Source: Thiotrichaceae bacterium UBA7357 (GTDB taxonomy: Bacteria; Pseudomonadota; Gammaproteobacteria; Eutrophobiales; Eutrophobiaceae). From it: a stretch of DNA of 64,000 nt. The position numbers were made by a program, and so were the translations under genes. The notes under the pieces were generated by a model, which had not been told where the DNA came from, ran no database searches, and saw only the letters and a program-made list of their open reading frames with translations. Location of the stretch: assembly GCA_002470825.1 (NCBI GenBank), contig DKOR01000018.1, positions 120,482 through 184,481 on the forward strand, written 5' to 3'. Position 1 is the first letter of the stretch, and each line of letters begins with the position of its first letter. Below, piece by piece: positions 1-64,000 of this stretch.

Positions 1-428
1 GGGATAAGTCCGGGCTTTAAAAAGATATCGGCGTCTAGTAAAAGCAGATAGGGCGTTTTGATTAGTTGACGGCCTTGTTCCAAAGCCCATAACTTACCAC
101 TCCAACCTTCAGGTAGTGGGGTGCCCATAACAACATGTAAATTATTCAAATTTACGGCGAGAGCTTTTTCGACAGTATCATCGGTAGATTGATCATCGAT
201 CAGTATTACATTTAGTCCTTCTCCTTGTTCTTTTAGAGCAGCGAGTGTTTTATCGATTGTTTCTGTCTCATCTCTTGCAGGAATAAGAACAGTGGTATTA
301 GATAAATCGAGGTCTTCTACTGATTGGCTATCGAGTGTTTCTCGGGTGCTCCAAGCACGACACGGTAGTAGTAATATTGCGAGCCAAATAAGCAATCCTG
401 GCATTACTGCCAAGAGTGTTATTTCCAT
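1..428 (-). CDS. Family 2 glycosyltransferase, 5' portion only (gene continues past window start); HpnB-like hopanoid-associated GT
   Basis: Reverse-strand translation from the ATG at 428..426 gives MEITLLAVMPGLLIWLAILLLP (TM) ...VLIPARDETETI...ILIDDQSTDDT...GTPLPEGWSGKLWALEQG, a GT2/DPM1-like fold with the GWxGKLWA motif recalled for HpnB. The start overlaps the hpnH stop (TAATG). Confidence 0.55.
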   Translation of the reverse strand, partial: MEITLLAVMPGLLIWLAILLLPCRAWSTRETLDSQSVEDLDLSNTTVLIPARDETETIDKTLAALKEQGEGLNVILIDDQSTDDTVEKALAVNLNNLHVVMGTPLPEGWSGKLWALEQGRQLIKTPYLLLLDADIFLKPGLI

Positions 429-1555
429 TACGCGACTTGTTTGTTACTACTGCAACTTTTGGCGGCTGTAGTTTTCGCAACTAGTTTTGGTGCGATTACC
501 TCATCTTTATAAAGTATAGGTAATTCAGGTGCCATTTCGCCATCAGTCCTAGGACCTCTCAGGAATACACCCAATGCTTTAAATGGATGGTTAACTGTGT
601 CATTGACAGCGGTAGCTTCGAAGCCGCAATGAACCATACAGTTATCACATTTTGGATTTTTTCCAGTACCGTAATTGTCCCATTCGGTTTCTTCCATTAA
701 GCCAGCAAAGGTTGATGCATATCCCTCGCCAACTAATAAATAGCAAGGTTTTTGCCAGCCAAAAACATTACGGGTTGGGTTGCCCCAAGGGGTACATTCA
801 TATGTCTGATTCCCTGCCAAGAAGTCTAAATATAAGGATGATTGATTAAAACGCCAATTTTTGCCAATGCCCAGTTTAAATAAGTCACGAAAAAGTTGTT
901 TACTCTCCGTCTTTTTTAGAAACACGTCTTGCTTAGGTGCTCTTTCATAGTGATATCCTGGGGATATAGTGACAGCCTCAACACCCAATCCCATCGCCAT
1001 GTCCATGAACTCGGCTACTTCTTCGGCGGGCTCATTTTGAAATAAAGTACAATTAATAGTGACGCGGAAACCCTTTCCAATAGCCAGTTTAATTACGCTT
1101 ATACATTTTTCGAAGACACCTTCTAGGCAAACCGAAGCATCATGTCGTTTTTTGTTACCGTCTAAATGGATAGAAAAAGTTAGATAGGGTGATGGTGTGT
1201 ATTTGTCAATATGCTTTTTTAGCAATAGGGCATTAGTGCAAAGATAAACAAATTTCTTGCGTCCAATGTAGCCATTTACTATCTGAGACATTTCTTTGTG
1301 AATCAATGGTTCACCACCAGCAATAGAGACAACAGGCGCTCCACATTCATCAATTGCATTCATGCACTCGTCATAACTTAGCCGTTTATCAAGAATCTCT
1401 TTTGGGTAATCAATCTTGCCACAACCGGCGCAAGCTAAATTACACCTGAATAAAGGCTCCAACATCAATACAAGAGGATATTTCTTTACACCACTGATTT
1501 TCTTACCGAGAATATATTTACCCATTCTGTATTGCTGAATAAAGGGGACACTCAT
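428..1555 (-). CDS. hpnH: Hopanoid biosynthesis-associated radical SAM protein HpnH (adenosylhopane synthase)
   Basis: 375 aa. CNLACAGC (CX3CX2C) lies near the N-terminus and the protein aligns end to end with recalled HpnH (LVLMLEPLFRCNLACAGCGKI..., YLCTNALLL, ECTPWG.P.RN.FGWQKPCYL, CDNCMVHCG). Confidence 0.85.
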   Translation of the reverse strand: MSVPFIQQYRMGKYILGKKISGVKKYPLVLMLEPLFRCNLACAGCGKIDYPKEILDKRLSYDECMNAIDECGAPVVSIAGGEPLIHKEMSQIVNGYIGRKKFVYLCTNALLLKKHIDKYTPSPYLTFSIHLDGNKKRHDASVCLEGVFEKCISVIKLAIGKGFRVTINCTLFQNEPAEEVAEFMDMAMGLGVEAVTISPGYHYERAPKQDVFLKKTESKQLFRDLFKLGIGKNWRFNQSSLYLDFLAGNQTYECTPWGNPTRNVFGWQKPCYLLVGEGYASTFAGLMEETEWDNYGTGKNPKCDNCMVHCGFEATAVNDTVNHPFKALGVFLRGPRTDGEMAPELPILYKDEVIAPKLVAKTTAAKSCSSNKQVA

Positions 1556-1776
1556 TGTGACAACTCCAGATTATTTAATTGATTAGCAATATCCGTTAAT
1601 TTTAATTCTAACATACTAAATCACGTCAAGATAAGTGATGTTTGAGTGAATGTACAGTCTGTGTTTTATTTATTTTTTATATAGCTATAGGCCTTACTTG
1701 TATCGCTAAATTATTGTTCTTCTTGCATGCTTCTTTGTCACTATACATAATAGACACATTTGAGAGTTAATAAGTA

Positions 1777-3675
1777 ATGGATAACGACATTAATACACCT
1801 CTTTTAGATCAGATTGATTGTCCTGCAGACCTCAGAATGCTGCCCGAATCGCAATTAGAACAGCTTGTCGAAGAACTAAGATTGTTTTTATTACACTCTG
1901 TAAGTAAAAGTGGTGGACATTTTGCAGCGAGTTTGGGGGTCACTGAATTAACGGTAGCATTACATTATCTCTATAATACGCCCGAGGATCGTCTTGTCTG
2001 GGATGTGGGACATCAGGCTTATATTCATAAAATACTGACGGGTAGAAAAGATCAATTACATAGTATTCGACAATGGGAAGGTTTAAGTCCGTTTCCAAAA
2101 CGTGGTGAAAGTGAATATGATGCCTTTGGTGTAGGCCACTCCAGTACATCTATCAGCGCTGCTTTAGGGATGTCTATTGCCGCTGTGAGAACTGGTTCCG
2201 GTCGAAAGTCTGTCGCGATTATTGGCGACGGCAGTATGACTGCTGGGATGGCTTTTGAGGCATTGAATCATGCCGGTGCTTTACATAACGATCTATTAGT
2301 TATCTTGAACGATAACAATATGGCAATTTCACCTAATGTCGGAGCCTTATCAAATCGTTTTGCACAGCTATTATCTGGAAAGTTTTATACTAGTGTTCGC
2401 AGTAACAGTAAGAGAGTGCTGTCAAATATACCTAGTGCACTTGAGATAGCGAGGCGTGCCGAAGAACATGTTAAAGGGATGATTAGCCCAGGGACATTAT
2501 TTGAAGAATTTGGATTCAACTATATAGGGCCTATAGATGGTCATGATATGCACGCTTTAATTGCAACATTAAAGAATATTCAAGAACTTAAAGGTCCTCA
2601 ATTTTTACACATTATCACTAAAAAAGGTAAAGGTTATGCGCCGGCGGAAGACGATCCAATCAAATACCATGGCGTGACGCCTTTTGACCCGAATAAAGGC
2701 ATTATTTCTTCTGTTAAGCCGTTATCAGGGCCAACCTATAGTAAAGTATTTGGTGACTGGGCCTGTGATATGGCCAAGCAAGATCATCGTTTTGTAGCGA
2801 TTACTCCTGCGATGCGCGAAGGTTCCGGCTTGGTTCAGTTTGAAAAAGAACATCCAGATAAATATTATGATGTGGCAATAGCAGAACAGCACAGTGTCAC
2901 TGTTGCAGCTGGTATGGCATGCGATGGATTGAAGCCTGTTGTCGCAATTTATTCGACGTTCTTACAACGTGCATATGACCAATTGATACATGATGTCGTT
3001 GTTCAGAAATTACCAGTACTTTTTGCTATTGACAGGGCAGGCTGTGTTGGCGCCGATGGTCCGACACATAACGGTTCATATGATTTGAGCTTTATGCGTT
3101 GTTTGCCGGATATTGTGATTATGACACCTTCTGATGAAAATGAATGTCGGCAGATGCTATATACAGGCTACCAACTTGATCAACCTGTCGCTGTTCGTTA
3201 TCCACGTGGCGCGGGCCCAGGTGTTGAAGTAGTCAAAGACATGCAGGCACTTCCTATTGGTAAGTCTGAGCTCAGGCGTAAGGGTAAAAGTCTGGCTATT
3301 TTGGCGTTTGGAACAATGGTTGAACCCTGCGAACGTATTGCGCAAGACCTCGATGCCACAATCGTGAATATGCGTTTTGTTAAACCTATTGATGAAATGC
3401 TTATTATCGATATGTGCGAAACTCATGAATTGATCATTACCGTTGAAGAGAATGCTATATCCGGTGGAGCAGGTACAGCAGTGAATGAGGTGATTGCAGC
3501 AAATCGGATCAAACAAAAAATTGCTAATTATGGTTTACCAGATAGGTTACTGCAGCATGGTTCTAGAGAGGACATGTTGAGAGACGCAAAGCTTGATTAC
3601 GAAGGGATTCTTGATTTTATTACTGGGCGGATGAACGAATATGAGATGGATTATTTTGTTAGCAGTGCGTCTTAG
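1777..3675 (+). CDS. dxs: 1-deoxy-D-xylulose-5-phosphate synthase
   Basis: 632 aa with the [22 protein letters not shown] and [22 protein letters not shown]-binding motifs. Divergent from hpnH. Confidence 0.95.
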
Positions 3676-3703
3676 TTAGATAAGAATTAATAAAGATTAA
3701 TCG

Positions 3704-4786
3704 TTATTGAACAATCTTTTTCATTTCTTCAATAAATCTTTCTAAATCATTATTACTAATATCTCCCATACAAGAGATACGAAACAATGATTTGGCAAAC
3801 CCACCTTGTCCGGCATAGATGATAAAGCCAGCGTTCTTTAGTTTATCGTGTAGTTCTTCATAACTGATACCCTCAGGTAGCAGGAATGAATTTAGTACAC
3901 AGGAGGTTTCATTTCGTTCCAGTGAGGCTTTCATGTTTAATTCAAGCAAACCATTGCGAACAATGTCCATTCGTTGCCAGTATTGTTTCTGGCGTTTTCG
4001 CCAACCACCGGCATCGTTTAACTCATCTAATGCCTCGGCCAAGGCATAGAAGGTTTGTATTGATTGGGTGAAAGGTGTGCTATTGCTATCTTGTAGTTTC
4101 ATATAGGTCACAAGATCAAGATAGAGTGTGCGGGCAGGAGTTGCCGACATTTGTGTTATCGCTTCTCTATTACTGATAACGAATGAAGTGCCGGGGACAC
4201 CATGTAAACATTTATTTGCTGTTGCGGCGCAGGCAGCGATGTTCCATTCCTTGAATTTAATCTCTTCCGCACCAAAACTGCTAACGGCATCGAGCAAAAG
4301 TGGAATTCTCCCATGTTTATTAGAAAGTTCAGCAATGGCATCGATATCATTTAATCTTCCGGTGGTTGTTTCATGATGTACAACGGCAATATGGGATAGC
4401 TGTCTATTACATAGCAGCTCACTCTCTAACTTAGTCAGATCGATTTCCTCACCCCACTCATGATGAAGTATTACGTGTTCTATATTATGTGTTTTTGCTA
4501 TGTAACTTAAGCGTTCACCATAGACACCATTTTCTATAATTAAGACCTTCCCATGTGAAGGCACAAGACTAGTTATCATACCCTCCATTGCCGAGGTGCC
4601 AGAGCCAGTAAAGACTATGCTAGTCCATTGTTCTTCTGGCAGTTGATAAATATTTAGTAGATCGGTTTTGATCTTATTTTGTAATTTAATAAATTCTTGT
4701 TCACGATGACACAGATCGGGCTTTAATAGTGCCTGACGAACACGCTCACTTAAAACAACTGGACCAGGATTCAGTAATATAGTCAT
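3704..4786 (-). CDS. phnW: 2-aminoethylphosphonate:pyruvate aminotransferase (class V aminotransferase)
   Basis: 360 aa with the LLNPGPV N-terminus typical of the AGT/PhnW family. Last gene of the pepM-ppd operon. Confidence 0.75.
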   Translation of the reverse strand: MTILLNPGPVVLSERVRQALLKPDLCHREQEFIKLQNKIKTDLLNIYQLPEEQWTSIVFTGSGTSAMEGMITSLVPSHGKVLIIENGVYGERLSYIAKTHNIEHVILHHEWGEEIDLTKLESELLCNRQLSHIAVVHHETTTGRLNDIDAIAELSNKHGRIPLLLDAVSSFGAEEIKFKEWNIAACAATANKCLHGVPGTSFVISNREAITQMSATPARTLYLDLVTYMKLQDSNSTPFTQSIQTFYALAEALDELNDAGGWRKRQKQYWQRMDIVRNGLLELNMKASLERNETSCVLNSFLLPEGISYEELHDKLKNAGFIIYAGQGGFAKSLFRISCMGDISNNDLERFIEEMKKIVQ

Positions 4787-4788
4787 GA

Positions 4789-5943
4789 TTAAAAGCTGCT
4801 ATTAATATGTTTCATCAGTCTATTCAATACTTTATTTGGTGTGATGTCGGGTCTAGGTAGGTCTCCTATTGTGCCAGATGCTATTCTTAGATGGGCGAAT
4901 ACTGGCCCGTCTTGTGGTCCTATATTAAATAGCTTATCAATTATGTCGATTTCATTACTGGATAGACACACACTGTAACCACTTGCCTCTGCTACCTTCA
5001 AAAAATCGACATTACCACCAACGGTAGCTTGACCACCGGTAGAATCATGAACTTCATTATTCAATAGTATGTGGATTAGATTGTGACCTGCATAACTACC
5101 AATAGTAGCAAAATTACCCATACGCATCAGACCTGCGCCATCACCATCAATAATAACAACTTTTAAATCAGACCTAGCTAAAGCAACACCTAAACCTAAT
5201 GATGAAGCACAACCCATAGAACCCACCATATAAAAATGGTTGGAGCGATCATCGATGGCAAATAACTCACGACCGGTAAACCCTGTCGTCGCAATTAACA
5301 CTGTGTTTGCTTTAGGTGTCCGTTCGATAATTCTTTGCAAGACCTTATTACGATTAAGAGTTGATGCATCGGGATTATATGATGAATGAACAAGCGTCTT
5401 TCGTGATGAAATATCTTTCACTGGATTTTTATATAACGCCTGTGGCGCGACTGTACCTTTTTCCATTATAAAGGCGTAAGGTCTTTGTTCTTTTTTCATA
5501 TAATGATCTGCACGTTCTAGAGCTGGTCCTATATCTTCAACATTATTTGGAAATACTTCCCAAGGGACGCACATGGTGTCGAATAAATCTTTAGTTATTT
5601 GACCCATTAACTCATGTTGTGGCTCGTCTTTAATTCCAGGCTGACCACGATGAGTGCTTATAAGTAAATTTGGAATACGAAACACATAAGAAAGAGATGT
5701 TAACGGACTGATAGCGTTGCCTAGTCCTGAGTTTTGCATCATAACAACAGAACGCTGACCACCTATTGCTGCTCCTGCTGCGGTTGCTAATGCATCTCCT
5801 TCGTTAGCAGAGGAGACGTATTCCAATGTGTCATCGTTAATAACATAATTTATAAATGGTGTCAGGAATGAGCATGGCACACCCGTATAACGACTGAAAC
5901 CGAATTCGCGTGCCGCTTCAATAAATTCTTTTGCTTCGATCAA
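4789..5943 (-). CDS. ppd: Phosphonopyruvate decarboxylase (TPP-dependent)
   Basis: 384 aa with an N-terminal TPP-enzyme domain and a GDG...NN TPP-binding motif (VIIDGDGAGLMRMGNFATIG). Apparent TTG start 11 nt after the pepM stop. Confidence 0.8.
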   Translation of the reverse strand: MIEAKEFIEAAREFGFSRYTGVPCSFLTPFINYVINDDTLEYVSSANEGDALATAAGAAIGGQRSVVMMQNSGLGNAISPLTSLSYVFRIPNLLISTHRGQPGIKDEPQHELMGQITKDLFDTMCVPWEVFPNNVEDIGPALERADHYMKKEQRPYAFIMEKGTVAPQALYKNPVKDISSRKTLVHSSYNPDASTLNRNKVLQRIIERTPKANTVLIATTGFTGRELFAIDDRSNHFYMVGSMGCASSLGLGVALARSDLKVVIIDGDGAGLMRMGNFATIGSYAGHNLIHILLNNEVHDSTGGQATVGGNVDFLKVAEASGYSVCLSSNEIDIIDKLFNIGPQDGPVFAHLRIASGTIGDLPRPDITPNKVLNRLMKHINSSF

Positions 5944-5954
5944 TTTCGCTCTCT

Positions 5955-7592
5955 TTATTTTATAAAGTCGCTAGCGCGATCTATATCATCCAATGAATTT
6001 ACATCAAGCCAATGACCGTCTATATAATGAACATGGACTGGTTTCTCTTCTTGTATCAAATAATTTAACAAGTCAGGTATCGTAAGTTCATTGAAGTTTT
6101 TTGCTGACTTTAATTTTGTCAGCGCCGACTCTATCCATTCTCGGCCTTGTTTTCTGACACGCATCATCCCGATCCAGTAACCAGAAGGCTTTTTCTTAGA
6201 GGTATCAATTGAAGAAGATAGCTGTATTAATGTGACATCTTGCATAAACGGAGAACGATCATCATCTTTACTGCAATAGGCATAATCAGGATTGCCGGTT
6301 ATATTTGGATTATCCAAAGCAGAATCAACGATAATGACGACTTCCCCATCTGTTTCAATCAAGTCTCTCAGAATATATTCCCGAAACAATAGATCGCTAT
6401 AAAGAATCAACATATCGTCATTAAAATTTTCGTTTGCACAAATCAGTGTTTGTAGTTCATCACCTCTTTCGTAATCTTCATTGATACATTTCTCAATGCC
6501 GAGGAGATCTATCGCTTCCGCTTTATAACCTGCTATTACAGTAGATTTATTTATACCTACTTTTTTCAAGCCATCCATTAATCGACCTAGTAAGGTTTTA
6601 CCGCCAATACTGATCATCGCCTTTGGTTTATCATGTGTCAGCTCTCGTAATTCACTGCCCCTGCTTGCAGCTAGGATGACGGCATGGACATCTGATTTTT
6701 GTACTAAATATCTATCTTGTGCCTGACTTAATTCATCAGCACCTTGTAACTGAAAGATATGATCAACACTGGCAATTTTATCTTCAATATCGGCTAGAGA
6801 TTCTGAATCAAAAATAGCTTTACTAGTTTTTTCCATTTCATGAACAGAAGAGCGAATTAAATGATTGGCCCAAATAACCAAATTAATTCCTGCCTTACGA
6901 AAGGCATCTGTTGGTGTACTATAATATTTAGTTGGGACAATAACCAAGGGTGAGCGCTCAGCCCATTCTTTTGCAAAGGTGAGGATCTCATCTGGTCTGG
7001 AGAGTTTACTATGAATCAATACACCATCAGCACCGGCTTGACGATAGGCCTCTGCTCGCTTCAGTGCTTCATTTAATCCCCAGCCGGCAATCAGCGCTTC
7101 AACTCTCGCAACGATACTAAAATCATCATCGGATTGACTATCTTTACCTGCTTTAATTTTGCCACAAAATTCATCAATATCGGCCAAGGGTTGTTTGTTA
7201 CCATCGATAAAGCTATTTGTTTTTGGAAATTGTTTATCCTCTATACAAACGCCAGCAATATCACGTTGTTCTAGTTTTACGACAAGTCGACGCATATTGT
7301 TGAAATTACCATAACCGGTATCACCATCTAACAAGATTGGAATGCTTGTTGCGTCAGACATAAACTCTAGCATGTCGACTACCTGAGTCCAGCTTGCTTC
7401 GTTGCTGTCACGCACACCAAATTGTGCTGATATGGCAAGACCACTACCCCAGATACCTTTAAAACCGGCACTTTCTACAATACTTGCAGAAATACCATTA
7501 TGTGCTTCCAGAATGAATTCAAGTTCATTTGATTCAAGCAAAGAGCTTAGTTGTTTACACTTGCTAATTTTTTCACGACTATTTTTAGACAT
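5955..7592 (-). CDS. pepM: Phosphoenolpyruvate phosphomutase fused to a C-terminal LicC/CTP-transferase-like nucleotidyltransferase domain
   Basis: 545 aa. The N-terminal ~290 aa are an ICL/PEP mutase fold ([10 protein letters not shown]..., EDKQFPK..NSF); the C-terminal ~250 aa carry the NTase motif ([14 protein letters not shown]...[12 protein letters not shown]). Confidence 0.85.
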
Positions 7593-7611
7593 TTTTATAT
7601 TTAGCTAATGA

Positions 7612-8361
7612 TTAATAATTGATAGGTGATAATTTAGGGATTATCTCATTTTGGGCACGTTCAATATCTTCAGGAAAATCTATTTCGATCCAAGGAATGC
7701 CAGTAACATCTTCATAGCCAAATTGCTCGGGATATATTAATAATAGATCGCGAATTGCTTCTTCATACGGTGTATTGTTTTTGTTTTTTGCAAGATAGTC
7801 ATTTATTCGCCCAAGCAATGATGTGCCTATTAGCTTAGTAAACTTGAAAAAGCCGACTGATTCACCTTGTATAGCGTAATCAAGCTTTTCATCGATATTT
7901 TTTCTAAACTCATTTATTTGAGCATTTTTATCAACACAAATTTTTACAGGTTCATTACCAGGGATAAAATCACGGTCGAGCAAAAGGCAGTTTTTTATAT
8001 TCGTATTGATCAGACGAGTTATCATTTCATGACCATACAGAACATCAGCATCCATCAAAATAAATTCAGATTCATTGTATAGTGTTTCTTGTGCACAACT
8101 AAGGCTGATAATACTTCCTTCGGCATAACGATCATTATAAATATAGTTTATTGGTATTGTTTCATTGCTGAGATGAGTCTTTATCATTTCAGACTGATAG
8201 CCAGTGACTATTGTTATTTCTTCGATATGATTTGCCGAAAGAATTTCAATATGACGCTTTAATAGACTTTTCCCTTCAAACTTCAGTAATGACTTAGGTT
8301 GATTGGCAGCATGCATACCGAGTCTGTTACCAATGCCTGCGGCAAGAATAATAGCCTTCAT
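7612..8361 (-). CDS. LicC-like nucleotidyltransferase (CTP:phospho-base cytidylyltransferase family)
   Basis: MKAIILAAGIGNRLG N-terminus from the ATG at 8361..8359. The ORF is open further upstream to 8505, but that extension has no NTase similarity. Confidence 0.7.
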   Translation of the reverse strand: MKAIILAAGIGNRLGMHAANQPKSLLKFEGKSLLKRHIEILSANHIEEITIVTGYQSEMIKTHLSNETIPINYIYNDRYAEGSIISLSCAQETLYNESEFILMDADVLYGHEMITRLINTNIKNCLLLDRDFIPGNEPVKICVDKNAQINEFRKNIDEKLDYAIQGESVGFFKFTKLIGTSLLGRINDYLAKNKNNTPYEEAIRDLLLIYPEQFGYEDVTGIPWIEIDFPEDIERAQNEIIPKLSPINY

Positions 8362-8906
8362 AATCTTGTTATTTATACCTTTGTGTAAATGGTTCTTGAA
8401 CCAAAGGACTTCAAGTCCCTCATTTGCAACTATCAGGAATAGTTGGATTGTATCATTGTTACAAAAAATGTCCTTATGTACATTTGCAGATGAAAATATA
8501 GTCATGAATAATATATGTTAATAAGCCATTATGAATGATTATAATCAATATAATTAGCCCTATAAATAAATATTACTGAGCAACTTGACGATGAGAGTAT
8601 GTGATTCATTTGTCAAAGAGCAATGAATTATCGGTCAGGCAAGGTACTATTTTAGGGTAAGTCTTGATTAATTGCTGGCTTCATGGGTTATATTAAAATT
8701 GTAAGTAAGTATGCAAATACACAAAATTGTTTTTCATCTCTATGGCATGATTTCTGTAAAATCAAATCAACTAATATATCTTCGGCTAATACTTTCTTTT
8801 TTTATTTAATTCAAATTGAATATCTATTATTTTTTACTCGACTATCTATGCAGGTCATTAATTGAAAAATTTTTTGTAATTATATTCATGTACGTTTCTC
8901 GAACAA

Positions 8907-10496
8907 TCAATTTTTACAAGAGTTATGTTGTTTATATAGATTGATTAGATTCTGTGTGGATGAGTCCATTCCTTTTGATGCTACCGTGTCTTCTAAATTA
9001 TCATTAATCTTAACAGCAAGCTTTTTTCCTAGCTCGACACCATGCTGATCAAAAGAGTTAATATCCCAGAGTAGGCCCTGTACAAATGTTCTGTGTTCAT
9101 AAATTGCAATCAAAGATCCTAGCGTTTTTGGTGTTAGCTTAGAATACAAAATAGTTGTACTTGGCTTGTTGCCGGGAAAATATTTTTTTGGGTCAGAGTT
9201 TTTTTCCCCTTGCATTAAAGCTTGACTCTGAGCAAAGCAGTTAGCAACTAATTGTGCATGATGCGTTTTATTTCCTTTTTTTGATAATGGCACAAGAAAA
9301 TCAATTGGGACGAAATGAGTTCCTTGGTGGAGTAATTGAAAAAATGAGTGTTGAGAGTTTGATCCTGTTGAACCCCAGACAATGGGCATTGTTTTGTAAT
9401 TAATGGGTTCGCCATTTAAATTAAATGATTTACCATTACTCTCCATAAAAAGTTGAGCGAGATAATCTGGAAAAAGTCTCAGTGATTCGTCATAAGGAAT
9501 GAATGCGTGTGTTTGTGCATCAAAGAAATTGGAATACCAATAATCAACTAAAGCAAGGATAATAGGGATATTTTTTTCTATTGTTGTTTTAGAAAAATGT
9601 TCATCTACCTCATGGGCGCCAGAAAGCAAGTCTTCGAAGTTATTGAAACCAATTGATAATGCAATAGGTAGTCCAATTGAAGACCATAATGAAAAACGGC
9701 CGCCTACCCAATCCCACAACTCAAAAATATTTTCACTCGTTATACCAAATTCACGTGCCGCATCGAGATTATTAGAAACGGCTACAAAATGTTTTCCAAT
9801 ATCATCACACCCAATTTTTTGCATCCATGTTTTTAGCGTCCTCGCATTTGTTAACGTTTCTATTGTTTTAAATGATTTAGATGAAACAATGAATAATGTT
9901 GTTTCAGGATTTATTGATTTTTGTAGAGATTCGATTGTTTGATAATCAATATTAGATATAAAAAAGGATCGTAAGTCATCATGTCGATATTTTTCTAGGG
10001 CATCAACTACCATTTTCGGACCTAGATCGGAACCGCCAATTCCTATATTAACAAAAGTATCAATAGGTTTGTTTGTCCATCCACGATGAGTTTTGTCATG
10101 AACCTTTTCAACAAAAGCTTTAATTCTATTGAGCTCAGCATGAACTTTTCCAACGATATCTTTATTATCTACTTCAATTTTTTGTCTAATTGTAGCTCTC
10201 AGCGCTGTGTGTAGCGCAGCACTATTTTCTGTTGTATTAATCTTCGCACCAGCGAACATTGATCTTATAGATTCTTCAACCTTTGATGCTTTTGCAAACT
10301 TGAAAAGTAATCCTAATGTCTCATCAGTAATAATGTTTTTAGAAAAATCTATGTAAAGTGTAGATAGTTGTTGCATATAGTTTTTGCCACGGTGTTGATC
10401 ATCCATAAATAAATCATGCAAATGGATATTATGACTTGCTTCAAAATGGACTGATAGTTGATGAAGGATCTCTTGCTTATCATTAGGAAGATTCAT
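8907..10496 (-). CDS. pgi: Glucose-6-phosphate isomerase
   Basis: 529 aa with the PGI signature (GGRFSLWSSIGLPIALSIG, SNGKS). Confidence 0.95.
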   Translation of the reverse strand: MNLPNDKQEILHQLSVHFEASHNIHLHDLFMDDQHRGKNYMQQLSTLYIDFSKNIITDETLGLLFKFAKASKVEESIRSMFAGAKINTTENSAALHTALRATIRQKIEVDNKDIVGKVHAELNRIKAFVEKVHDKTHRGWTNKPIDTFVNIGIGGSDLGPKMVVDALEKYRHDDLRSFFISNIDYQTIESLQKSINPETTLFIVSSKSFKTIETLTNARTLKTWMQKIGCDDIGKHFVAVSNNLDAAREFGITSENIFELWDWVGGRFSLWSSIGLPIALSIGFNNFEDLLSGAHEVDEHFSKTTIEKNIPIILALVDYWYSNFFDAQTHAFIPYDESLRLFPDYLAQLFMESNGKSFNLNGEPINYKTMPIVWGSTGSNSQHSFFQLLHQGTHFVPIDFLVPLSKKGNKTHHAQLVANCFAQSQALMQGEKNSDPKKYFPGNKPSTTILYSKLTPKTLGSLIAIYEHRTFVQGLLWDINSFDQHGVELGKKLAVKINDNLEDTVASKGMDSSTQNLINLYKQHNSCKN

Positions 10497-10706
10497 GCTT
10501 TTTATTTCTCAGCGTATTAATTAGTTCAAAGGTTCAGTTGGCTGATTTTTGAGTCGAATTATATTAATAAAATTCTAATCAGATAGACTAATGATCTAAA
10601 TTATACACCGTAATGAACTAATATGAGCCTTAATTTATTGCAGATGAATATAATTAAGAATGATATTAAATATCAAAGCTATATATTCATTATTGATGTA
10701 ATCATG

Positions 10707-11144
10707 TCACGTTGTATCAGAAATGTAATGCTCTAGTTGTTCAATAATAAATTCCTTTTCTGAAATTATGTTCTTGACAACATCAATAACGGACAAAAGA
10801 CCTAAAGTTTTATTATTGTCCACTACTGGCAAATGACGTATGTGGTTGTTCGACATGATAATCATACATTCATCAATCGTTTGAGATGAGTTGACTGTTT
10901 TTAAATCAGAAGTCATTATTTCACTAACATTTATTTCAGATGAACTTCTATTGTTTAAGATAACTTTTCTAGTGTAATCCCTCTCTGACATAATTCCGAC
11001 TAGATTATCGTTTTCCATGACTAGTAAGGCACCGACTTCTTTTTCATTCATCATCTTTATTGCATCAATGACGAGAGAATTTGGTGTCACCGAAAAAACA
11101 TCATTTTGTATAGTATTTAGTAGCTGGCTAACTGTCGTAGTCAT
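10707..11144 (-). CDS. CBS-pair domain protein
   Basis: 145 aa with two CBS motifs (VGALLVMEN..LVGIMSERD; HIRHLPVVDNNKTLGLLSVIDV). Divergent from the kinase gene. Confidence 0.75.
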   Translation of the reverse strand: MTTTVSQLLNTIQNDVFSVTPNSLVIDAIKMMNEKEVGALLVMENDNLVGIMSERDYTRKVILNNRSSSEINVSEIMTSDLKTVNSSQTIDECMIIMSNNHIRHLPVVDNNKTLGLLSVIDVVKNIISEKEFIIEQLEHYISDTT

Positions 11145-11351
11145 GTTTATCTCTTTTTTTCACAAAGTCGAAAATGATAGACGCGCTTGTGTTTGTATTC
11201 CAGTATAGTACGCCTGATATTGAAATCAATATAGATATATTAATATTTCGCTTTAATTTAAATTACTTTGTTAAATTTGATATATTACATTTTTGTTGTA
11301 TCGCACACTAAGTGAATTCATTTAAATTTTAAAGATAGGCATAACAATCTC

Positions 11352-12644
11352 ATGACTGACAACATGCCAGAAAAAATTGGAAAATATGAAGTTCGAAATG
11401 AGATCAATCGCGGGAGTATGGGAGTCGTTTATCTTGGACACGATCCTTACGTAAATCGACATGTTGCTTTGAAGCTCGCATTTCTAGACTCACTTAATGA
11501 ACCAGAGTTTGGTGAGCGATATCGTAAAATGTTTTTTAATGAAGCTCATACTGCTGGTTTACTAACGCACCCCAATATTATTAATATTTATGATGCTGGT
11601 GTAGATGGTGACAATTGTTATATTGTTATGGAATATATTGAAGGTGGTAATACACTTAAGCCATATTGTGATTCCAATATGTTATTACCTATCAATAAAG
11701 TCGTTGAAATAATATTTAAATGTGCAAGTGCACTTGACTACGCACATCGACAAGGGGTTGTACATAGAGATATTAAACCTTCAAATATACTTTTTACGCC
11801 CGACCAAAATGTAAAGATTGCGGATTTTAGTATTGCTCATATATATAACGCAGATTCAACGACGACACAGGTGGGTGGAATGATGGGGTCGCCAAGATAT
11901 ATGTCTCCGGAACAACTTAAAGAAGAATACATAACTAACCAGAGTGATATTTTTTCATTAGGTGTGGTCATGTATGAGTTGTTGACAGGACGACAACCAT
12001 TTGCTGCAAATAGCTTTTCAGGATTGGTAAATAGTGTATTAAATGATGAGCCGCCGCCAATGAATAACTATCGGAATAATCTGCCTGAAGCTTTAAAAGA
12101 GATCGTAAATAAAGCTTTGAACAAAGATCTTTCTAATCGCTACAAGATGGGATTAGATTTTGCTGCAGATCTTACTAAAGCATTTGATATGTTGGGGAAG
12201 CCTAGAGAAGATATTTTTGTTAAAGAAAGATTTAATGCTGTCAAAACATTAGAATTTTTTGCTGATTTTGACGACACAGAAATTTGGGAAATTTTACATG
12301 CTAGTACATGGAAAGCTTATCATACTAATGATGATATTATTGTTGAAGGAGATATAGATGATTGTTTTTATGTCATCGTTAATGGCAGTGTTGAGGTGAC
12401 GAAAAATAGATCAGTCATTCGAAGGTTGGAAAAAGGCGATTGTTTTGGTGAAATGGGTTATCTATCTAAAACTAAGCGAACTGCCACTATCAAATCACTT
12501 GATTGTACGTCGATAATGAAAATTAATTCAACAGTGATTAATCAGGCATCAATAAATTGCCAGGTACGATTTTACAAGGTTTTTTTGAGAACCTTAATAA
12601 ATCGACTATCTGAAACTACAGAAAAGATATCTCAGGAGGTCTGA
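11352..12644 (+). CDS. Eukaryotic-like Ser/Thr protein kinase fused to a C-terminal cyclic-nucleotide-binding (CAP-family) domain
   Basis: 430 aa. Hanks kinase motifs are present (GRGSMGVVY, VALK, HRDIKPSNILF, ADFSIA, SPEQ); the C-terminal ~120 aa show a cNMP-binding pattern (IIVEGDIDDCFYVIVNGSVEV..GDCFGEMGYL..RTATIKS). Confidence 0.8.
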   Translation: MTDNMPEKIGKYEVRNEINRGSMGVVYLGHDPYVNRHVALKLAFLDSLNEPEFGERYRKMFFNEAHTAGLLTHPNIINIYDAGVDGDNCYIVMEYIEGGNTLKPYCDSNMLLPINKVVEIIFKCASALDYAHRQGVVHRDIKPSNILFTPDQNVKIADFSIAHIYNADSTTTQVGGMMGSPRYMSPEQLKEEYITNQSDIFSLGVVMYELLTGRQPFAANSFSGLVNSVLNDEPPPMNNYRNNLPEALKEIVNKALNKDLSNRYKMGLDFAADLTKAFDMLGKPREDIFVKERFNAVKTLEFFADFDDTEIWEILHASTWKAYHTNDDIIVEGDIDDCFYVIVNGSVEVTKNRSVIRRLEKGDCFGEMGYLSKTKRTATIKSLDCTSIMKINSTVINQASINCQVRFYKVFLRTLINRLSETTEKISQEV

Positions 12645-12962
12645 TTAATATCAGGGTATTAGGGGATAATGGGACAATATAGAATTAATTTATTGGATAT
12701 CCTTTATATGGAGGGTTCCAATGCTTGTAATGTGATTTAATAAAACATCTTATTTAATTGGACAATAATTTCTCATATGTTGGTTAAAGATATTAACTTT
12801 TAAATGAGCATGCAGTTAGAAGTTATTGTTGAAAATAGTAAAAATTAAAAACCTAAAACTTATAGGCTGAGAATGCTAAAGAAGATATAATATTCTTGAT
12901 GTTTCAAGTAATAACGAAATATATATATAACTTATATTACCTGTGTAAAGTATTAAATTTAG

Positions 12963-13036
12963 TGTCCCCAACAGGAGTCGAACCTGTAATCTACTCCTTA
13001 GGAGGGAGTTGCGTTATCCAATTACGCTATGGGGAC
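12963..13036 (-). tRNA. tRNA-Arg (anticodon CCU)
   Basis: 74-nt cloverleaf read by hand: GTCCCCA / GCGT..ACGC / ACTCC-CTCCTAA-GGAGT / ACAGG-TTCGACT-CCTGT / TGGGGAC-A. CCA is not encoded. Confidence 0.9.
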
Positions 13037-13061
13037 ATATGAAGTATATCCACACTCTAAT

Positions 13062-13093
13062 TTTAGCCATACTTTAGTTGCGCATCCAGTGTT
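13062..13093 (-). promoter_or_regulatory. Candidate sigma70 promoter for tRNA-Arg (TTGACA -35 with a weak -10)
   Basis: The reverse strand shows TTGACA, then an 18-20 nt spacer, then actaaa/TAAAGT about 25 nt upstream of the tRNA 5' end. Sequence inspection only. Confidence 0.25.
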
Positions 13094-13296
13094 ATCTGTC
13101 AATTAAGCTACTCAAGATCCTTATAATTCTACAAGTATATAAATAATACAATATACTAAAAGAAACAGGTCATAGTTTAAATCACGAATCAGGATTGGAT
13201 GGTTATATTCAACTCAGCTAATAATGTATTTTACTTTCATCATGATTATTATTTTGAAATGGTAAAGTAATCAAAATCAACAAAGGCATAACAAAT

Positions 13297-14259
13297 ATGT
13301 ACGATACATCATCTTTACTCAATCAAAGAAAATTTCCAATGATTAAGCGAAAGAGCCTAACTACGCTACAAATCAATATTGGCTTGAAGTGTAATCAGCA
13401 GTGTTTTCATTGCCATGTTAATTCGAGCCCCAAAAGAAAAGAAAAAATGTCTAATGCCACTATTAAGGCAATTAAGCTATTTCTAAAAAATAATAATATT
13501 GAATCACTTGATATCACTGGTGGTGCGCCAGAACTTCACTCAGAATTCAGATCTCTTATAAAATATGCGCGTGAAAATGATGTGCATGTTATAGATCGGT
13601 GTAATCTGACTATTTTAGAAGAGCCAGGGATGGAATACCTTGCGCAATTTTTAGCAGATTATGAAGTAGAAATTATAGCTTCTCTACCTTGCTATGAACT
13701 AGAAAATGTTGATAAACAACGAGGTGTAGGTGTGTTTGAGAAAAGTATCAGGGGTTTGAAAAAATTGAATAAAGTAGGTTATGGACATTCAAATTTGGAG
13801 TTACCTTTGAATTTAGTATTTAATCCTCAGGGGGCAGCATTGCCACCACCACAAGATTATCTGGAACGAACTTATAAAAAAGAATTATTGGAGAGGCATG
13901 GAATTAAATTCAATAAACTTTTTACATTATGTAATATGCCAATAAACAGATTTGGAAGTACCTTGGTATCCAAAAATCAATTAGATGACTATATGAGAAT
14001 GCTTACGGGTTCGCATAGGGAAGAGAATCTAAGAGATGTGATGTGTCGTAGTTTAATCAGTGTTGACTGGCAAGGTTATGTATATGATTGTGATTTTAAT
14101 CAAATGTTGAATATAAATTTAAATGATGCCGAAGAAAAAATATCGATTTCTGATTTGGTTGGTAATGATATTGAAGGTGATATAATTGCAGTGCGGGATC
14201 ATTGTTATGGTTGTACGGCAGGGCAAGGTAGTAGCTGTAGCGGTGCATTAACTGCTTGA
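13297..14259 (+). CDS. Radical SAM / C-terminal Cys-rich domain protein, ArsS-like (TIGR04167-type rSAM/selenodomain protein, Cys version)
   Basis: 320 aa with an N-terminal CNQQCFHC (CX3CX2C), the ITGGAPELH glycine-rich motif and a C-terminal Cys cluster CYGCTAGQGSSCSG. Immediately followed by its two usual partner transferases. Confidence 0.75.
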   Translation: MYDTSSLLNQRKFPMIKRKSLTTLQINIGLKCNQQCFHCHVNSSPKRKEKMSNATIKAIKLFLKNNNIESLDITGGAPELHSEFRSLIKYARENDVHVIDRCNLTILEEPGMEYLAQFLADYEVEIIASLPCYELENVDKQRGVGVFEKSIRGLKKLNKVGYGHSNLELPLNLVFNPQGAALPPPQDYLERTYKKELLERHGIKFNKLFTLCNMPINRFGSTLVSKNQLDDYMRMLTGSHREENLRDVMCRSLISVDWQGYVYDCDFNQMLNINLNDAEEKISISDLVGNDIEGDIIAVRDHCYGCTAGQGSSCSGALTA

Positions 14260-14265
14260 GATTAT

Positions 14266-14946
14266 ATGCAAAAAAAAATATCTATTATAATCCCAACACT
14301 AAATGAAGCCGACCAAGTTGAACGACAGCTGGCTAAGCTTCAGACGTTACGGAAAAATGGTCATGAGGTGATTTTAGTAGATGGTGGCAGTATTGATGGT
14401 ACAGTTTCATTAGTAATATCATTATGTGATCAAGTTTATGAGTCTCAACGATCACGCTCAATTCAAATGAACTATGGAGCAAGAAAAGCGACGGGAAAAT
14501 GTTACGTATTTTTACATGCTGATACAATTCTTCCAGATGACATTATTCAGTTTTTGTTGAAGATTAATAATATTGAAGAAAAATGGGGCAGGTTCGATAT
14601 AAGTCTGTCAGGAAGACACTGGCTATTCCGTGTTATTGAGTCATTTATTAATTGTCGATCAAGTTTTACAGGTATTGTTACAGGTGATCAGGTTATTTTT
14701 ATTGGAGAGGAATTGTTTTCCAGAGTGGGAGGATATCCAGAAATAGCTTTAATGGAAGATATTGCTATATCTAGTTTGTTGATTAAATTTTCAAAGCCAA
14801 TTCGAACTAGAAAAAAGGTAATCAGTTCTAGTCGACGTTGGGAAAAAAATGGAATATTTAAAACAATTATAACAATGTGGATATTAAGATTATTATATTT
14901 CTTTGATTATGATATTAATAAAATAGCAAGATACTATGGAAAATGA
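14266..14946 (+). CDS. Family 2 glycosyltransferase (rSAM/selenodomain-associated transferase 2, TIGR04283-like)
   Basis: 226 aa with the ISIIIPTLNE...VILVDGGSIDGT GT2 N-terminus. Starts 6 nt after the rSAM stop and overlaps the next gene by 11 nt. Confidence 0.75.
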   Translation: MQKKISIIIPTLNEADQVERQLAKLQTLRKNGHEVILVDGGSIDGTVSLVISLCDQVYESQRSRSIQMNYGARKATGKCYVFLHADTILPDDIIQFLLKINNIEEKWGRFDISLSGRHWLFRVIESFINCRSSFTGIVTGDQVIFIGEELFSRVGGYPEIALMEDIAISSLLIKFSKPIRTRKKVISSSRRWEKNGIFKTIITMWILRLLYFFDYDINKIARYYGK

Positions 14947-15580
14947 ATTTTCTAGAGGAGCTCTCTTAATCTTTACAAAAGCACCTGTGCGCGGACATGT
15001 TAAAACACGATTAATCCCAAGCATTGGTCTAGAGCATGCTACTTCGATATATCAAGAAATTTTAACAAAGACGCTAAGCACGGCAAGAAAATCTAATTTT
15101 TCTTCTATACAGGTATGGGTTGATGGTGGGGTTGAGCATGCTTATTTTAAGCGTTTAAAAAGTAGGCATAAGGTTAAATTTTACAAACAGAAAGGTAAGG
15201 ATTTAGGAGTACGAATGATGAACGCCTTTAAAATTGCTTTACGTCAATATTCTCATGCTGTTTTAATTGGTGGAGACTGTCCTTCATTAGAATATTTAGA
15301 TTTAATAATGGCAAGTGACTATCTTAAGAACAATACAGATGTAGTCTTAGGCCCTGCAATTGATGGCGGTTACTATTTGATAGGTTTAAATAAAAACAAT
15401 GCTCAAATATTCACAAATGTAAAATGGGGTAAAAGCGGAGTGTTTGCTCACACTTGTGAAAATATAAGTGCTCTAGGCTTGAAGCTTGACTTGTTGCCAG
15501 AGCGTTGGGATGTTGACCGAACTGTTGATTTACTACCTTACTTCAAGATGAAACGAAAAAACGCCACTCTTTACTACTAA
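14936..15580 (+). CDS. DUF2064 / MobA-like nucleotidyltransferase-fold protein (rSAM/selenodomain-associated transferase 1, TIGR04282-like)
   Basis: 214 aa with LIFTKAPVRGHVKTRL...DLGVRMMNAF...LIGGDCP...GPAIDGGYYLIG. The G-x-D-x-P and DGGY motifs are typical of the DUF2064 family. Confidence 0.65.
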   Translation: MENEFSRGALLIFTKAPVRGHVKTRLIPSIGLEHATSIYQEILTKTLSTARKSNFSSIQVWVDGGVEHAYFKRLKSRHKVKFYKQKGKDLGVRMMNAFKIALRQYSHAVLIGGDCPSLEYLDLIMASDYLKNNTDVVLGPAIDGGYYLIGLNKNNAQIFTNVKWGKSGVFAHTCENISALGLKLDLLPERWDVDRTVDLLPYFKMKRKNATLYY

Positions 15581-15853
15581 ACAACAAACCTGTTTCGACA
15601 AGTGTCAGTGAAATGACAGAATGTTGAGTCTGTTCTTCATTTGTGTGGTCATCAGTATTTGATGTTTATGGTGAATCTCAATGTCAAGATTAACGATTAA
15701 ATCAATTAGTAAATAGGTCATATTTGATGTGAATGCCCTACACTTTTAGCAGATAAATAGTTTCTATAAGAACCAATACTCAAGTTTATTTTAACTTTCT
15801 GTAACGCATTGCGTAGACATACTTTATTCTATAATCTCCGATACGGTAGAGAA

Positions 15854-15944
15854 GGAGAGGTGTCCGAGTGGTTTAAGGAGCACGCTTGGAAAGCGTGTAT
15901 ACGTTAATAGCGTATCGAGGGTTCGAATCCCTCTCTCTCCGCCA
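15854..15944 (+). tRNA. tRNA-Ser (anticodon GGA), type II with long variable arm; CCA encoded
   Basis: GGAGAGG acceptor, anticodon arm CACGC-TTGGAAA-GCGTG, variable arm ATACG..CGTAT, T-arm GAGGG-TTCGAAT-CCCTC, then TCTCTCC-G-CCA. The six-frame ORF 15824..16138 (-) overlapping it is spurious. Confidence 0.9.
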
Positions 15945-16227
15945 TTACTATGAATAAACCATAAACTTTCATTATACATACCCAAAGGCATACTCCAAAT
16001 AATTAACTGTAGTTTGTGTATTGTTATATTGAGTAACGTGTTTGTGCCGTGAAAAATAATTGGTCTAGTCGAAAAATCGACTTCTGCTAACCACACCTCC
16101 GGGATCCCCCCGTGTTCTGAAAAACGCATAGGCACCATCTACATAGCATTTTGGATGGGTGATTTTAGTTTTTGTACATCTGCTTACTATGATAGTTTTA
16201 GAATGAGAAAGACAAATATTAGGACCA

Positions 16228-17319
16228 CTATAATTTTGTATTTTTTATACGAATAATACAGTCAATTGTAGCATGCTGGAAATCCATAAATTCATTCGGT
16301 TTACATCCAATAACTTTTGGATCAAATGACCCCAAAACATCAATTTCTAATTGGTTGGCTAATTTCCTTATTAAAGGCTCGACGACTTCCATTGTTAGTC
16401 TGTTTTTCGAATTAATGTTAGCCCATACATTTGGATGGTAGGGAGTAAGAAGAAAAACTGGAGTAACACCTTTGTTAATTAGAGAGCGTATGTGTCTACG
16501 ATATAGATCTAATGCATTAAGATCATAGTATGTGCCTTCCGTAAGATATGTTGGTTCTATCAACGGGATTGGAAAAACTTTCGAATTATCTATTTTTTTT
16601 GCAGAATAGATGATACTTCCATCAGGTAACAAAACAGAGTCTTCTAATCCAACCTCTTCGTCAAAAGAAGGAGCATCCTTGATTGATTCTTTGCCATTAG
16701 CGGCCAAAAACATTGCTTTTTTTATAGATCGAATCGTATATTCAAGACTTAATAGATTTGATAGTTTAGCACTGTTGAACTTGTCAGAGTTTGTCGTGAG
16801 TGTATCAACCTGTTCCAACTCCTTCAATGCATTCATATATACATCTGGGTACGCATTCTGCCAAGCTAAGCCTTTACCAATATGGAATACCCAAGGATCT
16901 ATACAAAAAATAATTTTATTTGGTTTTTGATTAGAGTTGGTAGCAGCAAAGGAAAGTGCAATATGATCTTCAAGTAGAGCACCAGAAACTGCGAGATTAA
17001 AAATCTTTTCGCACATTTCTGCCAAGGAACTTTTTTTTCGAAAACTACTCAATTGCATTGCGTGGCTGCTACCAATTATCACGCAGTCAACTTCACCAAC
17101 TGATTGCGCTAATTCAATCTTAATCTTTCGATCATTCCATGAATGAGATTTGAAAAATAAGCCATGATGAGATTGTATCAATCTATTAGCGTATTCCTTC
17201 GAGCTATTACTGGATACCCTGTAAATTCCTGCAGGGTCATACACAATGTTGACTGAAACAGCTGCGGACAACACTAATGTAGCAAACAATCCTAATATTA
17301 TCAGATAGCGTTTCGACAT
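16228..17319 (-). CDS. Periplasmic SGNH-like O-acyltransferase partner protein (AlgJ/AlgX/DltD/PatB-like)
   Basis: 363 aa with an N-terminal signal anchor, a GSSH (GDS-like) motif at VIIGSSHAMQ and a C-terminal DFQH. Immediately downstream of the MBOAT gene, 3-nt gap. Confidence 0.5.
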   Translation of the reverse strand: MSKRYLIILGLFATLVLSAAVSVNIVYDPAGIYRVSSNSSKEYANRLIQSHHGLFFKSHSWNDRKIKIELAQSVGEVDCVIIGSSHAMQLSSFRKKSSLAEMCEKIFNLAVSGALLEDHIALSFAATNSNQKPNKIIFCIDPWVFHIGKGLAWQNAYPDVYMNALKELEQVDTLTTNSDKFNSAKLSNLLSLEYTIRSIKKAMFLAANGKESIKDAPSFDEEVGLEDSVLLPDGSIIYSAKKIDNSKVFPIPLIEPTYLTEGTYYDLNALDLYRRHIRSLINKGVTPVFLLTPYHPNVWANINSKNRLTMEVVEPLIRKLANQLEIDVLGSFDPKVIGCKPNEFMDFQHATIDCIIRIKNTKL

Positions 17320-17322
17320 TGT

Positions 17323-18867
17323 TCAGAACTGAAAATATAGGAATTGGCTCGTCTTTTTAAGATTCAGCAAAGCAAATCCTAAAACAAGCCCAGCCATTAC
17401 TGCCCATACCTTGGTAGGACGCCAACTCAACCAACTTATCTGACGCTCATTCCGACTTGAGTCCAATGCAAGTGAGTAATGGGTGAGCCATTGCTGAACA
17501 TTGGGCAATATCCAGACAACAAATAACCCTCCAACAAGCCAACAGATAGTAACCTTTCCAGCACCACCACCTATTAATGGGGCCAAACCATTAAAAATGA
17601 TGTAATCGCTCCGTACCATGTGGCTCAGGAATGGGTAAAACTGATTGGGTAAACTAATCCCATTCAGCCCTATCATGCCCGATAAAATACTCATTGCTGC
17701 ATCCATATTTTCCGCACGGAAAAACACCCATGCAGCCGTTACCGCTATAAAAGTCAAAAAAATCATAAATATATGGGCAAATTTTCCTAATGGCACGGCG
17801 CTTGTTCCAATCAGTGTACGCCAACTATGGTTGAGCACTAAGTACGCACCGTGCAACCCTCCCCAAATAATGAAATTCCACCCAGCACCGTGCCATAAAC
17901 CGCCTAGAAGCATGGTTGCCATTATATTCCGATAGCGGATGAATTTACCATGACGGTTGCCCCCGAGAGGTATGTAGAGATATTCTCGTAAGAATGCGGA
18001 CAATGTTATGTGCCAACGCCGCCAGAAATCAATAATATTTGAAGCTTTGTAAGGTGAATTGAAGTTCAGCGGAAGACGAATATTGAACATGCGCGATAAA
18101 CCTATAGCCATATCCGAATATCCTGAAAAATCGAAATACAATTGCAGGGAGTAAGCTAGTGCCCCAAACCAAGCTTCAAAAAACATTGACTGCTCACCAC
18201 TAGCAGCGCCATTAAAAACCGGTGTGGCATATAAGGCGAACTGGTCTGCAAGTACAACTTTTTTGAATAACCCAACAGCAAAAATTGTAATGCCAATAGC
18301 CAAATGATCATAATTTAGTTTATATACCCAATCTTTTGCAAACTGAGGCATCATTTCCTTATGGTGGACAATCGGGCCAGCAATTAACTGAGGAAAGAAA
18401 GTGACAAATAAACAATAATGCAGAAAATTATATTCTCTTGTTTTTCCTTTATATGCATCGACTAAATAAGCTATTTGCTGAAAGGTAAAAAAAGAAATTG
18501 CCAAAGGTAAAATAATGGTCTTTAAATTAAAGTCTAATCCAATTGCCAGGTTCAAATTATCTACAAAAAAATTGGCGTATTTAAAATAACCGAGAAGTAC
18601 AATATTCCCAGAAATCCCAATAAAAAGTAATGATTTCTCATGGGACCAGACCTTCTTTACTAACATCACTCCAATCGAATAATTAAACAGAATCGAGAAT
18701 AGTATTAATCCAAGATAAGCAGGATTCCACCATCCATAAAAAAAAAGTGAGGCACCCACTAACCAAGAAATAGCAATTCTATGATGCCCTTTCTTGCCAA
18801 TCATAAAAAAGCCAATCAATGTAAATGGTAAAAATAGAAAGATGAATGCGTAAGAGTTGAAAAGCAT
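17323..18867 (-). CDS. MBOAT-family membrane-bound O-acyltransferase (AlgI/DltB/PatA-like)
   Basis: Start taken at MLFNSYAFIFLFLPF (ATG at 18867..18865), which is the typical AlgI/DltB N-terminus; the ORF is open further upstream to 18984. MBOAT signature WRRWHITLSAFLREYLYIPLGG plus an invariant His. Confidence 0.85.
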   Translation of the reverse strand: MLFNSYAFIFLFLPFTLIGFFMIGKKGHHRIAISWLVGASLFFYGWWNPAYLGLILFSILFNYSIGVMLVKKVWSHEKSLLFIGISGNIVLLGYFKYANFFVDNLNLAIGLDFNLKTIILPLAISFFTFQQIAYLVDAYKGKTREYNFLHYCLFVTFFPQLIAGPIVHHKEMMPQFAKDWVYKLNYDHLAIGITIFAVGLFKKVVLADQFALYATPVFNGAASGEQSMFFEAWFGALAYSLQLYFDFSGYSDMAIGLSRMFNIRLPLNFNSPYKASNIIDFWRRWHITLSAFLREYLYIPLGGNRHGKFIRYRNIMATMLLGGLWHGAGWNFIIWGGLHGAYLVLNHSWRTLIGTSAVPLGKFAHIFMIFLTFIAVTAAWVFFRAENMDAAMSILSGMIGLNGISLPNQFYPFLSHMVRSDYIIFNGLAPLIGGGAGKVTICWLVGGLFVVWILPNVQQWLTHYSLALDSSRNERQISWLSWRPTKVWAVMAGLVLGFALLNLKKTSQFLYFQF

Positions 18868-19999
18868 ATTTTTATTATATCTAACGACCTCTAAATTGTA
18901 ACGCAACATCTTTCGGTATGAAAAAAATAAGAAGTGAAGTGTTGAATAATGGAACACTATGCGTATTTTGATAGTAAGGAACATACTTCATAGGAACTAA
19001 GACTCAGAAGGATGGGTACTAACTGATTTAGAAATGGACCATCTTTTTGGTAAGGATTTAGTTCTCTCAGTTTTACTGAAAACATCTCTTGCTGCTGTGA
19101 CTGTTGTAAATAACAATTAGCTTAATCTAGCTGTATTGCCAATAAGTTACTATAACGATGAAGAGCTGTTTTTTGTAAATTAATTCTGTAGCTTATGTTG
19201 GATTGTAAGCTTCTTAATCGCTTTACTTCCTCGAGTCTTTTCGTTATCTATTACGACATATGTAAAGGACATACCAGAAAAAATATTTCTTGAAATAGCA
19301 TTCAATTTAGATTTACCAGCAATGAAAGTTCTTCATTTTTTTGTAGATAAATATCAATCCGTCTTTACACACAGAAGACATAAATGGTTAAGAAGAGGTA
19401 TAAAAGTATATGCAGAGGTATTTATGGCACTTTTACATAAAAAATATCTGAGTTGGCTTATCTATAATAGTTAAGAAAAGTGATGTTCTTTCTAAGGTGC
19501 CAACATAAAACGTATCCTGAGAATCAAGGTAACTAGGATGTGCTGTTTCTATCCTCAGAATTATTCTCTAAGAGTAATCCATTTCCTGTTCTTGAGTGTA
19601 GTAAAATTTGTCGATATGTCGTAACATTTTGATGTAATAAAATTATACAGATTGTGTAACAGAAGGTTGTCTAAATTAGGTGAGATTCCCTATATTTTCT
19701 CAATTTTAGCGAAATTAATAGAGATACTGGATAACTCTAGACTGTAACCACTGCCATATTCTGTATGCGACTAATTGAATAAAATTATATTTCTAGATTT
19801 AGATAATGATCCTATATTTGATATTCAGATACTATATGAATATAGAGTAACTGTGATTTGTAATGAACGCAGATTCAATTATATTATAAATATTAAGATG
19901 CTGGGTCGATTATTCTAATGAGATAAAAGGATTTACTGCTATACATTACGTATAAAGGCTTTTTCGATAACTTCATCAATTATAAATTTACTTCACACA

Positions 20000-21157
20000 A
20001 TGCCAAATATATTTAAATTTTTGTATCAACTCTATATAGCCTTATTTTATATATTTTTTGTCGCGAACACCTATGCCTACGAGAATGATGTCAATGCATC
20101 ATCTTGTGAAGAACGACAGCAATTTACCTTTAGCTGGCAATTTAATACACACTGCGACATGGTCCCAAGAGGTGGAACCACTCATGGAACAAAAATATCT
20201 TTGGATCCAAGCCCACATCAAGGCTGGTTAGATCTAAAAGAAAAAGGGCTATCGAAGTTTGAAAAAGATCGAAGAGCTATATTAGCTATGTCCGGGCCTT
20301 ATCGCACAAGTTTTGATTTTATTGAAATAGTCGGTTATATCCCTAGTTTCCGCCCAGACAAACCATATCAATCTTGGGGGACTGAATATGTTTACGTAGT
20401 TGAAGATCAGGACGATTTTATTAGCCTGCAACATATCATGGTTATGTATGTAAAAACCAACGATAAAATTTCAGAGCCAATAGTAATGAAACATTGGCGT
20501 CAGGATTGGCAATATGAGAAACAAGAAATTCTTAGCTACATTGGCAATAACACATGGAAAAAGGTAAGTCTGTCAAAAGAAGAAATTAATGGTAACTGGT
20601 CACAAGCTGTTTATCAGGTTGAAGATTCTCCTCGATATGAATCATTTGGTCGATGGGAACATAACTCTGATTTTTCCACTTGGCTGAGTGCAAAGACGTG
20701 GCGTCCCCTGCCTCGACGCGAATACAGTGTCCGTGATGACTATCAGATTCTCGATGGCTTTAATCGTCATACTATAGTGCCGAGCGGTTGGGTTCATGAA
20801 CAGGAAAACTACAAATTAGTCCTAAATTCCAATGATAAATTTAAACAAAAAAAATCTTATTTATCTAAGGAGTTAGGTTTAAATCGATATGAACGAATTG
20901 TCGAACATGATTTCACTCCGGGTCACCGTTATTGGGAAAAAACCAACTCTTACTGGCGAGATGTACGAATTATATGGTCAGAACTTATTCATAAAAAATC
21001 AGTGCTAGTGATGGAGAAATTAGTAGATGGACAACCTCTTTTTATCAACCTGTTCGATTACGCGGAAAAATTACAAATTCAGCCATATGATTCTGAAAAG
21101 GGAAAAATATTTATACGTAAGACTCTAACCGATTATATAAAGATTCATGCTTCCTAG
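20000..21157 (+). CDS. Hypothetical secreted/periplasmic protein (signal peptide, Trp/Tyr-rich, no recognised domain)
   Basis: 385 aa. The N-terminus IALFYIFFVANTYA|YEN looks like a Sec signal peptide. No family recognised by eye. Preceded by a 1 kb ORF-free AT-rich tract. Confidence 0.55.
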   Translation: MPNIFKFLYQLYIALFYIFFVANTYAYENDVNASSCEERQQFTFSWQFNTHCDMVPRGGTTHGTKISLDPSPHQGWLDLKEKGLSKFEKDRRAILAMSGPYRTSFDFIEIVGYIPSFRPDKPYQSWGTEYVYVVEDQDDFISLQHIMVMYVKTNDKISEPIVMKHWRQDWQYEKQEILSYIGNNTWKKVSLSKEEINGNWSQAVYQVEDSPRYESFGRWEHNSDFSTWLSAKTWRPLPRREYSVRDDYQILDGFNRHTIVPSGWVHEQENYKLVLNSNDKFKQKKSYLSKELGLNRYERIVEHDFTPGHRYWEKTNSYWRDVRIIWSELIHKKSVLVMEKLVDGQPLFINLFDYAEKLQIQPYDSEKGKIFIRKTLTDYIKIHAS

Positions 21158-21218
21158 ATTGAGAATAAGAGTTACGCCATAACTTTTTTTAATGCATAGG
21201 CTTTATCACTATAAATCG

Positions 21219-21821
21219 TTAATGGATGATTTTAGCCTGTTCGATTAGACGAATATTTATTTGAATACGTTCTAGGGGATTGTCTTTGCTATCTCGTTTT
21301 TGTGAAACAATCTTGTCTACGATTTCTATACCTTCAGTCACTTCACCAAACACAGTATATTGTCCATCAAGAAAGTTTGAGTCCTTCACAACAATAAAAA
21401 ATTGAGAGCCGGCACTGTTTGGATCTTGGGAACGTGCCATCGAGAGGACGCCTCTTTTATGGGGACGTTTATTAAATTCAGAAGGGATTTCGTAATCAGG
21501 GCCACCTGTACCGTAGAGTGATTTGTCTGTACCTTTTGTTAATGGATCTCCTCCCTGAATCATAAAACCTGGAATGACGCGATGAAAAATAGTCCCGTCA
21601 TAAAATCCTGATCCTGCTAATGTTAAAAAATTATCGACATGTTTAGGCGCATCATCAGGGAAAAATCGAAGTTCGATATTACCAAATTTCGTTTCGATGA
21701 CGCTTGTTGGTAATGATTCCTCAGCAAAGACAAAAGCAGATATTATCAGAAGTAAAAAACCAATATTGAAACGACAAATATTTTTTGTATTAATAAAAAT
21801 CATAGACAAAGTATATTCCAT
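21219..21821 (-). CDS. ppiA: Periplasmic peptidyl-prolyl cis-trans isomerase, cyclophilin type
   Basis: 200 aa with a signal peptide plus FHRVIPGFMIQGGDP and SMAR..PNSAGSQFFI cyclophilin motifs. Confidence 0.9.
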   Translation of the reverse strand: MEYTLSMIFINTKNICRFNIGFLLLIISAFVFAEESLPTSVIETKFGNIELRFFPDDAPKHVDNFLTLAGSGFYDGTIFHRVIPGFMIQGGDPLTKGTDKSLYGTGGPDYEIPSEFNKRPHKRGVLSMARSQDPNSAGSQFFIVVKDSNFLDGQYTVFGEVTEGIEIVDKIVSQKRDSKDNPLERIQINIRLIEQAKIIH

Positions 21822-21925
21822 TTAAAGATTAGGATGTTTTCCAACTTATGATATAAAGAAATAATTTTTAGTTCAATAATAAAACTTTATATCAATTATG
21901 CTAATACGTATTATCATTAACAATT

Positions 21926-23209
21926 ATGCAAGATTTAAACAAATTACTTGATATAGATAAAAATTTAATCTGGCATCCTTATAGTGCCATGTCTTCTGAC
22001 TTACCGATTTACCATGTTGACTCTGCCAATGGTGTGCGTCTAAAACTCAGTAATGGACAAGAACTGATTGATGGGATGTCATCTTGGTGGAGTGTTATTC
22101 ATGGCTATAATCATCCAGCAATGAATCAAGCTTTAGAACGACAGCTTAAGGATATGGCGCATATCATGTTCGGTGGTTTGACTCATACGCCCGCAATTAG
22201 ACTAACTGAAAAGATAATAGACATCACCCCCGAACCTTTAAATGCTGTCTTTTACTCCGATTCTGGTTCAGTTGCAGTTGAAGTTGCGATGAAGATGGCG
22301 ATTCAATATTGGCATGCTAAAGGAAAAACAAAGCGACAACGATTTATCAGTTTACGTTCGGGATATCATGGTGACACCTTAGGTGCGATGTCAGTATCTG
22401 ACCCTGAGACAGGCATACATAGCTTGTTTTCTGGCATGCTTCCCAAACAGATATTTATCGAACAACCTCAATGTCGCTTCGGTGAGCCTTGCACAGATAA
22501 TAATATTGCAGTACTCAAGAAGGTATTAACGGAATATGGAAAACACTGTGCGGCTTTGATTATAGAGCCGATAGTACAAGGTGCGGGTGGAATGTGGTTC
22601 TATTCGGCAGATTATTTAGTGAAAGCTCGTAAATTATGTGATGAACACGATTTGTTGCTAATCTTCGATGAAATAGCGACAGGGTTTGGTCGAACAGGAA
22701 AATTATTTGCCTGCGAACATGCTAATGTTGTTCCCGATATAATGTGTCTTGGCAAGGCTTTGACTGGTGGATATTTGTCTTTAGCAGCAACATTAACAAA
22801 ACAAGAGATATATCTAACAATTGACGGAGGTGACCCTGGGGTTTTTATGCATGGGCCTACTTTTATGGCGAATCCACTGGCTTGTAGAGCGGCACTTACT
22901 AGTATCTGTTTATTACTAGAGTCTAAATGGCAAGTAAATATTAATCGAATTCAACAATTATTAGAGAAAGGATTGGCTCCTTGTCGTAATTCATCTAAGG
23001 TAAATGATGTCCGTGTTTTAGGTGGCATTGGGGTTGTAGAATTGAAAAAACCAGTTGATATGTACACAACAGTACCAAAATTTGTAAAAGCAGGAGTTTG
23101 GATACGTCCTTTTGGTAAGTTAATATATGTTATGCCTCCATACATCATTAGTGATGCAGACTTAGCAACTTTGACTAGTGTCATAGTCTCTGTCATTGAT
23201 GATAGTTAG
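21926..23209 (+). CDS. bioA: Adenosylmethionine-8-amino-7-oxononanoate aminotransferase
   Basis: 427 aa with LIFDEIATGFGRTGKLFACEH and the PLP-Lys GKALTGG; BioA-like throughout. Confidence 0.9.
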   Translation: MQDLNKLLDIDKNLIWHPYSAMSSDLPIYHVDSANGVRLKLSNGQELIDGMSSWWSVIHGYNHPAMNQALERQLKDMAHIMFGGLTHTPAIRLTEKIIDITPEPLNAVFYSDSGSVAVEVAMKMAIQYWHAKGKTKRQRFISLRSGYHGDTLGAMSVSDPETGIHSLFSGMLPKQIFIEQPQCRFGEPCTDNNIAVLKKVLTEYGKHCAALIIEPIVQGAGGMWFYSADYLVKARKLCDEHDLLLIFDEIATGFGRTGKLFACEHANVVPDIMCLGKALTGGYLSLAATLTKQEIYLTIDGGDPGVFMHGPTFMANPLACRAALTSICLLLESKWQVNINRIQQLLEKGLAPCRNSSKVNDVRVLGGIGVVELKKPVDMYTTVPKFVKAGVWIRPFGKLIYVMPPYIISDADLATLTSVIVSVIDDS

Positions 23210-23279
23210 AAAATTCTTATTTTAAATAAACACGATGTCCAAATGATTTTGCAGTTGGTACCATCCTTACTTGTTCAAT

Positions 23280-23391
23280 GGTGGCCTTTACCGGTCCCCT
23301 CGCAACACGAAATTGTGAATCCCGCCAGGTCCGGAAGGAAGCAACGGTAGCAGTCGATGTGTGTGACGGGGTAGGGACGGTATAGGCCGCC
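23280..23391 (+). ncRNA. ffs: Signal recognition particle RNA (4.5S RNA, small SRP RNA)
   Basis: Contains the near-invariant domain IV sequence GTGAATCCCGCCAGGTCCGGAAGGAAGCAACGGTAG. The 5' GGTGGCC pairs with the 3' GGCCGCC and the RNA is followed by a T8 run (23396..23403). Typical position just upstream of dnaX. Confidence 0.85.
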
Positions 23392-23528
23392 TCCATTTTT
23401 TTATACAGTATTTGTATGTCATTTGTGAAAATTCAAAACGTTTCGCGGCTATGGGTTTCCTTATGTATAATGAGGATAAATCATGATGTTATTTTAGTGA
23501 TAATTAAACAACAAAAAAACAAAAACCT

Positions 23529-25121
23529 ATGACTTATCAGGTGCTTGCACGAAAATGGCGGCCAAAATCATTCCAAGAAATGGCCGGACAATCACATGTT
23601 TTAAAAGCATTGACTAACGCGCTAGACCAAGATCGTTTACACCATGCTTATTTGTTTGCTGGTACACGTGGAGTGGGCAAGACAACCTTGGCTAGAATTC
23701 TGGCTAAATGTCTAAATTGTGATACTGGTGTAAGTTCGACTCCTTGTGGAATATGTAATGCTTGTGTTGCAATAGACGAAGGTAGATTTGTTGATTTAAT
23801 TGAAGTCGATGCCGCATCTCGCGCCAAAGTAGAGGAAACACGTGATTTGATGGATAATGTCCAGTACGCTCCAAGCATTGGTAGATATAAAGTTTATCTC
23901 ATTGATGAAATCCATATGTTTTCTAATCATAGCTTCAATGCCTTACTAAAAACACTTGAAGAACCACCACCGCATGTTAAATTTTTACTGGCAACAACTG
24001 AACCTAAAAAATTACCCATTACGATATTGTCGCGATGCTTACAATTTAATTTAAGTCATTTAACTAATCATCAAATTACGAAACAGGTTGAAATGATATT
24101 GGGGCATGAAAAGATAAATTTTGATTTTGAATCAGTAGAGCATATTGCTCGTGGCGCGACTGGAAGTATGCGCGATGCGCTAAGTTTATTAGATCAAGCG
24201 ATTGCTTATTGTGGTGGAATTTTGGAAGAATCTCAGGTCCGCGCTATGATGGGAACGGTCAACAGCAGTGACTTGAATGGTCTTATTCAGGCATTGATTG
24301 ATGCTGATCCAGAATCATTGTTAAGCACAATAGAATCTATTGCATTACAAAACCCTGATTTTGATGCTTTGTTGGCAGAACTATTAAGCCTGCTACAAAA
24401 AATAGCAATAATACAAATATTGCCAGCAAATTCTAGCAACCCAATAAAAGATAATCCTATATTAGTTGATTTTGCTAATGTGATGAATAAAGAAGACACT
24501 CAACTTTATTATCAAATAGGTATGATGGGGCGTAAAGATATTCATTTTGCCCCGGATGTTAAGTCAGGCTTTGAAATGGTTATGATAAGGATGTTGGTAT
24601 TTAAACCAAACATAGAAAATGAACCAAAATTTCAAAAATCAAACACTAAAACACCAACTGAAGTTCTAGCAAAGAATTCTGTGACACCAATAGCAACACA
24701 GAAAGCAAAGGAGAATAAAACATCAATAAAAAAAATAACGTCCAATAATGAATGGAAAAAAATCACTGAAAAAATGGAGCTGGCTGGACTGGTGAAAGAA
24801 TTGGCTGAAAATTGTGTATTGAAGGCACATGTTGATAATCGTATAGCGCTAGCATTATCACCAACACAAGAACACTTACTACTTAATCAAAATCAAAGAG
24901 ATCGTTTTGAGCAAGCGATTCAAACTCATTTTGGACAAAATGTTAAATTAGTGATTCTGCTGGAAGACTCAACAAATGAAACACCTTCCGAAACCAATGC
25001 TCGAGTAAAGAGAGAAAAACAAAAAGCGGCTGAAAATTCTTTAAAAAACGATCCAACAGTTAAGTCATTAATGGATACATTTGATGCATCAATTGATCAA
25101 GATTCAATTCAACCACAATAA
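23529..25121 (+). CDS. dnaX: DNA polymerase III subunits gamma/tau
   Basis: 530 aa with the Walker A GTRGVGKTT, the zinc module CGICNAC and the ATTEP..KLP box. Confidence 0.95.
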   Translation: MTYQVLARKWRPKSFQEMAGQSHVLKALTNALDQDRLHHAYLFAGTRGVGKTTLARILAKCLNCDTGVSSTPCGICNACVAIDEGRFVDLIEVDAASRAKVEETRDLMDNVQYAPSIGRYKVYLIDEIHMFSNHSFNALLKTLEEPPPHVKFLLATTEPKKLPITILSRCLQFNLSHLTNHQITKQVEMILGHEKINFDFESVEHIARGATGSMRDALSLLDQAIAYCGGILEESQVRAMMGTVNSSDLNGLIQALIDADPESLLSTIESIALQNPDFDALLAELLSLLQKIAIIQILPANSSNPIKDNPILVDFANVMNKEDTQLYYQIGMMGRKDIHFAPDVKSGFEMVMIRMLVFKPNIENEPKFQKSNTKTPTEVLAKNSVTPIATQKAKENKTSIKKITSNNEWKKITEKMELAGLVKELAENCVLKAHVDNRIALALSPTQEHLLLNQNQRDRFEQAIQTHFGQNVKLVILLEDSTNETPSETNARVKREKQKAAENSLKNDPTVKSLMDTFDASIDQDSIQPQ

Positions 25122-25152
25122 AATATATTTTTAAATATGGGGAAATAAAACG

Positions 25153-25476
25153 ATGAAAGGTGGTATGGGAAATATCATGAAACAAGCTCAGCAGATGCAG
25201 GGTAATATGGAAAAAGCACAAAAAGAACTTGCTGATACAGAAGTCATAGGTGAATCAGGAGCAGGTTTGGTTAAAATTACAATGAATGGCCGTCATGATG
25301 TAAAACGTGTTGTTATTGATCCCGAGCTTATGAATGATGATAAAGAGATGCTTGAAGACCTTATTGCTGCAGCTGTAAATGATGCGAATCGGCGGGTAGA
25401 AATAATGACACAGGAAAAGATGGCTAGTGTTACCGCTGGAATGGATTTACCAGCAGGAATGAAACTTCCGTTTTAA
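25153..25476 (+). CDS. ybaB: Nucleoid-associated protein YbaB/EbfC
   Basis: 107 aa matching the YbaB family pattern ([12 protein letters not shown]...), in the conserved dnaX-ybaB-recR order. Confidence 0.9.
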
Positions 25477-25506
25477 TCTTTTGATAAAAATTCAGTTAGT
25501 AGTCTT

Positions 25507-26100
25507 ATGATTCAAAAATCCTTGTTAGAAAAATTGGTTGAAGCGTTGCGTTGTATGCCTGGGATAGGAAAGAAATCAGCCCAACGTATCGCATATCAGT
25601 TATTACAAAGAGATCGTGATGCTGCAAAGCACCTATCTAGACTCTTGGGAGAGGCAATGGAAAAAATTGGACATTGTGAACGTTGTCGCACCTACACTGA
25701 AAATACATTATGTCAACTTTGTGAAAATAAAAAACGTGATGATAGTATTCTTTGTATCGTAGAAAATCCATCTGATGTTGACTCAATTGAAGAAGCAAAT
25801 TATCGAGGACGATATTATGTTTTACTTGGGCATTTGTCGCCGTTAGATGGAATTGGACCTGATGATATAGGTCTAAATGAATTGCCAAGATTATTAGATG
25901 ATGAAGAATTAAATGAAGTGATCCTTGCAACGAGCAGTACTGTTGAAGGAGAGGCCACAGCACATTTTATCAGCGAAATGGTAAAAGTACGTGGAAAAAC
26001 AGTCTCCAGGATAGCACATGGAGTGCCTATGGGTGGAGAGCTTGAATACGTTAATAGTTTGACAATCGCTCATGCAATAAATGGACGAAAAGCGATCTGA
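25507..26100 (+). CDS. recR: Recombination protein RecR
   Basis: 197 aa with a C4 zinc finger (CERCRTYTENTLCQLC) and a Toprim domain. Confidence 0.95.
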   Translation: MIQKSLLEKLVEALRCMPGIGKKSAQRIAYQLLQRDRDAAKHLSRLLGEAMEKIGHCERCRTYTENTLCQLCENKKRDDSILCIVENPSDVDSIEEANYRGRYYVLLGHLSPLDGIGPDDIGLNELPRLLDDEELNEVILATSSTVEGEATAHFISEMVKVRGKTVSRIAHGVPMGGELEYVNSLTIAHAINGRKAI

Positions 26101-26299
26101 TGATTAGTTGTTTATAAATAAGTTAAAGTGACATATTTGTTCTTCTAAATTGGAGTACATCATATTTTAAGAATGTAATATGAACTTACTGCTAATGATG
26201 ATGATATGTAAGTCAAAAAAACAAGATTATTTTCAAGTAAACGTATAAAGCTAAATTTTTTACGAAATATCTCTCATTTTATAGGTCGGCACGGCTAGT

Positions 26300-26860
26300 T
26301 TCTTGGCCTTGGACTATTACCATTTCTTTGTTTAAGAGTTTACCGTGTCGCTATGGACTTTGACAATAGCAGTACTATTCTTAAAAGAAGTTGTAACTAT
26401 AAAAAAGATAATAGCCGTTTTATTTGGAATGGCAGATATCTTAGTTATATTAAAACCAGGTATTGAAATAATTGAACTGACATCACTTGTTGTTTTGATT
26501 GCAGTTATTGGATATGCAGTTTCACATGTTACTACCAAATCATTATCAAACACGGAGTATTCATTAACAGTTTTGTTTTATATGTGTCTTGTACAGTCAA
26601 CAGTTAGTTTTTTATTGACTATTAATAATTGAATATTTCCTGATTTGAAACAATGGCTATGGTTTGGGATAGTTGCTATAGTAGCTTTAATAGCGCATCA
26701 CTCTATTACTAATTCGATGAAACTATAGGAAGCGGTAATTGTAGTAACTCTAGATTTCTTGCGACTGTCATTGATCGCTATTATCGGCGTCATTTGTCAT
26801 GATGAGGCATTTGAGATTGTATTAATTTTAGAGGGGGTGTTTAATACTGTTTGACAATTT
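26300..26860 (+). pseudogene. Remnant of an EamA/DMT-family transporter gene (5'-truncated, frameshifted)
   Basis: Three short ORF pieces in different frames carry EamA-like TM segments: ILVILKPG...LIAVIGYAVSHVTTKSL, then WLWFGIVAIVALIAHHSITNSMKL, then AVIVVTLDFLRLSLIAIIGVICHDE. There is no intact start or first domain. Confidence 0.4.
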
Positions 26861-26960
26861 GATGAATTTGAACATACAAAAATAATAATAAATATAACAA
26901 AGTTAGTTATAGTCTTGATTTGAATTCATAACATTGCGCTGATGTATTACTTATTACCAT

Positions 26961-27254
26961 TTATTTTCCTTGATTGAAATGATAAAAGGAATCGTTTAGA
27001 TAAGTTGTAACTTGATCTGTCTCCTCTTCAAACCACATTAACTCAGACATTAACTCACATTGAACGACACGTTCATGTAGTAACGGATAGCTTTGAATTT
27101 TGCTTTCTTTTCGAGTGTAGAGAGAATGTTCATGACAACGTACACAATTGTCGTTGTGTAGTATCTTGCCATTTTCACTATCAAAAGCATATGCTGTTGA
27201 GTACAACAATGTGAAAACCATGAAGTTTAATAAAGTTCTGTAAAGTAAATTCAT
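26961..27254 (-). CDS. Small secreted protein with a single CxxCH motif (possible heme-binding or metal-binding periplasmic protein)
   Basis: 97 aa with signal peptide MNLLYRTLLNFMVFTLLYSTAYA|FD and the motif CVRCHEH. Its ATG overlaps the stop of the upstream M48 protease gene (ATGA), so the two are translationally coupled. Confidence 0.45.
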   Translation of the reverse strand: MNLLYRTLLNFMVFTLLYSTAYAFDSENGKILHNDNCVRCHEHSLYTRKESKIQSYPLLHERVVQCELMSELMWFEEETDQVTTYLNDSFYHFNQGK

Positions 27255-28495
27255 GTGAACTTATTCATCAAGTGCGCGATTCTAATTGGTGCTGGTGGGT
27301 GTGAATCATGGAATGATGAATATAATGGATCAGGTGTTAAAGTGTTTGCATTCTCACGATATAAGCTGACTAATGCTGTAATTAAGTTTTCTGTTTGTGC
27401 TTGGCTTGCTGCGAAATCATCAGCCTCAAACTCGTGTTGGCGAGAAATAAACGAGAACATTGGTTGTAGAAAAAATGTAAATGCAGGCGAGGCTAATAAA
27501 AATAATATTAACGCCATATAATTAGATGCTTCATCTACTCCAAGACCATTATAGAACCAGGACTCGTTAATCAACCAACCAAGTAACGCCAAGCCAATCA
27601 GAAAAACAGCTCCCAATATCGATATGCGCTTACGAATATGATTACATTTGAAATGCCCAAGTTCGTGTGCCAGAACAGCTTCAATCTCATCGTAACTAAG
27701 TTCGTCGACTAAGGTATCAAAAAAGACAATGCGTTTATTTGCACCAAGTCCTGTAAAGTAGGCGTTGCCATGTGTCGAACGAGTGGAACCATCCATAACG
27801 AAGATACCCTGACTTTTGAATCCATTACGAGTAAGTAGATTTTCAATACGTGTTCTTAATTCTTCATTGTCCAAGGGCCTAAATTTATTAAAAATGGGTG
27901 CTATAAAAGCAGGGTAAGCCCACATCATGATGAGACTAAAACTCAACCATGTCGCCCAAACATAAAGCCACCAATGACTACCACTATTTTCCATAATCCA
28001 AAGCACAAGCAGTAAGATTGGTGTACCGATCAATAGTCCTACTACAGCATTTTTAAGTAGATCAGCGATGAATATTTTTGATGTCGTTTTATTGAAACCA
28101 AAAATTTGTTCTAGTTTAAATGTGCGATAGATAGACATTGGTAAATCGAGTATGGACATGATGACGAAGACACTGAGAATGAAGCCTGTACCGGTCCAAA
28201 TATCCGATAAGCCAAATGAACGTAACCAGTCATCTAGTAACTGAAGACCACCTGCTAATGTCCATAGTATTAAGAATACTGAACCAATGATGAGCTCAGC
28301 GAAACCTGTTCTTACTTTGGCTTGGGTATAGTCTGCAGCCCTATGATGTGCTTCAATTGAAATTTTACCATTGAAGGCATCAGGGACTTCTTCACGATGT
28401 GAACTAATATGGTTGATGTGTCTTTGCACTAAAAACCATTGAATAATAATGCTGACACCTAGGCTCAGTACAAAAATGGTAGTAAAGTGATTCAC
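27251..28495 (-). CDS. M48-family zinc metalloprotease, Ste24/CAAX-protease-like integral membrane protein
   Basis: 414 aa with several N-terminal TM helices, the HELGHFKCNH HExxH motif and a downstream EFEAD motif. GTG start. Confidence 0.85.
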   Translation of the reverse strand: MNHFTTIFVLSLGVSIIIQWFLVQRHINHISSHREEVPDAFNGKISIEAHHRAADYTQAKVRTGFAELIIGSVFLILWTLAGGLQLLDDWLRSFGLSDIWTGTGFILSVFVIMSILDLPMSIYRTFKLEQIFGFNKTTSKIFIADLLKNAVVGLLIGTPILLLVLWIMENSGSHWWLYVWATWLSFSLIMMWAYPAFIAPIFNKFRPLDNEELRTRIENLLTRNGFKSQGIFVMDGSTRSTHGNAYFTGLGANKRIVFFDTLVDELSYDEIEAVLAHELGHFKCNHIRKRISILGAVFLIGLALLGWLINESWFYNGLGVDEASNYMALILFLLASPAFTFFLQPMFSFISRQHEFEADDFAASQAQTENLITALVSLYRENANTLTPDPLYSSFHDSHPPAPIRIAHLMNKFT

Positions 28496-28596
28496 GTGGT
28501 TTTAGTCTCCTGAAAAAAATATTTTCCGTTTTGTAATAAGTTTCTAATTATGTTCATATTCAATAAATAATGGTTAAAATAAAAACTGGATAAAAT

Positions 28597-29139
28597 ATGT
28601 CATATTCTAAAAATAATCTTATATGGATCGATCTGGAAATGACAGGTCTTGATACTGATATTGATCAAATCATAGAGATCGCAACTATTGTTACTGATTC
28701 ACAGCTGAACATCCTTGAGGAAGGCCCAATAATAGCAATCTTTCAAACTGATGATGTACTGAATCAAATGGATGAATGGAATACACGACAACATAATCAA
28801 TCCGGTTTGGTAGAAAGAATCAAGACTAGTTCCTATAATCTCGCTGAAGCTGAGAGTTTTACACTGACATTTTTAAATAAACTCGTTCCAAAAGGAAAAT
28901 CACCAATGTGTGGCAATAGTATATGTCAGGATCGCAGGTTTATGCACCGATTAATGCCAAATTTAGAAGCCTATTTCCATTATCGAAATCTTGATGTAAG
29001 TACTATCAAGGAGATCAAAAATCGCTGGGCGCCTGAACATAAAGATTATAATAAGCAAAGTAACCATCTTGCTATGGACGACATACGCGATTCAATCAAT
29101 GAATTACTATTTTATAGAGAGCATGTCTTTAAAATATAA
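28597..29139 (+). CDS. orn: Oligoribonuclease
   Basis: 180 aa with the DEDDh motifs ([11 protein letters not shown]; HYRNLDVST). Confidence 0.95.
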
Positions 29140-29141
29140 CT

Positions 29142-30650
29142 ATGCCAGAACTTGATCGAAAATTGTCGACTAAGTTATATAGCGCCGAACAAGTTAGAGA
29201 ACTCGAACTAATTGCATCTGAAGTCTATGCTATCTCTAGCTATTCTCTTATGGAACGTGCTGCATACTATAGCTATGAAGTACTCAAACAACACTGGCCA
29301 GATGCAAATAACATAGCTGTTGTCTCTGGCTTTGGTAATAATGCGGGTGATGGTTACGTCCTAGCTAAACTGGCAATAGAAGACGGTAAACAAGTCGAAC
29401 TGATTAATATGTCCAATATTGAAAACTTGAATGGTGATGTCGCAACTGCATATCAGGATTTAAGCACTTTCAATATAAATCTAAAAAGTAATTCGTATAA
29501 ACTATTTGATGGTGTTGACGTTATCGTGGACGCCCTATTTGGAATAGGACTTAATCGCGATATAGAAGGGGAGTTCTATGATTTAATAAAGCTGATGAAC
29601 ACATCTGATTGTCCAACTATTTCTATCGATATCCCATCAGGGATAAATGCGAATACAGGAAAAATAATGAATATTGCAGTAGTTGCTGATGTCACTGTGA
29701 CATTTATAGGATTAAAGCAGGGAATGTTTACGAATGATGGTCTTGCTGCATCAGGTAAGATTCAATTTAATGATCTCGATATACCGCAAGAAATTTACCA
29801 ACAGATAGACCTTAACAGTAATTTACATACTGTTTCTAGATTAATGCTTCATGATTTAAATAAAGTACTCAAACCGCGGCAACGTAATTCACATAAAGGA
29901 CATTTTGGGCATGTACTTGTTGTCGGTGGTGATGAAGGTTATCTTGGTGCAGCTAGGATGGCAGCAGAGGCAGCGGCGCGTGTGGGTTCAGGTTTAGTAA
30001 GCATTGCAACACGTTCTTCACATGCAAGCTTATTGAGCACAATGAGACCTGAAATAATGTCTCATCCTGTTGAATTACAGGATGACCTTATGCAATTAAT
30101 TAAACGTGCGACAGTGATTGTTATAGGACCAGGCTTAGGAAAATCAGAATGGGCCAAATTGTTGCTAGCAACTGTACTAGAATCAAATCTTCCGATAGTG
30201 ATTGATGCTGATGCATTAAATCTATTAGCTGAGAGAAAACAGTTCTCAAAAGCATGGGTAATAACACCGCATCCGGGTGAAGCGGGACGTTTATTAGACA
30301 TCGATACAGAAAAAATTCAGCAAGATAGACTCAAGTCTTTAGGGTCCTTACATGAAAAATTTCAGGGGCCAGTTGTACTTAAAGGCAGTGGGACATTAAT
30401 CGCAGATACAAAAGGAGATTTTTTTATTTGTGATACGGGTAATCCAGGGATGTCATCAGGGGGTATGGGGGATGTCTTAGTTGGAGTTATTGCAGGTTTG
30501 ATTGCACAAGGGATAGAGATTAATCATTCTACAAAACTAGGAGTTTGTTTACATGCCGGTGCGGCAGATAGAGCTATTATTAATGGTGAGCGGGGTTTAC
30601 TGGCTATGGATTTGATGCCGCATCTTCGTTACCTAGTAAATCCAAGATAA
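29142..30650 (+). CDS. nnr: Bifunctional NAD(P)H-hydrate repair enzyme (epimerase + ADP-dependent dehydratase)
   Basis: 502 aa with a YjeF_N domain (GNNAGDG) and a C-terminal carbohydrate-kinase-like domain (GPGLG...GDVLVG). Confidence 0.9.
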   Translation: MPELDRKLSTKLYSAEQVRELELIASEVYAISSYSLMERAAYYSYEVLKQHWPDANNIAVVSGFGNNAGDGYVLAKLAIEDGKQVELINMSNIENLNGDVATAYQDLSTFNINLKSNSYKLFDGVDVIVDALFGIGLNRDIEGEFYDLIKLMNTSDCPTISIDIPSGINANTGKIMNIAVVADVTVTFIGLKQGMFTNDGLAASGKIQFNDLDIPQEIYQQIDLNSNLHTVSRLMLHDLNKVLKPRQRNSHKGHFGHVLVVGGDEGYLGAARMAAEAAARVGSGLVSIATRSSHASLLSTMRPEIMSHPVELQDDLMQLIKRATVIVIGPGLGKSEWAKLLLATVLESNLPIVIDADALNLLAERKQFSKAWVITPHPGEAGRLLDIDTEKIQQDRLKSLGSLHEKFQGPVVLKGSGTLIADTKGDFFICDTGNPGMSSGGMGDVLVGVIAGLIAQGIEINHSTKLGVCLHAGAADRAIINGERGLLAMDLMPHLRYLVNPR

Positions 30651-31111
30651 TGTTGTTATCACTTGAAAACGAGTCCGAAACAATCTACTTGGGCGCTATC
30701 ATGGCTAATATATTAACCGGAGGTGAGCTTGTTTACTTACAGGGAGAACTCGGGGCGGGTAAGACCACTTTTGTACGTGGTCTACTAAATGCTCTAGGTT
30801 ATTTAGGTAACGTAAAAAGCCCTACTTATACATTAGTCGAGCCTTATTTGATTGCAGGAATTGATGTATATCATTTTGATTTATATCGTATTAATGATCC
30901 TGGAGAGCTTGAGGCGATGGGCATTCGTGATTATTGTGATGGTAAATCAATTTGCCTGTTTGAATGGGCTGAGAAGGGAGCTAGTGTTCTACGCAAGTCA
31001 GATATTACTTTGCTCTTTTCATATCACTCACTAGGAAGAGAGGTCGAAATTAAGTCTAATTCTATTATTGGAAAGAAGATTCTAGAATTCCTCAAAAAAA
31101 CCTATAAATGA
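30650..31111 (+). CDS. tsaE: tRNA threonylcarbamoyladenosine biosynthesis ATPase TsaE
   Basis: 153 aa with the GELGAGKTTFVRG P-loop. Conserved position after nnr. Confidence 0.9.
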   Translation: MLLSLENESETIYLGAIMANILTGGELVYLQGELGAGKTTFVRGLLNALGYLGNVKSPTYTLVEPYLIAGIDVYHFDLYRINDPGELEAMGIRDYCDGKSICLFEWAEKGASVLRKSDITLLFSYHSLGREVEIKSNSIIGKKILEFLKKTYK

Positions 31112-31256
31112 TTTAATTAATAAAGTTGAGATATATTAATATATCTACTATTATTTATATAAAACATGTATATAGGTTGCTTTTTTAAAAAAAAATTGAA
31201 ACTATATTCCATATAGTACTAAAAACAATAAGAAATCTGATTAAACTTTACGAAAA

Positions 31257-32558
31257 ATGCGTTTAATTTTATTAAATATCTTCATTTTCTTATCATCGTC
31301 AGTTCTCGCTGAGACGGTGACAATTAATAATGTACGAGTTTGGGCCGCGCCTGATAGTACACGTGTTGTGTTTGATGTCAGTGGACCTGTTAAACATGAG
31401 CTTACACAACTATCAGCGCCTCATCGGACGGTTATCGATCTAAAAGAAACATCAATGACCAAAAAATTAATACAGCCAGGCTCTGAAGATAAATATCTAA
31501 AAGCTATTCGATCAGCTACCCGTAATCAATATGATCTTCGCATAGTATTTGATCTGAAAAAAGTCGTTCAATATAAAACATTTCAGTTAAAACCAAATAA
31601 AAAATATGGTCATCGACTTGTCGTTGACCTCTATGAGTCTGATGCTGAAGAAAATAAGAGGAGTATGATTCAAAAAGTAGTTACAGATTTGAAACGAGCT
31701 CGTGATGTGATAGTTGCTATAGATGCTGGTCATGGTGGTGAAGATCCTGGTGCAGAGGGACCTAGTGGCGTTTATGAAAAAGATGTGGTGTTGAAGATTT
31801 CTCAAGAGCTTGTAGACATCATCAATAAAGAATATGGCATGCGTGCAGTGATGATTCGTAAGGGCGATTACTATATGTCTCTTCGAAAGCGTATTAATAA
31901 AGCACGTGAATATAAGGCGGATTTATTTATGTCCGTTCATGCAGATGCATTTCGTGATCCGAAGGTGCAAGGCTCCTCTGTTTATGTTTTGTCCAAAAGA
32001 GGAGCAAGTAGTGAAGCAGCTAAATGGATAGCCGAATCTGAAAATGCATCTGATCTGATAGGTGGCGTCAGTTTAGATAACAAAGATAATGTGCTGGCTT
32101 CGGTATTACTAGACTTGTCACAGACTGCTAGTCTTGAAGCTAGTATTGATATTGCTGATCGTGTGTTAAAAGGACTAAAGAGTGTTGGTAAGGTACATAA
32201 GCGTACTGTGCAGTCAGCTGGTTTTGCGGTATTGAAGTCACCTGATATTCCTTCAATATTGATCGAAACAGCATTTATCTCTAATCCGAATGAAGAACGA
32301 AAATTATTGAGTAAAAAACATCGTACCAATATGGCAAATGCTATCATGGTTGGGTTACGTGGTTATTTTAGAGACTTTGCTCCAGACGGAACTGTGTTGG
32401 CATCACGAAAGCATATTATAGGATATGGTGAGACGCTCTCGACCATTGCACAGCACTATCAGATCAGTACGGATACTTTACGACGACACAATGATTTGAA
32501 AGGCGATTTAGTTCGCACTGGGCAGACCATAAGCATTCCAAAAAGTAGTGGCACCTAA
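31257..32558 (+). CDS. amiB: N-acetylmuramoyl-L-alanine amidase (AMIN domain + Amidase_3 + C-terminal LysM)
   Basis: 433 aa with a signal peptide, an AMIN domain, the Amidase_3 motif (AIDAGHGGEDPGA) and LysM (GETLSTIAQHY...GQTISIP). The tsaE-amiB-mutL synteny matches E. coli. Confidence 0.85.
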   Translation: MRLILLNIFIFLSSSVLAETVTINNVRVWAAPDSTRVVFDVSGPVKHELTQLSAPHRTVIDLKETSMTKKLIQPGSEDKYLKAIRSATRNQYDLRIVFDLKKVVQYKTFQLKPNKKYGHRLVVDLYESDAEENKRSMIQKVVTDLKRARDVIVAIDAGHGGEDPGAEGPSGVYEKDVVLKISQELVDIINKEYGMRAVMIRKGDYYMSLRKRINKAREYKADLFMSVHADAFRDPKVQGSSVYVLSKRGASSEAAKWIAESENASDLIGGVSLDNKDNVLASVLLDLSQTASLEASIDIADRVLKGLKSVGKVHKRTVQSAGFAVLKSPDIPSILIETAFISNPNEERKLLSKKHRTNMANAIMVGLRGYFRDFAPDGTVLASRKHIIGYGETLSTIAQHYQISTDTLRRHNDLKGDLVRTGQTISIPKSSGT

Positions 32559-32614
32559 TATAATTTAAACTCTAGGACTACCTACTCAGTAATACCTGCC
32601 GTATCATACGTCCC

Positions 32615-34291
32615 ATGTTAGATAGTAAAAATTTTCCTCGCATCCATAAACTTCCTGTTTTAGTTTCAAATCAAATTGCAGCTGGTGAAGTGATAGAACG
32701 ACCGGCTTCTGTAGTGAAGGAATTAATTGAAAATAGTATTGATGCATCAGCTACTAAGATTATTATCGATATCGAAGATGCAGGCAAAAGTTTAATACGT
32801 GTGCGTGATAATGGACAGGGGATACACAAGGATGATCTTGTATTAGCGTTGCAAGCACATGCGACCAGTAAATTATCGACATTTTCTGATCTGACACATA
32901 TAGTCAGCATGGGTTTTAGGGGCGAAGCCATTCCCAGTATAGCTTCGGTATCACTATTTAAAATGATATCACGGCTTAAAGGGACTAAAAATGCTTGGGC
33001 TATCAACAACCAATTTCAAATAAAACCTGCATCTCATGAGATAGGGACGACAGTTGAAGTCAATGAATTATTTTTTTCTATACCAGGGCGTCGCAAATTT
33101 TTAAAATCAGAAAAGACTGAGTATTTACATATTCAGTCTTTGATTAGAGCGTTTGCTTTAAGTCACTTTTCGACTGGTTTTTTTGTTAAACATAATGGTA
33201 ACCCTCTATTTAATTTATCTGAGTGTAATAATGAAATTCAGCAACGTGTCATTAGCATTTGCGGACGGACATTCATTGATAAAAGTGTAGAACTTGATAC
33301 AGCAAAAGAGAGTATGCATTTATGGGGTTGGTTGGGATTAAGTGATGTATCTCGAAGTCAATCTGACCGACAGTATTTTTATCTTAATGGGCGCATTATT
33401 CGTGATAAACATGTCAATCACGCGATACGTTTAGCATATGATGATCGTATTCCTACTGGTCGTTACCCCAGTTATGTATTGTATTTTGAAATAGACCCAT
33501 CACTAGTTGATGTAAATGTTCACCCAGCGAAATCGGAAGTCAGATTTTCAGAAATAAGAAATGTACATGATTTTATTTACAGTAGTCTATTAGGAGCTTT
33601 AAGAAAACCAAAACTATTAATAGAGAATAATATTTACAATAATACGAATGAGTTTAATGATCAGAAATCTAGTAATAAAAAATCTAATGCATATAGTACG
33701 CCAAATGCTAAAAAAAATGATGTTGATTTAAGTAATAGATCATCACTAAAGTATTTATCATTACTATCAAATAAATTTCTAATTGCCATGTTTAACGGTG
33801 ATGAATATTTAATTGATATTGTAAAAGCGAAAAAATTAATAACTTCGCAATATTTATATAAAAACTTCTTGTCAAGGACAATAGTAATGAGGCCAATTCT
33901 TGTACCTGTGGCCTGTGAGTTGGATGTGGATATCCTGAAGTTTCTAAACAAAGATATAACCCGCATTGAACAATGGGGTTTTAAATTAGAACAAATAGCT
34001 CCAACTCAAATATTAATACGTTCTATACCAGCAGTGTTAATCTATTCTGATGTGATTTTGCTAGTTAAAAATCTACTTGATGCTCTATACGTAAATAAAA
34101 CAAATACAGTAATTGCTAAAAGAATTGCTGAACATGTTAATGACTCAGGCACAATACTAGATGATGACAATACGACAAAATTGATCGGCGAAATTATTTC
34201 ATTTGAAAAAATGACACATGAATTTGGTCTATTACCATGGAGGAAGCTTGATTCTAAAATTTTGTCGTTAATTTTAGATGAAAAAGAATGA
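32615..34291 (+). CDS. mutL: DNA mismatch repair protein MutL
   Basis: 558 aa with a GHKL ATPase N-terminus (QIAAGEVIERPASVVKELIENSIDA; DNGQGI). Confidence 0.9.
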   Translation: MLDSKNFPRIHKLPVLVSNQIAAGEVIERPASVVKELIENSIDASATKIIIDIEDAGKSLIRVRDNGQGIHKDDLVLALQAHATSKLSTFSDLTHIVSMGFRGEAIPSIASVSLFKMISRLKGTKNAWAINNQFQIKPASHEIGTTVEVNELFFSIPGRRKFLKSEKTEYLHIQSLIRAFALSHFSTGFFVKHNGNPLFNLSECNNEIQQRVISICGRTFIDKSVELDTAKESMHLWGWLGLSDVSRSQSDRQYFYLNGRIIRDKHVNHAIRLAYDDRIPTGRYPSYVLYFEIDPSLVDVNVHPAKSEVRFSEIRNVHDFIYSSLLGALRKPKLLIENNIYNNTNEFNDQKSSNKKSNAYSTPNAKKNDVDLSNRSSLKYLSLLSNKFLIAMFNGDEYLIDIVKAKKLITSQYLYKNFLSRTIVMRPILVPVACELDVDILKFLNKDITRIEQWGFKLEQIAPTQILIRSIPAVLIYSDVILLVKNLLDALYVNKTNTVIAKRIAEHVNDSGTILDDDNTTKLIGEIISFEKMTHEFGLLPWRKLDSKILSLILDEKE

Positions 34292-35214
34292 TGAAATCAC
34301 CACATGTAATTTTTATCATGGGGCCGACCGCGACTGGTAAAACAGATTTGGCACTGTATTTACATGAAAACATTGATAGTGAAATCATAAGTGTAGACTC
34401 TGCGATGATATATAAAGATATGAATATAGGCACAGCGAAACCAGATAAAGAACTCTTAGCAAAAGCGCCTCATAGATTGATTGATATTCGTAATCCGTTG
34501 GAATCGTATTCAGCAGCACAATTTAGAGACGACGCAAATTTGGCTATCAAAGAGATCTTGGCTAAAAATAGGACTCCTGTGCTTGTTGGTGGAACAGGTC
34601 TATATTTTAGAGCTCTTGAGCAAGGTTTGGCGGATTTACCAGAAGCCAATTATAGTATACGTGCAAGAATTGAGGCAGATGCTGATGCCGATGGTTGGAA
34701 TACTTTGCATAAGAGGTTAAAAATAATCGATCCTGATGCGGCAAATCGAATTAATGAAAATGATTCGCAACGTATACAGCGGGCATTAGAAGTGTATGAA
34801 ATAACGGGTAAAACATTAACATCTTTGATTTTTGCAGAACGTAAAGAACCATTTCCATATCCGATAAAAAAAATCATCTTGTCACCTAAAGACCGTTCAG
34901 TTCATCACGATCGAGTCAAACACCGCTTCCTAGAAATGTTGAAGTCTGGTTTCGTCGATGAGGTTGAAGCCTTATATAGGCGTAGTGACTTATCATTAAA
35001 CTTACCCTCTATGCGTTTGGTCGGTTATAGACAAGTCTGGCATTATTTAGATGAAGAATGTAACTATGAGGAAATGTGTAATTATGTCCTTATTGCAACA
35101 AGACAACTTGCCAAACGTCAAATTACCTGGTGTCGTTCAGAAGGTAATGCTGAATGGTACGATCCATATCAGAACGGAGCTTTCTCTGAAATATTGAAAA
35201 ACCTGCATAATTAA
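34288..35214 (+). CDS. miaA: tRNA dimethylallyltransferase
   Basis: 308 aa with the P-loop GPTATGKT and the VGGTGLY motif. Confidence 0.95.
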   Translation: MMKSPHVIFIMGPTATGKTDLALYLHENIDSEIISVDSAMIYKDMNIGTAKPDKELLAKAPHRLIDIRNPLESYSAAQFRDDANLAIKEILAKNRTPVLVGGTGLYFRALEQGLADLPEANYSIRARIEADADADGWNTLHKRLKIIDPDAANRINENDSQRIQRALEVYEITGKTLTSLIFAERKEPFPYPIKKIILSPKDRSVHHDRVKHRFLEMLKSGFVDEVEALYRRSDLSLNLPSMRLVGYRQVWHYLDEECNYEEMCNYVLIATRQLAKRQITWCRSEGNAEWYDPYQNGAFSEILKNLHN

Positions 35215-35327
35215 CCGTAAATTTTTCTCATTTGTAATATACTTGGTGGACATGTTGACAAAAGTTAGTCGATAAATAAATTTATGCGAGTAACAATAAG
35301 AATAATTAAATTCAAAGGAGAAATATT

Positions 35328-35573
35328 ATGAGTAAGGGGCACTCATTGCAGGATCCTTTTTTAAACTTATTAAGGAAAGAACGAATTCCTGTATCCATAT
35401 TTTTGGTAAATGGGATAAAATTACAAGGACACGTAGAATCTTTTGATCAATTCGTAATATTACTTAGAAATACAGTGAGTCAATTGGTTTATAAACATGC
35501 AGTTTCTACAATTGTGCCATCGAGGAACGTTAAACTACCCCGAACTGATGAAGAGGTTAGCGAAGAAACGTGA
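35328..35573 (+). CDS. hfq: RNA chaperone Hfq
   Basis: 81 aa with an Sm fold (LQDPFLN...[21 protein letters not shown]; [10 protein letters not shown]). Good AAGGAG RBS. Confidence 0.95.
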
Positions 35574-35600
35574 CCTCAATTAATATAGTCTGGTAGGCAA

Positions 35601-36884
35601 TTGGAATCACAATCTGCTGACATTCAGCGTGTCTTAATCGTTTATGTTGATTTCTACAAATCTACGGTTGATGATGCATACAGTGAGTTTATTCAATTAG
35701 TCGATTCCTCTGGCTTAGATATCATCGGATCAATTGAGGCCCCAAGACAATTTCCTGACGCAGAACTCTTTGTTGGTAAAGGTAAGGTCGATGAAATTAC
35801 AGAACAAGCTGAACAATTGAATGCTGACGTAGTCATATTTAACTATCCGCTCACACCAGCACAGGAGAGAAACCTCGAGAATCATATTAAAGTGCGGGTT
35901 ATAGATAGGATCGGTTTGATTCTGGATATATTTGCTCAGCGTGCACGAAGTTATGAAGGTAAATTACAGGTTGAATTAGCTCAATTGCAGCATTTATCGA
36001 CACGTCTAATCAGGGGTTGGACGCATCTAGAGCGTCAAAAAGGTGGGATTGGGTTACGTGGCCCGGGTGAAACCCAACTTGAAACGGATCGTCGTCTTGT
36101 AGGTTTTAGAATTAAATTGATTAATCAACGTCTGGAAAAAGTTCGAAAGCAACGATATTTGAGTAGGCAACAACGCCAGAAAAATGATGTGCCAGTTATT
36201 TCTCTGGTTGGTTATACCAATGCAGGAAAATCAACTCTGTTTAATCGTCTGACTGGAGCTGACGTTAGGACTGCGGATCAATTGTTTGCGACTCTAGATC
36301 CGACATTGAGACGAGTCGAGATGGATTCTGGAAGAAATATTATTTTAACGGATACTGTGGGATTTATTCGAGATTTACCGCACGATCTAGTTGAATCATT
36401 TCAGGCGACACTGGAAGAGGTTCGAGAAGCAGATCTATTAATACATGTTATTGATGTTGACCATGATCAGCGAGTGCAAAGAATAAATGAGGTCAATAAG
36501 GTTATCGAGTTAATTGGTGCAGAAAATGTTCCTCAAATAGAGGTATACAACAAGATAGATAAATATTCAGAACAAACAGCGCGAATTGAAATAACAAGTA
36601 ACCGTCCTAATATGAGAGTATGGTTATCTTCACAGTCTGGTGAAGGGTTAGAGCTATTGTTGAAAGGAATTGAGCAGCAATTACGACAAGACAGAAAGCC
36701 GCATTATCTCAATTTACCAGTCACTGCAGGTCAGTTAAGAGCGAAATTATTTGATCTTGGAGCTGTTAGACAGGATGATGAGAATGACAAAGGTGGCTGG
36801 ATAATGGAAGTTGAGTTGGAAGAATTTAGGCTCAATAAGCTTTGTGAAGAAGCAAGCTTGGATATGCTGCAGTTGCAGTCATAG
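35601..36884 (+). CDS. hflX: GTPase HflX
   Basis: 427 aa with G motifs GYTNAGKST, DTVGF and NKID. Apparent TTG start. Confidence 0.9.
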   Translation: MESQSADIQRVLIVYVDFYKSTVDDAYSEFIQLVDSSGLDIIGSIEAPRQFPDAELFVGKGKVDEITEQAEQLNADVVIFNYPLTPAQERNLENHIKVRVIDRIGLILDIFAQRARSYEGKLQVELAQLQHLSTRLIRGWTHLERQKGGIGLRGPGETQLETDRRLVGFRIKLINQRLEKVRKQRYLSRQQRQKNDVPVISLVGYTNAGKSTLFNRLTGADVRTADQLFATLDPTLRRVEMDSGRNIILTDTVGFIRDLPHDLVESFQATLEEVREADLLIHVIDVDHDQRVQRINEVNKVIELIGAENVPQIEVYNKIDKYSEQTARIEITSNRPNMRVWLSSQSGEGLELLLKGIEQQLRQDRKPHYLNLPVTAGQLRAKLFDLGAVRQDDENDKGGWIMEVELEEFRLNKLCEEASLDMLQLQS

Positions 36885-36979
36885 CCTGTTCGCTATTAAG
36901 ATTGAGCGGAAATTCATTTATTATATTATTTATACAAGGATATTTTGTATATCCATAAATTTCGTCGGAGAAATACATA

Positions 36980-38116
36980 ATGGGCTGGAATGAACCACCT
37001 GAAAATAAAGGTAAAGATCCTTGGGGTAATAGAGATAAAGGAGATGGGCCACCTGACCTTGACGACATTATCAAGAAGATGCAAAAAGGTATAGGCGGTA
37101 TATTTGGTAATAGACCTACCAAAATAGGTGGCAATAATTCCGCATTTCCATTTGCCGTGGGAATTATCTTACTTTTAATTTGGTTAGCCTTTGATGCGAC
37201 ATACTTGATCGATCAACAAGAACGGGGTGTTGTGCTTCGTTTTGGTAAACATGTTGACACCCTTGAGCCGGGTTTAAATTTTCGTTTTCCAAGACCGATA
37301 GAAGTTGTACAAAAAGTAAATGTAGGTCAGGTTCGTTCAATTACGCATAAAGCATTGATGCTGACTCAAGACGAAAATATTGTTGATGTTGAAGTCGCTG
37401 TACAATGGCGAATAGGTAATGCTGATGATTATTTATTTAATGTTTTCTCTCCAGCCTCAACATTAAGGCAGGTAACTGAGAGTTCAGTTCGTGAGGTGAT
37501 TGGTAAAAGTAAATTGGATTTCGTTTTGACCGAAGGACGAAGTGAAATAGCAGAAAGAATACAATCTTTAATACAAGAGACACTCGGAGAATATAAAACA
37601 GGCATATATATATCCACCGCAGAAATGCAACCAGCGAAACCGCCAGAAGAAGTTAAAGCAGCATTTGATGATGCTATCAAAGCACGAGAAGATGAACAAC
37701 GACAGGTAAATGAAGCGGAAGCCTACAGAAATGACATCTTGCCAAAGGCTCGCGGTGGCGCAGCTCGATTACGTGAAGAATCAAATGGCTACAAGTCACG
37801 AATAATATCTAAGGCTGAAGGTGAAGCGAGCCGTTTCGGCCAACTATTGGCTGAATATCAGCGTGCACCTGAAGTAACACGTGAAAGATTATATTTGGAT
37901 GCAATTGAATCTGTATTCAGGAATACTAATAAAGTGCTCATAGATAATGATAACGGAAATAGTTTGATGTACTTGCCGATAGATAAATTGATTGATAAAC
38001 GTCAGAACAATAGCTCGACTAATGCTAACCAAAACTTCAATGATACTTCTACATCATCTAATATTATGGATGATACGCGGCAAAGACTTGAACAACGACT
38101 CAGAGGTACGCGCTAA
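36980..38116 (+). CDS. hflK: FtsH protease modulator HflK (SPFH/band-7)
   Basis: 378 aa with an N-terminal Gly-rich region, a TM helix and an SPFH domain. Confidence 0.9.
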   Translation: MGWNEPPENKGKDPWGNRDKGDGPPDLDDIIKKMQKGIGGIFGNRPTKIGGNNSAFPFAVGIILLLIWLAFDATYLIDQQERGVVLRFGKHVDTLEPGLNFRFPRPIEVVQKVNVGQVRSITHKALMLTQDENIVDVEVAVQWRIGNADDYLFNVFSPASTLRQVTESSVREVIGKSKLDFVLTEGRSEIAERIQSLIQETLGEYKTGIYISTAEMQPAKPPEEVKAAFDDAIKAREDEQRQVNEAEAYRNDILPKARGGAARLREESNGYKSRIISKAEGEASRFGQLLAEYQRAPEVTRERLYLDAIESVFRNTNKVLIDNDNGNSLMYLPIDKLIDKRQNNSSTNANQNFNDTSTSSNIMDDTRQRLEQRLRGTR

Positions 38117-38982
38117 TGACTTTGAATCCTAAAATTATAATTCCTTTAATCCTCATCGGAATCCTTGCCTATACAGCTGTATTCACAGTCAAGCAATCGG
38201 AGCAGGCTTTGGTTTTTAAATTTCGTGAGATTGTTCGGTCTGATGATCAACCAGGTTTACATTTTATGGTGCCGATTGTGAATGCGGCCAAGAAGTTTGA
38301 AAAGCGATTACTAAACCTTGATCAAGAACCCCAACGCTTTTTAACAATAGAAAAGAAAGATGTGATCGTTGATTACTATGCGAAGTGGCGAATTACTGAT
38401 GTTGATAAGTTTTATACTGCAACACGAGGTGATGTGCTTTATGCCAATGGTTTGTTAGGTCAGCGTATTAATCGAGCATTACGAGATGAATTTGGTGCGC
38501 GAACCGTTCAGGAAGTTGTTGCCGGCGAACGGACTCAAATTCTTAGTGTTGTTACTGCAAGTACTTCAAACTTGCCTCAAGAACTAGGTATCACAGTGGT
38601 TGATGTTCGCACCAAGAGAATTGACTTGCCAACAGAAGTCAGTAATTCAGTCTATGAACGAATGCGAGCAGAACGTAATCGTGTCGCCAAAGATTTTCGA
38701 GCACGTGGTTCTGAAGCTTCAGAGCGTATACGTGCTAATGCTGACCGTGAACGTGAAATTATATTGGCGAATGCCTATAGGGATGCTGAAATGATACGTG
38801 GTGAAGGAGATGCGCAAGCGACTGAAATTTATGCCGCCGCTTATACCAAGGATGAAGAATTTTATTCGTTTTATCGTAGTTTGGATGCGTATAAAAACAG
38901 CTTTAATGATAGTAACGATGTGTTACTGATAGAACCCAAATCAGATTTCTTTAGATATTTTAATAATCCAAAAGGTAATTAA
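38116..38982 (+). CDS. hflC: FtsH protease modulator HflC (SPFH/band-7)
   Basis: 288 aa with an N-terminal TM helix and SPFH domain. Start overlaps the hflK stop. Confidence 0.9.
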   Translation: MTLNPKIIIPLILIGILAYTAVFTVKQSEQALVFKFREIVRSDDQPGLHFMVPIVNAAKKFEKRLLNLDQEPQRFLTIEKKDVIVDYYAKWRITDVDKFYTATRGDVLYANGLLGQRINRALRDEFGARTVQEVVAGERTQILSVVTASTSNLPQELGITVVDVRTKRIDLPTEVSNSVYERMRAERNRVAKDFRARGSEASERIRANADREREIILANAYRDAEMIRGEGDAQATEIYAAAYTKDEEFYSFYRSLDAYKNSFNDSNDVLLIEPKSDFFRYFNNPKGN

Positions 38983-39061
38983 ACTCAGCTTTACAAATTG
39001 CAGGTCTATTTAAAAAGCATAAATAAGGCTGTTTCAATGAAAATAGTTATGGTGAGAGTGA

Positions 39062-39259
39062 TTGTTTAATATTGATTTTTCTGATCTATTAGCTGCACTT
39101 GCATTAGTTTTTATATTAGAAGGCTTGATCCCATTTTTGAATCCTGAAAGTATTCGAAAAATATTTCTTGCTGCTGCTCAAATGGATAATCAAACATTAC
39201 GATTTTTGGGTGTCTCAAGTATGTTGGTGGGTTCGATAATGTTATACATTATTCGTTGA
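39062..39259 (+). CDS. yjeT: Small membrane protein, DUF2065 (YjeT-like)
   Basis: 65 aa with two TM segments (LAALALVFILEGL; VSSMLVGSIMLYII), in the conserved slot between hflC and purA. Apparent TTG start. Confidence 0.6.
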   Translation: MFNIDFSDLLAALALVFILEGLIPFLNPESIRKIFLAAAQMDNQTLRFLGVSSMLVGSIMLYIIR

Positions 39260-39266
39260 TTAAATT

Positions 39267-40448
39267 ATGAATATTATAAATCGTTGGTTACTTCCCGAAG
39301 GTGTTGAAGAGATTCTGCCTCCGAAGGCGATAGAACTTGAAAATCTTTGCAGAACAATAATTGATCTATTTTCATCATGGGGCTATGAACTTGTTATTCC
39401 GCCTATGGTTGAATACCTAGAATCTTTACTCACAGGGACTGGTGGAGATCTAGACTTAAAAACATTTAAATTGACTGATCAGTTGAATGGTCGTTTGATG
39501 GGTATTCGTGCAGATATAACTCCACAAGTTGCACGTATAGATGCGCATTTATTGAAAAGAGATACGCCTACTCGTCTTAGTTATCTCGGTTCAGTACTAC
39601 ATACACGTCCTGGTAAGTCCGGCGAAACACGTGCACCATTGCAAGTGGGCGCTGAACTTTACGGTCATTCGGGCGCAGCAAGTGATATTGAAATAGTTAA
39701 ACTAATGCTGGCAACGTTGAAGCAGGTGGGTATTAACAAAACGTATATTGATATTGGTCATATTGGTATTTTTAGAACATTAAGTACTGACTCTTCATTG
39801 AGCCCTTTTCAACTCGAACAAGTGTTTGAAGCCTTACAAAGAAAAGCCAAAAACGAATTAAAATGTCTACTAAAAGAATGGGGTATTACTAACGCGGCTA
39901 GTAAAGCATTAGTTGAGATTGTCGACTTGAATGGAGATATAACAGTGTTAGATGAGGCTAAAAAATTATTGGCTAAAACTTCTCCTGATAGTTTGCAATA
40001 TCTTGATGAAATCAAAGCATTGACTCAGTCAATAGCTGGACAGTCGGGAGTATCTATTAATGTCGATTTAGCTGAGTTACGTGGTTACCACTATCATACC
40101 GGTATGGTCTATACCGCTTTTGTTCCTGGTGAGGGTGAGGGTATAGCATTTGGTGGACGATATGATGATATTGGTAGTGCCTTTGGACGTGCAAGACCCG
40201 CAACAGGATTTAGTGCAGACGTTAAATCTTTGTTAAAACAACAGAGTATATCTAAGAGAACACCTTCAAATATTTTTGCTCCACTATCATCAGACATGGC
40301 ATTAAATGAAAAAATAAATGGACTTCGCAAAAGCGGTAAAATTGTCATTGAAGAGTTAGAAGGACAACAAGCTTCAGCACGCGAAATGAATTGCGATCAG
40401 CAACTATCATTTGTAAATGGCGAGTGGGTCGTTGAAGACATAAAATGA
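39267..40448 (+). CDS. hisZ: ATP phosphoribosyltransferase regulatory subunit HisZ (HisRS paralogue)
   Basis: 393 aa class-II aaRS-like protein without an anticodon-binding domain (GVEEILPP...GIRADITPQVAR; GGRYD). Confidence 0.8.
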   Translation: MNIINRWLLPEGVEEILPPKAIELENLCRTIIDLFSSWGYELVIPPMVEYLESLLTGTGGDLDLKTFKLTDQLNGRLMGIRADITPQVARIDAHLLKRDTPTRLSYLGSVLHTRPGKSGETRAPLQVGAELYGHSGAASDIEIVKLMLATLKQVGINKTYIDIGHIGIFRTLSTDSSLSPFQLEQVFEALQRKAKNELKCLLKEWGITNAASKALVEIVDLNGDITVLDEAKKLLAKTSPDSLQYLDEIKALTQSIAGQSGVSINVDLAELRGYHYHTGMVYTAFVPGEGEGIAFGGRYDDIGSAFGRARPATGFSADVKSLLKQQSISKRTPSNIFAPLSSDMALNEKINGLRKSGKIVIEELEGQQASAREMNCDQQLSFVNGEWVVEDIK

Positions 40449-40451
40449 TGA

Positions 40452-41753
<1,302 letters not shown>

Positions 41754-42154
41754 ATAAGTCTTTTATCTGAGCGTAGATTTAAAAAAATTATGTTTTCATT
41801 GCTGAAAAGAGCTGGCTATTGTAATCCTATTTTGCTCTCTTAATTATAAATAGATATCGACGTTATTTTATTAGCTTTACACTTTAATCATTTTTTTAAA
41901 GCTTATGTCTTCTTCAATATTATTATCATTTACAGTGACTCCTTCGAGAGACTCTCAATTAAAGGTACAGGTAATAACCATTAATGATGTTATGTTTTTT
42001 TTAATCATTGAATTTACTAAGTCGCTATTCCTCTTCTTGCGTAAGTTTCAAAAACCAGGAGAAATTGATGTTTAAAACCCCCATAAATAACTCAGTTCAG
42101 TATGATAACTTTTTCTATGGAAAATCTTCGAAATAGTGCTGTGGGATATCTCAA

Positions 42155-43462
42155 ATGAAAATGTTATTCAATTATTCGGGATTTTTACCTTATATCGTTG
42201 TAGTCTTTTTAAATGCATTTGTTGACCTTGGCCATAAAATAATTATTCAGAATACGATTTTTAAAATTTATGATGGTCAGGAACAAATAATTTTAACTGC
42301 AATCGTTAATGCTTTAATACTAATACCTTTCGTATTACTCGTCTCTCCAGTAGGGTTTTGTTCTGATAAGCTTCCAAAAAACAAAGTCATGCTGATTAGC
42401 GCTTGGGCCGCTATTGGTATCACCCTATGCATTACTTTATTTTATTATCTGGGTTGGTTTTGGCCGGCTTTTGTGATGACCTTTGTTCTTGCATTACAAA
42501 GTGCATTTTATTCTCCAGCAAAATATGGATATATTAAAGAGATGGTCGGCAATAATAATCTGGCTAGAGCGAATGGATTAGTTCAAGCGACGACGACGGT
42601 TGCTATTCTCTCGAGTATCTTTGTATTCTCAATATTTTTTGAAGTGTTCTTGATCGGTACGAAATATAATGATACTTCTTCATTGCTGATTAATATTGCA
42701 CCAATTGGTTGGAGCCTAGTGGTATTAAGTATTATTGAGTTAGGTCTCGCCTATAAGTTGCCTCAGAAATATGCAGTTGATGCTGAGATGAAGTTTGAAG
42801 TGAAAAAATATATTAGCGGTCAATATTTAAAATCGAATATGCGCGCTGTTCTTGGTCATGAAACTATATTTTTATCAATTATTGGTCTGGCAATATTCTG
42901 GGCGATATCACAAGTGATCTTGGCTATATTTCCCACCTACGTTAAGGAAACATTGAGCATTACTAACACCATTATTATTCAAGGAATTTTAGCCTGCTCT
43001 GGTATGGGTATTATGTTAGGTTCAATTATTGCTGGACGTTTATCAAAAACACGTATAGAAACTGGTTTAATCCCAGTCGGCTCAATTGGCATTACGTTTT
43101 GTCTATTAATCTTGCCAGCACTGAGCAATGTCTATCTGCAAGCGATACTCTTTTTTGGATGGGGGATATTTGGTGGTTTTATATTAATACCGTTAAACTC
43201 ACTGATACAATTTCATGCTGAAAAGAATGAACTTGGCCGAATACTTGCGAGTAGTAATTTGATTCAAAATACAGTGATGTTGATCTTTCTGGGATTGACA
43301 GTGTTATTTGCTTTGTATGGAATCAATAGCCTTACGTTGTTTCATATATTGTCTGTCGTTGCCATCCTTGGGACGTTTTATACTGTCTACAAATTACCGC
43401 AATCATTCGCCCAATTTATTGCTAATCACGTAATCGTTAATGTATTCAGGCCTAAAATTTGA
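42155..43462 (+). CDS. lplT: MFS-type lysophospholipid transporter LplT-like
   Basis: 435 aa with 12 predicted TM helices. It aligns by eye with E. coli LplT at YSPAKYGYI, NGL..AT..AIL and IPLNSLIQ. Confidence 0.65.
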   Translation: MKMLFNYSGFLPYIVVVFLNAFVDLGHKIIIQNTIFKIYDGQEQIILTAIVNALILIPFVLLVSPVGFCSDKLPKNKVMLISAWAAIGITLCITLFYYLGWFWPAFVMTFVLALQSAFYSPAKYGYIKEMVGNNNLARANGLVQATTTVAILSSIFVFSIFFEVFLIGTKYNDTSSLLINIAPIGWSLVVLSIIELGLAYKLPQKYAVDAEMKFEVKKYISGQYLKSNMRAVLGHETIFLSIIGLAIFWAISQVILAIFPTYVKETLSITNTIIIQGILACSGMGIMLGSIIAGRLSKTRIETGLIPVGSIGITFCLLILPALSNVYLQAILFFGWGIFGGFILIPLNSLIQFHAEKNELGRILASSNLIQNTVMLIFLGLTVLFALYGINSLTLFHILSVVAILGTFYTVYKLPQSFAQFIANHVIVNVFRPKI

Positions 43463-43755
43463 AGGATATTTTGAAACTAAGGTGTTTTATCATTGAGTAG
43501 TTACTTCAGTCACATCGACTAGTAACTGTCATGGACATATGAGTGATCCTTCAGGATTGACTCTGTACTCTTATATTTTTGTTACTTCCCGTTTTATATC
43601 GCTTACTTATGTTATCTTTATGTACTCCATATGAAATATTTGTCATTGTGTCTATTAGGATGACTTCTTTTGTGAGCTTGTAAATCAGAGTATAAGAAAC
43701 CGATAAAAGGCAAATTTCAACTAACATACTAAAATAGTATTAAAATACAAAGGTC

Positions 43756-45927
43756 ATGAGTAAAAAATCAAAATCCCAAACATCTCTAAATAAGGTATTC
43801 AAGTTACCAGAACGGGAAGCGATCTTGATATTCTTACGTGAAGCGCAGCGACCACAGAAGCGTAAGCAATTTGCGGAGGCTTTCGCCATACGCGATCCGG
43901 AAACTCGAAGAGCATTAGGACGTAGACTTAAAGCGATGGAACGTGATGGCCAATTGATTCGTAATCGTCGTGGTAGTTATGGATTGATTGAAAAAATGGA
44001 TTTGATAAAAGGTCGCGTTATTGGACATTCGGATGGTTATGGTTTTGTTGCTCCAGATGAAGGTGGAAAAGATCTTTATTTATCAGGAAAAGAGATGCGA
44101 AGCATTTTAAATGGCGACCGCGTTTTAGTACGCCAAGTGAGTGTAGATAAACAGGGTAAACGTGAAGGTGCGTTAGTGGAAATCCTAGAACGCGCTAACA
44201 CACAGTTGGTGGGACGTTATTATAAAGATGACGGTATTGCTTATGTCGTCCCTGATAATAAACGTATAAATCAGAATTTGTTAGTGCCGCCAAATAATAA
44301 AAATAAAGCAAAGCATGGGCAATATGTAGTCGCTAAAATTGTGCATCAACCTGGAAAGTATAGACAACCGATAGGAGAGATTTTAAGTGTTATCGGTGAT
44401 GGTCTTGATACTAACATGGCAGTGTCTATTGCTATTAGAAGCTATGACTTACCATTTGAATGGTCGAAGGGCGTCGATAATGAGATAGTAGGGTTAACAG
44501 AGAAAGTCGATTCGAATAATATTTCCGATAGAATTGATTATCGTGACATACCCTTCGTCACTATTGATGGTGAAGATGCGAGAGATTTTGATGATGCTGT
44601 TTTCTGCCAAAAAAATGATAATAAAAAAGAGATTAGCTGGCGTTTATTGGTTGCGATTGCAGATGTCTCTAACTATGTAAAAAAAGAAAGTGAACTTGAT
44701 GATGAGGCACGCTTGCGAGGCACCTCAGTTTATTTTCCTGATCGAGTTATTCCTATGTTACCAGAGGTTTTATCGAATGGTTTATGTTCGCTTAAGCCTC
44801 ATGTTGATCGGTATAGTTTAGTTTGCGAATTAAACATTGATAATAGTGGGAAAGTCAAAGATTTCTCTTTCTACAAGGGGATTATTAAATCAGTTGCACG
44901 TTTAACTTATACGGAAATGTCTGCAATTGTTGTTGATAAAGATAGTGATGTCAGAAAGAAATATAATGCAATTGTATCTCATCTCGATGATCTATATCAG
45001 CTATATGAGTTGTTACATGAGGAGCGAAAAAGACAAGGCCTAATTGATTTCTCTTCACATGAATCGCGATTTGAATTTAATGATGCAGGTGATATCAAGA
45101 CTATTCATACGGTTAAAAGAAATGAAGCGCATCGTTTAATTGAAGAAATGATGTTGATAGCTAATGTTGCAGCCGGTGAGTTTCTTGAAAAAAATGAAGT
45201 TTCAACAATGTATCGTATACACGAAACGCCTAAGTTAGAAAAACTTGAGAATGTTAGGTCATTATTGTTGCAACTGGGTTTATCATTAGATGGTGGTGAT
45301 AAACCTTCATCTAAAGATTATACAAAGTTGATGGATATCATTAAAAAACGTGATGATGCACAAATGCTGGAAACAGTTTTGTTGAGAAGTATGCCACTTG
45401 CGTCCTACAGCATGGTGAATAAAGGTCATTTTGGTTTGGGTTTTCCAGTCTATGCGCATTTCACATCACCTATAAGACGCTATCCTGATTTAATGGTGCA
45501 TAGAGCGATAGCGCATATGATAAAAGGTGATGCTGCCACAACATTTAGTTACTCCTCACAACAAGTCTTGGAATTGGCTGAACATTGTTCAATGACCGAG
45601 CGACGTGCTGAAGAAGCATCGCGTGATTCTATACAGCGACTCAAGTGCGCATTTATGGAAGATAAAGTGGGTGAAATGTTCAGTGGCATAGTAAGTTCGG
45701 TCACGTCATTTGGTCTATTTGTTATAATCGATGACATGTATGTTGAAGGTTTGATTCATATTAGTAATCTACCTGTTGATTATTATCACTTTGATGAAAT
45801 TACACATACTTTAGCTGGAGAACGCGGTGGTAAGGTTTTCAAGCTAGGACAGAAACTTGATGTGTTAGTCGCTCGAGTTGACTTGGAAGAGCGTAAAATA
45901 GACTTTCAGCTAAAAGAAAATGAATAA
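43756..45927 (+). CDS. rnr: Ribonuclease R
   Basis: 723 aa with an RNB domain (HFGLGFPVYAHFTSPIRRYPDLMVHR), cold-shock domains and a C-terminal S1 domain. Confidence 0.95.
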   Translation: MSKKSKSQTSLNKVFKLPEREAILIFLREAQRPQKRKQFAEAFAIRDPETRRALGRRLKAMERDGQLIRNRRGSYGLIEKMDLIKGRVIGHSDGYGFVAPDEGGKDLYLSGKEMRSILNGDRVLVRQVSVDKQGKREGALVEILERANTQLVGRYYKDDGIAYVVPDNKRINQNLLVPPNNKNKAKHGQYVVAKIVHQPGKYRQPIGEILSVIGDGLDTNMAVSIAIRSYDLPFEWSKGVDNEIVGLTEKVDSNNISDRIDYRDIPFVTIDGEDARDFDDAVFCQKNDNKKEISWRLLVAIADVSNYVKKESELDDEARLRGTSVYFPDRVIPMLPEVLSNGLCSLKPHVDRYSLVCELNIDNSGKVKDFSFYKGIIKSVARLTYTEMSAIVVDKDSDVRKKYNAIVSHLDDLYQLYELLHEERKRQGLIDFSSHESRFEFNDAGDIKTIHTVKRNEAHRLIEEMMLIANVAAGEFLEKNEVSTMYRIHETPKLEKLENVRSLLLQLGLSLDGGDKPSSKDYTKLMDIIKKRDDAQMLETVLLRSMPLASYSMVNKGHFGLGFPVYAHFTSPIRRYPDLMVHRAIAHMIKGDAATTFSYSSQQVLELAEHCSMTERRAEEASRDSIQRLKCAFMEDKVGEMFSGIVSSVTSFGLFVIIDDMYVEGLIHISNLPVDYYHFDEITHTLAGERGGKVFKLGQKLDVLVARVDLEERKIDFQLKENE

Positions 45928-46669
45928 AAGAATAGATCGAATTTTTGGTTTGCATGCTGTTAAGCAAGTTTTAGAGAATGCACCTGAAACGATTTTGAAT
46001 GCATCAATACAAGAATCAATTCAATCTGAATCGGTGAGTTCGCTTCGTGAATTGCTTAATAAGCTAGGCGTTTCGATTCAAATAGTCCCACGTGTTGCAC
46101 TAAATAGAATGGTTAAAAATCAGAATCATCAAGGCATCCTCTTAGAGGTACAAAAGAAGACTAAAAAAACGGAACGTGATCTTGACGACATTTTGGCACA
46201 AAACCAAGATGCTAACCCGCTCTATTTAATTCTCGACTCAATTCAAGATCCTCATAACCTTGGAGCCTGTATTCGAACTGCTAATGCGGTAGGTGTCACA
46301 GCAGTGATTATCCCTAATGACCGTGCCGCCAATATAAATGAGACAGTACGTAAAGTGGCAAGCGGTGCGGTAGAGAATGTTGTCGTTGTTAATGTTGTGA
46401 ATCTAGTGCGTGCGATAAAGAAAATAAAAGAATCTGGTGTCTGGGTTGTGGGTACCACCGGTGATACTGAACAATCAATCTATGCCCTTGATTTAAAGAT
46501 ACCAACTGCCATTGTAATGGGCGGTGAAGGCAAAGGCATGCGCGATTCGGTACAAAAGGAATGCGATTATGTTGCATCCATACCTATTAACGGTCAGGTC
46601 GGAAGTCTTAATGTATCAGTCGCGGCAGGCGTTGTCTTATACGAAGTTATTAGACAACGAGGAACCTGA
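45920..46669 (+). CDS. rlmB: 23S rRNA (guanosine-2'-O)-methyltransferase RlmB (SpoU family)
   Basis: 249 aa with the SpoU_sub_bind and SpoU methylase motifs (DPHNLGA; GGEGKGMR). rnr-rlmB synteny. Confidence 0.9.
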   Translation: MNKRIDRIFGLHAVKQVLENAPETILNASIQESIQSESVSSLRELLNKLGVSIQIVPRVALNRMVKNQNHQGILLEVQKKTKKTERDLDDILAQNQDANPLYLILDSIQDPHNLGACIRTANAVGVTAVIIPNDRAANINETVRKVASGAVENVVVVNVVNLVRAIKKIKESGVWVVGTTGDTEQSIYALDLKIPTAIVMGGEGKGMRDSVQKECDYVASIPINGQVGSLNVSVAAGVVLYEVIRQRGT

Positions 46670-46709
46670 AGCTCAATAAGCGAGTTTTAAAATACAAAAA
46701 TAGCAATGA

Positions 46710-46739
46710 TTGACTATTTTAAACTGATTCTTGTAATTT
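46710..46739 (+). promoter_or_regulatory. Candidate sigma70 promoter for the rpsF operon
   Basis: TTGACT at 46710..46715, then 17-18 nt, then GTAATT/TAATTT at 46733..46739. This lies ~120 nt upstream of the rpsF ATG, leaving a leader that could hold the S6:S18 autoregulatory structure. Confidence 0.3.
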
Positions 46740-46857
46740 CCGTCCGCATCGCATTGCAGTAGTTAATCCAATCCATTAGAATCCACTCGCTTTACATTTA
46801 CAGATCCTTGCTTCACCTTGAAATAATAGGGAGGCTAATAAACCTTGGGGATAGACA

Positions 46858-47346
46858 ATGAGACACTACGAAATTGTATTTTTGGTTCATCCGGACCAGA
46901 GCGAACAAGTTTCTGCGATGATTGATCGCTATAAGAACATAATCACGAGTAATAACGGTATAATCCATCGTCTGGAAGATTGGGGTCGTCGACTACTGGC
47001 ATATCCAATTAATAAAATTCATAAGGCACACTACGTGCTTATGAACATCGAATGTGATGCCGAATCGTTAAATCAATTAACAGATGGTTTTCGATTTAAC
47101 GATGCAGTTATCCGTAATCTGATTATCAAAAAAGATGAAGCTGTTACTGAGGCATCTCTCTTGGTCAAAATCAGGGATGAAGAAGATTCGCGACCCAAAC
47201 CTACCGCGATAGCTAAAAAATCGGCAGTAATCGCTGAAGAGCTGGTTCCTGTAGAAACTGCAGTTGTTGAAGAATTAGTTTCAGCTGAACCTATTCCCAC
47301 GGGCGAAGAAACTAACCAGAACGAAACAGCCGATAAACCTGAATAA
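46858..47346 (+). CDS. rpsF: 30S ribosomal protein S6 with extended acidic C-terminal tail
   Basis: 162 aa: [18 protein letters not shown]... S6 fold followed by a ~50 aa Glu/Pro/Val-rich tail. Confidence 0.95.
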
Positions 47347-47372
47347 GAAGATTAAATTGAGAGGAATATAAA

Positions 47373-47597
47373 ATGGCTCGTTATTTTAAACGTAAAAGAT
47401 TTTGCAGGTTTACAGCAGACGGTGTTAAAGAGATTGATTATAAAGATCTCAATACATTAAAGAATTATGTGTCTGAAAATGGAAAGATTGTTCCAAGTCG
47501 GATTTCAGGTACCAAAGCTCGTTACCAAAGACAGTTATCAACTGCAATCAAGCGTGCGCGCTACCTTGCTTTGATTCCTTATTGTGATGCGCATTAA
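47373..47597 (+). CDS. rpsR: 30S ribosomal protein S18
   Basis: 74 aa: ...[16 protein letters not shown]...RISGT.A..QRQL..AIKRAR.LAL.PY. Confidence 0.95.
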
Positions 47598-47702
47598 ACT
47601 AGACGAATTGAAGTATAAATAGCTCATATTCATCTAGGTTATAGGTGAGTGTATTGAATTTGAAAACCAACTGTAAATCGTTCAATCAGTAGTTATCACT
47701 AA

Positions 47703-48605
47703 ATGTTAGGTAAGTATATATTGAGTGGCAAATCTCAGGCAATCACTGCTACAACGGTGAGTACTCTGGTTTCGTTGTTATTGCCACCGCTTGCCTTTCT
47801 AATATGCGGGTCTGTGGTCGCTTTGATGACTCTCAGGAAAGGAGTTACTGTAGTACTGCAAATATTAGCGGCGAGTTTGATAATGTTAATGGCATTTTCA
47901 TTACTTGTGAATTTACCAATAAAATTGGTTCTTGTTTATATATTTATCATTTGGATCCCTGCTTGGTCAGTAGCGATGATTCTTCGTTTTTTTGAACAGC
48001 AAGGTTTACTATTAGTTGCAGTAGGTTTATTAGCAACAATGTTAATTGTTGCCATATACCTAGTTGTTGGTGATGTTTCTGGATGGTGGGAACAATGGCT
48101 GACTGTCATGATAGAGAAGACAGTGCCTCCAGAAAATATTAGCCAATATAAAGAATTATTAGAACCTGCGGTTGATATGGTCAATGGAATGATGATCGCT
48201 GGTTTTATGTTGAATGTAATTATGAGTGTCCTGTTTGCTAGGTGGTGGCAATCAAGATTATTCAACCCGGGCGCATTTCAAAAGGAGTTTTATGCGCTGA
48301 GGTTGCCATCGGAAATATTGCCAGTAAGTGGATTGGCTATATTGTTGCTATTGATGATAAGTGAGCAATGGCAAGACTTGTTTAGAGATATTGTGTTTGT
48401 CTTAATATTGATGTATCTAATACAGGGGATTTCATCAGTACATCGAAACGTTGATAAATTAATGTTATCAACGGCATGGATTGTCTCGATGTATTGTTTG
48501 TTGATACTTTTGCCGCAAATGGGGTTATTTATAGCATGTTTGGGTATGACTGAAGTTTATATTAGTTGGCATAGAAGAAAATTTGGCTCGAAAACTAAAT
48601 TGTGA
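47703..48605 (+). CDS. Polytopic membrane protein, DUF2232 (YybS-like)
   Basis: 300 aa with ~7 TM helices. It occupies the position between rpsR and rplI that YybS holds in Firmicutes. Confidence 0.55.
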   Translation: MLGKYILSGKSQAITATTVSTLVSLLLPPLAFLICGSVVALMTLRKGVTVVLQILAASLIMLMAFSLLVNLPIKLVLVYIFIIWIPAWSVAMILRFFEQQGLLLVAVGLLATMLIVAIYLVVGDVSGWWEQWLTVMIEKTVPPENISQYKELLEPAVDMVNGMMIAGFMLNVIMSVLFARWWQSRLFNPGAFQKEFYALRLPSEILPVSGLAILLLLMISEQWQDLFRDIVFVLILMYLIQGISSVHRNVDKLMLSTAWIVSMYCLLILLPQMGLFIACLGMTEVYISWHRRKFGSKTKL

Positions 48606-48664
48606 AACGAGTCAGCTTGTAAAGAATCTGTTATTATAAAATTGTTATCAATTGAGGTGATTTG

Positions 48665-49117
48665 ATGGACGTAATTTTACTTGAAAAAGTACACAAACTC
48701 GGTGAACTAGGTGATCAGGTCAAGATCAAACCTGGTTTTGGTAGAAATTATCTTATACCAAGTGGTAAAGCCATTTTTGCTACAGCAGATAACATAGCTA
48801 AATTTGATGCCCGAAGAACTGAATTGGAAAAAAGTCAAAAAGAATCGTTAAACGCGGCAAATGCTCGTGCTGATAAATTAAATTTAGTGAATATTTCTAT
48901 TGTACGTAAAGCAGGAGCTGAAGGTAAATTATTTGGTTCGGTTGGTACTATAGATATTGCTGATACAGTTACCGAATCTGGTGTTGAATTGGCTAAGCAT
49001 GAAATTAGGTTGCCTGATGGACCGATACGTAGCACGGGTGAATTTGAAGTTGTTATTCATCTTCATGCTGATATTGCTGCTAAAATCAAGGTGAATGTTG
49101 TTCCAGAAGAAGATTAA
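48665..49117 (+). CDS. rplI: 50S ribosomal protein L9
   Basis: MDVILLEKVHKLGELGDQVKIKPGFGRNYLIP; the ORF opens one codon earlier, at 48662. Confidence 0.9.
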   Translation: MDVILLEKVHKLGELGDQVKIKPGFGRNYLIPSGKAIFATADNIAKFDARRTELEKSQKESLNAANARADKLNLVNISIVRKAGAEGKLFGSVGTIDIADTVTESGVELAKHEIRLPDGPIRSTGEFEVVIHLHADIAAKIKVNVVPEED

Positions 49118-49195
49118 TTTTTTATTTAGCTTAATAATTTAATTTAATTTTTTTGACTATTTATTTGGATCGATTTTCGATCCAGGGAATTGTTT

Positions 49196-50599
49196 ATGCA
49201 GGAATCGATACATACATCTTTATCGAGTGATGCTGAGACTCTGGCATTAAAAATTCCGCCGCATTCTATAGAAGCAGAACAAGCCGTTTTAGGCGGAGCA
49301 TTTCTCGATAAAGAAGCATGGGATAAGGTCGTTGAGCGCGTCCGCGAAGAAGATTTTTACCGAAAAGACCATCGTATTATTTTTCGTGCTATAAGTGCTC
49401 TCAGTGAAGATGGACAGCCCTATGATATTGTTACGGTTGCAGAATGGTTGGAAAACCACCAGTTACTCGATGAAGCTGGAGGTATGCGCAACCTTGCAGC
49501 TCTTGCTGAAAACACGCCGAGTGCAAGTAATATCAGTGCTTATGCTGATATTGTTCGTAAACGCTCTATTCTCAGACAATTGATCAGCGCCACAACTGAT
49601 ATCAATGATACTGTTTTTAATCCTCAGGGACGCAGCAGTGAACAAATCCTCGAATTCGCTGAACAGACGGTTTTTGAAATCGCAGAAAATGAAAGTCGTG
49701 GTCGAAAAAGCTATCAAGAAATCAAAGAATTTTTGAAAGAAGCTCTGAACAGAGTTGATGAATTGTTTCATAAAGATAGTCCCATCACTGGAATAGCAAC
49801 AGGTTACGACGATCTTGATTTAAAGACAGCAGGATTTCAGCGTTCGGACTTGATTATCGTTGCTGGTAGACCTTCCATGGGAAAGACCGCTTTTGCGGTA
49901 AACATAGCAGAAAATGCAGCAATAAAAGGAGAGCATAGTGTTGCTATATTTAGTATGGAAATGCCAGGTGAGCAACTCGCTATGCGTATGATGTCTTCCC
50001 TAGGCAGGATTGATCAACATAAGGTTCGTACAGGAAAACTGGAAGATGATGATTGGCCTCGGTTAACATCAGCAGTTGGAATGTTACAAGAAACGCGTAT
50101 GTTTATTGACGATACACCTGCTTTAACGCCAGCTGAATTGAGAGCGCGATGTCGTCGTATTTCAAGGGAGTCTGGACTCGATCTTGTTGTTGTCGATTAT
50201 TTACAATTGATGCAAGTAGCGGGCACAAATGAGAATCGTGCAACAGAAATTTCAGAAATATCACGCTCACTAAAAGCGATGGCAAAAGAACTTAAAGTGC
50301 CTGTTATCGCATTATCTCAGTTAAATCGAAGTCTTGAATCACGTACGGATCGAAGACCTGTTATGTCTGATTTACGTGAATCAGGAGCGATTGAACAAGA
50401 TGCTGATGTTATTTTGTTTATTTATCGAGATGAAGTTTATGATGAAGAGAGTAATGATAAAGGCATTGCAGAAATAATTATAAGTAAACAACGTAACGGC
50501 CCAATAGGAAAAGTTAAACTGGCTTTTAGAGGGCAATACACACGGTTTGAAAATTTAGCAGATGATTACATTCATTCTTCTTCTGGATTTTCTGAATGA
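49196..50599 (+). CDS. dnaB: Replicative DNA helicase DnaB
   Basis: LKIPPHSIEAEQAVLGG N-terminal domain, Walker A GRPSMGKTAFA and RecA-like motifs. ATG at 49196 with an AGGGA RBS; the six-frame ORF begins at a TTG at 49190. Confidence 0.95.
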   Translation: MQESIHTSLSSDAETLALKIPPHSIEAEQAVLGGAFLDKEAWDKVVERVREEDFYRKDHRIIFRAISALSEDGQPYDIVTVAEWLENHQLLDEAGGMRNLAALAENTPSASNISAYADIVRKRSILRQLISATTDINDTVFNPQGRSSEQILEFAEQTVFEIAENESRGRKSYQEIKEFLKEALNRVDELFHKDSPITGIATGYDDLDLKTAGFQRSDLIIVAGRPSMGKTAFAVNIAENAAIKGEHSVAIFSMEMPGEQLAMRMMSSLGRIDQHKVRTGKLEDDDWPRLTSAVGMLQETRMFIDDTPALTPAELRARCRRISRESGLDLVVVDYLQLMQVAGTNENRATEISEISRSLKAMAKELKVPVIALSQLNRSLESRTDRRPVMSDLRESGAIEQDADVILFIYRDEVYDEESNDKGIAEIIISKQRNGPIGKVKLAFRGQYTRFENLADDYIHSSSGFSE

Positions 50600-51675
50600 C
50601 ACGACCATCAAGGGTTGTTATTGATAAAGAGGCGCTTAAACATAACTTCCTAAGAGTCCGTGAGCTCGCTCCAGGTTCAAAAATTATGGCAATCATTAAG
50701 GCAGATGCCTATGGTCATGGTTTAGTCAGAGTTGCAAATACACTCGGTGATGCAGATGCATTTGGCGTTGCCTTCCTCGAAGAAGCCGAAGAGTTAAGAT
50801 CTGCGTCGATTACAAACACTATAGTCTTGCTTGAAGGACCGCACAAAGCTGTTGACTTAGCATCAATCGTTCAATTACAACTCGAAATAGTGGTTCATAA
50901 CGAATACCAATTAGATATTTTAGAGCAAGCAATCCTAGATGAACCACTTCAAGTGTGGATAAAAATTGATACAGGAATGCATCGTTTAGGTTTCCCATTA
51001 GAGGATATAAATAATATTTTAAAACGTGTTGCACAATGCAAAAATATCAAACCTTCCTTTCGACTAATGACTCATCTAGCGACCGCTAATGAACAGGATA
51101 ATCCATTGACACGACACCAATTGGAAAATTTTAAACAAGCTTGTACTAGTATGAAACTAGAAAAATCGGTCGCGAATTCTGCAGCTGTTATAGGCTTTTC
51201 AGAAACACATGCAGATTGGAATAGACCCGGGCTAATGCTCTATGGTGTATCTCCGTTGACCGATAGAGATGGGAATGAATTGGAGTTAAAACCGGTTATG
51301 ACATTAGAGTCAGAATTAATATCAATTCAAAAATTAAAAAAAGGTGAGCCTGTTGGTTATGGGGCAACTTGGCATTGTCCGGAGAACATGCCAGTCGGTG
51401 TTGTTGCTGCTGGTTATGGTGATGGGTTCCCTCGCCATGCCAAGTCTGGGACACCAATACTTGTCAATGATGTACGTTGTGCGTTGATAGGTCGAGCCTC
51501 AATGGATATGTTGACTGTCGATCTTAGAAATCAACCGCAGGCTAAAATTGGCGACAGGGTTGTTTTATGGGGAGAGTCATTACCTGTTGAAGAAATTGCT
51601 CGGTGTGCTGATACCATACCCTATGAATTATTATGCGGTGTGCATAAACGATTAAAATTTGTTGAACGTGGCTAA
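50596..51675 (+). CDS. alr: Alanine racemase
   Basis: 359 aa with PLP-Lys AIIKADAYGHG. Overlaps the dnaB stop; dnaB-alr synteny as in E. coli. Confidence 0.9.
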   Translation: MTRPSRVVIDKEALKHNFLRVRELAPGSKIMAIIKADAYGHGLVRVANTLGDADAFGVAFLEEAEELRSASITNTIVLLEGPHKAVDLASIVQLQLEIVVHNEYQLDILEQAILDEPLQVWIKIDTGMHRLGFPLEDINNILKRVAQCKNIKPSFRLMTHLATANEQDNPLTRHQLENFKQACTSMKLEKSVANSAAVIGFSETHADWNRPGLMLYGVSPLTDRDGNELELKPVMTLESELISIQKLKKGEPVGYGATWHCPENMPVGVVAAGYGDGFPRHAKSGTPILVNDVRCALIGRASMDMLTVDLRNQPQAKIGDRVVLWGESLPVEEIARCADTIPYELLCGVHKRLKFVERG

Positions 51676-53041
51676 AGCAAAAATAAAATTTTATTGTAAT
51701 AAATGTGGATCAGAAACACCGAAGTGGGCTGGTCAATGTCCGGAGTGTATGGCTTGGAATACACTTCAGGAAAGCGTAGTTGAAAAAATACTTGTATCTA
51801 GTTCTAGTCGTTTTCGTGAACACCTCACAGGTCCATCAGAAGTTTGTTCTCTTAATTCTGTAGAAATGGCGCAGACACCAAGACAGGCAACTGGGTTAGT
51901 GGAATTAGATCGTGTTATGGGTGGTGGTCTTGTAAATGGTTCTGTTACATTAATTGGTGGTGACCCAGGAATCGGTAAGTCAACCTTACTATTACAGACA
52001 TTAGCTTGTTTAGACAGCGCTTCTGGTGTGCCAAGTTTATATGTAACAGGTGAAGAATCTGCACAACAAGTTGGGCTGCGTGGTAAACGGCTAGGATTAT
52101 CTTTAGGGCCATTACGAATTTTGACTGAGAACTATCTTGAGCGAATTTTGAATGTCGCGAGTAAAGAAAAAGCAAAAGTGATCGTTATAGATTCGATTCA
52201 AACTGTTTACAGTGACATTTTACAATCCGCGCCAGGGTCAGTCGCACAAGTAAGAGAATGTGCTGCACAATTGGTTCGATTTGCAAAACATACAAACACA
52301 GCATTGTTTCTTGTTGGTCATGTTACTAAAGAGGGTACATTAGCAGGACCAAGAGTATTGGAACACATGGTCGATACGGTTCTTTATTTTGAAGGTGATA
52401 GCAGTAGTCGTTATCGAGTTGTCCGAACAGTTAAAAATCGTTATGGAGCGGTAAATGAATTAGGTATATTTGATATGACCGATAAAGGACTTAGAGAAGT
52501 CTCTAATCCTTCTGCTATATTTTTATCACGTCATGACGAACAAGTTTCAGGAAGTGCCATTATGGTCACTCGCGAGGGTACTCGACCGATGTTAGTTGAA
52601 GTTCAAGCGTTGGTTGACCAATCACATCTGGGCAATCCTCGTCGTGTTGCGCTTGGACTTGAACAAAATAGATTGGCCATGTTGCTGGCCGTATTACATC
52701 GTCATATTGGAATATCAATGAGTGATCAGGATGTGTTTATTAATGTTGTTGGTGGTGTACGTATCGCCGAGACAGCGGCAGACTTACCTTTATTATTAGC
52801 AATAATTTCAAGTTTTAAAAACAAACCTCTTCCAAAAGATATGGTGATGTTTGGCGAAATAGGATTGTCTGGTGAGATTCGGCCAGTCCAAAATGGGGTA
52901 GAACGTTTGAATGAAGCTGCAAAACATGGATTTAAACAATCACTAATTCCTATCGCAAACAAGCCAAAAATTCTTGTACGAAATATGGAAATTCAAACAG
53001 CAACTCATGTTTCGCAAGTGGTTAAGTTATTAGACTTTTAA
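51668..53041 (+). CDS. radA: DNA repair protein RadA (Sms)
   Basis: C4 zinc finger CNKCGSE..CPEC, Walker A GDPGIGKST, KNRYG motif and a Lon-like C-terminus. GTG start at 51668 gives MAKAK...; the track ORF begins at a TTG at 51659. Confidence 0.9.
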   Translation: MAKAKIKFYCNKCGSETPKWAGQCPECMAWNTLQESVVEKILVSSSSRFREHLTGPSEVCSLNSVEMAQTPRQATGLVELDRVMGGGLVNGSVTLIGGDPGIGKSTLLLQTLACLDSASGVPSLYVTGEESAQQVGLRGKRLGLSLGPLRILTENYLERILNVASKEKAKVIVIDSIQTVYSDILQSAPGSVAQVRECAAQLVRFAKHTNTALFLVGHVTKEGTLAGPRVLEHMVDTVLYFEGDSSSRYRVVRTVKNRYGAVNELGIFDMTDKGLREVSNPSAIFLSRHDEQVSGSAIMVTREGTRPMLVEVQALVDQSHLGNPRRVALGLEQNRLAMLLAVLHRHIGISMSDQDVFINVVGGVRIAETAADLPLLLAIISSFKNKPLPKDMVMFGEIGLSGEIRPVQNGVERLNEAAKHGFKQSLIPIANKPKILVRNMEIQTATHVSQVVKLLDF

Positions 53042-53155
53042 ATTTAAAATAAAAATGTACTGTTCTATTCATTTAGTATTTTTAAATGTTATCAATATGT
53101 AGATACCACCTTTTATAATAAAGATTATTAAATTATGCATCATTATCTAGTGATT

Positions 53156-53181
53156 AAAAAAGAGACATCGCCTCGTTTTTT
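53156..53181. terminator. Possible bidirectional intrinsic terminator between convergent radA and yfjD
   Basis: AAAAAAGAG-ACATCGC-CTCGTTTTTT: an A-tract, a short imperfect stem and a T-tract. Weak. Confidence 0.2.
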
Positions 53182-53294
53182 GCTGAGTGTCAAATACAAT
53201 ATGGTTTAATTGACGTCTATCCGGTAAGTGGCAAAACCTGATATTCCTGTATGGCTTATGTACTTGCAACGTATGAAAATATAATCTTGGACTG

Positions 53295-54584
53295 TTAAAT
53301 TTCAGGTGCAATACTTTCTGTGCTCTCTTCAAGTAGCTTTATGCGTGCCATTTTCACAGAGTTTTCGGAAACTTGTGTAACTTCTACAAGATAATTGTCT
53401 ACTTTCAATGTGGTTCCTGATTCAGGTATAAATTCCAGATGCTCTAATAAAAATCCATTTAAAGTTTTCGGTCCATTAGTTGGAAGCTTCCACTGTAATT
53501 GACGATTTATCTCTCGAAGGTGAACAGAACAATCAATCAGATAAGAACCATCTTCTTGATTTTGAATATCAAGATTATGAGTTTGCATATCTGTCGTAAA
53601 TTCACCGACAATTTCTTCCAATATGTCTTCTAGTGTCACTAAACCCTGAATAACACCATACTCATCAACAACTATTCCAAAGCGACCTTTGTTGTGTTGG
53701 AAATTCGACATCTGGGTATGAAGAGGCGTACCTTTGGGAACAAAATAGCTATCGATAAGAATGTTTCTTATGACCTCATACGTAAGCTCATTTTTTTCCG
53801 ACAGGAGTCGGGCAACGTGGCGGAGGTGAATCACCCCGATAATATTATCGATACTAGACTGATACACCGGTAAGCGAGTATGTTGACAATGACTTATCTG
53901 ATCAATTATTTCATTTATAGATTCGTCTAGATCTATCGCCACCATCTCATTTCTAGGAACCATAATGTCATCAACTGTAACATTTTCTAGTTCTAGTATA
54001 TTAATCAACATACGTCGATGACGTTGTGGAATCAAGTGCCCGGCTTCCAAAACAATAGTCCTTAATTCTTCTCTTGAAAGGTAGTCAGCCTTTTGATCAT
54101 TTAAGGTTATTCCGATGAAACCTAATAAGCCATTTGAGACCCAGTTTACCAGCCAAACTGCTGGGTATGCTAATTTCATCATAGGTGCCAAGACGTAGCT
54201 TGCTGGGAATGCAATCAACTCTGGTTTCAGCGCAGCAATTGTTTTTGGCATAACTTCAGCAAAGATTAAAAACACCATCACTAAGACAACGGGAGCTATC
54301 GCGACACCTAGATCACCCAACAAACGTATTCCAATTAGCGTTGCTATCGATGCAGCCATAAAATTAACCAGATTATTTCCTAAAAGAATGAGACCAATTA
54401 GACGGTCAGGTCTTGAAAGCAGATTCTCAGAAATAATTGCGCTTCGCATTCCTCCTTTTGCTAAATGACGTAAGCGATAACGATTCAAGGCTATCATGGC
54501 AGTCTCTGAGCTCGAAAAAAATGCAGAAAAAATAACTAAGCAGAATAGGATTCCTAATAGAATCGATATCGGAATGTCGTCCAA
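53295..54584 (-). CDS. yfjD: CNNM/CorC-HlyC family transporter (DUF21 + CBS pair + CorC_HlyC)
   Basis: 429 aa with an N-terminal 4-TM DUF21 domain, a CBS pair and a C-terminal transporter-associated domain. Confidence 0.85.
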   Translation of the reverse strand: MDDIPISILLGILFCLVIFSAFFSSSETAMIALNRYRLRHLAKGGMRSAIISENLLSRPDRLIGLILLGNNLVNFMAASIATLIGIRLLGDLGVAIAPVVLVMVFLIFAEVMPKTIAALKPELIAFPASYVLAPMMKLAYPAVWLVNWVSNGLLGFIGITLNDQKADYLSREELRTIVLEAGHLIPQRHRRMLINILELENVTVDDIMVPRNEMVAIDLDESINEIIDQISHCQHTRLPVYQSSIDNIIGVIHLRHVARLLSEKNELTYEVIRNILIDSYFVPKGTPLHTQMSNFQHNKGRFGIVVDEYGVIQGLVTLEDILEEIVGEFTTDMQTHNLDIQNQEDGSYLIDCSVHLREINRQLQWKLPTNGPKTLNGFLLEHLEFIPESGTTLKVDNYLVEVTQVSENSVKMARIKLLEESTESIAPEI

Positions 54585-54669
54585 GAAATAATGACCTCAA
54601 TTATTAGAAGTGTGTATTGTGATGGATCACCCGGTACCTATGTCAAGTGATTGCTTTAATTATATGGGC

Positions 54670-55476
54670 TTAGAGACGTTGTAAAATAACTTCAAGAACA
54701 AATTTTGAACCGAGATAAGCGAGTAACAATGCCGTAAAACCACCTAAGGCCCAACGAATTATCTTTTTCCCACGCCAACCGGCCGACCACCTTCCCCAGA
54801 GTAAGGTGGCATAAATGAACCACGCCATAATAGATAGTATCGTTTTATGTGCCAAATGTTGTCTGAATATGTCATCTATAAACATCGTTCCAGACACAAG
54901 ACTGAGACTCAACATGAAAAAACCGATAATAATGATTTGTATTAGCAGAGCTTCCATTATTTGTAGAGGAGGCAGTTTACTCATAACAATGAAGGCACGT
55001 TTTTCTTTAATTAGTTTTTCCTGTAAAGCTAGCATAAGAGCCTGAATAGCACTGATCATTAGTAAACTGTATGCGCAGATAGATAATAAGATGTGAATGC
55101 GCAAACCTATTGATAAAGACTCACTTAGAAGTCGTCCATCCAAGACAAAAAGCTCAAGTAAGATGGCTGAGCCAGCAATTGGGAAAAGTATAAGGAGTAG
55201 GTTTTCCAATGGACGGAATAATGAAGTGATTAGTACTATGGATGTAACCAGCCAACTGATCAATGAAACCGCATTGAAGAATCCAAAATCAAAGCCACTA
55301 TCTAAAACAATTGACTGATACAATAAATGACCATGCAGAATGATTCCAGTAAAACCGATTATTAGGGATACAATCCGCGTCTTTTTAGAAACACTTGATG
55401 AGCCAAATATTTTAATGCCTAACAGGCATGTGCATATTATGTATGATATTACAGCTGCAATAGTTTGAATAATCAT
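54670..55476 (-). CDS. ypjD: Cytochrome c assembly (CcsA-like) family inner membrane protein YpjD
   Basis: 268 aa, polytopic, with a W-rich C-terminus (WGRWSAGWRGKKIIRWALGGFTALLLAYLGSKFVLEVIL). Divergent from ffh as in E. coli. Confidence 0.8.
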   Translation of the reverse strand: MIIQTIAAVISYIICTCLLGIKIFGSSSVSKKTRIVSLIIGFTGIILHGHLLYQSIVLDSGFDFGFFNAVSLISWLVTSIVLITSLFRPLENLLLILFPIAGSAILLELFVLDGRLLSESLSIGLRIHILLSICAYSLLMISAIQALMLALQEKLIKEKRAFIVMSKLPPLQIMEALLIQIIIIGFFMLSLSLVSGTMFIDDIFRQHLAHKTILSIMAWFIYATLLWGRWSAGWRGKKIIRWALGGFTALLLAYLGSKFVLEVILQRL

Positions 55477-55639
55477 AGTTTAAAATTTACCATATTCATC
55501 TTTAGATGATTGCATATTCTGACAGTCTGTAAAAGTGTTGTTTCTGCCATAAACAGGCTAATAATTTTCAAGTAATAGGATTAATAAGTTAGAATAACGA
55601 AATATTCAACTAATTTTAAATTGACGAATTCAGAACACT

Positions 55640-57007
55640 ATGTTTGACGCCCTATCAGATAAATTAACCCGAATTTTTAGGGACCTGCGTGGCCATGGTC
55701 GATTAAGCGAAGATAATATTAGTGATGGTTTACGTGAAGTGCGTATGGCTCTACTTGAAGCTGATGTCGCTTTACCGGTTGTGCTTGAATTCATTCAGCA
55801 TGTCCGTGATCGATCATTGGACAAAGAAGTTGTCAGTAGCCTCACTCCGGGACAGGCACTGATTAAAATCGTTAATGAAGAGTTGATTTCTCTAATGGGA
55901 GGAAGCAACGAACCGCTAAATCTGAAAGTACAACCTCCCGCTGTTATTCTTCTGGCTGGATTGCAAGGAGCAGGTAAAACGACTACTACTGCAAAATTAG
56001 GTCGTTGGATTCAACACAAAGAGAATAAAAAGGTTGCTGTTGTCAGTTGCGATGTATATCGACCAGCGGCTATTAAGCAATTACAAACGTTAGCGAATGA
56101 AAATAACCTGGTCTGGATTGAAAGTAAAGAAACTGAAGAACCTATTAAAATAGTGGCAAATGCGGTTGATACTGCTCGACGTCAGTTGATAGAGGTACTT
56201 ATTGTTGATAGTGCGGGTAGATTGCATATTGATGATAAGATGATGCGAGAAATCAAAGCTGTCCATGATGAAATAATGCCTGTTGAAACATTGTTTGTTA
56301 TCGATAGCATGATGGGACAAGATGCTATTAATGCTGCTGCAGCATTTAATAATACATTGCCATTAACAGGCACGATTTTGACCAAGACTGATGGTGATGC
56401 ACGTGGTGGAGCGGCATTAACTGTTAAGCATGTTACTGGTAAACCAATTAAATTCATTGGTATCGGTGAAAAAATTGATGCATTAGCTCCGTTTCATCCA
56501 GAACGTATTGCTTCTCGAATATTAGGAATGGGCGATATCCTAAGTCTAATTGAAGAAGTAGAGGAAAAAACAGATCAAAAACAAGCCTTAAAATTAGCGA
56601 AGAAACTTAAAACAGGAAAAGGCTTTAACTTGGAAGATTTTCGTCAGCAGTTATCACAAATGAGGAGTATGGGAGGTGTTGCGGGGTTGATAGATAAAAT
56701 ACCTGGGATGTCACAACTATCAGCAGGTGCAGCAACACAGGTGAATGATAAGGATTTTGTAAAACTAGGCGCGATTATTGATTCTATGACGCGTAAGGAA
56801 CGGGTAGACATCACTATAATTAATGGGTCACGTAAGAAACGAATTGCTAGCGGCTCGGGAACACAAATTCAAGATATCAATAAATTATTAAAACAATTTA
56901 AACAAATGCAAAAGATGATGAAAAAAATGACTGGTAAAGGAGGCATGGCTAAGTTCTTACGTGAAATGAGAGGCAATATGCCGCCAGCAGGGATACCATT
57001 TAAGTAA
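55640..57007 (+). CDS. ffh: Signal recognition particle protein Ffh
   Basis: 455 aa with an NG domain (GLQGAGKTTT, DSAGR, TKTDGDARGG) and a Met-rich M domain. Confidence 0.95.
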   Translation: MFDALSDKLTRIFRDLRGHGRLSEDNISDGLREVRMALLEADVALPVVLEFIQHVRDRSLDKEVVSSLTPGQALIKIVNEELISLMGGSNEPLNLKVQPPAVILLAGLQGAGKTTTTAKLGRWIQHKENKKVAVVSCDVYRPAAIKQLQTLANENNLVWIESKETEEPIKIVANAVDTARRQLIEVLIVDSAGRLHIDDKMMREIKAVHDEIMPVETLFVIDSMMGQDAINAAAAFNNTLPLTGTILTKTDGDARGGAALTVKHVTGKPIKFIGIGEKIDALAPFHPERIASRILGMGDILSLIEEVEEKTDQKQALKLAKKLKTGKGFNLEDFRQQLSQMRSMGGVAGLIDKIPGMSQLSAGAATQVNDKDFVKLGAIIDSMTRKERVDITIINGSRKKRIASGSGTQIQDINKLLKQFKQMQKMMKKMTGKGGMAKFLREMRGNMPPAGIPFK

Positions 57008-57009
57008 TA

Positions 57010-59259
57010 ATGTCAGACGAAACAGAAAAGTCCGCTCTAGATTATCATCGCTTTCCCAAACCAGGGAAGATAGAAATATCCGCAACTAAACCATTAGCAA
57101 ACCAACGTGATTTAGCTTTGGCTTATAGTCCTGGTGTGGCTGAGCCATGCAAGGCTATCGTAACGGAAAGCCGTATGGTTGCTGAATTAACTGCACGCTC
57201 AAACCTTGTTGCTGTTGTCACAAATGGTACGGCTGTTTTAGGTTTGGGTGATATTGGACCTTTAGCAGCAAAACCAGTGATGGAAGGAAAGGCGGTACTA
57301 TTTAAAAAATTTGCTGGTATCGATGTCTTTGATCTTGAAATTGATGAAAAAGATCCAGATAAGCTTATTGATATTATTGCCAGTCTAGAACCTACTTTTG
57401 GTGGCATAAATCTTGAAGATATACGTTCGCCAGAATGCTTTTTGGTTGAAGGTAAATTGCGAAAACGATTAAATATCCCTGTTTTTCATGATGATCAACA
57501 CGGTACGGCCATTATAGTTGCAGCTGGAATTATTAATGCATTAGAAATTGTTGATAAACATATTTCTAAAGTTAAGTTAGTCACAACTGGAGCTGGTGCA
57601 GCAGGTATCGCTTGTCTTAAGTTGCTCGTTAAGTTAGGCATGAAAAAAGATAATATTATTGCCGTTGACCATGTTGGCGTAATTTATAAATCGAGACGTA
57701 CTGAACAAACACCACACAAACGCATCTTTGCAAGTAATACTAAGTTAAGAACTCTGACTGATGTGATGAAAGATGCAGATATTTTCCTTGGATTATCAGC
57801 TCCTGGTATTTTAAAACAGGAGATGGTGAGAAGTATGGCAGATAATCCCATCATATTTGCTTTGGCGAATCCTATTCCAGAAATACTGCCTGAAGAGATT
57901 AAGGCGGTTCGAGATGATGCTATCATTGCTACGGGCAGGTCAGATTACCCTAATCAGGTTAATAATGTGCTGTGCTTTCCCTTTATATTCCGTGGTGCTC
58001 TTGATGTGGTTGCTACGACAATCAACGATGCGATGAAGATTGCTACGGTGAATGCTTTAGCAAATATGGTCAAAGAGGAAACACCTGAATCTGTTATTTC
58101 AGTTTATGGTGGAGAAGAGTTTAAATTTGGTCGAGATTATTTAATTCCAAAGCCTTTCGATCCAAGATTGATTGTTAAGCTCGCCCCTGCAATAGCACAG
58201 GCAGCGATGGACAGTGGTGTTGCGACACGACCGATTGAAAATATGGAAGTTTATCGTCAGCATTTATCGAAATATGTGTTTGAGTCAATTATTTTAATGA
58301 AGCCACTGTTTGAGAGAGCAAAAAATGATCCTAAGCGACTGGTTTATACAGAAGGTGAACAAACAAAAATTTTACATAGTGTTCAGTCAGTGTTTGATGA
58401 AGGTTTGGCTAAACCCATTCTTATAGGTGATCCATATATAATAGAAAATAGAATCAAAGACATGGGTCTTCGTATCAGACCGAATGTTGATATAGAGATT
58501 ATCGAGCCTAGTGCGTATATGAAAAACATGAATATTAATCATGGTAGCATGACAGAGATTAACACCTGTGTGGCTACTAGAATGATAAGGCAAGGAGAAG
58601 CTGATTCTATGATTTGTGGGACGGATGGCCATTTTCATGGCCATCTTGCACACGTCATAAAAGAATTAGGACTTAACGAAGAATATAATCAAGCAGCAGC
58701 AATTAATGTGTTGTTGCTTAAAAAAGGTGCATATTTTATTTGTGATACGGCCGTAACTGCCAACCCTACGGCAGAACAAATTGCAAACAACACTATGTTA
58801 GCCGCAAAAGCTGTGCAGCGCTTTGGATTGATACCAAAAGTTGCTTTATTGTCTTTTTCAAATGGAGATGATATTGATTCAGAAACAAATCAGAAGATGA
58901 TTGCGGCAATGAATATACTTCATAAGCAGAATTCTGATTTAGAAGTGCAGGGACCAATCAGGGCAGATGCAGCGTTGCTGAAAGATATACGTCGACGTGT
59001 GTTGCCGTATTCAAAACTGGTTGAAAATGCAAATCTGCTAATTATGCCCAATCTCGATGCTGCAAAGATTGCATATGATATGGTCAAGGTTTTAGGTGAG
59101 GCGGTATCGATTGGTCCAATTTTGGTCGGGCTTAATCATCCTGTACATGTACTAACACCGTCATCAACGGTACGTCGAATAGTCAATGCTAGCGCTATTG
59201 CTGTTATTGATGCACAGATAAAGGCGAATGAGTCGGAGTCTTTATTAAAAGCATTTTAA
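57010..59259 (+). CDS. maeB: NADP-dependent malic enzyme (malic enzyme + PTA-like domain)
   Basis: 749 aa with an N-terminal malic enzyme domain ([15 protein letters not shown]) and a C-terminal phosphate-acetyltransferase-like domain. Confidence 0.95.
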
Positions 59260-59420
59260 AACGCATTTTTTCGTGTATATGTGTTATTTGTAGGTTCCAA
59301 TGTCAACAAATCAAACTTTTCTCAGGTACCGAAAGTACATCATACTTCTGTTGGAGATACTTTCCTCAGAAGGAAGTAATGAGGTACTCGAAATCATAGA
59401 ATTATCTTTTTAAATAAATG

Positions 59421-59930
59421 TCAAAATTCAAATAGTTTTCTCTCAGGTTTTAACATGAAGATTGCCAGAATAGTCGTTATAGCAATACTGCTGAAAAAAA
59501 TCAGACTCCATTCTGGAATAGACAGACCAATAAATTGCCATTGAATTTCAGCACATTCCCCAGAACCACTAAGTATCATCTTTAATGCTTGTCCAAAAGG
59601 GAACACTTCAAGCATATATTCAAGACCAGGTCCACATTCAGGAACTAACTCTGGTGGCAAATGCTGTAACCATGTTTGTCTGCCAGCAATAGCAGCACCT
59701 ATCAAGGCGAAAAAAATTAATAGAATATTGTATATGATTCGAAAGAGTCCCATAGAATTATGAATAGCACCTATAAGCGCAAGGAAAGCAATTGCTATAT
59801 AGCTGAATCGTTGAAACGCGCATAATGGACAAGTCTCGAGTCCTTTGACATGCTCTAAGTAAAAGCCAAAGCTAAGTAAAGATAGACTAATAATAAAAAG
59901 AAAGGTAAAAAATAATCTTGAAGTCAGCAT
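59421..59930 (-). CDS. dsbB: Disulfide bond formation protein B
   Basis: 169 aa with 4 TM helices, the CPLC pair in the first periplasmic loop (ETCPLCAFQR) and a second Cys pair (CGPG...CAEIQW). Confidence 0.85.
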   Translation of the reverse strand: MLTSRLFFTFLFIISLSLLSFGFYLEHVKGLETCPLCAFQRFSYIAIAFLALIGAIHNSMGLFRIIYNILLIFFALIGAAIAGRQTWLQHLPPELVPECGPGLEYMLEVFPFGQALKMILSGSGECAEIQWQFIGLSIPEWSLIFFSSIAITTILAIFMLKPERKLFEF

Positions 59931-60161
59931 AACGTTATAATTGATTTTTGGCGCAATTTTAAAAAATTATTAATATTCATGTCGCATATAATTCAATATA
60001 ATATCTCTAAGTGACTAAAAATAAAAATAAACCTTGTAATTACTAATCTATTACGTTGCTAAAAAACAACAATGATTAGTATACTTACTTATAATTTAGA
60101 ACTATATCTCGTTAAGTCTTTGTTGATTGTTATTTCTAAATATTCAAGAATTTATAGATAA

Positions 60162-61007
60162 TTATTTGAATTTTTGTTCAAAAAATTCAGCAAGTCTTTT
60201 TTCACTCCAAATTTTTGCCTTGAAAGGCGTATGTTCATAGATAAAACCAATATGACCGCCTTGCTCGGTGAGTTCTAATGTGACCTCCTTCGATAAATCA
60301 TCTTCACTAGGGAGCGCGCTTCGATTCATGAATGGGTCATCTTTGCTCTGGAGTATCAGAGTTGGAATACTTATATTTTTCATGAAGTTTTTGCAACTTG
60401 ACCTAGTGTAATAATCATCAACACTTATGAAACCGTGCAAGGGTGCTGTAACATTGTGATCGAAAGAGTAGAAATTAGTCCATTCTTTTAATTTTTTTAA
60501 ATTTATAGGTGCGGATTTCTCTTTGAATTTATTATTTATTTTTTTATTGAGACTTCTGATCAAATACCTCTGATATATTCTAGAAAATCCTGTTTCTAAT
60601 TCTTTGGCACATATGGATAAATCAAAAGGAACTGAAATTGCTATTGCTGCTGTTAATGGACAATTATTACCTTGCTCACCTAGATATTTAATTAGGACAT
60701 TACCACCGAGAGATATACCTATCGCTGCAATTTTTCTACCAGGATATCGATTTGTTAATTCTATGATAACAGAATTGATATCGCCTGTATCACCAGAATG
60801 ATAGCTTCTATCTAAACGGTTATGTCGACCGCTGCAACCACGAAAATGCATGAGTACGCCTTGCCAGCCACGATCTATAACGGTTTTTAATATGCCTTTT
60901 ACATATGACGAGTTTATAGATCCCTCAAGGCCATGAAGTAGTAGAACTATAGGAATAGTTTCTTTTTTTTCAGTCCAAACAAGATCAATGAAGTCACCAT
61001 CAGGCAA
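60162..61007 (-). CDS. yheT: Alpha/beta hydrolase, YheT family (N-terminally ambiguous start)
   Basis: 281 aa from the TTG at 61007; HGLEGS, GISLGGN and C-terminal His are present. The frame stays open another 44 codons upstream and encodes conserved YheT N-terminal sequence (..AWWCSNRHLQTLYSALFR..), but contains no ATG/GTG/TTG, so the true start is uncertain. Confidence 0.7.
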   Translation of the reverse strand: MPDGDFIDLVWTEKKETIPIVLLLHGLEGSINSSYVKGILKTVIDRGWQGVLMHFRGCSGRHNRLDRSYHSGDTGDINSVIIELTNRYPGRKIAAIGISLGGNVLIKYLGEQGNNCPLTAAIAISVPFDLSICAKELETGFSRIYQRYLIRSLNKKINNKFKEKSAPINLKKLKEWTNFYSFDHNVTAPLHGFISVDDYYTRSSCKNFMKNISIPTLILQSKDDPFMNRSALPSEDDLSKEVTLELTEQGGHIGFIYEHTPFKAKIWSEKRLAEFFEQKFK

Positions 61008-61159
61008 ATTAAATTCTTCATTGATAATATTTAAGGGAATCGATGTACGAAATAATGCTGAATACAGAGTTTGTAAATGGCGGTTAGAACACCACCATGC
61101 GGGTTTGAAATCACTTTTGATGATGTTGATTGATGAAGTACCTTAATAATTATTATTAT

Positions 61160-62158
61160 TCAATTGATAGCATAAGGTAGGTCGATAATCGTGACTCGTT
61201 GATTATTAATGATTAATTTTTCTTTTGATTTATCTAATACGATTACCGCTAGCGCGTAGCATAGACCATTAGGATGCATCGCTGAATTGATGATAGCACC
61301 AGCCTTGTTATTAGATGATTCTATAATTAGTTGTTCGCCAATAGATAACAGTTGTTTTGATTGTATCAGGCCAACTCGTTTTTTTACTTCCCCACGATAA
61401 TGCAATCGTGCAATAACTTCTTGACCAGGGTAACAACCTTTTTGATAACTTAATCCATTTAGGACATCAAGATTTAACATCTGTGGTAAGTACTGCTCCT
61501 TAGACAATGATGTCACCCATGGTAGGCCAGCAAGAATGTCTAGTATGTTCCATAGAGCACTGCTCAATATAGGCACACTCTTTTTAAATTTTGATATTTT
61601 TTTAATCAATTCTTCAGTGTTGCCGGTAATTAAGTGACGATCAGTTTTATCAGGATGACAAATAATAATTTGATTATCAAATACGTTTATTTCTCCGGGG
61701 CTTGTTGGTAAATTTTTGATTGATGAAGTAGAAGCATTACAATTAGCCATACCTACTAAAGGTGATGAGTCGGAAATATCATTTATCTTTACATTAGAAC
61801 GCATAACAAACATTAGGAGTCTTTTTTTTACAAACTCTTTTAAGTCTTCTTTGAATATCAAAAGATAAGCAGTGCCTGTATTAATAATGATAAAATTTGT
61901 GATTAACTGACCTTTAGAATTACACCACGCGGAAATTTGTGCGGCAGGAGTTTTAATAAGATTTAGATCATTGATGAATTGATTATGCAGAAATTCATGA
62001 CGATCGTTCCCACTAACTTCTAGCATTGCAAAACCCGAGAGGGGTGCGGCTAAGGGGGTTTCTGAAAGATTAATGTCTGAATTATTAAAATCGATAATAT
62101 ATTTATCTTTTGTTTTTGCAGTTTCTTGCTCTAGAAAGGCTTGCCAATTCTCTTGCAT
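61160..62158 (-). CDS. ygfZ: tRNA-modifying / Fe-S cluster repair folate-binding protein YgfZ
   Basis: 332 aa with the hallmark KGCYPGQE motif and GcvT-like fold. Confidence 0.85.
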   Translation of the reverse strand: MQENWQAFLEQETAKTKDKYIIDFNNSDINLSETPLAAPLSGFAMLEVSGNDRHEFLHNQFINDLNLIKTPAAQISAWCNSKGQLITNFIIINTGTAYLLIFKEDLKEFVKKRLLMFVMRSNVKINDISDSSPLVGMANCNASTSSIKNLPTSPGEINVFDNQIIICHPDKTDRHLITGNTEELIKKISKFKKSVPILSSALWNILDILAGLPWVTSLSKEQYLPQMLNLDVLNGLSYQKGCYPGQEVIARLHYRGEVKKRVGLIQSKQLLSIGEQLIIESSNNKAGAIINSAMHPNGLCYALAVIVLDKSKEKLIINNQRVTIIDLPYAIN

Positions 62159-62167
62159 AATTGTATT

Positions 62168-62416
62168 TCAATTAATTTTTCTGGATTGTCGAATCAAAGT
62201 GATGATGTTTTTTAGACCGTCGTTTCTCGGTTCATCTTTTTCCATTATCCAGTTTAGAATATCAAGATCAGCTTCGTTCAATAGTTGTGAAAATGAACTT
62301 TTATCAGCATCATTTAGCATGTCATATGACTGATTTAAAAATTCTTGAAGCACGATATCCATTTCCCGAATTCCACGGCGACAACGCCAGAGAAGACGAG
62401 AACGATTATCTTTCAT
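62168..62416 (-). CDS. sdhE: FAD assembly factor SdhE (YgfY)
   Basis: 82 aa with the RLLWRCRRGIREMDIVL (RGxxE) motif. Confidence 0.8.
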   Translation of the reverse strand: MKDNRSRLLWRCRRGIREMDIVLQEFLNQSYDMLNDADKSSFSQLLNEADLDILNWIMEKDEPRNDGLKNIITLIRQSRKIN

Positions 62417-63199
62417 TTAAAGAGTACGAGACAGCATCAGTCTTTTGATTTCAGCTATTGCCTTTGCTGGATTTAATCCCTTCGGACAGGCATTAGTACA
62501 ATTCATGATTGTATGACAACGATAAAGCCGAAACGGATCTTCCAGATTATCTAGACGTTCCCCGGTAAATTCATCTCTGCTGTCCGCGATCCATCGATAG
62601 GCTTGTAATAAAATAGCAGGCCCAAGATAACGATCACTATTCCACCAATAACTAGGACAACTAGTAGAACAACATGCGCATAATATACATTCATATAAGC
62701 CATCTAGTTCGGCACGTTCTTCTTTTGATTGGAGCGTTTCTCCATCCGGAGGAGGAGCAGTTTGAGTTTGAAGCCAAGGTTTAATTGATGCGTACTGAGC
62801 ATAAAAATGTGTTAGGTCTGGAACTAGGTCCTTTATTACAGGCATATGCGGTAATGGATAGATTGGAACATCACTTTTACATTCATTTACTGCCTTGATA
62901 CAGGCTAAAGTATTTGTGCCACCTATATTCATAGCACAAGAGCCACAAATACCTTCACGACAAGAGCGACGAAAGGTTAATGTTGAGTCAATCTCGTTTT
63001 TAATATAGATGATCGCGTCTAGAACCATAGGACCACAGTTGTCGAGGTTGATTTCATAGCTATCTAATCTAGGGTTTTCACCTGAATCAGGTTCCCATCG
63101 ATAAATGTGAAATGTTTTCTTGTTTACGGCCCCTTCCGCCTTTGCGAAGGTTTTACCGATTTTAACTTTGGAATTTTTTGGTAATCTAAATTCAGCCAT
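62417..63199 (-). CDS. sdhB: Succinate dehydrogenase iron-sulfur subunit
   Basis: 260 aa with the 2Fe-2S (CREGICGSC), 4Fe-4S ([12 protein letters not shown]) and 3Fe-4S ([14 protein letters not shown]) Cys clusters. Confidence 0.95.
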
Positions 63200-63225
63200 A
63201 GTTATTCTCTATTTTTGTAATTCTA

Positions 63226-64000
63226 TTAGTACACACGTTTCTTTGGTGGGAAAACGTCGACTTCATCTGTTAATGTAAACATATGTACGGGTCGATATTT
63301 GAAACTGACTTCACCGTTATCGTTAAATGTAGCTAAAGTGTGTTTCATCCAATTGTCGTCATCTCGTTCAGGGAAATCTTCTCGCGCATGGCCACCACGA
63401 CTTTCTTCGCGATTATAAGCGCTATGTATACTGACCATGGCACATCGTAGTAGATTATCTAGTTCCAGTGTTTCAACGAGATCGGTGTTCCAAATCATAC
63501 CCTTGTCTCCAATCTTCACTTGTGAAAATGAATCCCATATTTTTGCCATTTCGTCTACACCATGTTTCATTGATTCGCCAGTGCGAAATACTGCCGCATC
63601 ATTTTGCATAGTCCGTTGCATCTTATTGCGTATTTCAGAAGTCGGTATCGAACCTTTGTTGTGACGTAACTTATCTAGACGGTCCAGACTTTCATCACCG
63701 GCGTCAGGCATCGATTTATGCGTTTGGTTTGGTTTTATGTTCTCGGAACAGTAGTTGGCTGCAGCACGACCAAAGACGATCAGATCTAGCAATGAATTCG
63801 AACCTAGACGATTAGCGCCATGGACTGACACACAGGCTGCTTCACCTATGGCCATTAGACCTTGTACGATTGTGTCAGGATTCCCATCTTTTAAATTTAC
63901 CACTTGGCCGTGATAATTAGTTTGTATACCTCCCATGTTGTAATGCACAGTTGGTATGACTGGTATGGGTTCTTTGGTGACATCCACTCCTGCAAAGATT
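63226..64000 (-). CDS. sdhA: Succinate dehydrogenase flavoprotein subunit, C-terminal portion (gene continues past window end)
   Basis: C-terminal ~255 aa of SdhA ([38 protein letters not shown]). The reading frame is still open at the window edge. Confidence 0.95.

Follow-up and report, generated by a model that had tools for sequence, protein, structure and literature searches.

A variable chromosomal site next to tRNA-Ser(GGA), probably filled in layers, with an O-acyltransferase cassette, an IS481 relic and a RhuH-like secreted protein

The DNA that separates tRNA-Ser(GGA) from the ppiase-bioA-dnaX backbone forms a variable chromosomal site, which was probably filled in at least two layers. 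The older layer would be the gene of a secreted DUF6607 protein of the RhuH haemophore family, and the younger one (15946-19852) would consist of a cassette of two minus-strand genes, acquired horizontally, together with about 1 kb of dead DNA. That this 1-kb tract contains no functional element is part of the same explanation, and we hold it to be probable to the same degree. The following features were identified in the window, by which we mean the whole 64-kb stretch of DNA that was analysed:

15824-16138, minus strand: ORF overlapping tRNA-Ser, probably spurious
15854-15944, plus strand: tRNA-Ser, anticodon GGA (ARAGORN; Rfam tRNA, 54.8 bits)
15945-16227, no strand: lineage-specific spacer from the tRNA to the SGNH stop codon, absent from the sister species
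16228-17319, minus strand: predicted membrane-anchored SGNH-fold protein, 363 aa (structure prediction, conserved motifs)
17323-18867, minus strand: MBOAT family O-acyltransferase, 514 aa from the likely start M40 (PF03062)
18868-19852, no strand: lineage-specific part of the non-coding tract, 985 bp, absent from the sister species
19424-19588, minus strand: relic of an IS481-family transposase gene (blastn, tblastn, NF033577)
19853-19999, plus strand: upstream region of the DUF6607 gene (blastn, 84% identity to the sister species)
20000-21157, plus strand: secreted DUF6607 protein, 385 aa (Pfam DUF6607, E 8.8e-70)
21219-21821, minus strand: cyclophilin-type peptidyl-prolyl isomerase, ppiase (PF00160, E 9e-53)

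The tRNA-Ser gene, which an earlier note on this DNA had recognised correctly, is the conserved left anchor of the locus. The right anchor is the ppiase gene, which adjoins bioA in the related loci L007-L010 and L087. Between the two anchors the content differs from relative to relative: the site is occupied by a P-type ATPase in L010, by an RND metal-efflux operon with an IS6 transposase fragment in L007 and by a GGDEF gene in L009, while only 42 bp separate the tRNA from the ppiase gene in L008 and bioA directly follows the tRNA in L011. In the sister species (L087) the homology, with about 90% nucleotide identity, is lost at 15945, 1 nt past the tRNA-Ser 3' end (blastn), and returns at 19853. 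From the tRNA to the DUF6607 promoter the sister has 530 bp of unrelated DNA, compared with 3,907 bp here. This presence and absence among relatives bears out the earlier note in treating the interval as an accessory stretch: the locus is variable. The note had also implied that its three parts form a single unit, and here the comparison speaks against it: the sister species has the DUF6607 gene in the same position, which makes this gene older than the cassette. Within the population, six contigs are 99.94-100% identical, and one variant carries a 10-bp insertion at 15960; variants at 96-98% identity exist as well. The locus itself represents routine genome plasticity.

A content that varies at the 3' end of a tRNA gene is also the mark of a tRNA-associated island, and the lineage-specific DNA indeed begins 1 nt beyond the tRNA, with differing cargo at the same site in the relatives. 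Nevertheless, we consider it highly unlikely that a classical genomic island was integrated here site-specifically into the tRNA-Ser 3' end by an integrase. Neither an integrase nor a remnant of one was detected when the tract was scanned in six frames against Pfam and PHROG, or in the 283-bp left spacer, which was compared with related loci (tblastx) and plasmids (blastn) and resembled neither these nor the sister species (blastn). No repeat of the tRNA 3' end is present, as the closest candidate (16/25) is at chance level, and meaningful direct repeats are missing from the locus. The sole trace of mobile DNA is a DDE transposase of the IS481 family. Furthermore, a break at the tRNA end is expected anyway, because the tRNA is the last conserved base on this side. 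Lacking an integrase and a flanking direct repeat of the tRNA 3' end, the site was not classed as a tRNA-targeted island.

The layer 15946-19852 occurs in this species but not in its sister, and we infer that it was gained, a polarity that is short of certain as against loss or replacement in the sister lineage. If the cassette and the tract were instead ancestral at this site, the difference would be a deletion or replacement in the sister species. In favour of this reading, both lineages carry unrelated DNA (3,907 and 530 bp), so the event looks more like a replacement than a clean insertion. On the other hand, the pair is missing at the locus in five more distant relatives, and the 530-bp segment, which matches nothing, contains no remnant of the MBOAT gene, its partner or the IS. 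The GC3 of the MBOAT gene is atypical (z = +2.4 relative to the genes of the window), and IS elements accompany the pair both at this locus and at others. An ancestral origin is thus unlikely, and acquisition by the present lineage remains our preferred history.

The non-coding tract lies between the cassette and the DUF6607 gene. We confirmed that 18985-19999 holds no ORF of at least 60 codons, as had been noted before; the longest measure 41-50 aa. The maximal MBOAT ORF comprises 553 aa and extends to 18984, and its homologues align only from residue 38-40. This ORF is likely over-extended, with M40 at 18867 as the start suggested by the alignment, which would enlarge the non-coding stretch to 18868-19999 (1,132 bp). 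Of all gene-free gaps in the 64-kb window, it belongs to the two longest. The other (26101-27250) is a decayed gene as well, an EamA pseudogene, which means that this genome keeps gene wrecks. The GC content of the tract, earlier described as visibly lower, is 30.6%, just as high as the average over the intergenic DNA of the window as a whole (30.6%); it is a normal non-coding composition and not an anomaly. The last 147 bp are the native upstream region of the DUF6607 gene. They include a promoter-like site from the consensus scan, TTGTAA-16-TATATT at 19858-19885, a motif match that carries no evidence of function. In tblastx and blastn comparisons of the tract and the left spacer with all the other loci collected, with the remaining DNA of the window and with phage genomes, these 147 bp shared with the sister species were the only match. 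A metagenome scan for a diverged copy of the tract returned eight loci, none of them informative.

The remaining 985 bp (18868-19852) are best read as the decayed remains of mobile DNA. A blastn search matched 19424-19588 (minus strand) to 17 plasmid records, in each case within genes annotated as IS481/ISVvu4 transposases (best E 3e-7, with 7.3 Gb searched). In tblastn, 17 of 21 residues were identical (IETAHPSYLDSQDTFYVGTLE and IETAHPGYLGSQDTFYVGNLK, E 1.6e-7), and the only NCBIfam match was NF033577, "IS481 family transposase", with E 9.8e-4 and 18.7 bits compared to a cut-off of 224. The relic corresponds to about residues 150-200 of a transposase of approximately 346 aa and is interrupted by stop codons. 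Of the options that the earlier note had left for the tract, it is hence the decayed gene that the search for pseudogene traces substantiated. Frameshift-tolerant protein-DNA alignment of the relic flanks gave no significant result on the downstream side and just a marginal one on the upstream side (z about 2.2-2.6). An intact transposase ORF does not exist in the tract (no ORF above 50 aa), candidate IS481 terminal inverted repeats reached 18/29 to 20/35, which is background, and target duplications were not found. Most of the tract would then be the scar of an IS481-family IS, which may have arrived with the cassette or landed beside it and later decayed to intergenic base composition. Only about 55 codons of the transposase are recognisable, and the IS may account for less than the whole 985 bp. 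It should be mentioned that the six-frame translations of the tract (stops as X) matched nothing in Pfam or PHROG; the relic was overlooked there and surfaced only in the blastn search against plasmids.

Alternatively, the tract could be functional: it might serve the MBOAT operon or the DUF6607 gene as an extended regulated promoter or 5' leader, or it might encode an sRNA or a small protein, the candidate for the latter being a 50-aa ORF at 19322-19474. In favour of this, the genes on either side are divergent, hexamers resembling promoters are present close to both ends and metagenome gene callers repeatedly called the 50-aa ORF. However, promoter-like sites are no more common than in shuffled sequences (22 compared to 23.4 +/- 4.1), and the promoter and terminator scan of the tract stayed at background level. 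A strong regulated promoter for the secreted protein, as formerly suggested, is unlikely, since the sister species keeps the gene and shares only the last 147 bp upstream. The suggestion of an unannotated sRNA fared no better. Rfam returned only two tRNAs and the SRP RNA, both at E <= 1 for 12000-25000 and at the gathering threshold for the whole window. A sub-threshold match to sX4 (36.6 bits, with 70 required) overlapped the tRNA and was dismissed. Folding of 120-nt windows (29 per strand) gave lowest z-scores of -1.9 to -2.1; the window at -2.1 (18800-18919) overlaps the MBOAT 5' end, and in the tract proper all values were above -2, with no window folding better than shuffles. Moreover, the regions upstream of MBOAT in related cassettes, approximately 20 to 500 bp long, do not resemble the tract, and the tract contains a broken transposase gene. 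Taken together, a function of the tract appears decidedly unlikely, and we regard it as dead DNA within the explanation given above.

The 385-aa product of the DUF6607 gene had been described as an orphan signal-peptide protein with no recognisable domain. The ORF and an N-terminal hydrophobic signal-like segment, read from the sequence without a predictor, are present. The protein is no orphan: it belongs to DUF6607 (PF20311), has more than 7,000 homologues and matches RhuH, a haemophore with a solved structure (PDB 8xjc), in sequence and fold. The biochemistry and the ligand residues of RhuH have been described for Riemerella anatipestifer, and its homologues were found predominantly in Weeksellaceae and Flavobacteriaceae (PMC11967795). 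Five of the six RhuH residues compared, the haem-iron ligand His96 and the propionate-binding Arg143, Tyr144, Arg170, Arg183 and Gln198, are kept here. They align with His165, Arg212, Tyr213, Arg240 and Gln268, whereas Arg183 is replaced by Gly253. In an alignment of 40 homologues with about 52-64% identity, drawn from thousands in total, four of the five aligned ligand residues are invariant and Gln268 varies. Judged by homology and by gene contexts in other genomes, the Sec-secreted protein most likely binds haem through His165, and a TonB-dependent receptor with its gene in another part of the genome would take the haem over. Such a receptor was not found among the neighbouring genes or the ten large ORFs of the window that were scanned. 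In three of four other genomes, genes for a TonB-dependent receptor or TonB-ExbBD lie beside the DUF6607 gene; the homologues with flanking receptor or TonB genes are those in L090, L108 and L109. A Fur box search in the tract and the DUF6607 upstream region yielded one weak 13/19 match at 19109 and none of at least 14/19; a Fur-like site of 15/19 is located upstream of the homologue in L093.

Turning to the cassette, the earlier note had reported a two-gene operon directly after the tRNA. The operon exists; it is encoded on the minus strand, converges on the tRNA and ends 283 bp away from it. Its first gene is an MBOAT as proposed (PF03062, 109.3 bits with a cut-off of 27, E 3.1e-31), and the 363-aa ORF starts 3 nt further on. 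A phmmer comparison with DltB (6bug) gave E 7.7e-29, and the W-x-R-W-H motif is retained, with "fwrrwhitls" aligning to "fwnrwhmsls". The histidine of this motif is the residue that we take to be catalytic, as in DltB. The partner sequence matched nothing in Pfam or NCBIfam, and the family models of PatB (DUF459) and of the AlgX/AlgJ partner did not recognise it. The SGNH-like nature proposed for it follows from structure prediction and conserved motifs: the model (pLDDT 89) has DltD as its best structural match, in line with a DltD-like SGNH alpha/beta fold. G83-S84-S85, D346 and H349, comprising the block I Ser and the block V Asp-x-x-His, are invariant among 33 partner relatives with 26-72% identity. 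Five of these 33 relatives match DUF1574 (PF07611, best E 8e-6), which makes the partner a probable remote relative of DUF1574 in a neighbouring, uncurated family of about 3,100 representatives.

The pairing of an MBOAT with an extracytoplasmic SGNH protein is thus real, and the window provides no alg, dlt or pat context, both as previously noted. In every related locus with room, the MBOAT gene lies directly upstream of the partner gene. These related cassettes are found in clusters with NeuB/CMP-sugar synthetase, Wzx/Wzy-type, dTDP-sugar and glycosyltransferase genes, and they adjoin IS3, IS66 and DDE_Tnp_1 transposase genes. The 64-kb window contains no polysaccharide cluster; the neighbours of the pair are the tRNA, non-coding DNA, the DUF6607 gene and the ppiase gene. 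The polytopic MBOAT presumably brings an acyl group, probably acetyl, through the inner membrane; the N-terminally anchored DltD-like partner (Ser84/85, Asp346, His349) would then transfer the group to a surface polysaccharide. Judging from the contexts in which the homologues occur, this polymer may be an O-antigen- or capsule-type glycan, possibly with nonulosonic acid; both the acyl group and the polymer are proposed from homology and from gene neighbourhoods in other genomes.

These findings lead to a broader proposal with two parts, which we advance tentatively and only jointly, at slightly below an even chance. First, the MBOAT and its DUF1574-like partner would constitute an IS-borne, self-sufficient cassette that re-decorates surface glycans. 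Secondly, the DUF6607 proteins would form a large RhuH-type haemophore clade in Gammaproteobacteria, many of them marine, which keeps the His ligand, has an extra Cys-containing N-terminal segment and is often encoded beside TonB-ExbBD or TonB-dependent receptor genes. A cassette that is moved by IS elements and modifies surface glycans is expected for bacteria facing phage and grazer pressure. The SGNH family of the partner is related to DUF1574 and has no characterised member; its repeated siting in nonulosonic-acid and O-antigen clusters suggests a substrate to test. For the haemophore part, a protein of "unknown function" can now be named as the homologue of an experimentally characterised haemophore, which opens haem acquisition by uncultured marine Gammaproteobacteria, and DUF6607 overall, to testing. 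If the proposal is correct, a widely sampled, nearly clonal planktonic bacterium scavenges dissolved or particulate haem via a secreted haemophore, and a family so far characterised only in Flavobacteriales reaches free-living ocean bacteria. Altogether, the observations of the earlier note were confirmed in part, and its interpretation found partial support.

Compared with known systems, the secreted protein differs from RhuH in its host, a marine gammaproteobacterium, in about 60 extra N-terminal residues of the mature protein, which contain the conserved C36 and C52 and are modelled at low confidence, in the Gly at the position of Arg183 and in having neither an adjacent receptor gene nor a Fur box. 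The relic resembles IS481-family elements such as ISVvu4 in approximately 55 codons that match the conserved start of the catalytic core (IETAHPGYLGSQDTFYVG...). Unlike these elements it is a wreck, with stop codons, an otherwise unrecognisable gene and no terminal inverted repeats or target duplications. DUF1574, listed in a review as an SGNH family without known function or structure (PMC9487903), is matched by relatives of the partner, whereas the protein of this window has no match even at E <= 1.

Among solved structures, DltB and DltD of Gram-positive D-alanylation come closest to the two cassette proteins. The Dlt pair has the same arrangement, in which a polytopic MBOAT comes first and an extracytoplasmic protein of SGNH fold, anchored at its N-terminus and bearing a Ser/Asp/His triad, comes second. 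This raises the question of whether the pair is a Dlt-like system, transferring D-alanine, another aminoacyl group or a longer acyl group onto a lipid or glycolipid instead of acetylating a polysaccharide. An FkbH-like gene beside the pair in one related locus (L104) would fit such a role. In contrast to the Dlt system, genes for a DltA ligase or a DltC carrier protein are not found alongside, and the MBOAT scores 165 bits against the DltB equivalog TIGR04091, under its cut-off of 375 bits; membership was rejected on these grounds. In addition, the partner is just 9-15% identical to DltD, the host is Gram-negative and homologous pairs are located among polysaccharide genes. A Dlt-like function seems improbable, and O-acylation of a surface glycan remains our preferred role for the pair. 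It would place the cassette beside PatA/PatB, AlgI/AlgJ/AlgX and the WssH/WssI-type systems, which follow the same logic: the acyl group crosses the inner membrane by way of an MBOAT and is then attached to the polymer by a periplasmic SGNH protein.

Every feature named in the earlier note could be located at its reported position, and the gene order around the tRNA-Ser gene is as follows (window coordinates):

13297-15580, plus strand: arsenosugar-type trio ArsS / TIGR04283 / TIGR04282 (NCBIfam), just upstream of tRNA-Ser
15854-15944, plus strand: tRNA-Ser(GGA)
283-bp spacer between tRNA-Ser and the 363-aa ORF
16228-17319, minus strand: 363-aa ORF, the SGNH-fold partner
17323-18984, minus strand: MBOAT ORF (maximal ORF)
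stretch without an ORF longer than 50 aa, between the MBOAT ORF and the 385-aa ORF
19424-19588, minus strand: IS481-family transposase relic (NF033577 match)
20000-21157, plus strand: 385-aa ORF (DUF6607)
21219-21821, minus strand: cyclophilin gene (ppiase)
beyond the cyclophilin gene: bioA, SRP RNA, dnaX

The MBOAT and partner genes, previously described as an operon placed after the tRNA, are encoded on the minus strand and converge on it. In the upstream trio, the radical SAM protein ArsS matches TIGR04167 (445.7 bits), TIGR04283 is a glycosyltransferase and TIGR04282 a DUF2064 protein (NCBIfam). An ORF overlapping tRNA-Ser on the opposite strand (15824-16138, minus; 66-104 aa) is called repeatedly by metagenome gene callers and is probably spurious. 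A match to the proteobacterial sRNA sX4 (15842-16054, plus) stays below the Rfam gathering threshold, with 36.6 bits where 70 are required, and covers tRNA-Ser together with the next 110 nt; we attribute its score to the tRNA part and rejected it. Farther upstream, the ORF at 5955-7592 (minus) fuses a PEP mutase to a nucleotidyltransferase domain and may therefore take part in making phosphonates for a surface glycan or lipid, and 11352-12644 (plus) fuses a Ser/Thr protein kinase domain to a cyclic-nucleotide-binding domain (precomputed Pfam matches of an identical metagenome gene).

The source of the window is a marine gammaproteobacterium that has not been cultured, with a low G+C content (36.9%). 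In at least six independently assembled marine metagenomes, contigs match the window at 99.94-100% identity (19-21 kb aligned). Over positions 10000-31000, the population contigs L001-L006 show 0-11 substitutions per contig, a strikingly clonal and widely sampled population. Only one indel was seen among them: L001 has 10 extra bp (CATAAGCTTA) inserted at 15960, 15 nt past the tRNA-Ser end, in what looks like an imperfect tandem duplication.

Relatives were collected with a BioA search, using one genome per species and 10 kb of fetched flank, and the window proteins were mapped onto the nearest ones. In L008 (BioA 79%), which keeps the ArsS-GT2-DUF2064 trio as does the sister species L087, tRNA-Ser lies at 9137-9227 and the ppiase stop codon follows only 42 bp later; L008 is therefore an empty site. 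An 898-aa P-type ATPase sits between tRNA and ppiase gene in L010, an RND/MFP/OMF metal-efflux operon with an IS6-type transposase fragment lies upstream of ppiase in L007, a GGDEF protein occupies the site in L009, and in L011 the tRNA is directly followed by bioA. With content at the site varying among L007-L011 and L087, the proposed insertion hot-spot holds.

The sister species shares about 90% nucleotide identity with the window, and its DUF6607 protein is 93% identical. Homology (blastn) extends from 13223 to 15945, 1 nt beyond the tRNA, and again from 19853 through DUF6607, ppiase, bioA and dnaX. Between these blocks lie 3,907 bp in the window versus 530 bp of unrelated non-coding DNA in L087, where we found neither the cassette nor an IS trace. 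The locus thus has two layers, because both sister species carry the DUF6607 gene, which the outgroups lack, while 15946-19852, comprising the MBOAT pair and 985 bp of the ORF-poor tract, is found in the window species alone. The MBOAT pair, the tract and the secreted gene do not form the single unit assumed earlier, and the DUF6607 gene is older than the cassette. A classical tRNA-integrating island was also considered and rejected, since neither an integrase gene or remnant (six-frame Pfam/PHROG scans of the tract) nor a repeat of the tRNA 3' end (repeat searches) was found.

The extent of the tract depends on the MBOAT start, for which metagenome gene callers give three versions (493, 528 or 553 aa). 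All homologues align from residue 38-40 on and none earlier; the ORF is over-extended at its 5' end, and we therefore placed the start at M40 (18867). The non-coding stretch, first described as 18985-19999, is therefore 1,132 bp long, and by length it is among the top two gaps without genes in the window. The other gap (26101-27250) holds an EamA-family transporter pseudogene with several in-frame stops (matches at about 26215-26902, plus), 65% identical to a 284-aa gene that is intact at the corresponding position of L087 (14202-15056).

The G+C content of the tract (30.6%), described earlier as visibly lower than in the surrounding genes, coincides exactly with the average over all intergenic sequence of the window and hence says only that the tract is non-coding. 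Rfam gave no match in it even at E <= 1, six-frame Pfam and PHROG scans found nothing, and promoter- and terminator-like sites occurred at background frequency only. In 120-nt folding windows on both strands, the tract proper was never 2 SD better than shuffles; the lowest z (-2.1) came solely from a window overlapping the MBOAT 5' end.

Of the explanations offered earlier, a decayed gene was borne out by the search for pseudogene traces, which uncovered the transposase relic. Tract positions 621-686 (window 19488-19553) match 17 plasmid records at 79-86% identity (blastn, best E 3e-7 in 7.3 Gb; Vibrio, Aquicella, Arsenophonus and Roseobacter), and where the matched site is annotated, it is part of an IS481-family (ISVvu4) transposase gene that runs opposite to the query strand. 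The minus strand of 19552-19490 translates to IETAHPSYLDSQDTFYVGTLE, aligned to transposase residues 158-178, IETAHPGYLGSQDTFYVGNLK, with 17/21 identities (tblastn, E 1.6e-7). A 71-residue translation around the relic matched one of 18,950 NCBIfam models, NF033577 'IS481 family transposase' (E 9.8e-4). No other part of the element can be recognised: frameshift-tolerant alignment was marginal but colinear upstream of the relic (z 2.2-2.6) and not significant downstream, and no terminal repeats of the element were found. An intact IS481 measures about 1.2 kb, close to the tract size. In our reading, the lineage-specific 985 bp would be mostly a decayed IS481-type element tied to the arrival of the cassette, and the native DNA upstream of the DUF6607 gene would be limited to 19853-19999, which shares 84% identity with the sister species. 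A repeatedly called 50-aa ORF within the tract (19322-19474, plus), partly antisense to the relic (overlap 19424-19474), is probably spurious.

The MBOAT protein matches PF03062 (E 3.1e-31) and is homologous to the solved DltB (E 7.7e-29) with a conserved W-x-R-W-H histidine motif, but falls far under the cut-off of the DltB equivalog (165 vs 375 bits). Its relatives, thousands at about 60% identity, are labelled AlgI, DltB or MBOAT, and its third-position G+C is the most atypical among nearby window genes (z = +2.4). The partner has no Pfam or NCBIfam match and no sequence match in the PDB, profile search included. The AlphaFold model of the partner, for which 33 homologues were used, has high confidence (pLDDT 89.4), with DltD structures ranked top by Foldseek (E 8.6e-6). 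In the homologue alignment, a membrane anchor lies at the N terminus, and both SGNH motifs are invariant: G83-S84-S85 (block I) and D346-x-x-H349 (block V). DUF1574, an SGNH family to which a review assigns no known function or structure (PMC9487903), is touched by five of the 33 relatives. When 1.84 billion representatives were searched with a profile, 3,134 members emerged, of which the 45 matches of a word-indexed search are an underestimate; the partner family is real and moderate in size.

MBOAT lies directly upstream of the partner in every related locus with room, and most of these loci are clusters for surface polysaccharides. L091 and L096/L097 carry NeuB, a CMP-sugar synthetase, UDP-GlcNAc 2-epimerase, DegT aminotransferases and a Wzx-type flippase; GT4, epimerase, AsnB-like and heparinase II/III-like genes lie near the pair in L101. 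In another marine lineage (L094, 5916-11864; L095, 899-5321), the pair is inserted in an O-antigen-like cluster among Wzy-like, dTDP-sugar and glycosyltransferase genes, flanked on both sides by IS3 (HTH_Tnp_1 + rve) and IS66 (TnpB, DDE C-terminal) fragments, an arrangement that looks like a composite mobile unit. In L092, the pair is followed by DUF4372 and a DDE_Tnp_1 transposase. We infer a mobile, IS-associated cassette that would O-acylate a surface glycan whose genes lie in another part of the genome; the acyl group, inferred like the target glycan, is most likely acetyl.

The 385-aa secreted protein, earlier taken for an orphan without a recognisable domain, is a DUF6607 protein by its Pfam match (E 8.8e-70). 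Its homologues number more than 7,000; the best-scoring 120, including Aliiglaciecola, Shewanella and Gilvimarinus proteins, are 43-64% identical (mostly 52-64%). About 80 columns are invariant in an alignment of 40 sequences. The related structure 8xjc shows the Riemerella anatipestifer haemophore RhuH, which is secreted with outer-membrane vesicles, takes haem from haemoglobin and binds it with a Kd of 3.4e-11 M; its iron ligand is His96 (H96A costs about six orders of magnitude of affinity), the propionates are held by Arg143, Tyr144, Arg170, Arg183 and Gln198, and the Fur-regulated rhuH gene is divergent from the receptor genes rhuR-rhuA (PMC11967795). In our alignment, residue types at chain positions 96, 143, 144, 154, 160, 170, 183 and 198 match the published numbering. 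His96 corresponds to His165 of the window protein, within an invariant KHWRQDW motif, and Arg143, Tyr144, Arg170 and Gln198 to Arg212, Tyr213, Arg240 and Gln268, whereas Arg183 is replaced by Gly253 and not conserved. By analogy, we propose that the window protein binds haem. Unlike RhuH, the gammaproteobacterial proteins carry an N-terminal extension of about 60 residues, in which Cys36 and Cys52 are conserved and which is modelled with low confidence.

Gene contexts in other genomes fit a role in TonB-dependent uptake. In Aliiglaciecola (L109, 1-7167), one strand encodes TBDR - Fur-family regulator - DUF3450 - ExbB - ExbB - ExbD - TonB - TPR - DUF6607. In Shewanella (L108, 1-7158), a TonB-dependent receptor four genes upstream on the same strand opens a co-directional string that continues with P_proprotein and Lcl_C-domain proteins and ends in DUF6607. 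Both strings are candidate uptake systems for the family. In L090, the DUF6607 gene is divergent from an ECF sigma / FecR pair, with TonB-dependent receptor and PepSY_TM genes farther along the same strand; L093 has no receptor gene nearby and a Fur-box-like site (15/19) upstream of the homologue. In the window, no receptor gene is adjacent, and no Fur box of >=14/19 was found in the tract or the DUF6607 upstream region, only a weak 13/19 match at 19109.

Taken together, the locus reads as a tRNA that serves as conserved anchor, an IS-associated O-acylation cassette (MBOAT + DltD/DUF1574-like partner) of recent acquisition, the wreck of an IS481-family element as the ORF-free tract and an older gene for a RhuH-family haemophore homologue. 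It is of use for re-annotating DUF6607 in a marine gammaproteobacterium and for hinting at the substrate of an SGNH family that is still uncharacterised. RhuH homologues were described predominantly from Weeksellaceae and Flavobacteriaceae (PMC11967795), a range that the large gammaproteobacterial clade seen here extends; none of the components is a new kind of system.

Follow-up and report, generated by a model that had tools for sequence, protein, structure and literature searches.

A predicted small monohaem cytochrome c of an uncharacterised subfamily, encoded beside a Ste24-type protease gene within a conserved gammaproteobacterial housekeeping block

The stretch of DNA analyzed here in its whole length of 64,000 nucleotides (referred to as the window) contains two overlapping genes. 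The upstream gene encodes a protease of the Ste24/M48A family and the downstream gene encodes a small protein of the class I cytochrome c superfamily, which falls into an uncharacterised subfamily not captured by Pfam. The most probable interpretation, which we hold with some confidence, is that both genes are real, that the small protein is a divergent cytochrome, and that the two genes are adjacent as residents of an inherited operon rather than as obligatory partners. The residue of greatest interest is a third cysteine of the small protein, Cys66, which is a candidate sixth ligand of the haem or a reactive thiol.

Organization of the gene pair

The features of the locus are listed below (positions are those of the window).

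27251..28495, minus strand: gene for a Ste24-type M48 zinc metalloprotease (414 aa, GTG start, HELGH at residues 277-281)
27653..27667, minus strand: HELGH zinc-binding motif of the protease (beginning at residue 277; codons read from the sequence), in a long K/R-rich loop predicted to be cytoplasmic
27251..27254, minus strand: 4-nt ATGA overlap of the M48 TGA stop and the ATG start of the small gene (tcat on the plus strand)
26961..27254, minus strand: gene for a predicted small monohaem class I c-type cytochrome precursor (97 aa, ATG start, mature protein of ~74 aa)
27186..27254, minus strand: predicted Sec signal peptide (residues 1-23, MNLLYRTLLNFMVFTLLYSTAYA, cleavage after A-Y-A)
27132..27146, minus strand: predicted CVRCH haem c attachment motif (Cys37, Cys40, His41; residues 14-18 of the mature protein; 100% in 369 sequences)
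27057..27059, minus strand: third cysteine, Cys66 (99% conserved; candidate sixth haem ligand or reactive thiol)
28597..29139, plus strand: orn (oligoribonuclease), divergent from the M48 gene and the anchor of the block; an RNase_T gene is likewise divergent in related loci

Inspection of the bases confirmed both reading frames and their 4-nt overlap as given in the initial annotation of this DNA. The two genes probably form a real co-transcribed pair, in which the ATGA would couple translation in the lineage of the window.

The upstream gene encodes a Ste24-type protease

The product of the upstream gene contains the five-helix domain Peptidase_M48_N (Pfam, E=1.7e-58) and the catalytic domain Peptidase_M48 (E=1.4e-35), and the two matches exceed the gathering scores by a wide margin. 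Its residues 21-407, i.e. nearly the full length, align with yeast Ste24p (4il3_A, E=1.1e-61), and the alignment with human ZMPSTE24 has an E-value of ~1e-47. A hydropathy scan revealed seven hydrophobic membrane segments. The protein thus shares with these M48A CaaX proteases both Pfam domains, the HELGH motif, the seven helices and an almost full-length alignment, and on sequence evidence it is a genuine Ste24-type (M48A) enzyme, as had been annotated. It differs from the eukaryotic Ste24p and ZMPSTE24 in being bacterial and in having a cytochrome c neighbour, which they lack.

The successive loops of the protease contain 4, 1, 5, 0, 13, 0 and 4 lysine plus arginine residues. By the positive-inside rule, these counts place the HELGH loop and the C-terminal domain in the cytoplasm, in agreement with the solved Ste24 enzymes, whose protease domain is located at the cytosolic interface (PMC10456885). 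The predicted topology includes three short periplasmic loops (15 to 26 residues). The upstream gene would accordingly be expected to specify a seven-helix zinc metalloprotease with its catalytic domain directed toward the cytoplasm. We know of no prenylated CaaX substrates in bacteria. The small protein was considered as a CaaX-type substrate and ruled out: it ends in ...FNQGK, lacks a C-terminal CaaX box and contains a predicted folded haem domain.

An identical protease sequence is present in TARA and JGI pelagic marine metagenomes. In Allochromatium vinosum, a gene annotated as 'Peptidase M48 Ste24p' (Alvin_2110) adjoins soxYZ and is among the genes induced by growth on pyrite (PMC11267869).

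Gene neighbourhood in related and distant genomes

A scan of species genomes identified 18 loci, all from uncultured marine Thiotrichaceae-like Gammaproteobacteria (the window's clade). An M48 gene lies directly upstream of the cytochrome gene in each of the 17 clade loci that have an upstream flank. Identities to the window proteins range from 62 to 91% for the protease, save for a Thiomargarita fragment, and from 47 to 73% for the cytochrome. A distant set comprised 80 metagenome loci (cytochrome identity of 33-48%), obtained in a scan from 16 sequences, together with eight long contigs. The upstream gene was tallied in 76 informative loci, drawn from the 80 metagenome loci and the first four long-contig loci: it is M48 in 54, a divergent orn without a protease in seven and another gene in 15, and these, like the other locus fractions given here, are biased, since the loci were sampled via the cytochrome by motif and query-similarity ranking. 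The small gene is therefore kept beside M48 in relatives, a point on which the initial annotation had made its proposal depend. On the other side of the cytochrome gene, a gene for pterin-4a-carbinolamine dehydratase (pcd) or rsgA is found in 62 of 77 loci.

A homology search with the M48 protein returned relatives that were all at least 77% identical, and the link counts were taken from the cytochrome side; the adjacency holds down to approximately 55% identity of M48 and 35% of the cytochrome. The eight long contigs contain the M48-cytochrome arrangement (four cases), an orn|cytochrome-rsgA arrangement (one case, Chromatiaceae) or unrelated contexts (three cases).

The recurring block has the order orn | M48 - cytochrome - (pcd) - rsgA. 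In the M48-less loci, the cytochrome gene is placed directly between orn and rsgA, and its stop codon abuts or overlaps the rsgA start (loci L031, positions 2025-3333; L033; L044; and L110, positions 3501-4795; a Chromatiaceae MAG is included). Both pcd and rsgA are absent from the whole 64-kb window, and they are no longer located downstream of the cytochrome gene in the window's clade. In E. coli K-12, rsgA and orn are adjacent and divergent, with neither an M48 nor a cytochrome gene between them.

The surroundings of the pair show the same housekeeping synteny as the E. coli rsgA-orn pair and its nnr-tsaE-amiB-mutL-miaA-hflXKC-purA-rnr-rlmB neighbours. The region 23529-47346 of the window keeps the E. 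coli order, with dnaX-ybaB-recR on one side and, on the other, orn followed by nnr, tsaE, amiB, mutL, miaA, hflX, hflK, hflC, a hisS-like gene, purA, rnr, rlmB and rpsF; we take this order to be that of the E. coli 94-minute region. Unlike the E. coli locus, the window has the Ste24-type protease and cytochrome genes next to orn, and rsgA has left in the window's clade. Since the surrounding gene order is the classic one of E. coli, this region keeps its synteny regardless of function, and the cytochrome gene may well have an ancestral place in this housekeeping block, which is very stable among Gammaproteobacteria.

The ATGA overlap is a lineage-specific trait, a compaction typical of an AT-rich lineage, and not a conserved property of the pair. 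It occurs in 13 of the 17 clade loci and in only 6 of the 54 distant loci with M48 (also in L109 and L112), 40 of which have spacers of 4-31 nt between the two genes. The overlap had previously been read as implying both co-translation and stoichiometric expression. Translational coupling in the lineage of the window stands as a prediction, whereas a stoichiometric complex does not follow, because the overlap is the rule only in the window's clade and the M48-less loci are equally tight with rsgA.

Inherited gene order or dedicated partnership

All of the M48-linked cases share a single chromosomal position beside orn, and for this reason they amount to roughly one evolutionary event. The protease-linked loci would then represent, in rough terms, one ancestral arrangement inherited vertically, and not a repeated independent association. 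The two genes do not appear to form an obligate pair, since at the locus itself the cytochrome gene is found without an adjacent M48 gene between orn and rsgA in seven metagenome loci and in the Chromatiaceae MAG; it also stands alone elsewhere in genomes. An obligatory partnership of the cytochrome with the protease thus appears not to exist.

In the main alternative, the cytochrome serves the Ste24-type protease as a dedicated partner: it would be either a periplasmic redox or thiol sensor that docks on the short periplasmic loops and so tunes proteolysis, or a small client, exported post-translationally, whose export or signal peptide the protease handles. We regard such a partnership as rather unlikely, and on balance as less likely than inherited operon residence. 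It would account for the direct upstream position of M48 in every flanked clade locus and in most of the distant loci, and for the recurrence of the 4-nt overlap in several lineages. Moreover, the window's clade retained the pair once pcd and rsgA had left the locus, which is what a functional link would predict. The client version has a parallel in eukaryotes, where small proteins exported post-translationally can clog translocons, which Ste24 then clears (PMC10456885). However, the linkage of the cytochrome gene to pcd or rsgA, whose products are cytoplasmic and functionally unrelated, is at least as constant as its linkage to M48. Ste24-type proteases are also far more widespread than the small-cytochrome family. 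The predicted topology points in the same direction: the catalytic site is cytoplasmic and the mature cytochrome could reach only the three short periplasmic loops, and therefore a role as a direct substrate, inhibitor or chaperone is disfavoured.

Literature searches for a Ste24-cytochrome pairing or an orn-M48-rsgA-cytochrome association returned nothing relevant, in line with the earlier remark that a periplasmic CxxCH partner of a Ste24-type protease had not been described.

The small protein is a divergent class I cytochrome c

In a rule-based check, the N-terminus of the small protein showed the features of a signal peptide, as had been proposed: an n-region with a charge of +1, a 14-residue hydrophobic core (mean Kyte-Doolittle value of 1.37) and alanines at -3 and -1 (A-Y-A) followed by F24. 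Alanine is present at -1 in 79% of 369 family members.

A word-indexed search retrieved five close relatives of the small protein, and a profile search retrieved 1,242 clusters (at 50% identity) with E<=1e-3 and 326 with E<=1e-10, the relatives being almost all 85-110 aa long. Among 369 distinct family sequences, Cys37, Cys40 and His41 are conserved in 100%, Leu59 in 99%, Leu86 and Tyr91 in 98%, Arg48 and Phe93 in 95% and Asn87 in 92%. The consensus of the subfamily is G-K-x-L-H-x-x-C-x-x-C-H...Y-T-R...R-C-E...W-F-D-E-E...Y-L-N-x-x-F-Y-x-F.

The window protein gave no Pfam match even at E<=1 and did not reach the thresholds of PF00034 and PF13442; with NCBIfam, only sub-threshold matches to cytochrome c6 and FPM13 were obtained. 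Precomputed hits to PF13442 or PF00034 exist for some family members, though only for a minority. Family members are named "cytochrome c" by NCBI (in MAGs of Thiogranum, Chromatiaceae and Xanthomonadaceae) and "mono/diheme cytochrome c family protein" by JGI. An AlphaFold model computed from six close sequences (pLDDT 47) was discarded. With a 111-sequence alignment, the mature domain was modelled with a pLDDT of 91.5 and a pTM of 0.82 as four helices, in a predicted all-alpha class I fold with packed N- and C-terminal helices, and the fold matches of this model are almost exclusively class I c-type cytochromes. With the deep family profile, a full-length match to cytochrome c6 (7y5e_GN, E=5.5e-6) was obtained, along with matches around CxxCH to many cytochrome c subunits of bc1 and cbb3; the CxxCH of the small protein is aligned with those of cytochrome c6, the bc1 cytochrome c subunits and CcoP.

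The database names, the 111-sequence model and the family profile matches together identify the small protein as a divergent class I monohaem cytochrome c. The initial annotation had seen no recognisable homology family, a view that has to be replaced by membership in a large class I cytochrome c subfamily. Its suggestion of a haem c signature in CVRCH is the best reading of this invariant motif, which aligns with the CxxCH of solved cytochromes. We infer that haem is attached and that the protein is periplasmic. The downstream gene would encode a Sec-exported, soluble periplasmic cytochrome of ~74 residues, with one haem on Cys37/Cys40 and His41 as the probable proximal ligand. No characterised members of this subfamily were found in literature searches.

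One family member (P0007, 215 aa) is a tandem duplication, the first copy of which has CMKGCH (CxxxCH) and not CxxCH.

The third cysteine

Position 66 is occupied by cysteine in 99% and by tryptophan in 1% of the 369 sequences. The closest known proteins are class I monohaem cytochromes, such as cytochrome c6/c553 and SorB of the Starkeya novella sulfite dehydrogenase. Their distal methionine, in the 'MP' loop, is not conserved in the window subfamily, which instead has the cysteine one helical turn earlier. In the alignment with cytochrome c6, the distal Met comes four residues later than Cys66, just beyond the end of the third helix, so that Cys66 lies one helical turn ahead of the canonical position. 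The window protein does have a methionine, Met69, near the aligned position of the distal ligand, but Met is found there in only 18% of the 369 sequences.

The best match among solved structures over the domain core is the N-terminal haem domain of the quinohaemoprotein amine dehydrogenase alpha subunit (1jmx_A, 1jju_A), which shares C-x-x-C-H...Y-S-R...V-K-Y-L (E=5.5e-5; Foldseek rank 2). In this domain a methionine, Met44, aligns with Cys66. The domain differs also in being part of a 60-kDa dihaem subunit of an enzyme complex, and no amine dehydrogenase genes were found near the window cytochrome gene.

From these alignments and the conservation pattern, Cys66 would be the sixth ligand of the haem or else a reactive thiol beside the iron. 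Ligation of the haem iron by this residue is a tentative assignment, which we consider somewhat less probable than its absence. The haem of the subfamily may be His/Cys-ligated, or its sixth position may be open or exchangeable with the nearby thiol, and Met69 is a possible alternative ligand in the window's clade. A haem of this kind would be more in keeping with a redox protein of low potential, or one that responds to ligands, than with a standard high-potential electron shuttle. In TsdA and SoxA, cysteinate ligation is associated with low potentials and has a catalytic role with nearby arginines (PMC6879331); an arginine, Arg48, is also kept in the small-cytochrome family. However, no specific sequence relationship was detected to the Cys-ligated haem 1 of TsdA or to SoxA, neither of which is among the 60 best profile hits. 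TsdA and SoxA are dihaem or heterodimeric proteins, whereas the window cytochrome would have one haem within 74 residues and a putative Cys66 ligation.

In four members of the cytochrome family, Cys66 is replaced by Trp, and two of these have an additional C-terminal CxxxxC (the variants noted are P0007, P0094, P0146, P0041 and P0154).

A more elaborate proposal combines this haem with the neighbouring gene: the subfamily would be a minimal Cys-ligated periplasmic haem sensor (His/Cys, with Met69 as a switchable ligand in the window's clade) that reports redox or reduced-sulfur status to the protease, the operon being a functional module. We give this proposal little credence. If it were true, the redox state of the envelope would be coupled to quality control of membrane proteins or secretion.

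Alternative views of the small protein

It is highly improbable that CxxCH, Cys66 and the histidines bind Zn, Cu or another metal and that the small protein is a metal chaperone for the zinc protease, even though it has three conserved cysteines, several histidines and a weak NCBIfam match to the metalloprotein family FPM13 (E=0.063, far below the cut-off). The fold and profile similarities are specific to class I haem c proteins, with CxxCH placed on CxxCH. Of the histidines outside this motif, His33 is conserved in only 67% of the 369 sequences, and His43, His60 and His92 are not conserved. In addition, the zinc site of the protease is cytoplasmic, in contrast to the export signal of the small protein. 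The Zn/Cu ligand set that had been thought plausible at first is thus unlikely.

Judging from its pattern of substitutions, the small ORF is a real gene under purifying selection, with dN/dS values of 0.13-0.39 against the clade relatives (0.05-0.12 for the protease). The possibility that it is a spurious frame at the 3' end of the protease gene, as a short ORF without a Pfam hit in an AT-rich genome might be, is refuted by its 369 distinct homologues with invariant motifs, by dN/dS below 1, by the high-confidence fold and by independent gene calls in many assemblies.

Other features of the window

A decayed gene of an EamA-family transporter, with several in-frame stops, is located at positions 26162-26860 (plus strand); relatives have an intact 288-aa version, to which it is ~66% identical over residues 53-260. 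An ORF of just 90-95 aa is all that is seen at this site in further metagenome contigs of this lineage, so that the decay is genuine and no artefact of assembly. In relatives (L001 and others), a PilZ-domain gene, absent from the window, is situated between the cytochrome and EamA genes.

A phosphonate biosynthesis-like cluster occupies positions 3704-8505 (minus strand):

3704-4786, minus strand: class V aminotransferase
4789-5943, minus strand: TPP-dependent decarboxylase
5955-7592, minus strand: PEP phosphomutase
7612-8505, minus strand: MobA-like nucleotidyltransferase

The window also encodes (i) a radical SAM protein with DUF3463 (428-1555, minus strand), (ii) a eukaryote-type Ser/Thr protein kinase domain fused to a cyclic-nucleotide-binding domain (11352-12644, plus strand), and (iii) a group consisting of a DUF3641 protein, a family 2 glycosyltransferase and a DUF2064 protein (13297-15580, plus strand).

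Significance of the gene pair

Since bacterial Ste24-type proteases have, to our knowledge, no established substrates or partners, the conserved neighbour of the protease gene is a lead worth recording, but a weak one, because the cytochrome is as closely associated with the locus as with the protease. The cytochrome itself is the finding of greater use: it represents a large family (~1,240 clusters at 50% identity), covered by no Pfam model and, as far as our searches show, unstudied. In conservation, its third cysteine equals the haem attachment site. If Cys66 does not ligate the iron, the protein would be an ordinary small electron carrier encoded in a conserved operon; if it does, no smaller Cys-ligated c-type cytochrome would be known, and this one should be easy to express.
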